A stretch of DNA of 64,000 bases from Planctomycetota bacterium (GCA_044222185.1 JBGANV010000013.1:10480-74479); one strand, 5' to 3'. Counted from the stretch's first letter, positions 1 to 64,000 are shown. Made by a program: numbers and translations. Notes: generated from the sequence alone by a model not told the origin.

Positions 1-2989
1 GGAACAGAAGCATGAACACGCCGGTCTCGGCGTCGAGCCCCATCAGCGCGATGATTCCCACTCCGACCGCGATGGACATCTGGTAGCCGAGGATCTTCAG
101 GAGCCAGAGTGCTCCAATCGCCGAAAATGGAACCGCAAGCATCACGATCCCAGCCTTCACGAGTGACTTCGTGTTCATGTAGAGGATGACGAAGATCAGA
201 AAGAGGGTGATAGGCACGACGATCGTCATCCGCTCCTTGACTCGCAGCATGTTCTCGTATTGGCCGCTCCAGGCGAGTGAGTAGCCGCTGGGAACATCGA
301 GACTGCGGTTGACGGATTCCTTCGCCCGCGCGACGTAGCCACCGATGTCGCTCGCCGCCGTGTCCACGTACACGTAGCCGACGAGAAGGCCGTTCTCGTC
401 GCGAAGCATCGCCGGCCCTTCGACGAGCTTGATGTCCGCGAGTTCGCCGAGTGGAATCTGTGCTCCTGACATGGTTGGGACGAGGACCCGGTTCAACTCT
501 GGGATGTCGTCCCGGAGCTCGCGCGCATAGCGAACGCTGACCGTGTACCGCTCGCGTCCCTCCACCGTCGTCGTGACCGGCTCGCCGCCGATCGAAGACA
601 TGATGACCATCTCCGCCTCTTGCACGGTGATTCCGTACCGCGCAAGTCGATCTCGCTTCAGTTCGAAGTCAAGGAAGTACCCGCCCCCTGTCCGCTCAGC
701 GAAAACGCTACGGGTCCCTGGAACATCCTTGAGGATCGTCTCGATCCGGATCCCAATATCCTCGATCGTCTTGACATCGGCACCAAAGACCTTGATGCCA
801 ATTGGGGTCCGGACTCCGGTCGTGAGCATGTCGATCCGTGTCTTGATCGGCATCGTCCATGCGTTTGTCACGCCGGGAAATTGCATCTTCGAATTGATCT
901 CGGCGATCAACTCGTCCTTGTCAATGTGCTCCGGCCAGATGTGCCCAAGGGGCGCACGAACCCAGGCAGGTAGCTCCGAATGCCACCGGCGCTTGCTGCG
1001 CCACTCCGAGGGTGGCCGCAGCAAGATCGTCGTTTCCATCATCGAGAACGGAGCAGGGTCGGTTGACGTCTCGGCTCGTCCGGCCTTGCCGAACACCCGC
1101 TTGACCTCAGGTACCGTCATCAAGACCTGGTCCATCCGAGCCATGAGATCCTGCGCGGCCGTCACCGAGAGCCCCGGAAAGGTCGTGGGCATGTAGAGCA
1201 TGTCGCCCTCCCACAAGGGAGGCATGAACTCGGAGCCGAGCTTTTCGAACGCACTCGATCGCGAAGAAAGGAACGGCAGGTCGACGACGAGCGGCACCGC
1301 CGTGAGTGTGAGGATCACTGCAATTCCGATCGTCAGGGCCCGATGCTTGATGACGAATCGGCACGGCTTTTCATAGAGCGCAAAGAGCAGGCGGCTGATC
1401 GGATGCCGTTCCTCCGCGTAGTACCGGCCCGCCGTGACCTGGTTGTAGATCCATGCAAGCGGTCGCGGTCTGAAGCGCAACCAATCCATGCGCGTGAAGA
1501 GCATTCGAATCGCCGGATCCAGCGTGATCGCAAGGATCGCGGCCATCGCCATCGTCAGGTTCTTCGTCAGCGCAAGCGGTTTGAAGAGCCGGCCCTCCTG
1601 CTCTTCGAGCGCGAAGATGGGCATGAACCCAACGGCAATCACCAAGAGCGAGAAGAAGACAGAAGGCCCAACCTCCTTGAGCGCGCGCAGACGGACCTCG
1701 TGGTAGTCGCCGATGCGCCCCCCCGCATCCCAAAGCTGGAGCTTCTTGTAGGCGTTTTCAACCTCCACGATCGCGCCGTCGACGAGGATCCCGATCGAGA
1801 TTGTGATCCCCGAGATGGACATGATGTTTGAGGAGACGCCCATCAGGTACATCGGGATGAACGCCAGGATCACCGAGATCGGGATCGTGATGATCGGAAC
1901 GATGGCTGACGGTATGTGCCAGAGGAAGATCAAGATCACGATGCTGACGACGATGAGGGCCTGAATCAGTTCGCTTGTAAGTGTGTCGATGGAGCTTCGA
2001 ATGAGCTCCGAGCGGTCGTATGTCGTGACGAGTTCGACCCCCGGCGGAAGCGAACCCTTCACGGATTCGAGTTTCTCCCGGATGCGGTCAATGACAGCCA
2101 GCGCGTTCTCCCCGTGGCGCATCACGACGATCCCGCCGACGGTGTCGCCGATGCCGTCGAGGTCGGCAATCCCACGCCGGATCTCCGGGCCGAGGGTCAC
2201 GCGAGCGATGTTGCGGACGAGAATCGGTGTCCCGTTCGAGTCCGTCGCGACGGCGATGCCCTCAATGTCCCCAACAGACTTGGCGTAACCGCGGCCGCGC
2301 ACCATGTACTCTGCGCCGCTGAACTCGACGAGGCGGCCGCCGACATCGTTGTTGCCCTTGCGGATCGCATCTACGACTGCCGGGAGCGAAACGTTGTGAG
2401 CGAGGAGGGCCGTCGGGTCGACGCTGATCTGATACTGCTTCTGGAATCCGCCAATCGATGCGACCTCTGCAACGCCCGGCACGGACTGAATCCAGTAGCG
2501 AAGGTACCAGTCCTGGAACGTGCGGAGCTCCGCGAGACTCTGCCGGCCGGTCCGATCTACAAGTGCGTATTGGTAGACCCACCCAACCGCACTTGCATCG
2601 GGTCCAAGCTCAGTCTTCACTCCCTCCGGAAGTCGCGGCGTGATCTTGCTCAAGTACTCGAGCGTGCGGCTGCGCGCCCAGTAGAGGTCCGTCCCGTCCT
2701 GGAAGATCACGTAGACGTACGAGAACCCGAAGTCCGAAAACCCCCGGATCGCTTTCACCCTCGGCGCACCCAACAGCGCGGTCACGATTGGGTAGGTGAC
2801 CTGATCTTCGATGATGTCCGGGCTGCGGTCCCACCTCGAGTAGATGATCACCTGCGTGTCGGACAGATCGGGGATCGCGTCGAGCGGAACGTGGGCCACA
2901 CAGTAGATCCCGATTGCGACACCGACGGCCGCGAGAATGAGCACGAGGAACTTGTTGTGCGCGCAAAATCCGATGATCCGTTCGATCAT
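1..2989 (-). CDS. cusA: CusA/SilA-type heavy-metal RND efflux permease (C-terminus runs off window)
   Basis: Not in the ORF track because it is truncated. Reverse strand reads MIERIIGFCAHNKFLVL..., PLDAIPDLSDTQVIIY, VEDQVTYP-like IEDQVTYPI, LGPDASAVGWVYQY, GILVDGAIVEVEN, NAWTMPIKTRIDML, all typical of HME-RND proteins. GGAG precedes the ATG. Confidence 0.93.
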   Translation of the reverse strand, partial: MIERIIGFCAHNKFLVLILAAVGVAIGIYCVAHVPLDAIPDLSDTQVIIYSRWDRSPDIIEDQVTYPIVTALLGAPRVKAIRGFSDFGFSYVYVIFQDGTDLYWARSRTLEYLSKITPRLPEGVKTELGPDASAVGWVYQYALVDRTGRQSLAELRTFQDWYLRYWIQSVPGVAEVASIGGFQKQYQISVDPTALLAHNVSLPAVVDAIRKGNNDVGGRLVEFSGAEYMVRGRGYAKSVGDIEGIAVATDSNGTPILVRNIARVTLGPEIRRGIADLDGIGDTVGGIVVMRHGENALAVIDRIREKLESVKGSLPPGVELVTTYDRSELIRSSIDTLTSELIQALIVVSIVILIFLWHIPSAIVPIITIPISVILAFIPMYLMGVSSNIMSISGITISIGILVDGAIVEVENAYKKLQLWDAGGRIGDYHEVRLRALKEVGPSVFFSLLVIAVGFMPIFALEEQEGRLFKPLALTKNLTMAMAAILAITLDPAIRMLFTRMDWLRFRPRPLAWIYNQVTAGRYYAEERHPISRLLFALYEKPCRFVIKHRALTIGIAVILTLTAVPLVVDLPFLSSRSSAFEKLGSEFMPPLWEGDMLYMPTTFPGLSVTAAQDLMARMDQVLMTVPEVKRVFGKAGRAETSTDPAPFSMMETTILLRPPSEWRSKRRWHSELPAWVRAPLGHIWPEHIDKDELIAEINSKMQFPGVTNAWTMPIKTRIDMLTTGVRTPIGIKVFGADVKTIEDIGIRIETILKDVPGTRSVFAERTGGGYFLDFELKRDRLARYGITVQEAEMVIMSSIGGEPVTTTVEGRERYTVSVRYARELRDDIPELNRVLVPTMSGAQIPLGELADIKLVEGPAMLRDENGLLVGYVYVDTAASDIGGYVARAKESVNRSLDVPSGYSLAWSGQYENMLRVKERMTIVVPITLFLIFVILYMNTKSLVKAGIVMLAVPFSAIGALWLLKILGYQMSIAVGVGIIALMGLDAETGVFMLLF

Positions 2990-3026
2990 GCCATCGCTCC
3001 GCGGTCCGGCTCTACCCGTCGAGTCG

Positions 3027-4520
3027 TCATCGACCTTGTCCTCCGTGCCCCTCGTGCCCGCCCGCTTCCTTCGCTCCCGAGCCTCCTCCCGATATGAGCG
3101 CCGCCTTCAGTCTGCTCTCGGAATCAATCAGGAACGTCGCGGTCGTCACAACGCTCTCGCCCTCGACAAGCCCAGATTTCACGACCCGACGTCCGCCGAT
3201 GGCTGCCCCGAGCGTCAGCTCTCTGGGTTCGAAGCGGCCATTCCCTGTGTCGACGAATGCAATCTGGCGCGTGCCGCTGTCGAGAATGGCGCCGTCGTCG
3301 ACGATGAGCTGTTCACCAAGGTCGACGGCGATCATTACGTTTCCGTAGGTACCGGGACGCAAGACGCCACCCGGGTTTGGGACTTCGATCCTCGCTCGCA
3401 CCGTCCGCGTGGATTCGTTCAGGTAGGGGTACACGTAGCTCACCGTTCCCGAGAATTGATTCTCAGGTGACGTCGCAAGTGTCACGACAGCGGATTGCCC
3501 TACCGCAACTTCCGCCACCTCGTTCTGGTAGATGTCCGCGAGCACCCAGACCGTCGAGAGTTCCGCAGTCTCAAAGAGATTCGTGCCAGGCTGTATGGCG
3601 GCACCCTTCACCACGTTTCGGCGCGTAACGACTCCGTCGACTTTCGACGTGATCGTGACCCTCGTTTCGGGCTTCTTTGTGGCTGAGAGCGCGTCAATTT
3701 GTTCGGGCGTGAAGTCCCAAAGCAGGAGACGCTCACGTGCACTCTGTAGACTCTCTCGCGCGAACGACGTGTCACGCTCGCCACCCGACGCTCCCGCAAG
3801 CGCGACGATGAAGCTCCGCTCGGCCTCGAGAACTTCGGGGCTATAAACGATCATCACTGGATCGCCCTTTCGAACCGACTGACCCGTCGACTTGACGTAC
3901 AAGTCTTCGACCCATCCTCCGAACTTGAGGTTTACGGCCGCGAGTCGCGTTTCGTCGTAATCGATTCGCCCGACGACGCGCAGCGATTTCGACACTCGCG
4001 TCCGTTCAACCCTGCCGAACCTGACACCGATGAGCTGCTGGCGATCAGGATGGATTGTCGTGATGGCGTGGCCTGGCACTGAGGATGGCGCGGGTACCTC
4101 GCCCTCCTGCATCGGCACGAGTGTCATGTTGCAGATGGGACACTCACCCGGACGATCGGACTGGTAGCTCGGGTGCATGGGGCAGTAGTAGCGGATCGGG
4201 TGGCCTACGCCCGGACGCGTTTCCTGCGCGCTGTGACCCGCTGCTTGGGACGCCGCTGGCACGTCGTGCCCGGCATGGCTCGCTCCCGTCTCCATCGGCA
4301 GACTCCGGGAAGCCGGAACAAGATCCATTCCACACTTGGGACATCGGCCGGGGCGGTCGGATTGCACCTCAGCATCCTCCGGCATGGGGCATACGTAGAT
4401 CGTGCTTGTGTGTGTCCACGGCGGGAGCCGCACGAGTCCTCCCGGCACGATGAAGTGTGCGCCGATCGCGAGGACGAAGATGATGCCAAGCAGCTTGAGA
4501 AGGGCGGACAGGATCTTCAT
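3027..4520 (-). CDS. cusB: CusB-type RND periplasmic adaptor (MFP) with two heavy-metal-binding domains
   Basis: YVCPM..CPKCGMDLVP and YYCPMHP..CPICNMTLVP motifs, MFP core (GWVEDLYV, V.KGDP), FLIDSES near the C-terminus, His tail. AAGGA precedes ATG 4520. Confidence 0.92.
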   Translation of the reverse strand: MKILSALLKLLGIIFVLAIGAHFIVPGGLVRLPPWTHTSTIYVCPMPEDAEVQSDRPGRCPKCGMDLVPASRSLPMETGASHAGHDVPAASQAAGHSAQETRPGVGHPIRYYCPMHPSYQSDRPGECPICNMTLVPMQEGEVPAPSSVPGHAITTIHPDRQQLIGVRFGRVERTRVSKSLRVVGRIDYDETRLAAVNLKFGGWVEDLYVKSTGQSVRKGDPVMIVYSPEVLEAERSFIVALAGASGGERDTSFARESLQSARERLLLWDFTPEQIDALSATKKPETRVTITSKVDGVVTRRNVVKGAAIQPGTNLFETAELSTVWVLADIYQNEVAEVAVGQSAVVTLATSPENQFSGTVSYVYPYLNESTRTVRARIEVPNPGGVLRPGTYGNVMIAVDLGEQLIVDDGAILDSGTRQIAFVDTGNGRFEPRELTLGAAIGGRRVVKSGLVEGESVVTTATFLIDSESRLKAALISGGGSGAKEAGGHEGHGGQGR

Positions 4521-4578
4521 GGCGTTCCTTCGTGTGACTCGCACTCGACCGCTCCGGGGCGTTGTCGGGCCTCGGCGA

Positions 4579-5109
4579 TCATGACGACTCCTCAGCCCCG
4601 GATGGATGTGGGCTCTTCATGAGCCCAAGCATGGATTCCGCGTTGCATCCGTCTGCATACGACGGACCGTTGACGACGAATGACGAGTGATCTGGGTTGA
4701 ATCCGATCTGCGCGCCCTCACCGCGTCCCTTCGAGATTGCGATCCGAGTGATCGCCCCATACGGCACGAGATCTTTTCGCACCGCCCGCGTCGTCGTGCC
4801 GCCGGGGTCATCGTATATGGCAAGCGCCAGCCACGTGGACGCAAGCCCGATGACGTGGCACACGTCCAGGACCTCGCCATTGGAAAGATAGACCCGTACA
4901 ATCGGCATCGCATCCTTCGGTTCCGGACACCGGTCACGAATGAGGCCGCGCGGCTGCGTGCTGAAGAATGCGGGACCGAATGACATCCCGCGTTCGACCG
5001 CGGCACTTCGATGCGCCCCTCGACGTAAGGCGGGGGCGCGCCTCGTCCGCGCGTACTTGCCGCAGTCTGTGGACATTCGCCGTTTCGATTTCGCCTTGTT
5101 TCGGTTCAT
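4579..5109 (-). CDS. Hypothetical protein
   Basis: Start overlaps the htrA stop (ATGA coupling). Globular-looking core MPIVRVYLSNGEVLDVCHVIG. Confidence 0.55.
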   Translation of the reverse strand: MNRNKAKSKRRMSTDCGKYARTRRAPALRRGAHRSAAVERGMSFGPAFFSTQPRGLIRDRCPEPKDAMPIVRVYLSNGEVLDVCHVIGLASTWLALAIYDDPGGTTTRAVRKDLVPYGAITRIAISKGRGEGAQIGFNPDHSSFVVNGPSYADGCNAESMLGLMKSPHPSGAEESS

Positions 5110-6467
5110 GACTCTGGCTTGATGACTGCGAACAGGTGGCGCGTCCTTCTTCGGACCTGCAAGAGGAGCGCGTGATGGCCGCGCAGAAACGGCTCCGACG
5201 CCGACTTAAAGTCTTCAAGCGTCGCCACGATCCGGCCGTCGGTCTCGACGATGACGTCACCCGGTTCGAGCTTCGCCCGCTCCGCGGCTCCGCCGGGCTC
5301 CACATCGAGGATCACGGCGCCCGGACGCGCATCGACCGTTTCGCCAACGCTCATGCCCAGGGGGGAGGTGAGGTTGGAATGGGAGGCGGCCTTCATCCGC
5401 TCGCGCGGAACAACCGCGATCGCCACGTCCCGCGCTCCCTTGGCGTTCGCCACGCGAGCGACGACATCCAAGCCGGGCCGAAGCCGCGCGATTATCGCGC
5501 GATCCGTTCCGTCGGATGGGACATCGTCGCCGCCGAGCGCGATGAGCACATCACGCGGCCGTAGCCCGGCTGCGGCCGCCGGACCTCCGTCGCGAACGTC
5601 GGTGATCAGCGCCCCGATCGAAATCGGTAGACCGAGAGCCTGGGCGAGATCTGCCTCCAACGGCTGCGTCTCCACTCCGATCGAGCCCCGCACGACGTGG
5701 CCGGCGGCGCGGAGGGACCTCACGATGTCGAGCGCAAGGTCGATCGGAATCGCGAATCCGAGTCCCTCCGAGTGGACGATGGCCGACGTCACGCCAACGA
5801 CCCGACCTTCCGAATCGAGCAGTGCTCCGCCGCTGTTGCCCGGATGAAGTCCGGCATTCGTTTGGATGAACGGCACGTCCACCTCCCCGGGAAAGGTCCG
5901 CCCAAGGTATGTCACGATTCCCTGCGCCAGCGTTCCCCCGAGCCCAAGCGGAGATCCGATTGCGGACACGGGATCGCCCACGCGAAGGTTTCGCGTGCTT
6001 CCAAGGGGCGCGCACGGAACACGCGGCGCATCGAGGACTCGAACGAGCGCGATGTCTGTATCGGGGTCGCTGCCGCGCAACTCCACCGGACGCCGCTTAC
6101 CGTCTCCAAAGTCAGCCTCGATCAGTACGCCGTCTTCGACGACATGGTGATTCGTGAGAGAGAATCCATCGTCGTCGATGAGGAACCCAGATCCCAAGAC
6201 GCGAATCTTGCATCCATGGCCGGGAAGCGGCCCAAAGAGATCGTCCCGCGTTGTGGGGTGGAACGGACACGGGTGGCGCTGAGCCACAACGTGCAGCGTG
6301 AAGGACGCCCGTCGCGCCAATTCGAGCCGGTCACCGCCGGCCAGGGGTCCAGCGACTGTCTCCGACGCCGGCTGAAACGCGCTGCAGCCGAGCACGACGC
6401 ATGTGGCGAACGTCCAGAGTGGGAGGCCCAACCCCGAGAAGACCCCGTAGCCGTTGGCGGGTTTCAT
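5106..6467 (-). CDS. HtrA/DegP-family serine protease (trypsin + 2 PDZ)
   Basis: LGSGFLI, TNHHVV (His), DTDIAL (Asp), GNSGG (Ser), GFAIP, two PDZ-like segments. Confidence 0.9.
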   Translation of the reverse strand: MKPANGYGVFSGLGLPLWTFATCVVLGCSAFQPASETVAGPLAGGDRLELARRASFTLHVVAQRHPCPFHPTTRDDLFGPLPGHGCKIRVLGSGFLIDDDGFSLTNHHVVEDGVLIEADFGDGKRRPVELRGSDPDTDIALVRVLDAPRVPCAPLGSTRNLRVGDPVSAIGSPLGLGGTLAQGIVTYLGRTFPGEVDVPFIQTNAGLHPGNSGGALLDSEGRVVGVTSAIVHSEGLGFAIPIDLALDIVRSLRAAGHVVRGSIGVETQPLEADLAQALGLPISIGALITDVRDGGPAAAAGLRPRDVLIALGGDDVPSDGTDRAIIARLRPGLDVVARVANAKGARDVAIAVVPRERMKAASHSNLTSPLGMSVGETVDARPGAVILDVEPGGAAERAKLEPGDVIVETDGRIVATLEDFKSASEPFLRGHHALLLQVRRRTRHLFAVIKPES

Positions 6468-7453
6468 CGCGTCCGAGCCTTCCCGTACCCGCGCGAGATC
6501 TTCGCATCGAGGATCAACCGGTGGAGTGTGTGGTTGTCCTTGTTCTCGGGATCGAGTTCACACGCCTTTTCGCAGTACTCATCTGCGTTAGGAAGCGCGC
6601 GTCGCTCAACGAAGAGCGTGCCGATGGCGAGGTAGGCGTTCACGAGCGTTTGGCGGATGCTCTCCCGCTGCTTCTGGAATCGATCCGTGAGTTCAGTGTC
6701 CCCGGTGGCCCCCGCCAGGTCCTTGATCACCTTCCATGCCGACTCGAGTTGGACGATCTGGTTCTCGATCCGACGTTGGGCGCGAAGGCCGCCGTGTGGC
6801 GAAGGCTCGCCCCCGACTCTCTCGGCACTCTGCAGATGCTCGGCGGCCTTCTTCATCGCTGCCTCGAGATCCTTGGAAGCGATGACCTTCGTTCCCGGAT
6901 GAGCCGATGCTTCCTTCGCCGCAATCTCGACCACGAGGGCCTGGGCGTCCCGCGCCGCAGGAGTGTCGGAGTACTTCGAGCCGATCGTGTGCAACAGAAG
7001 CCGCGCGGCGGCCAGGCGCCCGTCCCCCACCGCGTCCTTCGCGTCGTCGAGGAGATCGGCGGCAAGTCCGTTCCTCACCTCACGGGTTCCGGCGTCCATC
7101 TGCGGCTTGAGCGTTGGGTCGAGCCGCGCAGCTTCGGCGTATTCCGCGATGGCCTGTGCAGGAAGCCCGATCTCGCGAGCGAAGACCGCGAGCTTGGCGT
7201 GTGCCTTCGCATCGGCGGCATCAGACCTCGCTGCCATGATCGTGTAATGCGAGAGTGGTGCGAGATCTGATCTCGCGACGCTTCGCGTCGTCGGATCCAG
7301 GGAGTTGGATTCGATCGTGACGTCTCGATCCGAGACGTTCGTGACCCGACCTATCACGACTTCACCCGAGCGAAGTTCGATCGACTGGATTTGGCCGAGC
7401 GATCCAGTCGAGAGGGCCGCGCCCATCACGACGATGAGTAATGCAGACTTCAT
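6464..7453 (-). CDS. Secreted TPR-like helical protein
   Basis: Signal peptide. TPR-like AIAEYAEAARLDP and CEKACELDPEN. Coupled to htrA. Confidence 0.65.
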   Translation of the reverse strand: MKSALLIVVMGAALSTGSLGQIQSIELRSGEVVIGRVTNVSDRDVTIESNSLDPTTRSVARSDLAPLSHYTIMAARSDAADAKAHAKLAVFAREIGLPAQAIAEYAEAARLDPTLKPQMDAGTREVRNGLAADLLDDAKDAVGDGRLAAARLLLHTIGSKYSDTPAARDAQALVVEIAAKEASAHPGTKVIASKDLEAAMKKAAEHLQSAERVGGEPSPHGGLRAQRRIENQIVQLESAWKVIKDLAGATGDTELTDRFQKQRESIRQTLVNAYLAIGTLFVERRALPNADEYCEKACELDPENKDNHTLHRLILDAKISRGYGKARTR

Positions 7454-7649
7454 GAAATGCCTCCTGGAACATGCAGTTCCGGAATGCCACGCGAACCCGA
7501 GATGTTCGTGCCCTTCGATTGCCTCGATCCAGAGACCCGGATCGGAATCCGCGCGTGCTTGTGTTCAAGAGCACGCTGCCACAACGCCGGCCGAAGGTCG
7601 GAGCCGGCGTTTCCTGTCGATCACGATCACGCGGATCGAAGCACGATCA

Positions 7650-8351
7650 TCAGTGGTGGTGGGAGTCGTGTCCCTGCGGGTCGTGCCCGTCGTGCCCGGG
7701 CTTCTTCTCGTCCGCCGGCAGCGGCGGAACGATTTTTCCTGCGGCGAGGTCCCTGGCTCTCTCAAGCATCTGCTTGGGGGCCTTGCGCACGTCATCGACC
7801 GCCTTCAGCGACGAGAGGCACACGAGCTCATCGCCGATCAGAACCATGCAGTTTGCATCTACCGGCTTCCCGGTGACCGGGCAGGTCTTGTTGTCTACGA
7901 ACTTCGCCTTCGGATTCAGCAGCCTCGCGAGAACGAGCTGCGAATTCGCGCGCGCTTCCTTGACGCACTCTTTGCTTCCGACCTTGAACTCGTAGCCCTG
8001 AAGTTTGATCGTCTGCGCCTTGGCGTCGATTGCGGCACCCGTGACCGGGCAGGTCTTGTTTTCGATCTCCCTCGACTTCGGGTACGCGGACTTGTAGGCG
8101 CGCTCCGGATCGGCCTGGATCTTCTTCGCGCAACCGCCGCAGCAGTAGTAGATGCGGCCGTAGTCGGTGTCCACGAAGTTGGCGGAAACGGGGTTGCCCA
8201 TGATCGGGCACTTCGCGTTCGGGTACGCAGGGACCGAAACGCTCGGGGCCGCGTCCGCTGGACCCGGTTTGGCCTTGCCGTCCTGTGCGACTGCGAACGC
8301 GATGGAGATCATGGACACGAGAACGACGTTGGTGAATCTGCTGAAGGACAT
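7650..8351 (-). CDS. Secreted CPxxG-repeat (YHS/TRASH-like) metal-binding protein, copy A
   Basis: Signal peptide, CPIMG...CCGGC, CPVTG x2, His-rich tail. Paralog of 12871-13572. Confidence 0.8.
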   Translation of the reverse strand: MSFSRFTNVVLVSMISIAFAVAQDGKAKPGPADAAPSVSVPAYPNAKCPIMGNPVSANFVDTDYGRIYYCCGGCAKKIQADPERAYKSAYPKSREIENKTCPVTGAAIDAKAQTIKLQGYEFKVGSKECVKEARANSQLVLARLLNPKAKFVDNKTCPVTGKPVDANCMVLIGDELVCLSSLKAVDDVRKAPKQMLERARDLAAGKIVPPLPADEKKPGHDGHDPQGHDSHHH

Positions 8352-8453
8352 GTGAGAACTCCGTCTTCGAGACCTTGGAAAGCGAGCTCGGGTCGATGTG
8401 ACCCGGCACCAGGAATCGGACCACCCGACAAACGCCGGGTGGGACGGAGCTGA

Positions 8454-8894
8454 TCAGATCTGCAAGGGCAGAGTGCGGCTACGCGAGGGTAGCGACAGCA
8501 TCGCGAGTCCCGGCCGTGCCGGTGACCCCGATGCAGATTCTCGCGCGTGGACGATCAGCGATTCGACGGCGGGAGCGATAGCCGTGGCATCGAGCACTTT
8601 CGCGAGGCGAACAACCCCTGTCGCGCGGTCACTCGCTGGTCGGTCCGGCAACGAAATCCGGAAGCAGTGGCACGAACTCCCGTGCTCGTGATTCGCCAAG
8701 TGGGACTCGGTACCGGACCCGCGCTTCCGCTGACTCTCACGCTGCGCGGGTTGCACACCGGCTTCCTGACCCACGCAGCACCTACGTTCCGTGTGGCCGC
8801 GAAAAGCTCCGCAGAAGCAGAGCTGGAACGCCAGAGATCCCGGAAGCACGAGTCCAGGGATGACGGCCAGGATGACGATTCGGCGAAGTGCCAT
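8454..8894 (-). CDS. Small leader-type ORF (hydrophobic N-terminus, CFC, Pro-containing C-terminus), copy A
   Basis: Similar to 13775-14167 in sequence pattern and position. Confidence 0.55.
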   Translation of the reverse strand: MALRRIVILAVIPGLVLPGSLAFQLCFCGAFRGHTERRCCVGQEAGVQPAQRESQRKRGSGTESHLANHEHGSSCHCFRISLPDRPASDRATGVVRLAKVLDATAIAPAVESLIVHARESASGSPARPGLAMLSLPSRSRTLPLQI

Positions 8895-9169
8895 GACGCG
8901 CTCTGTGTCTCCTACGATCGGAGCGTCGGATCGCTTCGTTGGATTCTACTGGCGACGCGATTCTCGGCCCATCCCTCGCACTGGTTTTCGGCGTCTCGGA
9001 CTCCGATGTGACTCCGCGTACGACGCTGTCCGTACAGTGCCCCTACGCACGCGTTCGAAGCCGGTCGATCGGAATCGTTGGCTGCTCGGGTCCTCGAACG
9101 CGACGTGCTCGCCGAGCCGAACTGCGAAAACGGCGCGACGTCAGACGGCGTCCATCCAGCGCTCCTGAA

Positions 9170-9706
9170 TCATCGATGCTCGTGTGTGTGCTCGTGGTGA
9201 TCGCTCGGTTTCGACTGCGGTGACCCGCCGCGCAGGGAGCGCGATGTCGTTTCGAACCAAGCAGCGAGCTTCTGACGATCGGCGTTCGAGAGGCGCGCAG
9301 GCGGGTGCATGAGCTTGTACCTCGGGAGCGGCATCTCCTCCGACCGGACTTGCTCCGCGGCGTCATCGAGCACCGCCGCCTGATCCTCGACGACCTCCAC
9401 TCCGAACCGCGAGAGATTCATGTGCTCGCGAGCGTGGTGCACGTCGTAGGCGATCAACCAGGAGGCAGGAGCGACCCACGAGTAGGCCGGCCAACGCGTG
9501 GAGTCCGAGTGACAGTCGTCGCAAGCGTCCGACATGAGCTTCGCGACATCAGCCGGAGGGTGGAGGACGGAGTTGATGGTGCGCGCCGAATCGACCGGGG
9601 CGTTCGTGCGTTCGACGGGCACGAACTGGATTCCGACGAACGCAACGAGGGTCACGATCAGCGTTCGCCGCACCCATCGACGCCCTTTCGTTGGCGGCGA
9701 GTTCAT
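9170..9706 (-). CDS. Haem-binding (Haem_bd-type) monoheme cytochrome c
   Basis: TM anchor, ACDDCHS, WPAYSWVAPASWLI, EMPLPRY, His tail. Coupled to the oxidase. Confidence 0.85.
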   Translation of the reverse strand: MNSPPTKGRRWVRRTLIVTLVAFVGIQFVPVERTNAPVDSARTINSVLHPPADVAKLMSDACDDCHSDSTRWPAYSWVAPASWLIAYDVHHAREHMNLSRFGVEVVEDQAAVLDDAAEQVRSEEMPLPRYKLMHPPARLSNADRQKLAAWFETTSRSLRGGSPQSKPSDHHEHTHEHR

Positions 9707-11010
9707 GGCTTGATCCCATCCGCGTCAAGCTCTTCCTGCTTGGCGACGTCCGCGGCCGTTCCCACTGGATGCTCGTACCAACCAGGGTCCCCTTCGCCGG
9801 AGAGTCTCTCGCGAACCTTCAGCACGGTCACCATGCCGCCCATGTTGATGTATCCGAACGGACCCGGGCCGCCGAACATCGGAATGCTGTTCGGAGGAAT
9901 CTCCTGCATCTCGTGGTCGTGCCCCTCCATCGGCGTCTGACCCATCGTCATGTACTCCGGCAGGACCGCTCCGAGCTTCTCGTCGACGATCGAGGGATCG
10001 ATGCCGATCAGATTCGGAATCCCGTGGCCCATCTGGTTCATCATGTGATGCGTCATGTGGCAGTGAAGGGTCCAGTCGCCCGGGTTGTTGGCCTCGAACT
10101 CGACGGCTCGTGTGCTCCCGACTGGAACGAGTACGGTCGTCTCCGGCCATCGCGCGGAGTCCGGGATCGCACCGCCGTCAGTTTCAGCGATCCAGAAGTT
10201 CGTGCCGTGGAGGTGTATGGGGTGGTGGTCGGTGGCGCTCAGGTTGCCAATCCGGATTCGAACTCGCTCGCCGCGCTGCGCGATGATTGGCGACGTTCCG
10301 GGGAATGCCTTGCCGTTGAACGTGAAGATGTTGAAGTCCGTCATCTCGTTCGGATCGGGACGTCTCGTTCCCGGTTTGATCGCCCACTCGTTCAACAGAT
10401 AGACGTAGTCCCGCTGCGTGCGTCGCTCCGGTGGCTTGCGCGGATGGACGACGAACATCCCCATGAGCCCCATCGCCATCTGCACCATCTCGTCATGGTG
10501 CGGGTGATACATGAACGTCCCGTGCTGCTCGAGCCGGAACTCGTACTTGAACGTCTCGCCCGGCTCGATCGGCCGCTGGGTGAGACCGGCGACGCCGTCC
10601 ATGCCGTTCGGGACGAAGATGCCGTGCCAGTGAACCGTGGTCGGTGACGGAAGCTTGTTCGTGACGTAGATTCGGATCCTGTCGCCTTCCACGGCTTCGA
10701 GGGTGGGGCCGTGGACGCGCCCGTTGTATCCCCAGCAATTCGCCTTGAGGCCAGGTGCGAACTCGTGCTCGACCGGGCCAGGGATCAGGTGAAAGATCTT
10801 GACACCGCTCACGATCTTGAATGGAAGTGCGGCCCCATCAGGCGTGACGACGGGAACGTAGTCCTCGTTCGGAATGCCCGGTCGGATCTCGCTCCGAAGG
10901 TCCTCGTCCCCGAGCGTGCGGCTACGCGCAAATCCCTTGCTTCCGGACGCGATGCCGGCGGCCACCGCCATCGCGGATCTCTGCATGAAGGCGCGGCGAT
11001 CAACGGTCAT
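9703..11010 (-). CDS. Tat-exported multicopper oxidase
   Basis: DRRAFM twin-Arg signal. HWHG, MYHPH, HPIHLHG, HCHMTHH copper motifs. Met-rich C-terminus. Confidence 0.93.
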   Translation of the reverse strand: MTVDRRAFMQRSAMAVAAGIASGSKGFARSRTLGDEDLRSEIRPGIPNEDYVPVVTPDGAALPFKIVSGVKIFHLIPGPVEHEFAPGLKANCWGYNGRVHGPTLEAVEGDRIRIYVTNKLPSPTTVHWHGIFVPNGMDGVAGLTQRPIEPGETFKYEFRLEQHGTFMYHPHHDEMVQMAMGLMGMFVVHPRKPPERRTQRDYVYLLNEWAIKPGTRRPDPNEMTDFNIFTFNGKAFPGTSPIIAQRGERVRIRIGNLSATDHHPIHLHGTNFWIAETDGGAIPDSARWPETTVLVPVGSTRAVEFEANNPGDWTLHCHMTHHMMNQMGHGIPNLIGIDPSIVDEKLGAVLPEYMTMGQTPMEGHDHEMQEIPPNSIPMFGGPGPFGYINMGGMVTVLKVRERLSGEGDPGWYEHPVGTAADVAKQEELDADGIKP

Positions 11011-12469
11011 GGTAACGGCCCTCCGTCATGTCGGACTCGCTGAGCTTCGAGTGATCTTGGCTCGGAGAACCGAGACGCTCATGGTTCAGGCTGCCGGCGA
11101 GCAGCTCAGAGAGATCCAGCCTCGCCCTCCAAGCATCACGGAGCGACTCGACGTAGTCCCGACCCGCGTCGAGTTCTTCCCGGCGCGCCATCAGGACGTC
11201 GAAGACGCCGATTTGCATCGCGTTAAAGAATTGGAGCGTCTCGTGCGTGAGTCGTCCCCGAAGCGGGATGACAACTGATCGCAAGTAGACAGCGCGATCA
11301 CGCAGCGCGAGGCTCCGTTCCCGCAGAGTGCGCGCCGCCGTCCGAACTTCGATGGCGGTGGCAGCGTAGTCGGCAAGGGCGTGCTGCAATGCGGCCGCCG
11401 CAGCGGCACTCTTTGCCGTTCCGAGATCGAAGAGCGGGATCGCAACCTCGAGCGACGGGCCGAAGCCCCAGCCGCCGACGGCCTCCTGCTTGACCGCCAC
11501 TCCGGCGTCCGCGGACGGAAACACGGTCTCCCACGATCTCACGCCGGCCTGCTGGGCGGCCTCGTCGACGAGGCTTCGCGACCGCGCGAGATCGAGGCTG
11601 ATACGAACCGCGCGGGACTCGAGCGCCTCGATGTCGAAGCTCACCGCGGGGTCCTCGCCAAGATGTCCGCTGATCCGCCACGCTGTCTTCCGTCCCCATA
11701 GGCCGAGCAGCGTGTTCAGAGGCTCCCGCGCCTCGTGTTCGTGCGCTTCGGCGTCCGCGAGAGCCAGCCGTGCCGTCGCGGCACTCGACTCTTCGAGAGT
11801 CCGTTCGCGATCGATGACGTTGCCAGCATCGTGGAGGCGACGCATCAACTCCTTGCCCGCATCCGCCGCCTCGACGGCGCGGCGCCGCATCTCGGTGACC
11901 TGCTGAGCCGCTCGGATTTCGACGAACTGCCGGCGGACGTCGAACGCAAGGCGCACGAGATCCCGCGTCACCTCGGCGCGCCGGGCTTCGAACGCTGTTT
12001 CGGCAACGCGCCGCCGGAGCGGCATCAGGAACACGTCCAGGAAGGACTGCGCGAGCCCGAGCTCGATCTCCGTTCCCTCGCCGAAGAATTTGGCGTTCCC
12101 GCTGAAGACCGGGTTCTTGAGAAGGCCGGCCTGGAGAAGCTCGGCTCGCGCGATTCCGAGAGTCTCGTAGAGGGCGGCCACGCGCGGGTTGTTCAGCAGA
12201 GCGATCTGGACTGCCCGATCCTCGGTGAGGTCCTCATCCAACCACTGTGGATCAAACGTCTGTGTCGACTCGCTCCACGTTCGGCCGAGATGCGCTTCGG
12301 CTCCGATTCGGGACGAGAGGTCCGACTCGACATCCGCCCTTCGCGTCGAAGAAGTCGAGCACCCCCCCAGGGCAGCAACCAGTGCGATGACGGCTGCAAG
12401 AATCAAGAACAACCTTCCGACCGTCAGGCCTCGACGGCGATGAGGTGACGGCGGCGAACAGCAGCTCAT
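11000..12469 (-). CDS. TolC/CusC-family outer-membrane efflux lipoprotein
   Basis: Lipobox LGGC, AVQIALLNNP, QAGLLKNP, IPLFDLG, MQIGVFDVL. ATG 12469 overlaps the upstream stop. Confidence 0.88.
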   Translation of the reverse strand: MSCCSPPSPHRRRGLTVGRLFLILAAVIALVAALGGCSTSSTRRADVESDLSSRIGAEAHLGRTWSESTQTFDPQWLDEDLTEDRAVQIALLNNPRVAALYETLGIARAELLQAGLLKNPVFSGNAKFFGEGTEIELGLAQSFLDVFLMPLRRRVAETAFEARRAEVTRDLVRLAFDVRRQFVEIRAAQQVTEMRRRAVEAADAGKELMRRLHDAGNVIDRERTLEESSAATARLALADAEAHEHEAREPLNTLLGLWGRKTAWRISGHLGEDPAVSFDIEALESRAVRISLDLARSRSLVDEAAQQAGVRSWETVFPSADAGVAVKQEAVGGWGFGPSLEVAIPLFDLGTAKSAAAAAALQHALADYAATAIEVRTAARTLRERSLALRDRAVYLRSVVIPLRGRLTHETLQFFNAMQIGVFDVLMARREELDAGRDYVESLRDAWRARLDLSELLAGSLNHERLGSPSQDHSKLSESDMTEGRYHDR

Positions 12470-12807
12470 TTTTCTTCTCCGTCGTGATGGTGCTCGTGAT
12501 GCTCGTGGGCTGGGCGAGACTCGGGTGGCCGCGTCTCGGCGTTCCCGGCCTCGCGCCGCGATTCGGCAGCACGCGGAGCTGCTCCGTGCGCATGATGCGC
12601 GCCCACGCCAGGCGCTGATTCGGGATGCGAGATCATCGCGGGTACAGCCTCGATCGCGAGTGTTGCGGACCGCGCCGGACGGGGAGCCTCGTCGGCATCG
12701 ACGGATGCGGGGTGATCGCGACCGGGATCCGGCATCGGCGGAGCGATCGAGCATCCAAACGACAAGACGAGTGCCCCCGTGAGGGCGACGTAGTTCTTGC
12801 GAGTCAT
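12466..12807 (-). CDS. Small His-rich lipoprotein
   Basis: Lipobox LSFGC, DHPAS, HEHHEHHH tail. AAGGAG RBS. Confidence 0.7.
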   Translation of the reverse strand: MTRKNYVALTGALVLSFGCSIAPPMPDPGRDHPASVDADEAPRPARSATLAIEAVPAMISHPESAPGVGAHHAHGAAPRAAESRREAGNAETRPPESRPAHEHHEHHHDGEEK

Positions 12808-12870
12808 GCCCTTCTCCTTCCGTAGCGACGCCGCCCGCGGGGAACGCCGGCGGCGCTGTGGACTCACCGA

Positions 12871-13572
12871 TCACTTCTTCGTGTCGGACTGGTCGTGGTG
12901 CTCTTGATGGTGGCCGTGATCGCCGTGGCCATCGCCGGAATGGTGATCGGCCGACCGGCTCTCGGGCTTCGACTCCGCGGCCTTCGAGACCGACTCCTTC
13001 GCCTTCTTCAGGGTTTCAGCCGGCACCTTCTCGGCATCCTGAACGCACGTCGACGCCGAGAGATGGACGATCTCGTCTCCGATCACGATGAAGGCATTCT
13101 TGACGACCGGCTTCCCGGAGATCGGGCACGTGGTGTTTCCCACATCCTTCAGCTTTGGGTTCAGCGCCTTCGCAAGAACGACCTGGGCGTCATCCTGCGC
13201 CGGCTTCACGCAGTCCTTGCAGCAGAGGTTGATCTCATACCCCTGGAGCTTGACCGTCGGCGAGCCTGCTTCGATCGCATCTCCGCTGACGGGGCACACC
13301 GTGTTCTTCGCCTGCGTCGTCTTCGGGTACGCGGCCTTGTAGGTGCCTTCGGGATCCTGCCGGACCTTCTTGTTGCAGGAGGCACAGCAGAGGTAGACGC
13401 GCCCGTAGATCGTGTCGACGAAGACCTTCGTTGAGGCTGGTTTGCCCATGACCGGGCAGTTGACGTTCGGATACGTCGGAACGCTCGTCTTCGGATTCGA
13501 AGCCGAGTCTTGCGCGAAGGCGATCGTTCCGATCACCACGAGCACACCGAGTGAGGCATTGAAACGGATCAT
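12871..13572 (-). CDS. Secreted CPxxG-repeat (YHS/TRASH-like) metal-binding protein, copy B
   Basis: CPVMG...CCASC, CPVSG...CCKDC, CPISG, His-rich tail. 233 aa like copy A when started at ATG 13572. Confidence 0.8.
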   Translation of the reverse strand: MIRFNASLGVLVVIGTIAFAQDSASNPKTSVPTYPNVNCPVMGKPASTKVFVDTIYGRVYLCCASCNKKVRQDPEGTYKAAYPKTTQAKNTVCPVSGDAIEAGSPTVKLQGYEINLCCKDCVKPAQDDAQVVLAKALNPKLKDVGNTTCPISGKPVVKNAFIVIGDEIVHLSASTCVQDAEKVPAETLKKAKESVSKAAESKPESRSADHHSGDGHGDHGHHQEHHDQSDTKK

Positions 13573-13774
13573 GTTGGTCCTTTGTCTTGGTGATGAAGAG
13601 TGAATTTCTGCGGCTCCGCGCCGGAAGAGGTCGCACGCGGAATTGAGGATGTCGGCCATGGCGGCGTCCAACGACGGACGTCGAGACCACGACAGAGATC
13701 GAAATCGACGGGCCGGATCAGTCCAGGGCTGCGCCTTGCGACGCAACCAGACCGGCCGTCTTTCGCCGCAAGGT

Positions 13775-14167
13775 CTAAATCACCAACGGACCCGAACGTT
13801 GCTTCGGTGGTGAGAAGTGGGGTGTCGGAGCAAGCGCATCGCCGACGTCGATGGTCTTGGAACGCGCCAGGAAGTCCATCATCGCCACAGGAATCACTGC
13901 GGGCGAGACGGGATGGTCAAGTCCTGCGGCCGGCGGTGTGGAGTCAGTTTCGTGCGCAGTGTTGAACGTGATGCACCGACCGCCGGCGACGGAGAGCATG
14001 TTCGCGAGCTGCCTTCCGACTGGGTTTGGCGCCGCCGGTTTGGTCTCGTGCTCGCGATTCGACGATTTCGTATGGCGGCAGAAGCAGATCGTGAGGGAAA
14101 CTCCGTCTGGAACCACGAGAAGTGGCATCAACGCGACGAGGAAGGCCTTCAGCCGGGGCAGTCCCAT
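13775..14167 (-). CDS. Small leader-type ORF (hydrophobic N-terminus, CFC, Pro-containing C-terminus), copy B
   Basis: ..SLTICFC.. and C-terminal FSPPKQRSGPLVI. First gene of the minus-strand operon. Confidence 0.55.
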   Translation of the reverse strand: MGLPRLKAFLVALMPLLVVPDGVSLTICFCRHTKSSNREHETKPAAPNPVGRQLANMLSVAGGRCITFNTAHETDSTPPAAGLDHPVSPAVIPVAMMDFLARSKTIDVGDALAPTPHFSPPKQRSGPLVI

Positions 14168-14452
14168 GACTCGCAGCTTAATACGATTCTCGTGAGCGGG
14201 TCAACGAGGAGAGCTTGCAGTCTTCAGCGCTCTGTCCCGCGTCGGTGTCCGGCCATCACCTCGACGTTCGCCAACCCTGTTGCTCGCTTCGACTTGGCTC
14301 GATCGAAGCAACTGGGGAGGCCAGCAGGGCCCACCGCGGACGCGCACACCACGAACGACAGTGGCTCGGAGCGATGTAGGTTGAATCTTGAACCTCCGAT
14401 GTGAACCTCATCGCGTCGCAGAATTCCTCGTCGCGGCCCGGAGGACTCGGCC

Positions 14453-14806
14453 ATGAATCGCCAACCCACGCGCTCCCTGGTACCTCGCCTGCTTGCCGTC
14501 GCGGCGCTCGCGATGGTCACGGGCTTTGTGACAAGTTGTCGCTCCGATGACGTCGGAGATCACGGCGACCATGGCCCACCATCAGTCATCGCGTGCTCCA
14601 AGTGCTACGAGCAGGTCGTCGTCCAGCGCTCCCGGATCGGGGGCCGAAACCCCCGCGGACGAGGGTCGCAGGTGGTCTTCAAGCATCACTGCGCCGACTG
14701 CAACGCCGAGATGACGATCACGGACGAAGACGGCGTCGCGACGATGAGATGTCCGACGTGCGCCCCAGAAGGTGTCGCGTGTGATCGCTGCGTCGGGCCG
14801 CGTTAA
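14453..14806 (+). CDS. Small lipoprotein with four CxxC motifs
   Basis: GGAGG RBS, lipobox VTSC, DHGDH, CSKC/CADC/CPTC/CDRC. Confidence 0.65.
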   Translation: MNRQPTRSLVPRLLAVAALAMVTGFVTSCRSDDVGDHGDHGPPSVIACSKCYEQVVVQRSRIGGRNPRGRGSQVVFKHHCADCNAEMTITDEDGVATMRCPTCAPEGVACDRCVGPR

Positions 14807-14924
14807 TTCCCTCAATTCTGGTGCGGAGTCAGCGCGATGGGTCCGATTTGGGGCCGCCTCGGACCCATCCGGATGACCCGTCCGGCACTTTCACCGGCGG
14901 TATTTCACACCGTCCGCGGATCGG

Positions 14925-15578
14925 TCACCCGCAACACTCGTCGCCTCTCCACGCCTCTCGTCCTTCGCGGACGATGAGCACGGCGACGAGGATCGCCGTC
15001 ACGGGATCAGCCCACCACCAACCGAAGATGCCGTTGAGCGCCACTCCGAGCAGGGTCGCCAGGGAAAGCCACCAACACGCGGTCGTCTGCCCCGCGTCGG
15101 CTTGCATTGCACGGCTTCCAAGCTCTCGACCGACTTGACGCTTCGCGCGAGCGAGCCGAACCATGACGACCAGCGAAACCGCCGTGAGCGCGATACCAAC
15201 CGGGCTGAACTCCGGACGCTCTCTGAGACGGAGCGTGTTGACGGCGTCGAACACGACGTATGCGGCGAGGAGAAAGAGCGAGAGCGCAACCAAGCGACGC
15301 GCGCGATGCTCGATGGCTTCGACGTGCGCTGCCGAGCCCACACCTGATCGCTCGGTTCGCAATCGCCAGATCATGATCAGCCCCGACGCGGACTCGACGA
15401 AGCTGTCGACGCCGAATCCGAAGAGCACGATCGATCGCGCAAGGACGGCCGCCGTGATGGCCACTCCACCTTCAACGAGGTTCCAACCGACTGTCAGGTA
15501 CTCGAGACGGATTGCGCGACGGAGAATGTCCCGCCGTCCACCGGCCAGAGCAGAATCACGATTGGAGTCCATCGGCAA
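14925..15578 (-). CDS. Short cation diffusion facilitator (CDF) transporter lacking cytosolic C-terminal domain
   Basis: LEYLTVGWNLVEG, FGVDSFVE, ADA.QT..C, GWWWADP. Six TM segments. Confidence 0.88.
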   Translation of the reverse strand: MPMDSNRDSALAGGRRDILRRAIRLEYLTVGWNLVEGGVAITAAVLARSIVLFGFGVDSFVESASGLIMIWRLRTERSGVGSAAHVEAIEHRARRLVALSLFLLAAYVVFDAVNTLRLRERPEFSPVGIALTAVSLVVMVRLARAKRQVGRELGSRAMQADAGQTTACWWLSLATLLGVALNGIFGWWWADPVTAILVAVLIVREGREAWRGDECCG

Positions 15579-15860
15579 CGAAGTGGGGTGGGGCCGGAGT
15601 CACGAAGCACCGGCTACTAACGGATACAGGCGAAGGTTCGGGGACAGCTCATCGACCACCGCGAACGTTATCAGGCGCGGGATTCCAGACACCGCGTACG
15701 CACGGGCATCCCGCTGTCGGAGAGATAGAGAGGTCCCACGCCCCGCCGCCGCGTCCCACCATCTTCCCTCGACACGAGTGTCGCAGGCAGCGGTTCACGC
15801 GCGAGCGGCGCAGCCCAGGCCCGCTCTCGGGGTTCATCGAATGCACCGGCTTCCGCTCTG

Positions 15861-16171
15861 CTTCACCGATACATCACCGATTTCAAGCGATCGAGAGCGA
15901 GGCTGTGGTCGCGCGCTGACCGGAACGGCCGACCACGCTTTGAGATGCGACCGCCGCGGCGGTGAGCGAGCCTCGCATCGCCTCCTCGGTCGGTGAAGTT
16001 CGCGACTCCCGCCGCGACGGCGCGAACCCCGCCTGTTCCTCGGCGAATCGGGGCAAGATCCTCCGCTCGACGCCGACGCCGTGAACTTGCCCGCTTGCGA
16101 CCGCCGGTGAAGCATCGGTGAACATCATCTGCGCTCTGAGGGCGCTCCGACTTCACCGCCAGACCTCACCG
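15861..16171. repeat. Cluster of CGGTGA(A) motifs including a 19-bp imperfect inverted repeat
   Basis: CTTCACCGATACATCACCG (15861-79) is the inverse of CGGTGAAGCATCGGTGAAC (16105-23), 3 mismatches. Further motifs at 15960, 15991, 16152, 16165. Confidence 0.65.
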
Positions 16172-16264
16172 GGTATGATCTGCGTCGCTCCGGGCAACCT
16201 CCAAGGCGACGTGTGTCGCACATCTCCAAGCCGCGCCCGGCCACCACTGTCTTGGAGACTCTCC

Positions 16265-17548
16265 ATGTCGACTCCCGCGACTCTCGCGATCCGTCGCCGT
16301 CCGATTGCGTCCCTCGCCCCCGACCCGGCCAATGCCCGCAAGCACGGCGAGCAGAACCTCGATGCCATCACGGCGTCGCTTCGCCGCTTCGGACAGGCCG
16401 AACCACTCGTCATCCAGGCCGGCACGGGCCGTGTGATCGCCGGCCACGGGCGGCTTCTGGCCATGAAGCAGCTCGGCTGGACCGACTGCGACGTCGTCGA
16501 ACTGGACGTGGACGATCTGAAGGCGACCGCCCTCGGCATTGCCCTCAACCGCACGGCGGAGCTGGCCGAGTGGGATGAATCAGTCCTCGCGAAGCTCCTC
16601 GACGAGCTGCGCGACCAGGACGCACTCGACGGCGTCGGCTTCGCGCCCGGAGACATCGACGCCCTGCTCGCCGAACTTGACGCCCAGGCCGGGCCAGCGG
16701 AGCTGTCCGACGAGGGCCCCGATGAACCGCCTGAGGACCCCGTATCGCGCCGCGGCGACCTGTGGGTGCTCGGTGATCATCGCCTGCTCTGCGGCGACTC
16801 CACCAATGCCGACGACGTCGCGCGCCTGATGGCCGGCGACAAGGCGGCCCTCATCGCGACCGACCCGCCCTACCTCGTCGACTACACCGGCGAACGGCCG
16901 AACGACTCCGGGAAGGATTGGAGCGCCACCTACCGCGAGATCGACATCAAGGACGCGGACGCGTTCTTCCGATCCGTGTTCACGAACGTGAAGGCGGTCG
17001 GCGCACCGAACGCCGCGATCTACTGCTGGCACGCCCACAAACGCTCCGGCGACATCCAGCGCATCTGGCGCGACCTCGGCATCCTCGACCACCAGCAGAT
17101 CGTGTGGGTGAAGCCGACCGCGGTGTTCGGCCGGGTCTATTGGCACTTCCGCCACGAGCCGTGCATGATGGGTTGGATCCAGGGATCGAAACCCGAGCAT
17201 GACGGCGTTCACGAACACGACTCCGTCTGGGAGGTCGACTGGGACGGGAAGGCTCGCCTCGTGGGGTCCGAGCACCCTACTTCGAAGCCCGTCGAGCTGT
17301 TCGCCCGCCCCATGCGCAAGCACACGAAGCCGGGCCAAATCGTGTTCGAGCCGTTCTCGGGCTCCGGCTCCCAGATCATCGCGGCCGAGCGTGAGCGCCG
17401 TCGATGCCGCGCGATGGAGATCAGCCCCGCGTTCGTCGACGTGGCGATTCGTCGCTGGGAGAAGGCAACGGGCAAGTCCGCCACGCTCGAGGACACGGGG
17501 CAGTCGTTCGCGGTCGTGTCCGAGATCCGGGAGGCGTCCCATGCATAG
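16265..17548 (+). CDS. ParB-N domain fused to N6/N4 DNA methyltransferase (phage type)
   Basis: NARKH, IAGHGRL, GD.W.LGDHRLLCGDST, TDPPY, HPTSKPVEL, EPFSGSGS. GGAG RBS. Confidence 0.92.
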   Translation: MSTPATLAIRRRPIASLAPDPANARKHGEQNLDAITASLRRFGQAEPLVIQAGTGRVIAGHGRLLAMKQLGWTDCDVVELDVDDLKATALGIALNRTAELAEWDESVLAKLLDELRDQDALDGVGFAPGDIDALLAELDAQAGPAELSDEGPDEPPEDPVSRRGDLWVLGDHRLLCGDSTNADDVARLMAGDKAALIATDPPYLVDYTGERPNDSGKDWSATYREIDIKDADAFFRSVFTNVKAVGAPNAAIYCWHAHKRSGDIQRIWRDLGILDHQQIVWVKPTAVFGRVYWHFRHEPCMMGWIQGSKPEHDGVHEHDSVWEVDWDGKARLVGSEHPTSKPVELFARPMRKHTKPGQIVFEPFSGSGSQIIAAERERRRCRAMEISPAFVDVAIRRWEKATGKSATLEDTGQSFAVVSEIREASHA

Positions 17549-17645
17549 ATGTCTCCTGCGTCGTCCTGACCCGCTCGCTCCATGGTTCATGTTCTGGTTC
17601 CTCATCGCGGCGCTATGCCTCGCCTACGGGATCGCGAAGCGGTGA
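17541..17645 (+). CDS. Tiny single-TM peptide
   Basis: MHRCLLRRPDPLAPWFMFWFLIAALCLAYGIAKR. GGAGG RBS; overlaps both neighbours. Confidence 0.4.
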   Translation: MHRCLLRRPDPLAPWFMFWFLIAALCLAYGIAKR

Positions 17646-18148
17646 AGCGGAAGCTCCCATCGAGCGCGTTCGACGCGTACGTCAGCCTGGGCGCGGCCCG
17701 CAGCTACGAGGCCGTCGCCCGGCAGTTCGGCGTCACGAAGCGCGCCGTGACGGCGTGCGCTGAACGCGAGGACTGGCAGGGTCGACTCGCGGACGCCCAC
17801 GAGAAGGCCCGGGTCGAGAGCGATCGCAAGGCCGCGGACGAACTCGTCGCCATGAACGCGCGGCACGATGGGATCGCTGGCGCGATCGAGACCGCCGTCG
17901 TGAAGTTGATGCGGGAGCTGGGCAACGAAGCCACGATGGCCGACCTGCGAATGGCCGCCCTAACGATCGAGGCGACACAGCGGGTGAGACGGACTTCGCG
18001 CGGGCTCGATGACGCGGCACGTCTCGCGCAGGCGGCGGAGCCGGCCGCTCCCCTTCCGCCCCGGATCATCGAGTGGCGGCTGATGACGCCCGAGCGGATC
18101 GCGGAGGAGCGTGCCAAGCACCGGGTGCCCGCCGAACGGTCCGGGTAG
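17642..18148 (+). CDS. Terminase-small-subunit-like HTH protein #1
   Basis: GTG start. AFDAYVSLGAARSYEAVARQFGVT..W.. HTH followed by coiled coil. Lies downstream of ParB-MTase, as phage terS genes often do. Confidence 0.6.
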   Translation: MKRKLPSSAFDAYVSLGAARSYEAVARQFGVTKRAVTACAEREDWQGRLADAHEKARVESDRKAADELVAMNARHDGIAGAIETAVVKLMRELGNEATMADLRMAALTIEATQRVRRTSRGLDDAARLAQAAEPAAPLPPRIIEWRLMTPERIAEERAKHRVPAERSG

Positions 18149-18179
18149 GCCAACCGCCTCAGTCAGTTCGCGGCCGGAA

Positions 18180-18318
18180 CTTCTTCGTCGTCGCCTCCCC
18201 CCTACAGGAGACGCCTAACGGCGAAGAAGCCCCCCTCCGGGCGTCCTCAACTCACCGCCGCCCTGACCCGCTCCCGATCCACCCGCGCAACGACCAGCGT
18301 CGAGGTGATCGATCGGTG
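18180..18318 (-). pseudogene. Relic copy of tyrosine-recombinase 3' end plus downstream hairpin
   Basis: 18247-18318 encodes HRSITSTLVVARVDRERVRAAVS*, versus HRSITSTLVYARVDRERVRAAVS* at 19255-19326. The hairpin is duplicated as well. Confidence 0.85.
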
Positions 18319-18332
18319 GTGAATCGCGGCGT

Positions 18333-19118
18333 CTACGCGCCCTTCTCAAAGCACTCCCACCCGTCCGTTTCATCAACTACGTCGTCGATCAGCTTGTAGG
18401 TGTACTCGTTCGGCGTGCCTGGAGCACTGGAAAAGGCCGCCTCGATGCTTGGAACGGAGAACCGTTGCGCGTCCAGGAGCCTCGCCTGACACATCCCGAC
18501 CGCGCGGTCACGATGCTCGACGAGGTGGAACTCAACCGCGGTGGTGACGAACTCATTCCACACATCAGACTTGGTCAATCGGATCGTGGAGATGGCCCGC
18601 GCGAGATACCCGCTGAGTTGTGCCGTCGTGATCCTTCCGACCGCCGCCAGCGTCGCGAGCGTACGAAGACAGACTGCGCGCGATGCGCCGCGAAGGCCCT
18701 CCTGCTCGGCAAACGCCATCAGGCCGTCTGCGTCGCCGTCAAAGGTCGAGGCGAGCACGGAATGCAGGGAATAGTCGCCCAGCCGGTCGGTGAGGCAGTA
18801 GAGCGTCTCCGGGTCGAACCGAAGGAAGTCGAGAGCCATGGTGTGCGCGCGCACCTCCCGGAACTTGGCGAGGAGGACCAGCGCGAGGCCGGCGCCCTGG
18901 AACTCCCCGTCCGAGACGAACGGACGCCAATCCGCAAGGACGGCGCGGAGGGTCGCGAGGAGGGAACGAACAAGCTGCTCGCCCATCGCTTCCGCCCGTC
19001 GAAGCTGCGCGACTGGGCGAACACCCCCGCACCACGCGATCTCCTTCCAGAGCGCGGTGGCCGCGCGCTGTGGGATGACGGGCAGGTTTCGAGACGAGGT
19101 GGACGATCGGCGTGCCAA
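18333..19118 (-). CDS. DUF1186-family-like protein (no SEC-C tail); start uncertain (TTG 19118)
   Basis: LLAKFRE..A, LAST.DGD, R...L..LA.L...G.I and YKLIDDVVDE..GWECF match my recollection of DUF1186. Confidence 0.6.
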   Translation of the reverse strand: MARRSSTSSRNLPVIPQRAATALWKEIAWCGGVRPVAQLRRAEAMGEQLVRSLLATLRAVLADWRPFVSDGEFQGAGLALVLLAKFREVRAHTMALDFLRFDPETLYCLTDRLGDYSLHSVLASTFDGDADGLMAFAEQEGLRGASRAVCLRTLATLAAVGRITTAQLSGYLARAISTIRLTKSDVWNEFVTTAVEFHLVEHRDRAVGMCQARLLDAQRFSVPSIEAAFSSAPGTPNEYTYKLIDDVVDETDGWECFEKGA

Positions 19119-19179
19119 TGGCCTCTCCGGTGGCCGGCGATCATACTCCGACTCACCGAAGCCGAATGACGGCTGAGTT

Positions 19180-19225
19180 CTTCTTCGTCGCTTCCCCCTA
19201 TAGGAGAGGGGCGACGGCGAAGAAG
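19180..19225. repeat. ~46-bp hairpin CTTCTTCG...CCTATAGG...CGAAGAAG (one of four related copies)
   Basis: Related copies at 18180-18229, 27621-27672 and 27711-27759. Confidence 0.8.
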
Positions 19226-19254
19226 TCCCCCCACAGACTTCAGGCGCGGGAACC

Positions 19255-20130
19255 TCAGCTGACCGCCGCCCTGACCCGCTCCCGATCGACCCGCGCGTAG
19301 ACGAGCGTGCTCGTGATCGACCGATGCCGAAGGGCAGCCTGGACGACCGCGATGTCCCCCGTCCGGCGAAGCAACGCGGTCGCGAACGTGTGGCGACAGC
19401 TGTGCGGCGAGGCCGGTCGGTTGACTCCGGCCTTCGCGAGCCACTCGCAGAACCGACGGTGCACGTGGCGCGTCGTGATCCGCTCGCTGCCGCGACCTGC
19501 AAACAGCGGCCCGGTCGTGCGGTTCCCGAGGTACTCGCGGAGCAGGTCCCGAGTCGCGGCCGGCATGAACACGACCTCGGGCCTGCTGCCCTTGGCCGAC
19601 CGGATCTGGATCTCGCAACGGTCCAGGTCGAGGTCCTCGACGTCGAGCGCGACGGCGGATCCGACCCGTATCCCGGTCGTGAGGAGGACCGTGACGAGGA
19701 CGCGGTCCCGCCGCCCCTCGGGGTTGGTGTCAGCTGCCAGCGCGGCAAGGATGCGCTGCTGGTCGTCCTCCGCGATCGTCTTCGGCGGCGCCACTCCGCA
19801 CAGTGCCCGTCGGACCAGCCGCGCTGGGTTCTGCGCGATCGCCCCTGCCTCGTGCAGGTAGCGGAAGAACACGCGGAGCGAGGTCCGCATGGCGTTCATG
19901 GAGAGCGGACACTTGCTCCCGCCACCCGCTCTCGCCCGCGCCTCGGGGGCGGCCAGGAAGCGCGCGACGGACTCGTGGCCGATCGTCGCAATGTCGTCCG
20001 GCTGGTCGGTGGATGCGAGCCACCGCCGGAACGCACCAACGTGGCGGCGGTACTGGCCGATCGTGTGCGGCGATCGGCCATCGGCATCGAGTTGGACAAG
20101 GAACCGATCGAGGGCGTCTTGGAGGTTCAT
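19255..20130 (-). CDS. XerC/XerD-like tyrosine recombinase
   Basis: SAM-like N-domain, TGIRVGS (R), AKG (K), HSCRH (HxxR), LRH..(H), LVY (Y). GGAG-less but ATG in good context. Confidence 0.92.
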   Translation of the reverse strand: MNLQDALDRFLVQLDADGRSPHTIGQYRRHVGAFRRWLASTDQPDDIATIGHESVARFLAAPEARARAGGGSKCPLSMNAMRTSLRVFFRYLHEAGAIAQNPARLVRRALCGVAPPKTIAEDDQQRILAALAADTNPEGRRDRVLVTVLLTTGIRVGSAVALDVEDLDLDRCEIQIRSAKGSRPEVVFMPAATRDLLREYLGNRTTGPLFAGRGSERITTRHVHRRFCEWLAKAGVNRPASPHSCRHTFATALLRRTGDIAVVQAALRHRSITSTLVYARVDRERVRAAVS

Positions 20131-20187
20131 CTTGGAGGTGCCCTGAACGAGAACGGGCGGGCCTCGCGGACCCGCCCAGGGATCGAA

Positions 20188-20778
20188 TCACCCCGCTGTC
20201 GCGTACGGCAGCGACACGATCACCCCGGCCTTCTGAGCCCATGCCAGCGCGAGCCGAAGTGCGCGGCAGGTCTTCAAGACCGTGGGCATGGCCTTGCCCT
20301 TGCCGCTTTTGGTCTTCGTGACGATCTCGGATGCCTCGTAGGCGGCGATCTCCTCACTCGTGATCGCGCCTGCGACCCGCGAGGCGTCGAAGAACTTCAT
20401 GGCGAGCGCGAGGTCGCCCTCGTAGCTCTTCACGGTCGCGGGCGTCTTGCCGCGAGCACGCATGTCCGAGAGCCAGCCATCGGCGATGGCCTTCAGCGTG
20501 GCGGGGCCGTCCACCCCAATCGCCGCGTGCGGCAGCTCAGGCGGCGTGCCGAATGCGGCCTCAGGCGCGTGGTTCTCCTCAAGCGTGGCGTTCGCGAGCG
20601 GGCCGGCCTCGGCGCCCTTGACCCATGCCGGGGCTTCTGCGACCGGCGTCGCGGCCTTCTTCGCTCGCGGCTTCAACAGCTTCTGGACAACCGCACCGTC
20701 GACCGGCGTGGCATCTGTCGGGGGCGCTTTCTTGGCCTTCGTGGTGCGGGCAGAACTCGATCCGTTTGCGTTCTTCAT
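20188..20778 (-). CDS. Stand-alone integrase core-binding (SAM-like) domain protein with Lys/Ala-rich N-terminus
   Basis: WLSDMRARGKTPATVKSYEGDL...PTV.....LRLALAWAQKAGVI parallels the N-domain of the adjacent recombinase. No catalytic domain. Confidence 0.65.
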   Translation of the reverse strand: MKNANGSSSARTTKAKKAPPTDATPVDGAVVQKLLKPRAKKAATPVAEAPAWVKGAEAGPLANATLEENHAPEAAFGTPPELPHAAIGVDGPATLKAIADGWLSDMRARGKTPATVKSYEGDLALAMKFFDASRVAGAITSEEIAAYEASEIVTKTKSGKGKAMPTVLKTCRALRLALAWAQKAGVIVSLPYATAG

Positions 20779-20878
20779 CGGGGTCTCCATCGCGGCGCAG
20801 AATCGCGTCCGCGTGCGACACATGGAGCCGCCTTTCGCCGATCAGATCCAGCAGATTCTGGGCGCTGAAAGTGCGTAG

Positions 20879-21379
20879 CTACCCGGTGGTAGCGGTCCCT
20901 CCGAATTTGGGTGGCATCCAGGGCGAAAGCTCGGCACGTCGCTGTTCCGCCGCGATCCGCGCGTCCTCAGCATCCGCCTCCTCCATGAGGCGCGCGATCG
21001 TGGAGATGGTGACCTGTCCGTCGGGCCCCTTGCGCAGCGTCCGCTCCGACTCCATGACGACGGTCAACGCCCGCATCAGCGGGGCCGCAGCGGAGGTCGG
21101 CGCGGTCCGCAACGCATCGAGCGCCTTGCGCTGGAGCGCCTGCAGGACCTTCAGGTGGCGCTCGTTCATCTGGTCGAGCGTCTCGACGGCGCGCTTGTCG
21201 GCATTCTCGCGGGCCTGCCGTTCGCGGTCAGCGATGCGCTCCTGCCAACGTTCCTTCGCGGCGCGGGCAGCCACGGCCTTCTTCGACGTCGCGTACTGCT
21301 GCGAGACCCGGGTGTAGCTGCGACCGACGCCGAGGCTGAAGTAATACTCGAACGCGTCCGACGGGAGGCGGCGGGTCAT
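20879..21379 (-). CDS. Terminase-small-subunit-like HTH protein #2 (paralog of #1)
   Basis: RRLPSDAFEYYFSLGVGRSY..V aligns with RKLPSSAFDAYVSLGAARSY..V. W and MNERH/MNARH are shared. Confidence 0.65.
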   Translation of the reverse strand: MTRRLPSDAFEYYFSLGVGRSYTRVSQQYATSKKAVAARAAKERWQERIADRERQARENADKRAVETLDQMNERHLKVLQALQRKALDALRTAPTSAAAPLMRALTVVMESERTLRKGPDGQVTISTIARLMEEADAEDARIAAEQRRAELSPWMPPKFGGTATTG

Positions 21380-21550
21380 GGAAGGCCCTCCGCGAGGGAT
21401 GGCGCGCGGCGGCGGGGCCGGTGATGCGCAGGCTGAGCGGGCATGGGATCTCCAAGTCGTGGGGGTCGCCCGGGTCGTTAACTTGGAGGTGTGCGCGACG
21501 GTCGCGCCTTGGAGGTGACCCGAATGGGCTGGCGCGCATGATACGTCGCC

Positions 21551-22012
21551 GGGGTACGGAAGGTGTACGCGAGGTTACCGCATTGAACTGGCGGCGGGAC
21601 TGTGAGTTACGACGGGGGCCCGTCCACGTCGGAGTCGACCGCCGCGCCTCCGCTCGGGCGCGACCCCCTCGAAACGCCGGGGAATCCGATCGGGTGGGGG
21701 CAGGCCCCTGCGCGTCGACGGACTCCGGCGACCGTTCGGACGCTCGAGCCGCGAGCTGTAACCCGTGGTGGGGACGAGCCCTCCAGCGGTTGGACGATCC
21801 GCCGCTCGTCCAAATCACGGCCGAGAATCGTACACCCTCCGGTCACCTCGCGTATCCCATGCGTCCGCGACTCTGGGAAATGGGACACGGCGACCGCGCC
21901 GTCAGATTCTGCTGCCGACAGACGGTCGCCTCGCGCGGCACGGAAGGCACCGGCCGCCGCTCGCTCTCGCGGTCGGTTGCTTCGGCCGCGTACCCACCTC
22001 CGGTCACTCGCG
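21551..22012. repeat. 11-bp-phased repeat blocks in inverted orientation
   Basis: GGGGTACGGAA/GGTGTACGCGA/GGTTACCGCAT (21551-83). Reverse strand GGGATACGCGA/GGTGACCGGAG/GGTGTACGATT (21826-58). Third related block at 21988-22012. Confidence 0.65.
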
Positions 22013-22074
22013 AGAATCCGCGCGAGATGTCGCGGCAGTTCCTCGCGCGATAGTGACGGGTGATCGCGAGGCGC

Positions 22075-22587
22075 TTACGCCGATGGCGATTGCGGTTGCG
22101 CGGATGACTCCGGACGCTCGGCAATGACCAGCCGAACGATGCGGGACGCCGCAGGCATCGCGGCCAGGTTCGGCGTCGCCTCCGCGCTCGACGGGACATC
22201 CGCGTCCGCTGCCGTTCGCCGGATTCGTTGAGCCGACTCGACCGCGAGCGCCAGGGCTCGGATGTCACGTGCGCTCAGCCCGCGACCACCGCCCGACGAC
22301 GCGCTCCGCAGGTAGCGCAGGATCATGGCTTCGATGGTCTCACCGAGTTGGTCGTGCCGGGCGTTCAGCTTCGCAACGTGCCCCCGGCTGCGCTCCCGAT
22401 CCGCGAACTCCACCTTCGCGTCGATCAGGCGCTTCAGGTCCTCCCATGCGCCCTCGCGGCGCCACTCTCGGACCGTGTTCGTCCTCGTCACGCCACACGC
22501 CTGCGCGATCGCCTCGTCCGTCATCTTGCCGTCAAGCCATAGGTCCCGTGCACGATCGCGCACGGTTGCGGGATAGGGCTCAGTCAT
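22075..22587 (-). CDS. Terminase-small-subunit-like HTH protein #3
   Basis: RARDLWLDG..TDEAIAQACGV...TVREWRREGAW HTH. LNARHD and ALAVESAQRIRR are shared with #1. AAGGAG RBS. Confidence 0.6.
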   Translation of the reverse strand: MTEPYPATVRDRARDLWLDGKMTDEAIAQACGVTRTNTVREWRREGAWEDLKRLIDAKVEFADRERSRGHVAKLNARHDQLGETIEAMILRYLRSASSGGGRGLSARDIRALALAVESAQRIRRTAADADVPSSAEATPNLAAMPAASRIVRLVIAERPESSAQPQSPSA

Positions 22588-22723
22588 GGTTGTTCCCCGC
22601 TCCTTGCGGGTGACCCCGATCGTAGGAGGGGGGTGTCGCGATCTGCGCTTCCCGCCCACGGCAGTTGCGCGGCGGCCGGCGTCGCACCCCAGGCCGTGGA
22701 ACCTGTGCGCGGCGGCCCAACCC

Positions 22724-23158
22724 TCAGGTGGGCAGCGCCGGGACCCCGAGTGGCGGGGGCACGGTCGCTCGCATCTGCGCGAGTGCTTCCCTCACCGACT
22801 GCGCGAACTCCTGAGGGTCCTGACGCTCGACCGGCTCGATACGGACCTTCCGCCCCCATCGGTCCGGGCACTTCCGCTCAAGCCGCCAGGCTGCAGCCTG
22901 CCACTGCGTCTGTGCGGCCTTCCCGATGATGAGCAGGTCGCGCAGCTCAGCTTGCGCCAGCGCCCTTTCTACTGCGTCCGAGAACTCGCGAAACCGTGTC
23001 CCGTCACCCCGCGCGCCGCGACGCAGCCATGCGTAGAGCGTGTCTTTCGAGATGCCGGCCGCAGCTGCCGCGGTCTCGATGTAGGCGCCAGCGTGGATGT
23101 ACTCGACGATCTTCGACTGGATCGCGGGTGTGAGCTTGCAGGGACGGCCGGTCAACAT
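22724..23158 (-). CDS. Terminase-small-subunit-like HTH protein #4 (different family)
   Basis: GRPCKLTP, AAAAAGISKDTLYAW, FREFSDAVERA, WQAAAWRLERK.P..WGR: pattern of phage HTH proteins found just upstream of large terminases. Confidence 0.7.
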   Translation of the reverse strand: MLTGRPCKLTPAIQSKIVEYIHAGAYIETAAAAAGISKDTLYAWLRRGARGDGTRFREFSDAVERALAQAELRDLLIIGKAAQTQWQAAAWRLERKCPDRWGRKVRIEPVERQDPQEFAQSVREALAQMRATVPPPLGVPALPT

Positions 23159-23335
23159 TCGGGTGCTCCGCGTTGAAATGTACTCGTAGGCCGAACGCTT
23201 GGTGGCGGCACCAAGCAGACCACGCCTCACGCCGTCTATCGGGGCCGCCGGACGGCCAGAACGAGACAGGTTCGGCGCGGCTGCAACCGTTACGTCTGTT
23301 TGGTGTACGATCCGCCGGCCCAAGGAGAACCCGGC

Positions 23336-24112
23336 GTGGGGCACAGCAGGCTCTCGAATCTTCCGAGAACGCGGTGGTGGAATGAAGTCGTCGAGCTAAT
23401 CGCTCAGGGCGGCTCCGTTGCTGACGTGGCTGAGAAGACCCTCGATGCTGCACTCGACGGCTTCTCAGCCGCGGCAAACGATCGAGGCGTCATCCAGGCG
23501 TGCTGGCTTCTCATGCAAGTTCCCCTGATTGCGCAGGGAGAGGACGGGCTTGAGCGGCTTGCTGAGATCGGGATCCGCCTCCCAACGGACGCGAGCCCGA
23601 CGGACCTCGCTGCTGCCCTCACGGACGCTGCCGACGAATACCATCACGTCAGCCGTTCGCGGTCAGACCTTGGGGAGATGGCCGAACTCGCCCTCGTTGA
23701 GTCGTTCCATTCCGCTCTCTGGGAGGAGAATGCCACTCTTTTTGGCCCGAGTGCGGCTGACCTGCGCGTTGCGTTGAAGAGGCTCGGCTCTCAGCGGTCA
23801 TTCCAATCGTTGACTCGAACCTTCTTCGCCAATCTCACCAAACGATTCCTCTCATACTTCCTCAGCCGGACCCTCTCGAATCATGTAGGCCCAGAGAAGC
23901 GATTCCATTCGATTAATGAGAGGCTCGCGTTCGACGAGGCCCTCGGCATTCACTGCTGGGAAGCCTCACGGATCGTCGAATCGTACGCGAGCGAATGGCG
24001 CGCCAAGATGGCGTACCACGTAGGGCACCTGAACCCCGAAGACGTGGTCGGGTTCCTGAAGAAATCGACGAAGAAGCTGGCGGCGGAGCTTGTGCGCCGC
24101 GGTGCCCCATGA
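23336..24112 (+). CDS. All-helical partner of QueC-like protein (QatB-like), N-terminus MGHSRL
   Basis: AAGGAG then GTG at 23336. Stop overlaps the QueC-like ATG. Confidence 0.6.
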   Translation: MGHSRLSNLPRTRWWNEVVELIAQGGSVADVAEKTLDAALDGFSAAANDRGVIQACWLLMQVPLIAQGEDGLERLAEIGIRLPTDASPTDLAAALTDAADEYHHVSRSRSDLGEMAELALVESFHSALWEENATLFGPSAADLRVALKRLGSQRSFQSLTRTFFANLTKRFLSYFLSRTLSNHVGPEKRFHSINERLAFDEALGIHCWEASRIVESYASEWRAKMAYHVGHLNPEDVVGFLKKSTKKLAAELVRRGAP

Positions 24113-25815
24113 CCGCGCGTCACCGAATCGTCTGCGGGGCGGTGCCATCAATCGCGGCACATGCGAGTTCCAAGCGCCTGCGCTTCGTCATGGAGGGTCG
24201 AAATGCCAACATTCGCCTCGAGATCGACGCGATTAGCGACCGTCTGGTCAAGTGCATCCCGACGAGGTTCTTAGACCTACTGGAGGTCGCATCATACGTG
24301 TTTGCCGCAGACCAAGCGTGTACGAGAGGTGGAGCCGGTGTCGACAACGTCGGCGCTCGTTGGCGACGCGACTTCGAGTTCCACATCGCTGTTCGCGACG
24401 CGGACTTCTGGAAAAGCGACGAGACATGCCGGGCACTTGAGGAGACGCTCGGCTTTCTCTCAGACGACAACTACAGTTTCGCGTTCTACCCGCTGACAGG
24501 TGAGCGGGTGGAACCAGGCTATTTTCAACTGGATGACGCAGGTCTCAGGCCTGGTGTTCCGGACTGCGTGATGCTGTTCTCCGGCGGTCTCGACTCACTC
24601 GCGGGCGCAGTCCAAGAGTCCCTCGTCGATAAGCGTCGGGCGGTGATGGTCAGCCACGTTTCAAATCCTGTCTATCGGTTGCAGCAGCGTAGGTTGATCG
24701 ACGGCCTTCGCGGCCGGGGCGCCGTTCCATTCCACGTTCCGGTCGAATTGAATACAGCGTATGCACAAGAGGACTCGCAACGGACCCGAGCATTCCTGTA
24801 CGTGTCCCTTGCGGCGGCGGTGGCAAGGGGCCTCAACATCGACACGGTGCGCTTCTACGAGAATGGCGTGACGAGCCTGAATCTACCATTCTCCGCCCAA
24901 CTCATAGGCGCCAGGGCCAGCCGGACGACTCATCCGAAGGCGCTGCGTGGATTCACGCTCCTCCTGGGCCTCGTCTCCGGGCAAAAAATGTCCGTCGAGA
25001 ACCCGTTCATATGGGAAACGAAGACGGACATCGTTCGCCGCATTGACATGGGGTCCTGTCGCGAGCTGATCGAGCATGCGATCAGTTGTAGCCACCCGCG
25101 CTTGCGCAGCAACAGCAAAACGCACTGTGGAGTATGCATGCAATGCATCGAACGGCGGTTCGCCATTTTGGCGGCTGGCCTCGATGAGGCTGATCCAGAA
25201 AGCAAGTACCGAGTCGCGCTCCTTCTCGGACCGCGGAAGGAAGGCAAAGACCGGACAATGGCGGAATCCATCGTCGCCAGAGCGCAACGCGTTGCAACAA
25301 GCTCCCGGGAGAGTTTCGTTGCGGCATTCCCCGAGGTCGCCCGGGCGCTCCGCGCCTTCGTCGGCCGGACCGAGGAAATTGTCGACCGGATCTGGGATCT
25401 CTACCGGCGAAACGCGCAAGACATCATGGGAGTCCTCTCGGATGGGCTGAAAGCGCACGCGGACGAGTTCGTTGCGAAGCAGATCGACCGCACGTGTCTG
25501 TTGATGCTCGCTGGCGGGTTCGGCGAAGATGCGAGCTTACGCGGCCGGGTGAGCAGCGCCGCGAAACTGGCAACCGCGGTGGTCGCGATAGCGGCACCGG
25601 AGAACCAAGGCGTCCCCGTCGCGGAGTTGGCGCGGCGCACGAAGATCCCGCGATCGTTCTTCTACGAGAACCCCGCAATCAATCGGTTGAGGCAGGAGCA
25701 GAAGGGGCGTGCGTTTCAGTTCCGCGCTGAGCGTTCGGAGAGCCCGTCGCGCCCGTCGCGGAACCATGGACAATCAGTCCAAGGCGACGACGCACCCGAC
25801 AGCGACGATTCCTAA
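24109..25815 (+). CDS. QueC-family PP-loop ATPase (QatC-like) with C-terminal HTH extension
   Basis: DLLEVASYVFAAD, LFSGGLDS, QRTRAFLY, ENG..SLN, TTHP, NPF...TK, SC...HCGVCMQCIERR. Confidence 0.85.
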   Translation: MTARHRIVCGAVPSIAAHASSKRLRFVMEGRNANIRLEIDAISDRLVKCIPTRFLDLLEVASYVFAADQACTRGGAGVDNVGARWRRDFEFHIAVRDADFWKSDETCRALEETLGFLSDDNYSFAFYPLTGERVEPGYFQLDDAGLRPGVPDCVMLFSGGLDSLAGAVQESLVDKRRAVMVSHVSNPVYRLQQRRLIDGLRGRGAVPFHVPVELNTAYAQEDSQRTRAFLYVSLAAAVARGLNIDTVRFYENGVTSLNLPFSAQLIGARASRTTHPKALRGFTLLLGLVSGQKMSVENPFIWETKTDIVRRIDMGSCRELIEHAISCSHPRLRSNSKTHCGVCMQCIERRFAILAAGLDEADPESKYRVALLLGPRKEGKDRTMAESIVARAQRVATSSRESFVAAFPEVARALRAFVGRTEEIVDRIWDLYRRNAQDIMGVLSDGLKAHADEFVAKQIDRTCLLMLAGGFGEDASLRGRVSSAAKLATAVVAIAAPENQGVPVAELARRTKIPRSFFYENPAINRLRQEQKGRAFQFRAERSESPSRPSRNHGQSVQGDDAPDSDDS

Positions 25816-25922
25816 GTTCAAGCGAGCCAACGGCCGCCGTATTCGTCGACCCGACAGGTAGTCAACAAGTTCGGGTCCGGTCCAGAGCCTTGGGCGTTGA
25901 TGCCCAGCTCCAAGGACCCGAG

Positions 25923-27812
25923 ATGCTCGATCCTCTGCACCTTGTCGAACTCCATCGTTCTGGCCTTTCCGACGACGCTATCGCTCGCTCCCGCATTCAC
26001 TCCGCCGACGCCGACACAGCCGCCGCCCTCGTTGGCATCCCGTGTGGCTCCGCGATGGTGATCCCATACCCGGACGCGAGGCTCGGAAACGGGTCACCTT
26101 TCTGCCGTGTGAAGCCAGACGCGCCCAAGCCGGATCGCAACGGGAAGACGGCGAAGTACCTCTCGCCGACCCGCGCGTTGAATCCCGAGGGCAATCGGCT
26201 CTACTTCCCCCCGAATCTCGACTCCGACGTTCTCGCGGACGCGTCGACCCCGATCCTGATCACAGAGGGTGAGAAGAAGGCTCTCAAGGCGACGCAAGAG
26301 GGCGTGCCGTGCCTCGGACTCGCCGGCGTCTACGCCTGGAAGAAGCGCGACGAGGACGACCAGTCCCAACCGATCGCCGACCTCTACAAGGTGCAGTGGC
26401 GCGGACGCCTTGTCGGCATCGTCTTCGACTCCGACGCGGCGTTCAACGACCTCGTGAAGGCCGCCGAGAAGGCCCTCCGAGATGAGTTGCGCCGCCGCGG
26501 CGCCCGGGTCTACATCATTCGGCTCCCCGAGCCGACCTTCGAGGAAGCCAAGGTCTACGGCTCGAAACTCGGCCTTGACGACTTCCTGTGTGCCCGCGGG
26601 GCGGATGCGTTCGGCGAACTCATGGTGGCGTCGGCTGAGACGCTCCCGCTGGGCGCGAAGTCTGCTCGAGTCCTCATGGCGGAGGCCGACCCTGAGGAAC
26701 CGGAGCTGATCCAGGGGCTTTGGCCCGAGGCCGGCTGCGGCTTCTTCGCTGGCGAGCCGAAGACGAAGAAGTCGTTCCTTTCCCTGGCCCTCGCGTACTG
26801 CGTCGCGACCGGCACGCCGTTTCTTGGACGAGCCGTACGCAAGGGCACAGTCGTCATCGTTGACGAAGAGAACGACCGACGCGAGCTGAAGAAGCGCATG
26901 CGGCGCGTCGCCGCGGGCCTGGGGGTTCCTGCCGACCTGGACGCGATCATCGTGGCAGCACCATCCGTCCTCAAGCTCGACAACCCAGACGCGATGAAGG
27001 AGCTTAGGGCGCTCCTCGATGAAGTGAAGCCCGCCCTGGTCGTTCTCGACCCACTCGTCCGCCTGCACCAGGGTGACGAGAACGAGGCGATGACCGTTGC
27101 GCCGATGCTCGCCGACGTGCGACGGGCGTCACGACACTTTCGGTGCTCCGTCATCGTTGTGCACCACCTGAGGAAGAAGGCCGAGGGGACGAAGGCCAGC
27201 CATGGGCAACGGATGCGCGGCAGCAGCGACCTGCACGGTTGGCTCGACGCCGCGGTCTACTTCGAGAAAGGGTCCGACGATCTCATCAAGTTGACGTTCG
27301 AGACCCGCTACTGCGTTCCGCCCGACCCGATGTACGTGCAGCTCACGGACGGGGCGGACTCCGTGCGCTGGGAGCGAGTCGAGAAGTCGGACGAGGCGGG
27401 CGAGGAAGCTGAGCCGCTCGGGGCGATCCGACGGGTCCTTGAGGTGGCGGAGGTGCCGATCACTCGCGAGGAGCTTCGGATTGCGACCGGGCTCAGCGAC
27501 AAGAGGCTCAAGGCTGGGATCACGAGCCTCGTGGCGGCCAATCTCGCACTCATCGGGTCGCGCCCCACAGGCGGCAAGCCCGCGACGACCTTCTGGTTGA
27601 GGAGCCGCGGAGCGCCGGCCACTTATTCGCCTTCCGGCTCCCCCTTAGAGGGGGGAACGACGGCGAAGAAGTCAGATGCATCGCCGGCAGATCCGTCGGA
27701 GGCCGGCGAACTTCTTCGCCGTCCTTCACCCCCTAAGGACGATCGCGGCGACGAAGAAGGGGTGCCCCCCGCAGACGCGACCGCGGACGAGGCGATGGGG
27801 GGTGATCCATGA
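25923..27812 (+). CDS. Primase (DUF3854/TOPRIM-like) fused to AAA_25 RepA-type helicase with C-terminal wHTH
   Basis: KYLSP, ITEGEKKA, IVFDSD, GLDDFL, Walker A GEPKTKKS, Walker B VVLDP, VHHLRK, RGSS. Confidence 0.88.
   Translation: MLDPLHLVELHRSGLSDDAIARSRIHSADADTAAALVGIPCGSAMVIPYPDARLGNGSPFCRVKPDAPKPDRNGKTAKYLSPTRALNPEGNRLYFPPNLDSDVLADASTPILITEGEKKALKATQEGVPCLGLAGVYAWKKRDEDDQSQPIADLYKVQWRGRLVGIVFDSDAAFNDLVKAAEKALRDELRRRGARVYIIRLPEPTFEEAKVYGSKLGLDDFLCARGADAFGELMVASAETLPLGAKSARVLMAEADPEEPELIQGLWPEAGCGFFAGEPKTKKSFLSLALAYCVATGTPFLGRAVRKGTVVIVDEENDRRELKKRMRRVAAGLGVPADLDAIIVAAPSVLKLDNPDAMKELRALLDEVKPALVVLDPLVRLHQGDENEAMTVAPMLADVRRASRHFRCSVIVVHHLRKKAEGTKASHGQRMRGSSDLHGWLDAAVYFEKGSDDLIKLTFETRYCVPPDPMYVQLTDGADSVRWERVEKSDEAGEEAEPLGAIRRVLEVAEVPITREELRIATGLSDKRLKAGITSLVAANLALIGSRPTGGKPATTFWLRSRGAPATYSPSGSPLEGGTTAKKSDASPADPSEAGELLRRPSPPKDDRGDEEGVPPADATADEAMGGDP
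27621..27759. repeat. Two tandem hairpins in the 3' end of the primase-helicase gene (candidate origin)
   Basis: ACTTATTCGCC..CCCCCTTAGAGGGGG..GGCGAAGAAGT and CTTCTTCG..CCCCCTAAGG..CGAAGAAG. Confidence 0.7.
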
Positions 27813-27943
27813 TCGCCATCGAGATCGTCCCCTGCGTGGCAACGGGCTGCGACGGACTCATGCGCCCTGCCGAGGGGCAGTTGCTCGTCTGTTCGTGGTG
27901 CGGCTGCACGGTCGTCACCGCCGTCCCGGGAGGTACGCGATGA
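27809..27943 (+). CDS. 44-aa zinc-ribbon-like peptide
   Basis: MIAIEIVPCVATGCDGLM...VCSWCGC. ATGA overlaps at both ends. Confidence 0.55.
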   Translation: MIAIEIVPCVATGCDGLMRPAEGQLLVCSWCGCTVVTAVPGGTR

Positions 27944-28251
27944 CTGCGCCGTGCCCGCGATGTGGGGCACAGGCGGCGGCGCTTCCCATCCACGATGTCG
28001 AGATCCTGCCGGCCTTCGATCCAAACCATCGGACGACGGGGCTCATCGGTTGGGCGCGGATCCTCATCGGCCCGTTCCGGATCGATGGACTCGCCGTAAG
28101 GCGGCGCCTCGACGGGCGGTGGATCGTGACGTGGCCGGCGCGGCGAGATGCAGCGGGGCGCATGCATCCGTCGGTCATCCCCATCGACGACGAGGTTCGG
28201 CGCCGGGTCGAGGATGTGGTGCTCACCGCCGCACGAAAGGCGGTCCCATGA
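27940..28251 (+). CDS. SpoVG-like nucleic-acid-binding protein
   Basis: LIGWARILIG.FRIDGLAVRR...IVTWPARRDAAG..H..VIPI...R..VE..VL follows the SpoVG pattern. GGAGG RBS. Confidence 0.7.
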   Translation: MTAPCPRCGAQAAALPIHDVEILPAFDPNHRTTGLIGWARILIGPFRIDGLAVRRRLDGRWIVTWPARRDAAGRMHPSVIPIDDEVRRRVEDVVLTAARKAVP

Positions 28252-28477
28252 TCGCACCTCGACATGAGGACTCGCAGAGAACCGAGCAGCGGAAAGGCCT
28301 CGTCGAGGTCCAGATCGTCCGGGGCTTGAGTACCCCGCATCCCTGCGCCTGGGACGCGCTCCGAATGTTCGCGCGCATCGCGGTTCGGGGTGCGCTCGAA
28401 TCCTCGATTCGACTGGATCCATCGGCCGCGTCACGGCTCAGTGTGTCGAGCAGCGACACGCTGACGGAGAAGACATC

Positions 28478-28481
<4 letters not shown>
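28248..28481 (+). CDS. Small hypothetical protein coupled to the recombinase (possible directionality factor)
   Basis: ATGA overlaps on both sides. Function inferred from position only. Confidence 0.45.
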
Positions 28482-30411
<1,930 letters not shown>

Positions 30412-30588
30412 GTGAAGGTGTGGATGATAGGTGACCGTTGGGGTGATTCAACAGGCACGGGCGAAGTCGGCAGGCTGCGGATGCGTCGACCGAGAGCGTC
30501 CGGAGGCGGGCGCGAGCGAGGGAACGGCGGCGTCGGCTCGGCGAGTCTGGGCCCGTGTGGCGCTGGCGGAGCCCGGCGGCGACGCGGT

Positions 30589-33372
30589 TCACCAACCGCG
30601 CGAGGTCCAGGCGTTCACGAGGCGCTCGGCGCATTCCGCCCAGGACTCGCGCGGGGAGCCCACCTCGGGAATGGTCACGGAACGAAGTGCGGGATCGTCC
30701 TTCAGAATCCCGCGCAGGGCGAGGATTCGGCGCTCGGCCGCTCCAGCTGGGCCCATGCGCGCCACTCCGACGAGCCCATCGACGAGCCAGGGCGCGAGCG
30801 ATGGACCCGCCCGTACGACTTCATTGACCTTCTCCTGAACCCCATCGCCACCGATGTCGTCCAGCGACCGGGCGAGCGCGCGCATCCGGTCGTCCTCGAG
30901 AATCAATGTGTCGAGAGCGCCCAGGTCGTTCTCGGGCAACGCCTTTTCTTGGCGCAGTTCGACGGCCAGCGAGCGGGCACGCGCGCGGTCCGTCGCGTGC
31001 GGCGAACGCAGCAGTGCCTCCGCCAGCCGCTGGCGGATGATCGGCAACTCGACCTTTCCCGGCAGGTCGAGCGCCTGGCGCATGTGTGCCACCCCGTCCT
31101 GCACCTTCCCGGTCGCAACCTCCGCCCTCGCAAGCAGGAAGCTCAAGTCGCGGTCCGTCGCGCGGGCCGGCAGACCTTCGACGAACGTCCGAGCCGCCGC
31201 CGCGTCCCCGGCCTCGATCAGGTTCAGCGCGAGACGCCTCTCGACGTCGCGCCGCTCGTCCGGCGTCATGACGGCACCGTCGCTGGAGAGCGCGAGTCTC
31301 AAGTCCGCCGCAGCCTCCCGACGTCGGTTGAGCACTTCACGAATTCCAGCGCGGAGCACCAGCAGTCGTCCGTCCTGCGGTTTCGCGGCGAGTTCTGCGC
31401 TGACGATCTCGTGCGCCTGTTTGAGCGACTCCGGCGTCCGATCGGAGAACAGCGCCCTTGCCAGCAGCGTCCGGCATTCCGGCAGCCGTGCGCGCTGGCT
31501 GGGACTCGCGCTGGCGCCCGAAAGGAACTCGATGACCGCCCGCAACAACACGACCGCCGGCGCGGGACGATTGGCGGCAACGAGTGCGGCCGCCCGGGTC
31601 TCGAGAACCTCGGGCGTCGCCGACGCAAGCTTCGTGAGCAATTCCGCCAGCTCGCGTGACGTCTCCACACTCGCCTCGAGATCGAGCCACCTGGCGACGA
31701 TGTCGCCGACGATCGGGCGCTTGATGGCCTGAAGGTCCGCGACGAGGCTCGCCCTCGCCTCGGTCGAGGTGGCGACGACGGGCAACGCAGCTCCGACCGC
31801 CGCGACGACCTCCGCCGCACGTGCCGGTGCGAGGTCGACGGCGCCGACGGCCTGGATCAATCCGCGCACGGCCGGCTCACGCGCAGCGCCCGGCTTTGCC
31901 GCGACCTCGAGGAGGGCGCCGAGCGCGTCATCCGCGGTGCTCTGCAACGCGACGAGCGCGCGCACCATCGCAAGCTGGGGATCTGCCTTCTGCTCGGCCC
32001 TGAGGGCCCTCGCGAGTGCAGCCGCCGCGCTGGCCTGTCGTCCGTACTGGAGCACGCGGGCCGCGTTGCTCCGCACGTCCGGCGACGGGTCCGAGAGCGC
32101 GGCGATGATCGTCCCGAGCCCGCAGTTCAGGCGGTAGAGCGACGTCACGACTTGTGCGCGGACTCCGACGGCCTCGAGCTCGTTCCCGACGGGCGATCTG
32201 AATACGGCCTCGATCGCTTCGCAGTCCTTCTCCGATCCGACCTGCGCCAGCGCCTTCAACGCCGCAGTGACGACCGTGGCGCTGGTGTCCGTCAACCGCG
32301 CCACGAGTACGGGAGCAACCTCGGGCTTCATCTCCGGCTTCGCTTGCGCCAGCTCGCCCAGACTCTCGATCATCACTCCGAGCGTTTCGAAGTCCTTCTC
32401 GTCCTTCAGCGCTTCGACGAGCACCTTGATCGCGGACTTGACGACCTCGAGGTCGGCATCGCGCAGCTCGCGGCATTGCCGCGCTGCATAACGCCGAACC
32501 TCCGGCTCCGGATACCGCCCGACGTCGAAGTAGTCCTTGGGGACCTGCTTCGCGACGATGGCCGCGTTGACGTTCTTCTTGACCTCGCGGACGAACCGCT
32601 GGTCGCGCTCGGCAATCGCGGATCCGTACAGGTCGCGCTCCGTGAATCCGTCCGGGTGTTCCTGGACGAGTCGGTCGTACCACTGCTGCCAGGACTGCTG
32701 CTGAACGAAATCCTGGAAGGTGATTCGCTGCAGCGTCTGGAGGATGTCGCTCGCGACGCCAGCGTGGGGCTTGCTCTGCAAAAGGCGGATCAACGACTTG
32801 CTCGCCTGCATGCGCTCGGCAGGCGTGTCGACCACCTCGGCGAGGAGCCGGAGCGAAACCGCACTCGGTGCCCCACCCGGGGGATTCTCGATGGCGTTCA
32901 CCATCACCTCGAGCATGGAGTCCTGTTGGTCGAACGCCTTGAAGCGTTCGGTCAGGTACCGGTCGCGCGCGGAGTCGGTCGCGCGGTACATCGGGATCAA
33001 GACTGGCAGGATCGAGCGATCACGCTCGAACTCGAACGTCTCGACGATCCCGGCAAACGTGTGCTCGGGCAGGCTCTTCTCGGCGACCACTTCCAACAGC
33101 TTCGCGCGCGCGGCGGGCCCGACAGAATAGAGGTCTTTCGCCTGGAGCGCGGCGCTGGCGGAGGTAGGAGCTGCGCGCAGGCTCTTCAGCCCGCGGGCGA
33201 GGGCCTCGTTCGCGCGAGTGGTGAGCTCACGGGACTCGGGGCGAGTCGTCGGAGCGGAGGTAGTCGATGAGACCGGCCCGGGGAGTTGGACGGATACCGC
33301 AGCGGCAAGCCGCACGCTGGCGCCCGCCCAGACGAGCAGGACAACGATGAGTATCCGAGGGTATCCCCGCAC
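30589..33372 (-). CDS. Exported HEAT-repeat/TPR protein (start approximate)
   Basis: Signal peptide. LSDPSPDVRSNAARVL and LTDTSATVVTAALKAL HEAT motifs, TPR-like C-terminal half. Confidence 0.75.
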   Translation of the reverse strand: MRGYPRILIVVLLVWAGASVRLAAAVSVQLPGPVSSTTSAPTTRPESRELTTRANEALARGLKSLRAAPTSASAALQAKDLYSVGPAARAKLLEVVAEKSLPEHTFAGIVETFEFERDRSILPVLIPMYRATDSARDRYLTERFKAFDQQDSMLEVMVNAIENPPGGAPSAVSLRLLAEVVDTPAERMQASKSLIRLLQSKPHAGVASDILQTLQRITFQDFVQQQSWQQWYDRLVQEHPDGFTERDLYGSAIAERDQRFVREVKKNVNAAIVAKQVPKDYFDVGRYPEPEVRRYAARQCRELRDADLEVVKSAIKVLVEALKDEKDFETLGVMIESLGELAQAKPEMKPEVAPVLVARLTDTSATVVTAALKALAQVGSEKDCEAIEAVFRSPVGNELEAVGVRAQVVTSLYRLNCGLGTIIAALSDPSPDVRSNAARVLQYGRQASAAAALARALRAEQKADPQLAMVRALVALQSTADDALGALLEVAAKPGAAREPAVRGLIQAVGAVDLAPARAAEVVAAVGAALPVVATSTEARASLVADLQAIKRPIVGDIVARWLDLEASVETSRELAELLTKLASATPEVLETRAAALVAANRPAPAVVLLRAVIEFLSGASASPSQRARLPECRTLLARALFSDRTPESLKQAHEIVSAELAAKPQDGRLLVLRAGIREVLNRRREAAADLRLALSSDGAVMTPDERRDVERRLALNLIEAGDAAAARTFVEGLPARATDRDLSFLLARAEVATGKVQDGVAHMRQALDLPGKVELPIIRQRLAEALLRSPHATDRARARSLAVELRQEKALPENDLGALDTLILEDDRMRALARSLDDIGGDGVQEKVNEVVRAGPSLAPWLVDGLVGVARMGPAGAAERRILALRGILKDDPALRSVTIPEVGSPRESWAECAERLVNAWTSRGW

Positions 33373-33463
33373 GATGGCCTCAAGCTCAGATGCGCTCCAC
33401 CGACATCGAGTGTCAGACGGGCCGCATGGTACCACGCTCCAACAACCGGTCGCGGCGTGTTGA

Positions 33464-34003
33464 TTACGCAACGACGTGCGGAACGCTCCCCAACCGATCC
33501 ACGATCGACCGTGCGACCTGCTCGACTTCACCCGACCCGTCGACCAGGACGTGGCACGTCGCGCGGTACAGCGCGTCTCGATCGGCGAATTGGATGAACG
33601 CCTCGGTGCACGGATCCCCACCGACGAGAATCGGGCGGTCGGACTCACCGGTCATCTCGGCCCGGTGCGCGAGCGTCCACGGATCGCACCGCAGGTAGAC
33701 GACCTGAGTGCATCGGCGCAGCCACTCGGCATTCGCGGGCAACAGGATCGTGCCGCCGCCCGTCGCGATGATCTGGGACGGGCCCGTCAGAACGCTGCGA
33801 AGCGCGCGCCCTTCGGCTGCGCGAAACGCGTCGATGCCACGGGCGCCGATCCACTCCGCCGGCGTCGACCCCGTCTCGTTCGCGATGGCCACGTCCAGGT
33901 CCGCGAAGCTCCGCCCCAGGATCGCGGCCAGCCTCTGGCCGACCGTCGTCTTGCCCGCCCGCCGCGGTCCGATCAGGGCGATGCGATCCGCTGGTACGCC
34001 CAT
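33464..34003 (-). CDS. aroK: Shikimate kinase
   Basis: GPRRAGKTT, DLD, FR..E, ATGGG, RP. Confidence 0.9.
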   Translation of the reverse strand: MGVPADRIALIGPRRAGKTTVGQRLAAILGRSFADLDVAIANETGSTPAEWIGARGIDAFRAAEGRALRSVLTGPSQIIATGGGTILLPANAEWLRRCTQVVYLRCDPWTLAHRAEMTGESDRPILVGGDPCTEAFIQFADRDALYRATCHVLVDGSGEVEQVARSIVDRLGSVPHVVA

Positions 34004-35481
34004 GAGAGCGCTCCCGTCAGGCGATTCTCCACCTCAGCGAGCCCGCCCCAGAAAAAGTGCAGCTGCGCCGCCGCCTGCGCGAGGTACATCTCGTCCCCGC
34101 CGATGACGGTGAGGCCGGCGGCGGCGGCCTCCCGCATGAGGGGCGTTTCCCGCGGCCGGTAGTTCGTTTCGAAGACGATGCCATCAGGCTTCACCCAGGA
34201 GATGTCCACGGCACGACCCGAGGGATCGCGGAGGCTGCCGGCCGGTGTGGCGTTCAGCACGAGATCGAACGCCCGCCCGCCGACGACGGGCCGCGCGACG
34301 GCCGGCACCCCCACGAGCTGCGCCGCAGCCTCGGCCTTCGCCGGGGTTCGGCCAAAAAAGGCCACATCCATTCCGACGGAACGGAGGCCGATGGCAGCTG
34401 CCCGACCGGCGCCACCCACGCCGACGACGAGCGCCTTCATCTTCGATGGGTCACGTCCGCCGGCGTGGAGTCGCTTGCGGACCGGAACCGTGACGCCGTC
34501 CACGTCCGTGTTGTAGGCCGTCCATTTCCCATTCTCGAATACGAGCGTGTTCGCGGCGCCAGCCGACCGCACCCGGGGGTGGATCGCCTCCGCGAACGGC
34601 AGGATCGCTTCCTTGAACGGCGTCGTGACCGACAACCCTCGGATTCCGAGGATGCGGATCACCTCGCGAAGTCCGACGAGCGTCGGCGTGGTGAGCGGGA
34701 TGTAGGTCGCCGGCAGGCCCAGGCCTCGGAAGACGCGGTTGAAGACGAGCGGACCCAGGCTCGACGCAGCTTGATCACCCAGCACGCCGAACGTGGCGAC
34801 GGGCGGCGGGACGTCCGGACCGCCTCGGTACAGATCGACCAGGTCCTCGAGCGTCGGCACGTTGGCGGCCAGGAGCTCCGGCGCGGCCTTGCCGCCCGGC
34901 GGGGCGTATGCCGCGAAGATCCAAGGACTCCCGAAGCGGTCGAACAGCCATCGCGACGGGATGCCGACCGATCCGAGCCCGATCGCGGTCACACGACCCG
35001 CCTCGATGCGCGTCACGCCGGAGAGCGCCACGAGATCCAGCAGCGTCCGCGCCCGTGCCGCGATCTTGACCATGGCGATCTCCGGCGCCAGCAGTTGCCG
35101 CACCAGCCCAGGAAGGTCCGACGGAACGGCCTCGAAGTCGTGCAACGAGACGATCCGCCGTACGTGCGGCGGCGTAGTCACCGAATGGCGGCACTCGAGC
35201 TCGGTATCGACCCAGGTCGCCCCCGCCTCCGCCGCTTTTCGCAGCAGCTCGAAGCGCTCGTCCTCGGTTCCGCGGTAGCGGCCACCGTCCCGCGGACGTC
35301 TGCAGGTTGCGATGGTCTCGATCGGGGCGTGCGCAAAGACGCTGACGTCTGGCGGAGTCATGAAGTCCAGACGAATCTCCGCCGCAACGGCGCCGCGGCG
35401 GAATCCCGGCCTGGCCGCCAGGGCTGCGAGGTCGCGGCGGACGTCGTCCGCCGTCCCGCCGGGCAAGACGGCGACGATCAT
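33973..35481 (-). CDS. aroE: Bifunctional type I 3-dehydroquinate dehydratase / shikimate dehydrogenase
   Basis: EIRLD, ATCRR..DGG, SLHDF, KIA; then SVTTPFK, AANT, NTDVDG, GVGGAGRA, NATP. Confidence 0.88.
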   Translation of the reverse strand: MIVAVLPGGTADDVRRDLAALAARPGFRRGAVAAEIRLDFMTPPDVSVFAHAPIETIATCRRPRDGGRYRGTEDERFELLRKAAEAGATWVDTELECRHSVTTPPHVRRIVSLHDFEAVPSDLPGLVRQLLAPEIAMVKIAARARTLLDLVALSGVTRIEAGRVTAIGLGSVGIPSRWLFDRFGSPWIFAAYAPPGGKAAPELLAANVPTLEDLVDLYRGGPDVPPPVATFGVLGDQAASSLGPLVFNRVFRGLGLPATYIPLTTPTLVGLREVIRILGIRGLSVTTPFKEAILPFAEAIHPRVRSAGAANTLVFENGKWTAYNTDVDGVTVPVRKRLHAGGRDPSKMKALVVGVGGAGRAAAIGLRSVGMDVAFFGRTPAKAEAAAQLVGVPAVARPVVGGRAFDLVLNATPAGSLRDPSGRAVDISWVKPDGIVFETNYRPRETPLMREAAAAGLTVIGGDEMYLAQAAAQLHFFWGGLAEVENRLTGALSWAYQRIASP

Positions 35482-36365
35482 CGAAGGTGCTCCCGGAGGT
35501 AGGCCGCAACGGCGGCCGAACGATCGCCGTCGGGCCGGGTCGCGGCGAGCCGCGCCAGGGCCTCCGACACGACGGAATACAGGCGGACGTCATCCAGCGA
35601 AAGGCGCGCGAACGCCTCGACGTGCCGGCGCACGACGGCTTCATCTCCGCGGACGACCGGCCCCGTCAGCGCACTCGCCGCGCCATCCCGCGCCGCATTG
35701 CCCAAGGCTCCCTGTGCCAACGCCACCAACGCGCCCCGCGCGACGGAGGATGGAACTCCTGCCCCGAGCAACGCACGCTCGGCCGCGTCGATCACGGCCA
35801 GGATCCCGTTGCCGGCAAGGGCGGCGCCGGCGTGATAAAGGTCTCGATGTTCGGCGCCCAACTCGAAGGGAGCGCCGCCCACGCTGCGCACGAGGCGAAA
35901 CAGCCTGTCGCGGTCCGCCGCATCGCACTCGATCGCACACGCGGCACCGGCGAGATCGGTCAACCCTGGGTCGCGTGCCGGGAATGACCGCATGGGATGG
36001 AGGGCAGCCGTGTGGCACCCCCGGACGCGGAGTGGGTCGAGCGCGTTCCTCCCCCGGCTCCCACAAAGGTGGACGACGAGCGGCGCAGGATCGCCGCCAT
36101 GCGGGGCCGCCGAGCATTCCGCCACGACTGAGTCGAGACGGTCATCGGGGACGGCGATGATGGCGAGCGTCGCGCCGACGCATGCCCGATCGTGGGGCCT
36201 CGACTCGATGGGGCCAAGCACGAGCTGAGCGGCCCTCCGACTCGCCTCCGACCCTCCTACGAGCGTCAAGGCCACGTGCCCCAGCCGCTGCCAGAGCCGG
36301 ACCATGGAACATCCGGCCCGGCCCGGTCCGACGAGCGCGATGGTCTCAGCTGGCGGGTGCTTCAT
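35478..36365 (-). CDS. Rossmann-like/DUF2520 oxidoreductase (PanG-like ketopantoate reductase candidate)
   Basis: GPGRAG, AVPDD, HPMRSF, YHAGA..A.N, ALTGPVVRGD. Confidence 0.85.
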   Translation of the reverse strand: MKHPPAETIALVGPGRAGCSMVRLWQRLGHVALTLVGGSEASRRAAQLVLGPIESRPHDRACVGATLAIIAVPDDRLDSVVAECSAAPHGGDPAPLVVHLCGSRGRNALDPLRVRGCHTAALHPMRSFPARDPGLTDLAGAACAIECDAADRDRLFRLVRSVGGAPFELGAEHRDLYHAGAALAGNGILAVIDAAERALLGAGVPSSVARGALVALAQGALGNAARDGAASALTGPVVRGDEAVVRRHVEAFARLSLDDVRLYSVVSEALARLAATRPDGDRSAAVAAYLREHLR

Positions 36366-36383
36366 GGAAACGAGCGGTTGCGG

Positions 36384-37262
36384 TCAATGCGCCCCCGACT
36401 GGCGGTAGGAGGCCGTGCGTCGGACTTCCAGCGTCGGGTCGGCGGTGACGAGCGTGTCGTGCAGGCGACGGGCATCGTATTGCGACGAGCACAGGAAGTA
36501 GAAGGACCCACCACTCCCCGAAAGCACGGGAGGCCGGCCGGCGAGCGTCGTCAGGCGTTGACGGCGCTCCGCGAGAGGCGGATAGGCCCTCTCCGCCGCG
36601 GCGGCAAGCCGGTTGAAAGGGCGATGCTCGACCCCCCCGACGGCGAGCGTCGCGCCGGTTTCCAGGGCGCGCAGGAGCGGCGTGACGTCGCGAGGGGAGG
36701 TCACCGGTTCGAGGACGCGGTAGACGGCCCCGGTGTTGCACGCCACGTTCGGCAGGACGAGGACGACGTGTCGCACGCCCTTGTGGGGCAGCGCCTCGAC
36801 GATTTCCCCCCGCCCGGAGCATCTGGCCAGTCCGCCGGCCACGAAGAATGCCGTGTCGCTGCCCACCGTGGCCGCGATGCGGATCCTCGTGGCCAGGTCG
36901 ATCCTCAGCCCGTGGAGCTGGAGGACGAGATCCAACGCGCAGGCGGCGTCGCTGCTTCCGGCGCCGAGTCCGGACCCGGGGGGCAGCTCCTTCTCGATGT
37001 GGATTCGAGCCGGAAGCGGCCGTCCCAGTTCGATCTCGGCTGCGCGGACGATCCGCCACGCCAGGTTGTCCGGCCCGTTCGGGACGTCGGGCCGATCCGC
37101 CGTCACGACGAGGTCGGGCGACGGGCTCGCGACGAGGCGATCCCCGATCGCAATCGTCTCCATCACCGTGACGAGTTCATGGAATCCGTCCGGCCGCTTC
37201 CCAAGGATTTCGAGGAAGAGGTTGATCTTCGCGGGCGCGAAACCGGTGAGGGTCGTCTCCAC
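36384..37262 (-). CDS. ispE: 4-diphosphocytidyl-2-C-methyl-D-erythritol kinase
   Basis: APAKINLFL, R.DGFHEL, P.GSGLGAGSSDAA, GSD, SGSG. Confidence 0.95.
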   Translation of the reverse strand: METTLTGFAPAKINLFLEILGKRPDGFHELVTVMETIAIGDRLVASPSPDLVVTADRPDVPNGPDNLAWRIVRAAEIELGRPLPARIHIEKELPPGSGLGAGSSDAACALDLVLQLHGLRIDLATRIRIAATVGSDTAFFVAGGLARCSGRGEIVEALPHKGVRHVVLVLPNVACNTGAVYRVLEPVTSPRDVTPLLRALETGATLAVGGVEHRPFNRLAAAAERAYPPLAERRQRLTTLAGRPPVLSGSGGSFYFLCSSQYDARRLHDTLVTADPTLEVRRTASYRQSGAH

Positions 37263-37355
37263 GTCCGATGAATAACCGCACGTTCAATGGCCGACCAGAC
37301 AGAGTGCGGCGACGGAAGCCGGCCAACGGTTCGCGGTTAGACTCTCCGAGCGGTC

Positions 37356-38039
37356 ATGGTGACGAGTCAGAAGATCATCGCGGTGATCCCCGCGTTCAAC
37401 GAGGAACGGGCCATCGGACCGGTGATTGCCGGCCTTCGCGGGCATGTTTCCGAGGTGATCGTCGTCGACGATGGATCACGGGACGGAACGGCAGCCGCCG
37501 CGCGTGCAGCCGGGGCGACGACACTGGCCCACGCGATCAACCGCGGGCAGGGTGCGGGTCTGGCGACCGGCATCCGGGCCGCGCTCGAATCGGGCGCGGA
37601 CCTGATCGTCACGTTCGACGCCGACGGCCAGCATCAGCCCTCCGACATCGCGAGGCTCGTCGCACCGGTGGTCGCCGGAGACGCCGACGTGGCGCTCGGC
37701 TCCCGGTTCCTCGAGCCGGGGTCGAACGTGCCGCCCCTCCGGCGGCTCGTGCTCAAGCTCGCCATCTGGTTCACGTTCCTCACGACCGGGTTGCGGCTCA
37801 CTGATGCCCACAACGGCATGAGAGCCCTCTCCCGCACCGCGGCATCGAAGATCCGCATCCGGCAGGATCGCATGGCGCACGCATCGGAGATCATCGGAGA
37901 GATCAAACGGCACGGCTTGCGGGTGCGCGAGGTGCCCATCACCGTCCGCTACACCGAGTACTCCCGCGCCAAGGGCCAAAGCGCATTCGGCGCCCTGCGA
38001 ATCCTCATGGACCTCTGGGTCGGAAGGGGCGTGCGATGA
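37356..38039 (+). CDS. GT2 glycosyltransferase (DPM1-like)
   Basis: IPAFNEE, VDDGSRD, FDADGQH, GSRF. Confidence 0.92.
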   Translation: MVTSQKIIAVIPAFNEERAIGPVIAGLRGHVSEVIVVDDGSRDGTAAAARAAGATTLAHAINRGQGAGLATGIRAALESGADLIVTFDADGQHQPSDIARLVAPVVAGDADVALGSRFLEPGSNVPPLRRLVLKLAIWFTFLTTGLRLTDAHNGMRALSRTAASKIRIRQDRMAHASEIIGEIKRHGLRVREVPITVRYTEYSRAKGQSAFGALRILMDLWVGRGVR

Positions 38040-38392
38040 ACTCCCAGTTCCTCGTTCAGATGATCCTCACGCTCGTCATCACGGCCGTGATGATCTACGT
38101 GGCGATGCGGTGGCGCAGGGGTGAGATCACGGCGTTCCAACTGGCGGTCTGGGAGCTGTTCTGGGGTGCGGGAGTCCTCTTCGTCCTCTTCCCCGATTCC
38201 GCCACGAAGATCGCGAACCAGGTCGGTGTGGGCCGCGGTGCGGACCTCATCCTGTACGTATCGATCGTCACGCTCTTCTATGGCCTCTTCCGACTGATCG
38301 TGAAGATCGAACGCCTGAACCGGGACCTGACCGAACTGGTGCGGCAGAAGGCTCTCGAGGATCATCGCCGCGAGCGAAATCGAAGTTCATGA
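38036..38392 (+). CDS. DUF2304-family membrane protein
   Basis: Three TM segments, GVGRGADLILY, coiled tail. Typical partner of DPM1-like GT2. Confidence 0.85.
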   Translation: MNSQFLVQMILTLVITAVMIYVAMRWRRGEITAFQLAVWELFWGAGVLFVLFPDSATKIANQVGVGRGADLILYVSIVTLFYGLFRLIVKIERLNRDLTELVRQKALEDHRRERNRSS

Positions 38393-40143
38393 CCGACCTC
38401 TTGCCCCTCTCGCGCGAGCCCGGCGATCCGTCGCCGGCCGCAATGCCCACGCCACCGGAGCCCCCTGGTTCAGCCACGGCCACGACATCGCCCGCGGCTC
38501 GACCCGCAATCGACGCGAGACCGCTCGTTGGGCCCGCGCTTCCCCGCAAGTGGCTACTCATCGCACTCGTGACGGCGGCGGCGGTTCGCATTCCCGGCGT
38601 CTTCTGGGGCGACAACTTCCCCGGTGCGTTCCGCGGTCACCACGTCGACGAATGGACGCACGTGGTCAACTCGGAGTTGCTCGTCGATCCGCAGACGCCA
38701 CCGCGCTGGCATCCGAACCCCTATCCGAAGGGCATGGCCGCCCACGTTGCCATCCCCGTACTGATCGGACGCGTGGTCACGGGGCAGCCGCTGACGAAAC
38801 CCACCTCGATGGAACTGCGCGACCGTTACGCGCCATCGGAGCGCACGCTGCTCTTCATCGGGCGCGGCGTGAACGTCGTTTATGGGACGCTGACCGTTCT
38901 GATCGTGTGGCTGCTCGCGCGACGCCTCCTCCGACGCGAGGATGTGGCTCTCGTGGCCGCATGGTTCGCAGCACTCGGCGGGTTGCACGTCTCCCAGAGC
39001 CACTTCTTCCTCGCCGACGTGGGAGCGATTTTCTGGTTTCTCTTGGCCACATGGCTCCTGCTGCGAGATCTCGACGAGGCTGGTCGCCATCCCCTCGCAT
39101 ATGCGTTGGCGGCGGCTGCCATGGGGGCATCGGTCGGGATGAAGCTCTACGTCGTCGGGTTGCCTGCGCTCGGACTCGCCGCGCTGATGCGGGGCCCGCG
39201 CTTGACCAGACTCGTGCAAGGGGCGGCGTTCTTCCTCGCGGCCTTCGTCGGGGTCAACCTCCTCTCCTATACACCGGCGGACATCCTCAAGACGATGACG
39301 GCCGGCATCACGGGCAAGGACCTGCTGGATCCGTCAGGATTCCCGCGGATCTACGGGCTCGAGCTCCTCGCGTCCATCGGTGCTCCCGTCGCGTTGCTCG
39401 CGCTCGGTGGGGTCGGCATCGCGCTGATCACGGCGTTGCGCTCTCTGACGTCGCGCCTCGCCGTCAACGTGCTCCTGTGCATCGCGCTGCCCGCGTGCCT
39501 TCATGCCGGGATGTTGTTCTTCAAATTGCCCGGTCTGGGTCGATTCGACCCGTTCCCGCGTCACCTGCTGCCGCTGTTTCCGTGGCTTTGGATCCTCGCG
39601 GCCTGGGCGATCGGCGTGATCGCGCGGCAGGCGAAGGCCGAGGGGAGAGGAATCCTCTGGCTCGCCGTGCCTGTCCTGCTCTGGCAGGCTGGGCTCGTCG
39701 TCGACGGCGAGAAGGGATACGTGATAGAGCCTCGGAACGAAGCCATGCGCTGGTTGAGCGCCAACGCGGTCAAGGGGTCGACGCTCTATTGGCCCGCATA
39801 TGAGAAGGACGAGACCACGCGCCTCGGGCTCGTCGCGGGGAAGTTCTTCCACGAGGGCGGCAAGCCGGACACGATCGTCGCCGAGATGTACCGCGTGAAC
39901 CACTTCCTCTCGGGTACGGGGCCGCGCGAGAGCTACCCGCGCGACTACCGGCGCGTGTTCGACGGGCAGTCGCAACAACTCCTCGACGCGTGGCAGGCGC
40001 TCTTCCGCGGGCAGGCGGGCTATCGACGCGTGACGACGTTCAGCGAGAACTACTGGATGCCGGAGTTTCGGCTTGCGGACCGCCTGCTCGGCAATCGGTC
40101 GCGGAATTACCTGACCGAGCTCGTGATCTTCAAGTCCGGCTGA
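38389..40143 (+). CDS. GT-C (ArnT/PMT-like) membrane glycosyltransferase
   Basis: HVDE first-loop motif, many TM segments, R.LLPL.P. Confidence 0.75.
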   Translation: MTDLLPLSREPGDPSPAAMPTPPEPPGSATATTSPAARPAIDARPLVGPALPRKWLLIALVTAAAVRIPGVFWGDNFPGAFRGHHVDEWTHVVNSELLVDPQTPPRWHPNPYPKGMAAHVAIPVLIGRVVTGQPLTKPTSMELRDRYAPSERTLLFIGRGVNVVYGTLTVLIVWLLARRLLRREDVALVAAWFAALGGLHVSQSHFFLADVGAIFWFLLATWLLLRDLDEAGRHPLAYALAAAAMGASVGMKLYVVGLPALGLAALMRGPRLTRLVQGAAFFLAAFVGVNLLSYTPADILKTMTAGITGKDLLDPSGFPRIYGLELLASIGAPVALLALGGVGIALITALRSLTSRLAVNVLLCIALPACLHAGMLFFKLPGLGRFDPFPRHLLPLFPWLWILAAWAIGVIARQAKAEGRGILWLAVPVLLWQAGLVVDGEKGYVIEPRNEAMRWLSANAVKGSTLYWPAYEKDETTRLGLVAGKFFHEGGKPDTIVAEMYRVNHFLSGTGPRESYPRDYRRVFDGQSQQLLDAWQALFRGQAGYRRVTTFSENYWMPEFRLADRLLGNRSRNYLTELVIFKSG

Positions 40144-40158
40144 CGGGGGCCTCGGTGA

Positions 40159-41157
40159 TCAGTCGCGGAACTTCGCGTGGCAGTCCTTGCAGCTCGCGCT
40201 GAGCTTCTTGAACTGACCCGTCAAAGTCGCGGCGTCGGCCCCCTCCGCCAGCATCTTGCGCAGTTCGTCGGCGCGGTCTCGCGACGCCTTCATCGCCTGC
40301 GCGAAGGCCACGGGCTTGGCGAGTGACGCATCCGTCAGGGCGAGCGTGTCGAGCACGGCGACGATGCGCGCGGCCTGGTCCACCGGCACGAGATCGGGGT
40401 GATCGGAGGGAACCTTCCACCCGGCCTTCTCGATCTCCTTCAGGTGGTCGTTCATCTCGTCGACTTCGACCATCCCTTTCACGAGGCCCTTCGGAAGTTC
40501 GAGCGGCGGGAAGTCGGCCGGCACTTCATCGAGCGCATCGGCGGACACGGGTGTCGCCCCAAGCGCACACTCGTAGAGGCCCTTGTAGTTCGGCGCCGTG
40601 CCCGAGACCTTCATGCGATCGACGGCCTGTGCTGGCGGCATGAATCCGAGGGAGACCGCGACGGCGCCTGCTGCGCCGGCGCTCCGGTGCTTCCCATGGT
40701 GACAGTGGATGAACACCGGGCCGTCCTTCAGTGCGTCGGCCGTTGCGCGCGTCAGCTGCAGCCGCCGCGCATCGTCGAAGCCGTTGTAGCCGATGGGCAG
40801 GTGGATGTAGCGCATGCCGTGCTTGCGGGCGAGTTCGACGTCGGGCGCCGCGCCGTCGACGGAGATGATCGTCTTCACGCCCATGCCGGCGACGCTGTCA
40901 AAACCCGAATCACCCTCGGGGACGCTCCCGGAGTAGAGCCGATCGCCATACGCGACGACGTTGTGCACACCCGCGAGGTCCTTTGGCTGGGAGTCGGCCA
41001 GCGTGGGAGCGACGACGATGCCCGCCGAATGCTGCGTCGCCGAATCCGTGGCGAGCGGCTTCTCTGCGTCGGAGGCGTGCGTGCAGGCCAGCATCGCGCT
41101 GAGGGCAGCGACGACCCCTGTGACGAACCAGATCCCCCAGATTCTGCGGTGAGTCAT
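40159..41157 (-). CDS. Exported PTP/DUF442-fold (Cx5R) protein fused to cytochrome c'-like domain
   Basis: KTIISVDGA.P, YIHLPIGY, HCHHGKHRS, C-terminal CKDCHAKFRD. Confidence 0.8.
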   Translation of the reverse strand: MTHRRIWGIWFVTGVVAALSAMLACTHASDAEKPLATDSATQHSAGIVVAPTLADSQPKDLAGVHNVVAYGDRLYSGSVPEGDSGFDSVAGMGVKTIISVDGAAPDVELARKHGMRYIHLPIGYNGFDDARRLQLTRATADALKDGPVFIHCHHGKHRSAGAAGAVAVSLGFMPPAQAVDRMKVSGTAPNYKGLYECALGATPVSADALDEVPADFPPLELPKGLVKGMVEVDEMNDHLKEIEKAGWKVPSDHPDLVPVDQAARIVAVLDTLALTDASLAKPVAFAQAMKASRDRADELRKMLAEGADAATLTGQFKKLSASCKDCHAKFRD

Positions 41158-41476
41158 GGTGTATCTCGCGGCCGGACCTGCTCGCCCGTCCGACCCCAGA
41201 TCGGGCCGGGCCAGCCGGACCAGGGCCGGTTTCGATGGAGGACGTTTGCAAAGAGGGTGCCTGCGGCGCGGTCACGACGGGTTCCCAGGGGAAATGGCCT
41301 CGCGAAGCGCCCTGGTGGGCCAGCGGCCCCCTCAGGGAGGGAGCCCGGATGCGGGACATCGTTACGGAACCGTGACGCCCGTCACCCTGCCAACACGCCG
41401 CGTGGCCCCCCGGAATGCGTGTCCCGCCTCCGTCTGCCAGGGATACAACCGCTCGACGGCATTTCCGGCGCGGGCG

Positions 41477-42331
41477 TCAGGGCAGAAGGACGTTGTCGAT
41501 CAGGCGTGTGCGCCCCAGGTACGCGGCGACGGCCACGAGGTCGCCCGCGTGAACCGCGTCGGCTCGCGGCTCGAGGGACTGCGGGTCCGCGATGGTCAGA
41601 TACTGGACGTCGAATCCGCCACTCCCGACGAGGAGATCGCGCGCCTCCCCGGTGAGCGTGTGCGCGCGGAACTCGCCGCGACGGAAGCGAGCGACGACGT
41701 GGTCCAGGCTCCGCTTGAGCATGGGTGCCCTCGAACGCTCATCCGGCGTCAGGTAGGCGTTGCGGCTCGACATCGCGAGTCCGTCGGGCTCGCGCACCGT
41801 CGGGCAGACGCGAATCGACATGTCCAAGTCGAAGTCGAGGTCGCGCAGCATGCGCCGCAGCACGACCGTCTGCTGGTAGTCCTTCTGTCCGAACAACGCG
41901 ACGTCGGGACGGACTTGATTGAACAGCTTGGCGACGATCGTGAGCACGCCCTCGAAGTGTCCGGGACGGAACCCTCCGCACAGGTATTGCGGCAGCTTGA
42001 GCTGGGTGATGCGGGTTTCGTTCCCCGGTGGATACATCGTGTCGACGTCCGGGAGGAAGAGGGTGTCGGCCCCGGCCTTCCCCAAAAGCTCGGTGTCCCG
42101 CTCGATTGGCCGCGGGTAGCGCGAGAAGTCCTCGTTGGGCCCGAACTGCGTCGGGTTCACGAAGATGCTCGCGACGACTCGGTCTGCCACCGATCGGGCC
42201 TCGCGCACGAGCGCAAGATGTCCTTCGTGGAGAGCTCCCATCGTGGGAACGAACGCGACCCTTGCTCCGCCGCCACGCCACGCCCGAACCATGGCGTGGA
42301 CCGCCTCGCGCGTACGGACCACCTCGATCAC
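41477..42331 (-). CDS. panC: Pantoate-beta-alanine ligase
   Basis: VPTMGALHEGH, SIFVNPTQF, RPGHF, FGQKDYQQ, DGLAMSSRN, RLIDN. Confidence 0.96.
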   Translation of the reverse strand: MIEVVRTREAVHAMVRAWRGGGARVAFVPTMGALHEGHLALVREARSVADRVVASIFVNPTQFGPNEDFSRYPRPIERDTELLGKAGADTLFLPDVDTMYPPGNETRITQLKLPQYLCGGFRPGHFEGVLTIVAKLFNQVRPDVALFGQKDYQQTVVLRRMLRDLDFDLDMSIRVCPTVREPDGLAMSSRNAYLTPDERSRAPMLKRSLDHVVARFRRGEFRAHTLTGEARDLLVGSGGFDVQYLTIADPQSLEPRADAVHAGDLVAVAAYLGRTRLIDNVLLP

Positions 42332-42834
42332 GACCAGTCCTCCGCACCCGCGACGCGAACGATCCGCGCCGAGCCCACCCGGAGCGCCTGGGCGCCGATG
42401 GTCCCGAGCCCGCCGGGGATTTCCCGGTCTGCCGCGATCGCGCTCGCCGGCACGAGCACGAAGGCGCGGTCGCAGAGGCGTGGATGCGGCACGTTCAACC
42501 GCGGCGTGTCGATGATCCGCGTCCCGAAGACGAGGATGTCGAGGTCCAGGCTGCGAGGGCCATTCAGTTCGCGCCGGAAGCGGCCCGCATCGCGCTCGAT
42601 CGCGAGAAGGCGGTCGAGGAATGCCTCGGGCTCGCACCGCGTCGTGAGTCTGAGGGCTGCATTCAGGTAGGGGCCCTGCGGCGGCCCTCCCACCGGGTCC
42701 GTCTCGAAGACGGGGCTCGCGGCGCGGATCTCCGTGTCTGCGCCTGAGAGCCGGCGACGGGCGAATCGCAGCCAGCTCAGGCGATCACCCAGATTGGACC
42801 CGAGTGCCACGAGGACGTCCTCGTCATCGCTCAT
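42328..42834 (-). CDS. folK: 6-hydroxymethyl-7,8-dihydropterin pyrophosphokinase
   Basis: ALGSNLGD, YLNA, GPRSLDLDIL, VPHP, RAFVLVP. Confidence 0.95.
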   Translation of the reverse strand: MSDDEDVLVALGSNLGDRLSWLRFARRRLSGADTEIRAASPVFETDPVGGPPQGPYLNAALRLTTRCEPEAFLDRLLAIERDAGRFRRELNGPRSLDLDILVFGTRIIDTPRLNVPHPRLCDRAFVLVPASAIAADREIPGGLGTIGAQALRVGSARIVRVAGAEDWS

Positions 42835-42883
42835 CGACGGGTCCAACGGCCGGAGGGCGTTCGCTCGCGGCGTTCGGGCTGGA

Positions 42884-43746
42884 TCACAGGAGATCCTCTT
42901 CTTCGTCGTCGCCGGCGGCCGGTCGCGCATCGGGCGCCGGCACCCCATCGGCCGCCGGCTGGGTGTGCCGGCGACGCACGCGCTGCCTGAGCCACGACAA
43001 CGGCCCGGTCAGCACATAGGCGGCGACACCCAATGGAACCATGATTTCGGGATTCCACAGGACGAACGCGCCCACGAAGATCAACGCGACCAGGAAGCGG
43101 AACGGTTTGCGGCCGCGGAACAGCGTGTTCGTGACGTGGACGTAGGGGAACCGGCTCACCATGAGGAACCCGATGAGCGGCACGAGCACCGGCATGGCGT
43201 AGAGGACCCAGGAGTGCGCCGACGTCGGATCCAGGTGGATGTTGAGGAAGGACAAGGCGCAGACGGTGCCCGCCGCCGCGGGACTCGGAAGCCCCTTGAA
43301 CCGCAGGTGCGCGTCCTCGTCCGGCGTCGTCTCCACGTTGAATCGTGCGAGGCGGAGGGCCGCACACGCGAGATAGAGGACGGCGAGGACGACCGCGAGC
43401 TTGGGCGAAATCACCCCCGGACTGGCCTCGACCATCACCTTGAACAGGAGCGCGGGCGCCGCGCCGAATGAAACTACGTCGCTGAGCGAGTCGATCTGGG
43501 AGCCGAAGTCCGACGCCGCCCCCGTCATCCGGGCAATCTTCCCGTCGACGGCGTCGAAGATCATGGCGAAGAAGATGCACCAAACGGCGTTCGTGTAGAG
43601 GTGCATGCGGGCGGCGTTTGCCTCGGCGACCGACCACGCTGGATCGGTGTGGAGAGAATCCGTCAGGTATGCGATCGCGAGGAATCCGCTGAAGAGGTTT
43701 CCGAGCGTGACGAGCGTCGGAAGCATCTCGATGGGGTTCATCCGCT

Positions 43747-43750
<4 letters not shown>
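42884..43750 (-). CDS. pssA: CDP-diacylglycerol-serine O-phosphatidyltransferase
   Basis: D..DGKIAR...SDFG..DSLSDVVSFG, LRLARFN, F.GLPSP. Confidence 0.93.
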
Positions 43751-46142
<2,392 letters not shown>

Positions 46143-46382
46143 GGGTCAAACAGGGCAGTTTTCGCCCACGATCCGGCCCCACCCCGCGATTCCTCCGGGG
46201 AATTCCGCGGCACCCTCACATCTCCACATCCTCACAACGCAACAGGCGTCCCTCGTCCGACCCCGGATGCGACGCGTTCTCAGGATCTTAATCCGTTACG
46301 CAGCAAGGACTTGATATGCACTTGGGACCCTCGTCGACGGGTCACCCCTAAAGCCGCTTTCCCCAGCTTGAAAATGAGATTC

Positions 46383-46411
46383 TTCACAACTGTTGAGTTC
46401 GGGCGTATAAA
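46383..46411 (+). promoter_or_regulatory. Sigma70-like promoter
   Basis: TTCACA-N17-TATAAA in an AT-richer intergenic stretch. Confidence 0.5.
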
Positions 46412-46486
46412 CCCACGACTTCAATCAGTTGATTGCAGCACCGAAGTTGGCCGATAGGTCGCTTCAACGAAAGGAATGGTTCGCTC

Positions 46487-46684
46487 ATGTCGATAACTGA
46501 GATCGAGGTCAGAGGGACCTCGTCCAACAACTATGAAGACGCTCTCTCCCGCGCGACCGAGTCGGCTCGGCACGTGTGCGAGACCTTCGTCGACATCGAC
46601 GAGGTCTCGCGCTTCGTCGAGATCGACGGGATGTCTCGCCGGTTTGGCGTCACCCTCAAGGTGACCTGCATGCGCGGTGACTGA
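46487..46684 (+). CDS. Dodecin-like small protein
   Basis: 65 aa: IEVRGTS..YEDAL..A..., F.VTLKV. AAGGA RBS. Confidence 0.55.
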   Translation: MSITEIEVRGTSSNNYEDALSRATESARHVCETFVDIDEVSRFVEIDGMSRRFGVTLKVTCMRGD

Positions 46685-46936
46685 CCACTGAGTCAGGCCG
46701 CCGCACCCTGCGGCACCTCAGAATCCGGCCGTTCGCGACAAAAGCGCGAGCGGCCGACTTCGTTTCCGGGCGTCTGTTTCACCACGCATCGAGTTCCTCG
46801 ACGCCGTCGCGACGGAGTTTTCACGCCCGGCGCAAGTAGTGGTTCAGGGAACACGCCAGGTGGGCACGCGCCTGCCGCCACCCTTTCGACGAGTTACCAT
46901 GTCGGCCCGTTTGGCGCTGTTTCGGCACCCTGCGGT

Positions 46937-47989
46937 GTGGAGAACGAGAAGCACATGACGAACGCGACGGATTCGAACGGCGATCTGGCGGCGGTCAAGC
47001 GCCTCACGGAGGCGTTCCAAGCCCTCAAGTCCGAGATGGCGAAGGTGATCGTCGGGCAGGAAGCCGTGGTCGACCAGTTGCTCACGGCGATCTTCGCCCG
47101 CGGTCACTGCCTGCTCGTCGGGGTCCCGGGGCTCGCGAAGACCCTCATGATCTCGACGCTCTCGAAGACCATGTCGCTTTCGTTCAACCGCATCCAGTTC
47201 ACGCCAGACCTCATGCCGTCCGACATCACCGGCACCGAGGTCATCCAGGAAGACCGCGCGACCGGGACGCGCCAGTTCAAGTTCATCAAGGGTCCGGTCT
47301 TCGCCAACGTAATCCTCGCGGACGAGATCAACCGCACGCCCCCGAAGACGCAGGCCGCACTCCTCGAAGCGATGCAGGAACATCAGGTGACGGCGGGCGG
47401 CAACCGTCACGCCCTCCCCGAGCCGTTCTTCGTTCTCGCGACGCAGAACCCCATCGAGCAGGAAGGCACGTACCCCCTCCCCGAGGCCCAACTCGACCGC
47501 TTCATGTACATGGTGCGCGTCGAGTACCCGACGGCCGACGAGGAGTTCCAGATCGTCCAGAACACGACGACGGTCCAGTCGTCGGCGATCAAGCAGGTGT
47601 TGTCCGCCGCCGACATCCTGTCGCTCCAGGACATGGTCCGTCGCGTGCCGATCTCCGACCACGTGCTGCGCTACGCGCTCGAGTACGCGCGGCGCACGCG
47701 CGTCACCACGCCCGACGCCCCACCATTCATCAAGCAGTTCGTCGCCTGGGGTGCAGGCCCGCGAGCCAGCCAGTACATCGTCCTCGCCGCGAAAGCGCGG
47801 GCCGTCCTCAAGGGCCGGACGTACGTCTCGGGTGACGACATCCGCGCCGTCGTCCACCCGGTGCTCCGCCACCGCATCATCTGCAACTTCAGCGCGGAAG
47901 CCGAGGGGATGACGTCCGACAAGATCATCGATCAGCTCGTCGAGCAGATTCCGCGCACCGAGAACGACCCCGCTCTGGCGCGCGTCTGA
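46937..47989 (+). CDS. moxR: MoxR-family AAA+ ATPase
   Basis: GVPGLAKT, RIQFTPDLMPSD, DEINR, ATQNPIEQEGTYPLPEAQLDRF. Confidence 0.96.
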   Translation: MENEKHMTNATDSNGDLAAVKRLTEAFQALKSEMAKVIVGQEAVVDQLLTAIFARGHCLLVGVPGLAKTLMISTLSKTMSLSFNRIQFTPDLMPSDITGTEVIQEDRATGTRQFKFIKGPVFANVILADEINRTPPKTQAALLEAMQEHQVTAGGNRHALPEPFFVLATQNPIEQEGTYPLPEAQLDRFMYMVRVEYPTADEEFQIVQNTTTVQSSAIKQVLSAADILSLQDMVRRVPISDHVLRYALEYARRTRVTTPDAPPFIKQFVAWGAGPRASQYIVLAAKARAVLKGRTYVSGDDIRAVVHPVLRHRIICNFSAEAEGMTSDKIIDQLVEQIPRTENDPALARV

Positions 47990-48885
47990 TGGCCGACCAC
48001 GCAAGCCGCCTGCTGAGCCCGGAGACGCTGAATCGCGTTTCCGGCCTCGAGATGAAAGCCCGCCTGATCGTCGAGGGCTTCATGACCGGACTCCACGATT
48101 CGCCCTACAAGGGGGCATCCGTCGAGTTCGCCGAGCATCGCGAGTACGTCCCTGGCGACGACCTCCGCCGCCTCGACTGGAAGGTCTACGCAAAGAGCGA
48201 CCGCTTCTACATCAAGGAGTACGAGGAGGAGACGAACCTCAAGTGCTACGTCGTGCTCGACGTCAGCAAGAGCATGTCGTTCGCCTCCGGCGAGATGTCG
48301 AAGATCGAGTACGGCCGTCAGCTCTCGGCTGCTCTCACGCACCTCGTGTCGAGGCAGCAGGACCAGGTCGCTCTCGTCCTGTTCGCCGACAAGGTTCGCA
48401 CGTTCCTTCCACCGCAGAACAACCAGTCACACCTGCGCGCCATCTACCAGGCGCTCGTCGAAGCGACGACCGAGGAGAAGACGAACGTCGGCGCGATCTT
48501 CCACGAAATCGCCGAGCGCCTGCGTCATCGCAGCCTCGTCATCATCATCAGCGACCTCTTCGATGACCCGGACCGCGTCGTCTCCGGCCTGAACCACATG
48601 GCGCACCGCGGGCACGACGTCGTCGTCTTTCAGGTGCTGGATCCGGCGGAGCTCACGTTCCCCTACGACCGCATGACGCGCTTCGAAGGCCTCGAGGTCG
48701 ACGAAAAGCTCCTGGCGGATCCGCGCGCCCTTCGCGCCGCCTATCTGGAGGAGATGCAGAGCTTCCAGCACCGCATCAAGAAAGCCTGCCTCGGAGGGCG
48801 GATGGACTACGTAGTCCTCGATACGTCGCGGCCGCTCGCGGCTCCGTTGTCGTCGTACCTCGCCATGCGAGCGAAGTCGAGGTAA
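47989..48885 (+). CDS. DUF58 protein
   Basis: G.SVEFAEHREY.PGDD.R.LDWK, LDVSKSM, ISD. Confidence 0.93.
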   Translation: MADHASRLLSPETLNRVSGLEMKARLIVEGFMTGLHDSPYKGASVEFAEHREYVPGDDLRRLDWKVYAKSDRFYIKEYEEETNLKCYVVLDVSKSMSFASGEMSKIEYGRQLSAALTHLVSRQQDQVALVLFADKVRTFLPPQNNQSHLRAIYQALVEATTEEKTNVGAIFHEIAERLRHRSLVIIISDLFDDPDRVVSGLNHMAHRGHDVVVFQVLDPAELTFPYDRMTRFEGLEVDEKLLADPRALRAAYLEEMQSFQHRIKKACLGGRMDYVVLDTSRPLAAPLSSYLAMRAKSR

Positions 48886-48891
48886 TCGCGG

Positions 48892-51159
48892 ATGTTCGGC
48901 GAAGTCTCCATGCTCTGGTGGGCCGCCGCGGCGGCGATCCCCATCCTGATCCACCTGTTCACGCGGCAACGGTTCCGTCGCGTGCCGTGGGCGGCCATGG
49001 ACTTCCTGCGCCGGGCCTTCCAGAAGACACGCCGGCGGCTGCGGCTCGAGAACCTGCTGCTCCTCCTCCTCCGCGTCCTTGCGCTGATCCTCCTCGCCTT
49101 GGCGCTGGCCGAGCCCAAGATCAAGTCGTCGATCCTGGATGCGGGCAAGGACACCCGCCGCGAAGTCGTCCTGATCGTCGACAACTCGTTCAGCATGGCG
49201 CTGCGCGAGTCGTCGGGTGACACGCCGTTTCGCCGCGCCCATGACCAGGCCCTGCGCCTCGTTCGTGGCCTCGAGCGCGAGCGAGGCGATACCGCGACGC
49301 TGATCACCGCGGGTCGTTCCGCGTCCCTGCTCCTGCGCCGCGCGACCGACCTCGACCGCGTCGCCGCGGAAGTCGATCGCCTCGAAGTCTCCGATTCGGC
49401 GACCGACCTCCTCGGAGCTCTCCGCACGGCCGTCGCCGTCGTCGACGAGAAGATGCCAAAGGGCGTGGAGGTCTACCTCTTCACCGATCTGCAGAAGTCG
49501 GCATTCGTGCAAGACACGGAGTCGGGGGTGAAGCCGGCGCAGAGAAACGCGCCCGGATCGCTGCCCGCGCAGCCGAGCCAGCTGCTCGCGTCGCAGGTGA
49601 CCGAGCTCAAGACGCGCGGCGCGCACGTCACCATCGTCGCCGGCTTCGGCCAGGAGGCCGACAACCTCGCCGTCACGAACCTCGAGTTGGGCAGCAAGGT
49701 TGCCAGCGTCGGGCAGCCTCTTCGCTTCGTCGCGACCGTGAAGAACTTCGGCCGCCGGCCCGCGAGCGGCGTGGTCAACCTTTTCGTGGATGGAGCCGAG
49801 ACAGGCGTCGACTCGCAACCCATCGACCTCGTCCAACCTGGCAGCACGCAGGTCGTGGACTTCCGTTACACCTTCCGCGAGCCCGGGCCCCATCAGGTCG
49901 AAGCCCGCTTCACGACGGACGCCCTCGAGGTCGACAACCGCCGCGCCCTCGCGGTCACCGTGCAGGACCACGTGCGCGCCATCGTCGTCGACGGCTCGCC
50001 GAGCACGGAAGCGGACGAGGAGGCCTCGTTCTTCCTGCGGACGGCCCTCGAACTCGGAGGGTCACCGACGCGTCCCTCGCTGTTCGAAGTGAAACCCGTC
50101 ACGGAGGTGGCGTTCGATCGGGAATCGCTCACAGAAGTGGATCTGGTCGTTCTCGTCAACGTCGCCAACGTCTCCGAGCGCCGCGTGCGGGAACTCGAGG
50201 ACTTCGTGACCCGTGGCGGCGGACTCGCGATCTTCGTCGGCCCTCGAACGCAAGCCGCAGCGATCAACGACCAGCTGTACCGGGATGGCGCAGGGCTCCT
50301 GCCGGCGAAACTCGGAACGGTCACGGGCGAAGTGGGGTCGCGCACGGTCGCCTTCGAACTCAAACCCGTCGTCACCGATCGCCCCCCGTTGTCGTACTTC
50401 AACGACGAGCGCGTTCGCGCCATGCTCGTCGGCGCGCCGTTCTACCGCTACTACGCCGCGACGGTGAAGGCCGACGATCCGAGCGTGCGCGTCCTCGCCC
50501 AATTCGAATCGCCGACGGCCGCGCTGACGTCACCGTCACCGGCCGTCATCGAGAAGACCTTCGGCGCCGGTCGCGTGATCCTCGTCACGTCGTCGGCTGA
50601 TCGCGAGTGGAATGAACTCGCCGTCCTCCCGACGTACGTGCCGTTCGTCAAGGAGATCGCCTACCACCTGGTGCGCCGCTCGTCGGCCATCGAGAACCTG
50701 ACCGTCGGCGACTCCTACCGTCGCGAGATCGATCGCTTCGTGCGTGACGTCACCGTTCAACGCGGCGGAACCCAGGTCAAGGTCGTCAAGCCGCTCGCGC
50801 TTCAGGGCCGGACGGGATACGAGATCCGCGTGGACGACCTGACCAAGTCCGGCGTCTACCGGCTGGACTACGCCGAAGACAACGAGCCGGGCCGCAAGCC
50901 CATGCCGTCGAATTTCGTCGCGGTGAACGTGGATCCGCGCGAGTCCGACCTCACCCGGCTGACGTCGGAAGCCGTCGCCCAGATGTTCCCATCCGACGCA
51001 CTCCGACTCGTGGACGCCGTGGAGGCCGAGAACGCCGGCGAGATGCAGGGAAACGATCGGGCGTGGTGGTGGGTGGTGTGGGTCGTGCTCGGTCTGCTCA
51101 CGGCCGAGACGATCCTCTCACAGTGGTTCGGCCGACCGGGCCGCGGAGGCGATTCGTGA
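48892..51159 (+). CDS. BatA/VWA-domain membrane protein
   Basis: IPILIHL..R..VPWAAM.FL, DNSFSM MIDAS, FTD, VNVD..ESD, C-terminal TM. Confidence 0.88.
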   Translation: MFGEVSMLWWAAAAAIPILIHLFTRQRFRRVPWAAMDFLRRAFQKTRRRLRLENLLLLLLRVLALILLALALAEPKIKSSILDAGKDTRREVVLIVDNSFSMALRESSGDTPFRRAHDQALRLVRGLERERGDTATLITAGRSASLLLRRATDLDRVAAEVDRLEVSDSATDLLGALRTAVAVVDEKMPKGVEVYLFTDLQKSAFVQDTESGVKPAQRNAPGSLPAQPSQLLASQVTELKTRGAHVTIVAGFGQEADNLAVTNLELGSKVASVGQPLRFVATVKNFGRRPASGVVNLFVDGAETGVDSQPIDLVQPGSTQVVDFRYTFREPGPHQVEARFTTDALEVDNRRALAVTVQDHVRAIVVDGSPSTEADEEASFFLRTALELGGSPTRPSLFEVKPVTEVAFDRESLTEVDLVVLVNVANVSERRVRELEDFVTRGGGLAIFVGPRTQAAAINDQLYRDGAGLLPAKLGTVTGEVGSRTVAFELKPVVTDRPPLSYFNDERVRAMLVGAPFYRYYAATVKADDPSVRVLAQFESPTAALTSPSPAVIEKTFGAGRVILVTSSADREWNELAVLPTYVPFVKEIAYHLVRRSSAIENLTVGDSYRREIDRFVRDVTVQRGGTQVKVVKPLALQGRTGYEIRVDDLTKSGVYRLDYAEDNEPGRKPMPSNFVAVNVDPRESDLTRLTSEAVAQMFPSDALRLVDAVEAENAGEMQGNDRAWWWVVWVVLGLLTAETILSQWFGRPGRGGDS

Positions 51160-53552
51160 ACCTGCACCTCCTCCAAGCGAACGCCCTGCGCGAAGGCCTC
51201 GTCTTCCGGAGTGCTCCGGCAGCGTGGGTGATCTGGCTCGTGATCGTTCCCGCCGTGATCCTCTTCGCATGGTTCTTCTACAGGATGAGCGGCGATGCCT
51301 CGTCACTGGTGCGGCGCATCCTCACGGGCCTTCGCGTGCTCGTGATGGCCTTCGTGATCGCTCTCCTCATGAACCCGTCGACGGAGACGCAGCTCGTCGA
51401 CCGACAGAAGACGCTGGCCATCGTCATGTTCGACGTTTCCGCGTCGATGGATCATCACGACGATTACGAGACGTCCGCCGAACTCGCCCAGCAGACCCGC
51501 ACGGCGGCTGCTCTCCCGACCGACGCCCCGCTCGCGCTGAAGTCACGCCTCGATCTCGTGAAAGCCGTGCTCGACCGGCAGGACCGCAAGTTCCTCGACA
51601 AACTCGCCCAGGACCACGAGGTTCGGGTGTACGCCTTCAGTGAAGCGCTCCAGGGATTGCCGACGGGGGTGTCGGAGCTCGAAGCCCGCGGACGCTCGAC
51701 GGCGCTCGGCTCGGCCCTCGAACGCGTTCTGGAAGAGCCGGAAGTGAAGAGCCGACCCGTCGGCGGGATCGTCGTCATCACGGACGGCAAGAACACCTCT
51801 GGCCCGCCGCCGGACTCCGCGGCCGAGATCGCCGGTCGCCGGAAGATCCCGATCCACACCGTGGGCGTCGGTGACCCGCGCGCCATGCGCGACATCGAAC
51901 TCGTGACCTTGCGCGCCGACTCGGTCGTCCTCGTCGACGACGAGATGGTGCTCGACTTGAAGGTTCGCAATCACGGGTTTCCCACCTCTCCCGTGGAAGT
52001 GCGCCTCAGCGACACCAAGGACAACACGGTCTTCTTCCGCGAGATGAAGACGCTGGCCGAATCCGACGAGGACCAACTCCTCCAGATCCGCTACCGGCCG
52101 ACGAAGGTCGGCGACCAGCAGTGGCGCGTCGAGGTGAAGCCGCTCCCCGGCGAACACAGCACGGACAACAACTCGAAGATCCACGAAGTCCGCGTCCGCA
52201 GCAGCAAGCTCACGGTCCTGTACGTCGATGGGTATCCGCGCTGGGAGTACCGCAAGCTCAAGAACTTCCTGAAGCGCGCGGACGAGGCCTTCGACGCCTA
52301 CTGCCTCTTGCAGTCGGCCGAACCGCAGTTCATACAGGAGGCGTCCGAGAAGCTCCACCCGCTCACGGAGTTCCCCCAGACCGAGGCGGAGTTGATGAAG
52401 TTCGACGTCGTCCTCTTCGGCGACGTCGACCCCAACGACCGCGAGTACCTCGCGGCCGACACCGAGAAGCGCAAGAAGATCTTCGAGAACATCAAGAAGT
52501 TCGTCGAGAACGGCGGCGGGTTCGGGATGATCGCCGGTGCCAACTCGGCGCCACGAGCATTCAAGGACACGCCCATCGAGGACATCCTCCCGGTCGTCGT
52601 CGACCCGACGGAGGAGGCGCGTGGCCCGCGGGAGTACGTCACGACGTTCAAGCCCAAGCTCACGGTGCTCGGACGCCAGCACCCCATCATGCAGATCGAG
52701 GGTGACCCAGAGCGCAACGTCGCCTTGTGGGAACGCGAGGACACGGAGGTCCCGGGCTTCTATTGGTTCTCACGCATCAAGAAGGAGAAGCCGGGTGCGC
52801 GGGTTCTTGCGGTCCACCCGACGGAGCGCAACGAGCACGGCGCCTACCCGATCTTCGTGAGCGGCACCTACGGCAAGGGCCCCGTGCTCTTCTGCGGCGT
52901 CGACGAGATGTGGCGCTGGTTCTATCTGAACGGCCCCATCTACGCGCATCGCTTCTGGGGCAACATGGTCCGCTACCTCGGTCGTGCGCGGCTCTATTCC
53001 GGCGACAAGCGTTTCCAGCTCACCGCGAACCGCTCGCGCTACGAGGTGGGCGATCGAATCACGCTCACGGCGTACATCAAGGAGAACGACTACCGGCCTT
53101 CGGGCAAACCCGAACAGGAGATCACGCTTCGCTCGCCGGCCGGCGGGGGCAGCGACCAGCGGTTGTTCCTGAAGCAGCTCGAGCCCGGGGTCTTCCAGCG
53201 CTCACTCGCTGCGACGGACATCGGCGACTACCAAGCGTGGATCCTTCCCGAAGACAGCGTCTCGGACGACAAGATCTCCCCGGTCAGCTTCACGGTTTCG
53301 CTCTCGGACGTGGAACGGCGCGAGCCGATCCTGGATGAAGCCGCTCTCCGCGCGATCTCGAAGAAGTCGGGTGGGCGCTACGTGCCGCTTTCCCAGATCG
53401 ATTCGGTTCTCGATGCAGTGGGCGCGGAAACCGTGGAAATCCCCCGCCGCCGCGAGTTCCGGGACCTGCGCAAGGAGCCGTGGCTCCCGGCTCTGTTCCT
53501 GATCCTCATCACGTGCGAGTGGCTGATCCGGAAACGGTTCCGCTATCTCTGA
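51156..53552 (+). CDS. VWA + glutamine-amidotransferase-like membrane protein
   Basis: DVSASM, ITDG, YPRWEYR, GGGF.MIAG, WRW, EWLIRKR. Confidence 0.85.
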   Translation: MNLHLLQANALREGLVFRSAPAAWVIWLVIVPAVILFAWFFYRMSGDASSLVRRILTGLRVLVMAFVIALLMNPSTETQLVDRQKTLAIVMFDVSASMDHHDDYETSAELAQQTRTAAALPTDAPLALKSRLDLVKAVLDRQDRKFLDKLAQDHEVRVYAFSEALQGLPTGVSELEARGRSTALGSALERVLEEPEVKSRPVGGIVVITDGKNTSGPPPDSAAEIAGRRKIPIHTVGVGDPRAMRDIELVTLRADSVVLVDDEMVLDLKVRNHGFPTSPVEVRLSDTKDNTVFFREMKTLAESDEDQLLQIRYRPTKVGDQQWRVEVKPLPGEHSTDNNSKIHEVRVRSSKLTVLYVDGYPRWEYRKLKNFLKRADEAFDAYCLLQSAEPQFIQEASEKLHPLTEFPQTEAELMKFDVVLFGDVDPNDREYLAADTEKRKKIFENIKKFVENGGGFGMIAGANSAPRAFKDTPIEDILPVVVDPTEEARGPREYVTTFKPKLTVLGRQHPIMQIEGDPERNVALWEREDTEVPGFYWFSRIKKEKPGARVLAVHPTERNEHGAYPIFVSGTYGKGPVLFCGVDEMWRWFYLNGPIYAHRFWGNMVRYLGRARLYSGDKRFQLTANRSRYEVGDRITLTAYIKENDYRPSGKPEQEITLRSPAGGGSDQRLFLKQLEPGVFQRSLAATDIGDYQAWILPEDSVSDDKISPVSFTVSLSDVERREPILDEAALRAISKKSGGRYVPLSQIDSVLDAVGAETVEIPRRREFRDLRKEPWLPALFLILITCEWLIRKRFRYL

Positions 53553-53684
53553 GGGAGGCCGGGCGCTCGTCGCACGGCCGTTCATGCCACCACCGCGCGT
53601 CGGTTGGCTCGGGGCGATGGTTCCAATGGGTCCGTATACTGGGCCGGCCCGGGATCGGCCCGGTCTTTCAGCGGGATTCGTCGG

Positions 53685-56600
53685 ATGCTGCAGCGTTTCA
53701 GCTCGTGCGTCGTCCTGGTCGGGCTCGTCACCCTCAGCGGAGTGGTTCCGGCCCAGCGCGGGTTCCGTCAAACGACCCTCCAAAGCAGCAAGGTCACGGT
53801 CGCGGACGAGCTCGGCCGTGAACCTCTCGAAGTCGCCAGGCGCGCCGTCGAGGGCGGAGACCCTGAGCACGCCGTAACCGTCTACCAGGAGATCCTGGAC
53901 AAGCTGGCCGACAAGGTCGCGCCCGTGTTCCTCGCCCCGCGCCTGGGCACCGAGACGGACCACATCCTCCCACTCGATCGCTTCGCCGGCCTCCGCGACC
54001 ACGTCCAGTCGCTCCTGCGGGCGCTCCCTGCGGATGCTTTGGCGAAATACCACGAGCTGTCCGACCGCCGCGCCGCCGAGGCGCTGGACCGGGCCCTCGT
54101 CGCGAGGGACCCACTCGCGCTCCGCCAGATCGTGACGCGTTACTTCCTCACGCCCAGCGGACCCATCGCGCTGAACGCCCTCGCCGACATCTTCTTCGAA
54201 GACGGTCGCGTCGACGAAGCACTCGATCACGTGGATCGCCTCCTGGCGACGGTCGTGGCCACACCCGAGACCATGCCGGTCCGTGCGCGTGCGGCTCTCC
54301 GCAAGGGGCTCTGCATCTGCGCAAACGGGAACCGCGCGGCGCTCGAAGCGTTTCGCAAGTCCCTCGACGAGGGCCTCGCCTCCGCTCAACTCACGTTCGC
54401 GGACAAATCGCAGGCTCTCGGCGCCGCGATCGACGGGCTCATCGCGTCGACGGCATGGCCACCGGCACCGACGCCGATCGAGAAGTCCCTCACCTCATTC
54501 ACGAGTCATGCATGGGAGCCCCGCAACTTCGCCGTCCAGGAGGACGACGACGACATGGGGTTCGGGTACCGGATGCAGCCCGCGTACGCGCGCCACAACC
54601 TGGGCTACTACCCGGTCATCCCGGCGGTCTCGGACACGGCGATCTACATGTGCGACGGCCTGCGGATCGAGGGCATCAGCCTGACGACCCGCCAGCAGCT
54701 CTGGCCGGCGATCGAGGGCCAGCTCAGTCAATTCCAGGGGCTGCGTAACTGGAACGCGCAGCATGAAGTCGTCTTCGACCGAGGGCTGATCTTCGCGAGC
54801 CTCGAAGACGAGCCCGAGATGAAGGGCGAGGCTCGCAATCTCACACTGGGATTCCGCCCGAGGGAGACGATCGCCGTCCGCAAGCTCTACGCCGTCGATG
54901 CGCAGACCGGCGAGGTGAAGTGGACGCATGCACGCTTCACGAACGCGAAGAACGAGGACGAGCGTGCCTTCATCGATCGGATCAGCGTCAACACCCCGCC
55001 CCTCGTCCAGGGCGACCGGGTCTACGTCGCGGCGACCTACTACCAGGGCGGCTTCCGAAACTGGCTCTGCTGCTTCGATCGCGACACGGGCGGAGTGATC
55101 TGGCGAACCTACATCGCCCAGGGGCAGGCCGAGCTCAACATGTTCGGCAATCCCATCAAGGAAATCGTGCCGGGCCACGTAGGAGCTGCGAACGGGCTGG
55201 TCGTCTACGCAACGAATCTGGGCGTCGCCGCGGCGGTCGACGCCACGACGGGAACGCCTCGATGGGTCACGGCCTACGACCAGGTGCCCGTGCCGTCGAG
55301 CGACGGGACCCGGTCCGTCGAGCGCACGCCAACGTGGGCCGGAAGCCGCCCCCAGTTTTTCGGGAAGCGCGTCTACATCGCTCCGTCCGACGCCTATCAC
55401 GTGTTCGCCTTCGACGTCGAGAGCGGCGAACCCTCGATCGTTCCAGGGGCGAGCTGCACGTCCGCCAACGCATTCCGGCACATGGTCGGTGTCTTCGACG
55501 GAACGCTGATCGTCGCCGGCCGCGAGGTCCACGCGTTCGACCTCACGACGCCCGCGCCGACCCTCAAATGGAACACGGCCGCGACGGATGGCGCCGGCGG
55601 CGGATACGGCGACATCCTGGGCCGCCCCGGCGTCGCCGGGGAAGAGATCTTCTACTTCCGCCCGTCTTCCGGGGGGAATCGCGGAGGACGTTCCGAGCTG
55701 CGCCAGTACAACATCCGCTCCGGCCGACTGATCGGGCGCAAGGTGTTCGAGGGGCCGGACATCGTCACGGGCAACATCGTCTTCTCGCAGGATGCGACCG
55801 TCGTCGCAGGCGAACGGCGGCTCGGCGCCTATTTCGACATCAACGAGATGGCGACGAAGCTGAAGGCCGGCATCGCGGCCCACCCGGATGACGCAGGCCT
55901 GCAACTCCGCCTCGGACAGCTCCTCCTCCAATCGCGGGAGGTGAATGGCGCCGTCGCCGCCTTCGAGCGCGCACGCACGCTCGCAACCTCGCGTGGTCCG
56001 CAGGCCGAGGTGATCCGCAGTGCGGCGACGCAGGCGCTGTTCAACATCCTCTTGGACGTGGCCCGCGACCCGACGCAGGGGTCGAACCTGCCGGGGACGA
56101 CACCCGAGCGGTTCGCGAAGGCGTTCGAGTTCGCGACGGGGTCGCGCCAGCAGGTGCTCACGCTCTACCGCCAGATGATCTGGGGGATGGAGACCGGAAA
56201 ACTGGACCTGTTCCGCGACACGGCGAACCGCATCCTCGCCGACTTCCCCGACGAGATCATCACGATCGACACGGAGATCTCCCGGTCCTTGCCGCAGTTC
56301 GCGCCGGGGTCCGTGCAGCGCGCGGGGCTGCTCGCGTCCGTGCTCGGCGCCGTCGTCCTCGACGAAGCGCACCGCGGGGCCGACGCCGTCGCGTTCTACC
56401 AGCAGGCCCTGCACCGCTACGCGGACGAGACCATCGGGCAGACGTTCGGCAACGCGACGACGATCTGGCGCTTCGCCTTCGATCACATCCAGGCTCTCGT
56501 GGCATCCGCCGGTCCGAAGGCCTACGAAGCCCAGGAACGCGCCGCCAAGGACCTCCTCGCCGACGGCAAGACGGGGAACCTCGACGCGCTGCGAGCCGTC

Positions 56601-58217
56601 CTCGATCGCTACCCGAACTCCGGCGCCGTCGACGAGGCGTACCTGGAGCTCTCGCGCCGACTGCGTGAATCGAAGCGTGACCGCGAGGCCCTCGCCGCGG
56701 TACAGAAACAGCTGTCGCGTTTCGGTGCGGCGTCCATCGCGTTGCTGATCGAGCTCTCGCGTTCGCTGGAATCCGCGCAGTGTCTCGAATCGGCTCGAGA
56801 CATCCTGCGTGCCATGCGGGACGTCCGTGGCTCGGACCCCGTCACGATCGACGGCCAGGTGACGACCGCCGGCGCGTACGCCCAGGCGCAGCTGGCTCGT
56901 CCCGAATTCGCAGCCTTCGACCGCCCCATGCCGATCCCCGAGGTTCCGCTCGGCTTGCCACAAAGATGGGTGGAACAACCGTCGGCGCCGGGCGATGCCG
57001 TCGATCTGATCGTCCCTCAGGGGCGTCGCCCGACGGCGGCGGATTCCATCGTCCTCGTCCACCGCGATGCCGAGCTGCGTGGACTCGATCTGGATTCGGC
57101 CAGCATCCGCTGGCGCCGGCCGGTCAGGGACACCGATGCCCTTTCCACGCTCTGGCACGACGGTCGCTTGATCTGCGTCCTCGACGGAGAGCTCGCGTGC
57201 CTCGATCCCGTTCGCGGCACCGAGCTCTGGCGCTCGCCGCTCGGCCGGGCGCGCGTCATCGGAATGCACGCCGCGCACGGCAAGGTGTACATGCTCGTCC
57301 GGGACGCGAGCATCGCTCGGGGGATCCTCGTGCGGTCATTCGACATCGTCTCCGGTGACAAGGTCCGCGACGTCCAGCTTCCCACATCCGGCAGTCCGGG
57401 CATGGCGGATCCCCTCGGCGCCACGTCCTTCGAGTCGAGTGCTGCCTGGCTCCTCGTTCGCCTGGACCAGAGCGCCGGCGCATGCGCCGTCCTCGATGGA
57501 ATCACGGGCGACATCGTCACGACGCAACCAGCCAACTCCGCGCCAGCACTTCCGCCGCTCCTTTCCGCCAACAACCTGCTCGTCACCTCCGCGCGCCTGC
57601 CGGCGCAGGGAACGTCGGCCGACTTCGTACTTCAGGGACGAGATCCGCGAACCAAATCGGTGGTTTGGACGGCCAAGCTCGAGAAGTTGACGAAGTGCGA
57701 TGCCGTGTACGCCGACGGCCGCACGGTCGTGTTGAGCACGCGAACCGGTGGCGACCGCGATCGGTCGATCGTGAAGCGCGACCTCGTCGCGTTCGACATC
57801 ACGGCGGGCACATCGCGCCTGAACCTGTCCCTTCGCGCCACGGACATCCCCTACCAGGCGCTCGTCGCCGGGGACATCCTCTACGCCATCATCGGTCTGC
57901 CGGACGGCAAACGGTTCGTCCGCGCCTATGACACGGCGAAGAACGAGCACCTGTGGGATTCGGTCACCTACAGCGGTCAGTACCTGTCGGTCCATGTGGT
58001 TCCGACGAAGGAGTTTGCGGTCGTCCGCACGGGCTCGCGAGATACGGCGACCGACCGCCGGACCGACACCGTCCAGTTCTTCGACGTCCGTACGGGACTC
58101 CTCAAGGACGCCTTCAAGATCGAGAACACGCACTTCCCGGCCGGCGAGATCGACATGGAGGCTCGCGACCACGCGCTCGTTATTCACGGGGGCGCACAAG
58201 TCCTGGTCCGCCGCTGA
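53685..58217 (+). CDS. Large exported PQQ-like beta-propeller/TPR protein
   Basis: Repeated A.DA.TG..KW motifs with TPR helices. Signal peptide. Confidence 0.8.
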   Translation: MLQRFSSCVVLVGLVTLSGVVPAQRGFRQTTLQSSKVTVADELGREPLEVARRAVEGGDPEHAVTVYQEILDKLADKVAPVFLAPRLGTETDHILPLDRFAGLRDHVQSLLRALPADALAKYHELSDRRAAEALDRALVARDPLALRQIVTRYFLTPSGPIALNALADIFFEDGRVDEALDHVDRLLATVVATPETMPVRARAALRKGLCICANGNRAALEAFRKSLDEGLASAQLTFADKSQALGAAIDGLIASTAWPPAPTPIEKSLTSFTSHAWEPRNFAVQEDDDDMGFGYRMQPAYARHNLGYYPVIPAVSDTAIYMCDGLRIEGISLTTRQQLWPAIEGQLSQFQGLRNWNAQHEVVFDRGLIFASLEDEPEMKGEARNLTLGFRPRETIAVRKLYAVDAQTGEVKWTHARFTNAKNEDERAFIDRISVNTPPLVQGDRVYVAATYYQGGFRNWLCCFDRDTGGVIWRTYIAQGQAELNMFGNPIKEIVPGHVGAANGLVVYATNLGVAAAVDATTGTPRWVTAYDQVPVPSSDGTRSVERTPTWAGSRPQFFGKRVYIAPSDAYHVFAFDVESGEPSIVPGASCTSANAFRHMVGVFDGTLIVAGREVHAFDLTTPAPTLKWNTAATDGAGGGYGDILGRPGVAGEEIFYFRPSSGGNRGGRSELRQYNIRSGRLIGRKVFEGPDIVTGNIVFSQDATVVAGERRLGAYFDINEMATKLKAGIAAHPDDAGLQLRLGQLLLQSREVNGAVAAFERARTLATSRGPQAEVIRSAATQALFNILLDVARDPTQGSNLPGTTPERFAKAFEFATGSRQQVLTLYRQMIWGMETGKLDLFRDTANRILADFPDEIITIDTEISRSLPQFAPGSVQRAGLLASVLGAVVLDEAHRGADAVAFYQQALHRYADETIGQTFGNATTIWRFAFDHIQALVASAGPKAYEAQERAAKDLLADGKTGNLDALRAVLDRYPNSGAVDEAYLELSRRLRESKRDREALAAVQKQLSRFGAASIALLIELSRSLESAQCLESARDILRAMRDVRGSDPVTIDGQVTTAGAYAQAQLARPEFAAFDRPMPIPEVPLGLPQRWVEQPSAPGDAVDLIVPQGRRPTAADSIVLVHRDAELRGLDLDSASIRWRRPVRDTDALSTLWHDGRLICVLDGELACLDPVRGTELWRSPLGRARVIGMHAAHGKVYMLVRDASIARGILVRSFDIVSGDKVRDVQLPTSGSPGMADPLGATSFESSAAWLLVRLDQSAGACAVLDGITGDIVTTQPANSAPALPPLLSANNLLVTSARLPAQGTSADFVLQGRDPRTKSVVWTAKLEKLTKCDAVYADGRTVVLSTRTGGDRDRSIVKRDLVAFDITAGTSRLNLSLRATDIPYQALVAGDILYAIIGLPDGKRFVRAYDTAKNEHLWDSVTYSGQYLSVHVVPTKEFAVVRTGSRDTATDRRTDTVQFFDVRTGLLKDAFKIENTHFPAGEIDMEARDHALVIHGGAQVLVRR

Positions 58218-58235
58218 TCGAAAGGAAACGAGGCC

Positions 58236-59543
58236 ATGAGTGATCGTCTCGCGAACGTCTCCCCACGCATGTGGCTTGCCACCCTCGGGATCACGGCCAT
58301 CGTGACCTCCGTCGCCGTTTTCCGGCCAGACCGTTCGCCCGAGGTCGTGCCGAGCGCCGGCTGGACGGCCGGGCAGCCGGCAACGGCCGAAGCCTCGCCT
58401 CGCGTCGTGCCGGCCGCACAGCCGCTCCCGACCCCTCAGCCGACCCCCATCCACCCCGTGGTGAACGGCGATGTCGTGATGCTCGGCGAAGCGCCAGAGC
58501 CACGCCGCGGGGCCGTCGAGCCGGTCGAGCCAGCGCCGCCGTATGCCGAAGACGAGGCGGTCCGGATCGCCATCGAAAAATCGCTCCGCTACCTCGCCAA
58601 GTCGCAGTCGGCGTCTGGCGCCTGGGTCCAGAACATCGGATACAAGTTCAACGAGCAGTACGTGGTGACGGCCGCGGACAAGCCGGACGTGGGCGTGAGC
58701 TCGCTCGCACTCATGGCGTTCCTCTCGGGCGGATACATGCCCGGGCGTGGCCAATACGGCAAGGTCGTCGAACGGGGCACGGACTTCGTCCTCGCCTGTG
58801 TCGACGGCGACAACGGGTACATCAACGCCAACGGTTCGCGCATGTACTCGCACGCGTTCGCCACGCTCTTCCTCGCCGAGATCTACGGGATGACGCACCG
58901 GGCGGACGTGAAGACCAAGCTCCAGCTCGCCGTCAACCTCACGGTCGAGTCGCAGAACACCCAGGGAAGCTGGCGCTACGAGCCCAACTCCCCCGAGTCG
59001 GACATGTCGATCACCGTGTGCCAGATCATGGCCCTGCGCGCGGCCCGCAACATCGGGATCAAGGTGTCGAAGAGCACCATCGACCGCGCGTACGACTACG
59101 TGATCCGTTCAGCGATCACGAGCGGGTCGGACCGTGGCGGGTTCAAGTACCAGGAGAAGGACAGCACGCGCACCTCGTTCTCCCTCACGGCCGCTGGCGT
59201 CGCGACCCTGCACAACACGGGAACGTACGACCACGCGCTCATCCGCGCCGGCATCGAGTACCTGAAGGGCGAGTTCGACGACCTGGTCAAGTTCCACGAC
59301 GAGCACTACTTCTTCTGGTACGGGAACTACTACGCCTCGCAGGTGTTCTTCACGGCAGCCGACACGGGCCAGAACAACTGGGACAACTTCTATTGGCCCA
59401 GGATCCGGGCCCACCTCCTCCGGCGCCAGGTCGAAAATGGCTCGTGGCGCAACAACGTGGGTCCGGGCAACGTCTTCTCGACTGCCGTCGCCGCGATCAT
59501 CCTGCAGATTCCCTACCAGTATCTGCCGATCTTCCAGCGGTAG
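58236..59543 (+). CDS. Prenyltransferase/squalene-oxidase repeat protein
   Basis: YLAKSQ...G.W, MYSHAFATL, Q...GSWRY, Q..NGSW QW-type repeats. Confidence 0.9.
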   Translation: MSDRLANVSPRMWLATLGITAIVTSVAVFRPDRSPEVVPSAGWTAGQPATAEASPRVVPAAQPLPTPQPTPIHPVVNGDVVMLGEAPEPRRGAVEPVEPAPPYAEDEAVRIAIEKSLRYLAKSQSASGAWVQNIGYKFNEQYVVTAADKPDVGVSSLALMAFLSGGYMPGRGQYGKVVERGTDFVLACVDGDNGYINANGSRMYSHAFATLFLAEIYGMTHRADVKTKLQLAVNLTVESQNTQGSWRYEPNSPESDMSITVCQIMALRAARNIGIKVSKSTIDRAYDYVIRSAITSGSDRGGFKYQEKDSTRTSFSLTAAGVATLHNTGTYDHALIRAGIEYLKGEFDDLVKFHDEHYFFWYGNYYASQVFFTAADTGQNNWDNFYWPRIRAHLLRRQVENGSWRNNVGPGNVFSTAVAAIILQIPYQYLPIFQR

Positions 59544-59715
59544 GCCCGGGGTGCTCGGCCGGTCGGGGTCGGAGGGACCCCGGCGCCCCCCCAGGTCGCG
59601 CTGCCAGGGGGTTGCCCGGCGAAAGCGTCCGTATAATCCCAGGCCTCACGTGACCGGGACGTCGAAGCGTCCGGCGCCGTGATGGACGGGCGCTCCTCAC
59701 CGACCGCAGCCCTCG

Positions 59716-62040
59716 ATGGGCGACGATGACGAACTGATGACATTCGACTCCCTCCTCGGACGCTTGGACGCCCTCGGGCGCCGCCGTCGCCTCCTCTTCG
59801 GCGCCATCGGTGCGGCCAAGACCGCCCAGGTTGCCGTCGGCCTCGCCCTCCTGACGTTCGTTCTCGACTGGCTGTTCAAGCTCCCGGTTGGCGTGCGCGT
59901 CGTCATGGCGGCCTTCGCCGTCGCCGCCGGACTCCTCTACGTCGTCCGCGGGTTCATCCGCCCCGTGACGAGGCCCGTCTCGGCCGACGAGCTCGCGCTC
60001 CTCGTCGAGAAGTCGGATCCCGCGCTCAACGACAGCTTGATCTCGGCGCTGCAATTCCAACGGGCGGCCGCAGCGGGCACCGCGTCCGAGTCGCCGGCAC
60101 TCATCCAGCTCACGGTCGACGAGGCGGTGAAGGCGCTCGGGCAGCGGAGCTTCTCCAACGCCGTCAGCCTGACGCCCGCATTCAAGCCGGCGCTCGCCGC
60201 CGCGGCGATCGTCCTCACGGCCACTTGCGGGTGGCTCAGCTACCCCGAGATGGGCCGGCTCTGGCTCGACCGGTTCGTTCTCTTCCGCAACACTCCGTGG
60301 CCCAAGCGGACCAACCTCAAGATCGTCATCGTCGACCAGGACAAGTTCACGGTCTCCGAGGAGGCGGGACGCACCGTCATCCACGTGCCCGAGCGGTCGC
60401 CGCTGCACGTGCAAGTGAACTCGGAAGGTGTCGTTCCCTCGGACGTGGAGCTCGTCACTTCCGGCCTCGACGACCGCAGTGAGGAGCAACGGTTCTCCAT
60501 GGGGCGTCCCGCGGGCAAGGACTTCTTCCAGCACATCTTCCCGCCGCTCACTCAGTCGATCGTCATGCACGCCGTCGGCGGCGACGACCAGGACGACGAT
60601 CCGACCGTGGAGATTCGCGTGGCACGCGCTCCGCGCGTGCAGAAGTTCTGGGTCGATTACGAGTACCCGAGCTACACGGGGCTCACGCCACGCACGCTGC
60701 CGGACGCGAACATCTCGGCCCCCGAAGGCACCCGTCTCACGTTCCACTTCCAGGTGAACATGCCGCTCCAGGGCTTCGACCTCGCCTTCGAGAAGGCCGG
60801 GTCCCAACCCATGTCGCCGGGAGCCGACGGGAGCTTCACGCGAACCCTGATCGTCGAGCAGAGCGACTTCTACACCTACAGGCTGACGGGCGAGAACGGG
60901 ATCGCCTCCGTCGACGTCCCGCGCTACGTCATCACGGCGGAACCCGACCAGACACCGCGCGTACAAGTGGACCTGCCGGGATCCGACTCGCTCATCTGCA
61001 CGCCGGACGCGGTCATCCCCCTGCGCGGAACGGCGACCGATGACTACGGCATCGCCAAGCTGGCCCTTCGGTGGGGCGCGACGGACGACACGCTCCCGCT
61101 CGCCGTCGACATCGCCGGCGACGCGTTGCTCTCGCCCATGGGTGGACGCTCCGTGTCGTTCTATCGGGACCTGACGCTTCGCGACCTGTCGCCGCCCGCC
61201 GGCCCGGAGTCGCGCCCTGCCGGAACTGCCGCAGGACTCGCCGTGGGTGACCAGTTCCGGTTCAAGTTCCTCGCGACGGACAACCGGGTCACGCCGACCC
61301 AGCCCGAGCCACACCGCCAGTTCGGCGATCACACCTACATGGTGCAGGTGCTCGCCCCGACCGAAGTCGAGCGCGAGCTCGCTCAGCGGCAGTCGCGTCT
61401 GCGTGAGCGGGTCAACGAAATCCTCGTGCTCGCCCAGGCGCGCAAGCAGGAGACCGACGACGTCCGTGACTCCCTGTCGAGGAAGGAGATGGACGCGAAG
61501 GTCGCAGCCGACAAACTCATCGCCATCGAGTCGGGACAGACTCGTGTCTCCACGGAGCTGGCGGGGGCGACTCGGCAATTCATGCGCGTCTTCGACGGTT
61601 ATCTGTACAACCGGCTCGATCCCGGGAACCTGACCGAGAAGCTCCTCACCGTTCTTGGAGGCCTCTACAGGACGTCCGGCGAAGCCGATCCGTTCAAGCT
61701 CTACGGGCAGGCGGTCGCCACGGTCCGCCCGCAGGCCAGCGAGGCGGAGGTCATGGGGCGCCTCACCGTGATCGTCGAGATCTTCCTCCGCAGCGCGGCG
61801 GAACGATCTCCCGAAGCCGCGCGTCGATTGGGGCAGGCGGGGCTCGTCTCCGCCAAGCCTGAGTGCGTCGACATGCTCCGCAGCGCCGGTGAAATGCAAC
61901 AACTCCTCATCGAGGACCTGAAATTGCTCGAAGAGAAGCTGGAAGCCTGGGAGGACTACCTCGACGTCGTCCAAGGCGTGCGCGATCTGATCGAAGCGCA
62001 GCAAGGGATCAAGAAGAAGGCAGAACAGCTCACCAAGTGA
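59716..62040 (+). CDS. Membrane protein with Ig-like and coiled-coil regions (DUF4175-like)
   Basis: N-terminal TM segments, LISALQF, YPSYTG, ATDDYGI. Confidence 0.75.
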   Translation: MGDDDELMTFDSLLGRLDALGRRRRLLFGAIGAAKTAQVAVGLALLTFVLDWLFKLPVGVRVVMAAFAVAAGLLYVVRGFIRPVTRPVSADELALLVEKSDPALNDSLISALQFQRAAAAGTASESPALIQLTVDEAVKALGQRSFSNAVSLTPAFKPALAAAAIVLTATCGWLSYPEMGRLWLDRFVLFRNTPWPKRTNLKIVIVDQDKFTVSEEAGRTVIHVPERSPLHVQVNSEGVVPSDVELVTSGLDDRSEEQRFSMGRPAGKDFFQHIFPPLTQSIVMHAVGGDDQDDDPTVEIRVARAPRVQKFWVDYEYPSYTGLTPRTLPDANISAPEGTRLTFHFQVNMPLQGFDLAFEKAGSQPMSPGADGSFTRTLIVEQSDFYTYRLTGENGIASVDVPRYVITAEPDQTPRVQVDLPGSDSLICTPDAVIPLRGTATDDYGIAKLALRWGATDDTLPLAVDIAGDALLSPMGGRSVSFYRDLTLRDLSPPAGPESRPAGTAAGLAVGDQFRFKFLATDNRVTPTQPEPHRQFGDHTYMVQVLAPTEVERELAQRQSRLRERVNEILVLAQARKQETDDVRDSLSRKEMDAKVAADKLIAIESGQTRVSTELAGATRQFMRVFDGYLYNRLDPGNLTEKLLTVLGGLYRTSGEADPFKLYGQAVATVRPQASEAEVMGRLTVIVEIFLRSAAERSPEAARRLGQAGLVSAKPECVDMLRSAGEMQQLLIEDLKLLEEKLEAWEDYLDVVQGVRDLIEAQQGIKKKAEQLTK

Positions 62041-62051
62041 GAGGGTCGCAC

Positions 62052-64000
62052 ATGATTTCGAACAAGGTTCCGCTGATCTGCCTGGTTCTGGGACTCGCCG
62101 TGTTTCCCATGATCGCCCAGGTCGACGTTGCGGATGCGGATCGCGACCTGCAGGGCGTCGTACGCGACCAGGAGAACGCCCTCACCCGACTCAAGTCCCT
62201 CCGGACCCGCATGGAGCGACTCAAGGGACGCATGCAGAAGGACGGCCGCGAGCACTCCGCCGAACTCCTGCAGAAGGCGCTCGACGAGCTGACCTCGTCG
62301 AACATCGAGCAGCGCATGTCGGACGTGGCGACGAAGCTGAAGGCCAACGAGCGCCTCGCCAGCCTCGCCGAGGCCGAGCAGGTCCTCCAGAAACTCCAAT
62401 CCGTCCTGAACCTGCTCCTCGAAAAACCCGATCGCACCGAGCTCGAGAAGAAGCGCGAGGAGTTGGAGAAAGCGCTCGAGACACTCGCATCGATCAAGGA
62501 CGAGCAGCAGCAGGTCCGCAAGGACACGGCCGACGTCCGCAACGCGCTCACGCCGGAGCAGCGCGCCGCCCTGGAGGCCGCTCGCAAGAAGCTGGACGAC
62601 CTGCGGCAGAAGTACGCCGAGCAGCGCAAGGAGACGAACAAGCAGATCGACATGGATCCGGAGGCGCTTGCCCAGGCCATGCGCGAGATCGATGCCCTGA
62701 AGGAAAGGGTCGAACAGGCCGAGAAGGCCGCCAACGACGTCGCGGGGCAGAAGGCGCGAAGCGCCGTCCGCAAGACACGCGACCAGCTCCGCGCCATGGA
62801 GCGCCAGGCCGACGCAGCGCAGGCGAGTGCCGCATCGCGAAACGCCGCCGAGCGCGCCGCCGAGAAGGCCCGCGCGGCGCAGAAGAGCCTGTCGGCAGCA
62901 AAGGCCTCCATCGATTCCGTCCAGGGTGACGTGGACGCGATGAAGGAGGCCGCAAGCGAAGCCTCCGAAGCTGCCGCCAAGGCTCGCGAAGCCTTGGATG
63001 CCGTCAAGAAGGCGAACGACGAGGCCAAGGCGGGCGGTCAGGTCGGAGGCGATCCGGCCGCCGAGGCCGAGCGCGAGCAGGCGACCGCCGCGGCAGCGAA
63101 GGCCGCGGAAATGGCTCAAGCGGCCGCCGAGCGCGCGCGCCAGAAGGCGGCGAAGGCCGCAGACACGCTGAAGCAGGCCCGCGAAGCCGAGAGGAGTGGT
63201 GCCTCCGCGGAGGCGGCGCAGCAATCCATGAAGGCCGCGGCGGCAGCGGCGAAGGAGGCGGCGGACGAACTCTCGAAGGCGGCCGAGCAGGCCAATGACG
63301 CCGCGGGCCAGGACCAGGCGTCCACCGGGAAACCGTCGCCAGACAAGGCCTCGGGCGACCTCGCCAAGAACCTGGCCAAGCAGGCGTCGGAGGCGGTCGA
63401 CGCGCTGAAGCCCGCGACCGAAGCCGACGGCGACCGCTCGCTCCAGAAGGGCGCCAAGGCGGCGAGCGAGAAGCTCCGGAATGCTGCACAGCGCATGGCC
63501 GACTCCGCCCAGCAAAGCGCCGAGGCGAAGAGCGGGCTCGCGCGTGAGTCCGCCGCACAAGGACGCCGTGAGTTGGAGCAGGCTCGCCAGGCACTCGACG
63601 ACGCGCTCGGCGAGGAGGAAGCGGGTAGCGACACCCCGGGGGAAGCCGAGAGTTCCGCCGCTGAGAAGGCCGACGACCTCGCCGACCGCCTCGACCCGAA
63701 CGGCAAACCAGCCGACAGCGCCGCCGGTGGAAAGCAGCCCAACGGCAATCAGCCGCAGGGCAATCAGCCGCAGGGCAATCAGCCGCAGGGCAATCAGCCG
63801 CAGGGCAATCAGCCGCAGGGCAATCAGCCGCAGGGCAATCAGCCGCAGGGCAATCAGCCGCAGGGCAATCAGCCGCAAGGCAATCAGCCGCAAGGCAATC
63901 AGCCGCAAGGCAATCAGCCGCAAGGCAATCAGCCGCAAGGCAATCAGCCGCAGGGCAATCAGCCGCAAGGCAATCAGCCGCAAGGCAATCAGCCGCAAGG
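62052..64000 (+). CDS. Secreted long coiled-coil protein with GNQPQ repeats (runs off window)
   Basis: MISNKVPLICLVLGLAVFPMIAQ...; Ala/Glu/Lys-rich open frame to the window end. Confidence 0.8.
   Translation, partial: MISNKVPLICLVLGLAVFPMIAQVDVADADRDLQGVVRDQENALTRLKSLRTRMERLKGRMQKDGREHSAELLQKALDELTSSNIEQRMSDVATKLKANERLASLAEAEQVLQKLQSVLNLLLEKPDRTELEKKREELEKALETLASIKDEQQQVRKDTADVRNALTPEQRAALEAARKKLDDLRQKYAEQRKETNKQIDMDPEALAQAMREIDALKERVEQAEKAANDVAGQKARSAVRKTRDQLRAMERQADAAQASAASRNAAERAAEKARAAQKSLSAAKASIDSVQGDVDAMKEAASEASEAAAKAREALDAVKKANDEAKAGGQVGGDPAAEAEREQATAAAAKAAEMAQAAAERARQKAAKAADTLKQAREAERSGASAEAAQQSMKAAAAAAKEAADELSKAAEQANDAAGQDQASTGKPSPDKASGDLAKNLAKQASEAVDALKPATEADGDRSLQKGAKAASEKLRNAAQRMADSAQQSAEAKSGLARESAAQGRRELEQARQALDDALGEEEAGSDTPGEAESSAAEKADDLADRLDPNGKPADSAAGGKQPNGNQPQGNQPQGNQPQGNQPQGNQPQGNQPQGNQPQGNQPQGNQPQGNQPQGNQPQGNQPQGNQPQGNQPQGNQPQGNQPQGNQPQ
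63744..64000 (+). repeat. 15-bp tandem repeat GGCAATCAGCCGCA(G/A), at least 17 units
   Basis: Read directly. In frame with the 62052 CDS; encodes GNQPQ. Confidence 0.97.

Follow-up and report, generated by a model that had tools for sequence, protein, structure and literature searches.

The 64,000-nt stretch analyzed here (the window) contains, at about 16.0-30.4 kb, a ~14.4 kb integrative island of a wastewater Planctomycete that adjoins tRNA-Met. Within a Planctomycetota family of capsid-less terminase islands, it is a rearranged member that lacks TerL. Judged from their sequences, four genes of the island (#1 to #4) are real, intact and TerS-like, and they fall into two families. The island fits a phage parasite that borrows the packaging motor of a helper. 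The explanation that we favor, at roughly even odds, is that #1 recruits in trans the TerL of a head-gene cluster on another contig of the same genome (C1) and that the four genes are a mosaic of fragments.

The initial annotation had placed four small-terminase-like genes here, and each of them is an intact ORF: #1 (17642..18148, + strand, 168 aa), #2 (20879..21379, - strand, 166 aa), #3 (22075..22587, - strand, 170 aa) and #4 (22724..23158, - strand, 144 aa), with a coding-like third-position GC of 0.77-0.87 for the ORFs as listed. No Pfam family scored above the cut-off for any of the four. Both #1 and #2 matched phrog_6299, 'terminase small subunit' (2.6e-8 and 2.3e-13, respectively), and #4 matched phrog_4102, also 'terminase small subunit' (1.3e-37), an Sf6-type family; that #4 stands apart from #1-#3, which are of the phrog_6299 type, had been proposed initially. 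The proposed kinship of #1 and #2 as paralogs was likewise confirmed (34% identity, E 8e-20), as were the motifs common to #3 and #1, which are 32% identical (E 7e-10, including MNARHD/LNARHD and QRxRR). By similarity, family alignment and tree, the divergent #3 is closest to #1: it can be aligned with the #1/#2 family over its whole length and groups with #1 (100/96), on a long branch and with unsure placement. Pairwise comparisons of #3 with #2 and with #4 were not significant, its best PHROG match was phrog_4151, 'DNA binding protein' (4.1e-7), accompanied by weak matches to TerS helix-turn-helix (HTH) domains, and it passes as a TerS only via its similarity to #1. No closer relative of #3 was found among 400 other sampled genomes of the phylum; its identity to P0175 is 39% in the span of residues 25-126. 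On sequence grounds, #1, #2 and #3 belong to one Pfam-less, phrog_6299-type family.

Structure prediction points to a layout of the four proteins consisting of an N-terminal HTH, a helical-hairpin core and differing C-terminal tails; the divergence of the tails, claimed initially, is evident in the alignment. In the AF2 model of #1 (pLDDT 86.2) the HTH is a three-helix unit at residues 9-42 (pLDDT above 89), followed by a helical hairpin (45-119) and a C-terminal helix (150-159), and the model of #4 (pLDDT 84.6) has a three-helix HTH (11-49) and a long helical hairpin (54-101). Both models thus contain the N-terminal HTH of a TerS, predicted to bind DNA. Similarity to TerS was upheld for #4 by profile, fold and PHROG and for #1 and #2 by PHROG, but the fold match of #1 was weak. 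The family profile of #4 matched Sf6 gp1 (PDB) across nearly the whole chain (E 2.8e-4), and the top six PDB rows of a Foldseek search with its model were all Sf6 gp1 (E 0.025-0.18); with #1, Sf6 gp1 headed the PDB rows at E 0.56, and 'Terminase small subunit' headed those of BFVD at E 8.6e-3.

Adjacency of homologs to terL, which the initial annotation had named as its own test, also favors TerS identity. Both extra paralogs in the genome (2/2, on C6 and C14) lie directly upstream of a TerL that has Terminase_6N/6C domains and are flanked on the other side by a ParB-methyltransferase. Among the 31 family genes from other Planctomycetota, 16 have TerL at most 700 nt downstream, 25 have the methyltransferase upstream and 14 have no adjacent TerL, and relatives of #4 have TerL directly downstream in all three distinct viral contig types examined. 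None of the four window genes is itself upstream of terL, because the window has no TerL: a tblastn search using the TerLs of the islands gave nothing at E<=1e-3, and in gaps nothing better than E 1. The strict canonical tail motif E[YMH].[RQDET][WF][ML] was present in 12/13 TerL-adjacent genes as compared with 4/14 without adjacent TerL, and a TerL-less clade that is well supported in the tree (L020-L025) has a different C-terminal domain of its own.

The core module of the family is a ParB-methyltransferase followed by TerS, TerL (none, one or two), a SAM-like protein (X) and an Xer-like recombinase. Its first gene in the window island (16118..17548, + strand) encodes a ParB_N plus N6_N4 DNA methyltransferase (Pfam N6_N4_Mtase 6.9e-16, with ParB_N at 7e-4 under the cut-off; phrog_498 3e-123; PADLOC MTase_II 3.6e-93) that is 44% identical to those of the C6 and C14 islands. 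The Xer-like tyrosine recombinase (19255..20130, - strand, 291 aa; Pfam Phage_integrase 1.4e-31, Phage_int_SAM_1 5.1e-11) shares 61% identity with its counterpart in the C6 island and 49% with that in the C14 island; for #2, identity to the paralog next to TerL is 43% on C6 and 41% on C14. X (20188..20823, - strand) is a small protein with no Pfam match whose C-terminal half resembles the integrase core-binding (SAM-like) domain (phrog_1 integrase, 6.8e-6 over residues 88-204) and is 69% identical to the C14 island protein that comes after TerL. Pfam families of head, portal or tail proteins were not found in the window island, in the two sister islands or in 162 ORFs scanned from 12 extended loci of other genomes, and none of 46 Pfam-less neighbors had a PHROG head or tail match; primases, helicases and integrases are seen in the islands in place of virion genes. 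HTH_3/ImmA pairs are present in some sister loci (L049, L050). No master repressor was recognized in the window, nor any Stl-like repressor, capsid-size or Ppi-like gene in the window island.

The right part of the island carries genes for replication and integration. A DUF3854 plus AAA_25 primase/helicase-like replication protein (25890..27812, + strand; Pfam AAA_25 6.3e-37, DUF3854 1.9e-16), which also matches PHROG primase/helicase families, corresponds to the replication module of PICI/SaPI satellites. A large serine recombinase (28478..30379, + strand; Resolvase, Recombinase, Zn_ribbon_recom), which is likely the island integrase, abuts tRNA-Met (30339..30411, - strand; ARAGORN, Rfam tRNA 64 bits) at the right border, in the integrase-at-end arrangement of PICI/SaPI. 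An att repeat was looked for at the island and not found; serine integrases need no att repeat. Contigs of four metagenome runs contained no excision or circle junction, giving only joints with 20-23-nt sides and one small 97-nt skip. A small ORF (27676..28251, + strand) with no Pfam match of its own is kin of a SpoVG-like gene on the C6 island (tblastn 38% identity, E 5e-17). Finally, a QatC-like (QueC-like) protein (23995..25815, + strand, start codon uncertain; PADLOC QatC 4.7e-52, Pfam QueC 1.5e-7) is possible defense cargo; a full Qat system (QatA, QatB, QatC and QatD together) is not present, as neither the upstream ORF nor the other island proteins have a Qat match. That ORF, 5' of the QatC-like gene (23300..24112, + strand, 270 aa), has no match in Pfam, PHROG or PADLOC.

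A candidate helper is suggested by the tail of #1. Residues 141-149, RIIEWRLMT (codons at 18062..18088, + strand), a proposed TerL-docking peptide, match the tail RVIHWRLMT of the putative TerS in the head-gene cluster on C1. Besides that TerS, the cluster, possibly a defective prophage or akin to a gene-transfer agent, encodes TerL, a portal, a scaffold or protease and a major head protein and has a tail-like gene. A regular expression for the motif, written once both tails had been seen, matched only these two proteins in 14.17 M six-frame codons of the genome; since the pattern was framed post hoc and the two tails have only a 14-nt core in common at the DNA level, neither copying nor convergence can be taken as proven. 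Retention of the motif was seen in P0001, P0002 and P0175 and in relatives of both families (#1 and the C1 TerS). When C1 TerL was modeled in complex with residues 118-168 of #1, the score (median of 3 runs) was 0.67 and that of the best of 3 controls 0.00. Of 80 solved complexes, 58 reach that mark, as do 2 of 110 mismatched pairs. The three runs agreed in at least 65% of contacts, with partner pLDDT of at least 57. The predicted interface joins #1 residues 138 and 140-149 to C1 TerL residues 6-21 and 45-55, which would dock the #1 tail on the N-terminus of C1 TerL. TerL binding by the TerS of lambda is via its C-terminal part (PMC6739421). The initial proposal of adaptors docking on helper TerLs is therefore retained for #1 only, on the tail match and the complex model; no partner turned up for #2, #3 or #4.

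We propose that the TerS proteins of the island would recognize island DNA and, because the island is without a motor of its own, would recruit TerL supplied in trans. The partner of #1 would be the TerL of the C1 head-gene cluster, at whose N-terminus the #1 tail, as a mimic of the C1 TerS tail, is modeled to dock, and island DNA would, by analogy with SaPI TerS, be packaged in capsids of the helper; it is in this sense that we infer binding, packaging and mobility of the island. The two distinct phased-repeat arrays reported initially upstream of #1 and #2 were not reproduced by a repeat finder or TRF. At 21380-22075, five 7-mers occurred at least three times, unphased (shuffle mean 2.4, maximum 8), and no 8-mer did so; no 7-mer occurred at least three times upstream of #1 (17300-17660 and 16900-17660), in stretches that fall almost wholly within the methyltransferase gene. 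With k-mer scan, repeat finder and TRF, no repeat array and no candidate pac or cos site was found. Repeats are not a requirement of pac sites.

That there are four of these genes is most likely the result of mosaicism among fragments of modules of related islands, and the four look like at least three such fragments and not like a designed array. The locus is rearranged: one module runs opposite to the other, the recombinase has a doubled 3' end, and a stretch of 695 nt (21380..22074) is empty, with no convincing gene, no array of repeats and no RNA family. The duplicate of the recombinase 3' end and downstream hairpin (18190..18337, - strand) is a direct repeat of about 19174-19345, recognized by alignment, by repeat families D1 (93 nt, 77%) and D7 and by a tblastn search with residues 263-291 of Int (86% identity), and such direct repeats lie on both sides of a DUF1186 gene (18333..19169, - strand; Pfam DUF1186 6.1e-16). 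This rearrangement fits decay as well as function. It is conceivable, if unlikely, that the locus is a wreck, with the four genes left over from recombination, nested insertion and deletion among related terminase islands, TerL lost, no coordinated function and the sequences drifting. The inversion, the duplication around the DUF1186 gene, the empty stretch, the lack of TerL in the window and the long-branch orphan #3 would all agree with such a history, as would the summed contig depth of the best-holding metagenome run, which is 2-3x higher in the bins of the methyltransferase and of X/#2 and suggests that several related copies are available to recombine. Evidence against a wreck comes from four intact ORFs of coding-like third-position GC, from the retention of the tail motif in #1 homologs that are 95% (P0001, from another sample) and 52% identical, from a #2 homolog (P0055) that is 78% identical and has identical last 18 residues, and from the recurrence of forms that lack an adjacent TerL (14/31 family genes), including the well-supported clade with its own C-terminal domain.

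Docking of a tail on TerL, as predicted by the complex model, would suit not only an adaptor but also a decoy. In a dominant-negative or defense role, of the kind offered initially as an alternative, one or more of the TerS-like proteins might occupy phage TerL or poison phage TerS rings, blocking packaging in an outcome comparable to that of SaPI Ppi, PICI Rpp or PLE Gpi, and the island itself would not be packaged. Terminase inhibitors encoded by satellites are known (10.1101/2024.04.22.590561; PMC6739421), and the island has a QatC-like defense gene. Interference seems improbable to us, however, given that the full TerS layout is kept, including the predicted DNA-binding HTH, that #1 sits in the conserved methyltransferase-TerS position and that PADLOC at E<=1e-3 gave no match for #1-#4 save a stray mad1 (9e-4) for #4. 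Very doubtful is a role of the TerL-less copies as HTH proteins that control the Xer-like or serine recombinases or module expression and take no part in packaging, as might be suggested by TerL-less relatives in which the gene directly precedes X and/or the recombinase (L021, L038, L058), by the best PHROG match of #3 and by the different C-terminal domain of clade L020-L025, because across the family the gene is positioned upstream of TerL, the #1 tail also occurs in a phage-type TerS and is predicted to dock on TerL, and #4 is of the Sf6 type that adjoins TerL on viral contigs.

Recruitment of a helper TerL by a TerL-less island, the reading that we prefer, can be set beside several known systems. 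Sf6 gp1 (PDB 3hef, 4dzj) resembles #4 over nearly its whole length at ~20% identity; the 35 residues at the C-terminus of #4 bear no relation to it. PLE Gpi, GpsA and GpsB and PICI Rpp are satellite proteins that act on the helper terminase, redirecting or blocking packaging (10.1101/2024.04.22.590561; PMC6739421); Rpp targets the DNA-binding domain of TerS and Gpi is an inhibitor of TerL, and these PLE/PICI proteins differ from the ones described here in not being TerS homologs with a copied TerL-docking tail. The C6 and C14 sister islands are like cf-PICIs in having their own TerS and TerL, whereas cf-PICIs encode capsid, portal and connector proteins (10.1101/2022.09.08.507074), none of which was found in these terminase islands. 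Pac-type SaPIs are thought to use phage TerL with their own TerS for island packaging (PMC6739421). Like SaPI/PICI in the features described for them, the window island is integrative, ~15 kb in size and situated by a conserved gene, and it encodes an integrase, a primase-helicase and TerS of its own but lacks TerL. Unlike SaPI/PICI, it belongs to the Planctomycetota, and one or two TerL genes are seen in its sister islands; its module includes a ParB-methyltransferase and an Xer-like recombinase, and it has not one but four TerS-like genes, of two families.

The four genes resembling small terminases (TerS) that the initial annotation had proposed are all intact ORFs: gene 1 (17642-18148, + strand, 168 aa), gene 2 (20879-21379, - strand, 166 aa), gene 3 (22075-22587, - strand, 170 aa) and gene 4 (22724-23158, - strand, 144 aa). 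The window lies on contig C3 of a 7.08-Mb genome (16 contigs, 93.8% complete); its DNA is of high GC content (about 66%), and the third-position GC of the four ORFs as listed (0.77-0.87) is typical for coding sequence here. The paralogy proposed for proteins 1 and 2 was borne out (34% identity, E 8e-20), as were the motifs attributed to both 1 and 3 (MNARHD/LNARHD and QRxRR; 32% identity, E 7e-10); pairwise comparison of protein 3 with 2 or with 4 gave no significant match. Protein 3 aligns end to end with the family of 1 and 2, and a maximum-likelihood tree with 36 members places it together with protein 1 and two relatives of protein 1, P0001 and P0002 (support 100/96), separating these from the remaining 32 rows, protein 2 among them, a position that is unsure because protein 3 forms a long branch. 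Among 400 other sampled genomes, protein 3 had no relative closer than protein 1. None of the four matched a Pfam family above its cut-off. With PHROGs, proteins 1 and 2 matched 'terminase small subunit' phrog_6299 (2.6e-8 and 2.3e-13, respectively) and protein 4 'terminase small subunit' phrog_4102 (1.3e-37); protein 3 matched a 'DNA binding protein' (4.1e-7), with weak matches to TerS helix-turn-helix (HTH) domains.

Similarity to known TerS structures, a further expectation of the initial annotation, was found for protein 4 by both profile and fold and only weakly for protein 1. The AF2 model of protein 1, built from 36 family sequences (pLDDT 86.2), contains a three-helix HTH (residues 9-42), a long helical hairpin (45-96 and 99-119) and, towards the C terminus, a disordered linker followed by a helix (150-159), a predicted layout that is that of TerS. 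Fold-search support is weak: the best PDB row was Sf6 gp1 (E 0.56, not significant) and the best BFVD row a 'Terminase small subunit' (E 8.6e-3), while a wide structural search (VIA-align) returned generic helical hairpins only (Z up to 7.2) and a sequence search of the PDB with the family returned nothing relevant. The predicted TerS identity is clearer for protein 4. Its family profile aligned with the Sf6 small terminase of known structure along almost the entire chain (E 2.8e-4), in a search in which a short designed HTH repeat protein scored higher on 30 residues, and the top six PDB matches of its model (pLDDT 84.6) were all Sf6 gp1 (E 0.025-0.18), the next row standing at E 2.1.

At the family level, relatives of these genes do adjoin genes for the large terminase (TerL), as the initial annotation had anticipated. 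Two further members of the family of genes 1 and 2 occur in the same genome, on contigs C6 and C14, each between a ParB_N-N6_N4 methyltransferase and a TerL (Terminase_6N/6C), with a small SAM-like protein, X, and then an Xer-like tyrosine recombinase downstream of TerL. A profile search found the family in 21 of 401 sampled Planctomycetota genomes, this one counted. In the other genomes, TerL lies within 700 nt downstream of 16 of 31 family genes and is absent there from 14, the remaining gene being cut by a contig end, and the methyltransferase lies upstream of 25 of the 31; in this count, loci L012 and L029 are one place entered once, and the proteins of L046 and L048, which lie on two contigs of a single genome, are identical. 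Among 1.84 billion, the TerS profile retrieved 4223 cluster representatives at E<=1e-3, of which 773 also passed E<=1e-10. The C6 island also carries two tandem TerL paralogs (L006, 10622-13170; 73% identical, both Terminase_6N/6C), and another genome has such a tandem TerL pair (L050). On a further Planctomycetota contig (L014, 3909-4860), a tandem pair of TerS-family genes, both with canonical tails, is followed by an Xer-like recombinase, with a split methyltransferase and TerL about 4-6 kb beyond.

Forms without an adjacent TerL recur across other genomes. Five of them (L020, L021, L022, L024 and L025) form a clade with 100/100 support in which the tail is replaced by a different, longer C-terminal domain of about 90 residues, helical-looking, ..RILIERVLGKIR..PEDAQKAAA.., and in which the methyltransferase precedes and X follows as in the module. 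Relatives of protein 4 with 51-58% identity occur on viral contigs, where each of the three distinct contig types examined has TerL immediately downstream (L083, L085 and L084; L086 and L087 left out of the count). In Planctomycetota they were found in 10 of 401 genomes, with an N6_N4 methyltransferase preceding in 8 of 14 loci and no TerL within the short flanks. Searches of cultured phages by tblastn gave no match to protein 2 at E<=1e-3 and three weak matches to protein 4 (35-36% identity) in phages of methanogens; on viral contigs the family of 1 and 2 was represented by two weak loci only (24-33% identity), one of which (L077) had no packaging context in the three ORFs scanned.

The two sister islands on C6 and C14 and 12 extended loci from other genomes carry primases or helicases (D5, DUF3987, DUF3854, NrS-1-type, CHC2/Toprim), together with DUF2924, HTH/ImmA pairs and serine or tyrosine integrases. 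Pfam capsid, portal and tail families were absent from all of them with one exception, a sub-threshold Phage_tube_2 match (E 0.004) on the C14 X protein, and none of 46 Pfam-less neighbours had a PHROG head or tail match at E<=1e-5. These elements thus look like capsid-less terminase islands, of which the window copy looks like a version without TerL.

The window island extends over about 14.4 kb and ends at a tRNA-Met (30339-30411), which a large serine recombinase gene (28478-30379) adjoins. It starts with a ParB-methyltransferase followed by gene 1, and the opposite strand carries a set comprising gene 4, gene 3, a 695-nt geneless stretch, gene 2, X (20188-20823), an Xer-like recombinase and a DUF1186 gene. 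Next in the island, at 23300-25815, come a 270-aa ORF of no recognised family and a QatC-like protein (PADLOC 4.7e-52), which may be reduced or variant Qat-type defence cargo; no match to QatA, QatB or QatD was present among the island proteins scanned. They are followed by a DUF3854/AAA_25 primase-helicase and then a SpoVG-like ORF. In tblastn searches with the island TerLs, no TerL was detected in the window at E<=1e-3 and the gaps gave no match below E 1, and a search of the island gaps for remnants of TerL or methyltransferase gave nothing better than E 0.03. Rfam matched the tRNA only, and a blastn-short search for an att repeat turned up nothing at the left border that duplicates the tRNA end.

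The methyltransferase and gene 1, on the one hand, and the run of gene 2, X and recombinase, on the other, each correspond to one half of the canonical module, the halves being oppositely oriented, and the pair of genes 4 and 3 lacks both methyltransferase and TerL. The DUF1186 gene lies between direct repeats of about 100-150 nt (18190-18337 and 19174-19345; 77-80% identical) that consist of the 3' end of the recombinase gene and a downstream hairpin. To judge from the sequence, recombination seems to have placed this cassette at the end of the Xer-like gene. The island is thus mosaic, with at least three fragments of the module in it. Such a mosaic might be a recombinational wreck whose genes have no coordinated function; with all four TerS-like ORFs intact, we consider this unlikely. 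An invertible shufflon joining genes 1 and 2 was rejected, as no long inverted repeats link them.

A hairpin with arms ACTTCTTCG.CGTC / GACGGCGAAGAAGT occurs in three copies in the island (18177-18235, 19174-19231 and 27639-27735), downstream of a gene every time, and may be a terminator or a REP-like element. A promoter scan found no promoter-like site, and terminator-like sites numbered 2 against 2.6 expected. The phased repeat arrays that had been reported upstream of genes 1 and 2 were not recovered by a repeat finder or TRF, and k-mer counts fell within those of shuffles, the few repeated 7-mers being unphased; upstream of gene 1, the sequence consists of the methyltransferase gene's 3' portion. 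The sequencing runs listed included none of RNA, and contigs of four metagenome DNA runs contained no trustworthy excision or circle joint. In the run that best holds the island, summed contig depth over 16170-17437 and 19974-21241 was 2-3x that of the rest, and contigs break at the genes for methyltransferase, TerS, X and recombinase, a picture that coexistence of several related islands in the community would be expected to give. To the left of the island, a region of slightly lower GC (9170-15578; 0.63-0.65) encodes a haem-binding protein, a multicopper oxidase and a cation-efflux protein, perhaps metal-resistance cargo that belongs to a larger island or to one next to it.

Family members adjacent to TerL end in ..EEI(I/V)RREY(E/D)RW(M/L) with acidic residues after it. 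Of the 13 TerL-adjacent genes callable by script (three more, with no start call, are left out), 12 have the strict motif E[YMH].[RQDET][WF][ML], as do 4 of 14 genes without adjacent TerL, counts that amount to no statistical test because the rows are related. This distribution marks the tail as the likely TerL-docking part, judging from sequence; in phage lambda, TerS binds TerL through its C-terminal portion (PMC6739421). None of the four window genes has the canonical tail. Protein 2 ends ..AELSPWMPPKFGGTATTG, and the last 18 residues are identical in a homolog that is 78% identical overall, which suggests constraint on this tail; protein 3 is without the W-containing motif.

Protein 1 ends in PPRIIEWRLMTPERI, which matches the tail PTRVIHWRLMTKPP of a putative phage-type TerS of the same genome (RIIEWRLMT at residues 141-149 of protein 1, RVIHWRLMT in its counterpart). 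The latter, a putative Sf6-type TerS of 142 aa with a relative in Pfam Sf6_terminase, belongs to a head-gene cluster on contig C1 (L075; about 1,090,500-1,104,900) that also encodes a ParB-like protein, a TerL (phrog_2), a portal (phrog_145), a scaffold or protease, a major head protein (phrog_1357, 1.1e-41) and a tail-like gene, and that is a candidate helper prophage or GTA-like cluster. By BLASTP, the two TerS proteins are otherwise unrelated, and none of the island TerLs resembles the C1 TerL. No TerL gene beyond these was found in the genome (93.8% complete), which gave no match in TerL_ATPase, Terminase_3 and GpA_ATPase searches. The pattern R[IVT]I.WR[LV][MI], composed after both tails were known, occurs at only two places in the genome (six frames, 14.17 million codons), protein 1 and the C1 TerS. 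The motif is retained in relatives of protein 1 (P0001, P0002 and P0175, the last 52% identical with the tail PTRVIEWRLITKPPE) and in relatives of the C1 TerS (P0009 and P0010). At the DNA level the two tails have only a 14-nt core in common, so that recent transfer or copying and convergence are indistinguishable.

A complex model of the C1 TerL (15-sequence alignment) with residues 118-168 of protein 1 supports binding of this tail to that TerL. The score was 0.67 (three runs: 0.67, 0.64 and 0.69) and 0.00 in all three controls. Of 80 solved complexes, 58 attain that mark, as do 2 of 110 mismatched pairs; agreement in contacts between the runs was at least 65%, and the partner's pLDDT was 57 or more. 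The predicted interface comprises residues 138 and 140-149 of protein 1, which is the motif itself, and residues 6-14, 17, 20-21 and 45-55 of TerL; the prediction sets the nine-residue tail peptide against roughly the first 20 residues of TerL.

The reading that we favor, at about an even chance, is a satellite-like island that would have lost its own packaging motor and whose TerS proteins would recruit TerL supplied in trans, protein 1 being adapted to the C1 head-cluster TerL via the common tail peptide. If so, TerS-based packaging piracy would extend to Planctomycetota of wastewater communities. Most known phage satellites come from Firmicutes and Proteobacteria, and satellites with their own TerS are already known; what is new is the occurrence of four TerS-like genes of two families in one island without TerL, one of them with the tail of a resident phage-type TerS. 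The reading also ties the window to a large island family of which we found no description in the titles and opening lines of abstracts on Planctomycetes terminases or satellites and on satellites with TerS and TerL. A nine-residue tail peptide common to satellite-type and phage-type TerS of different families would offer a concrete, testable determinant of helper choice. To our knowledge, recruitment of TerL by TerS is structurally poorly defined in most phages, which is why a short, transferable motif for docking would be of wider use.

A wider and rather improbable extension is that capsid-less islands occur throughout the phylum with the TerS tail as a swappable TerL 'plug', the motor-less window island holding a panel of four adaptors for multi-helper packaging or jamming. 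Since one adaptor has the plug of a resident phage TerS, several helpers could then package the island or be jammed, and tail swapping between unrelated TerS families would be a general route of helper switching for satellites. That one or more of the four proteins act as decoys jamming a phage terminase, to which the predicted contact with the C1 TerL would lend itself equally, we hold to be less probable still; the outcome would be comparable to that of Ppi, Rpp or Gpi (10.1101/2024.04.22.590561). Least probable is a role as DNA-binding accessory factors of the neighbouring recombinases. Recruitment of TerL in trans, the reading that we prefer, resembles the situation in SaPIs, where an island-encoded TerS works with the phage TerL (PMC6739421).
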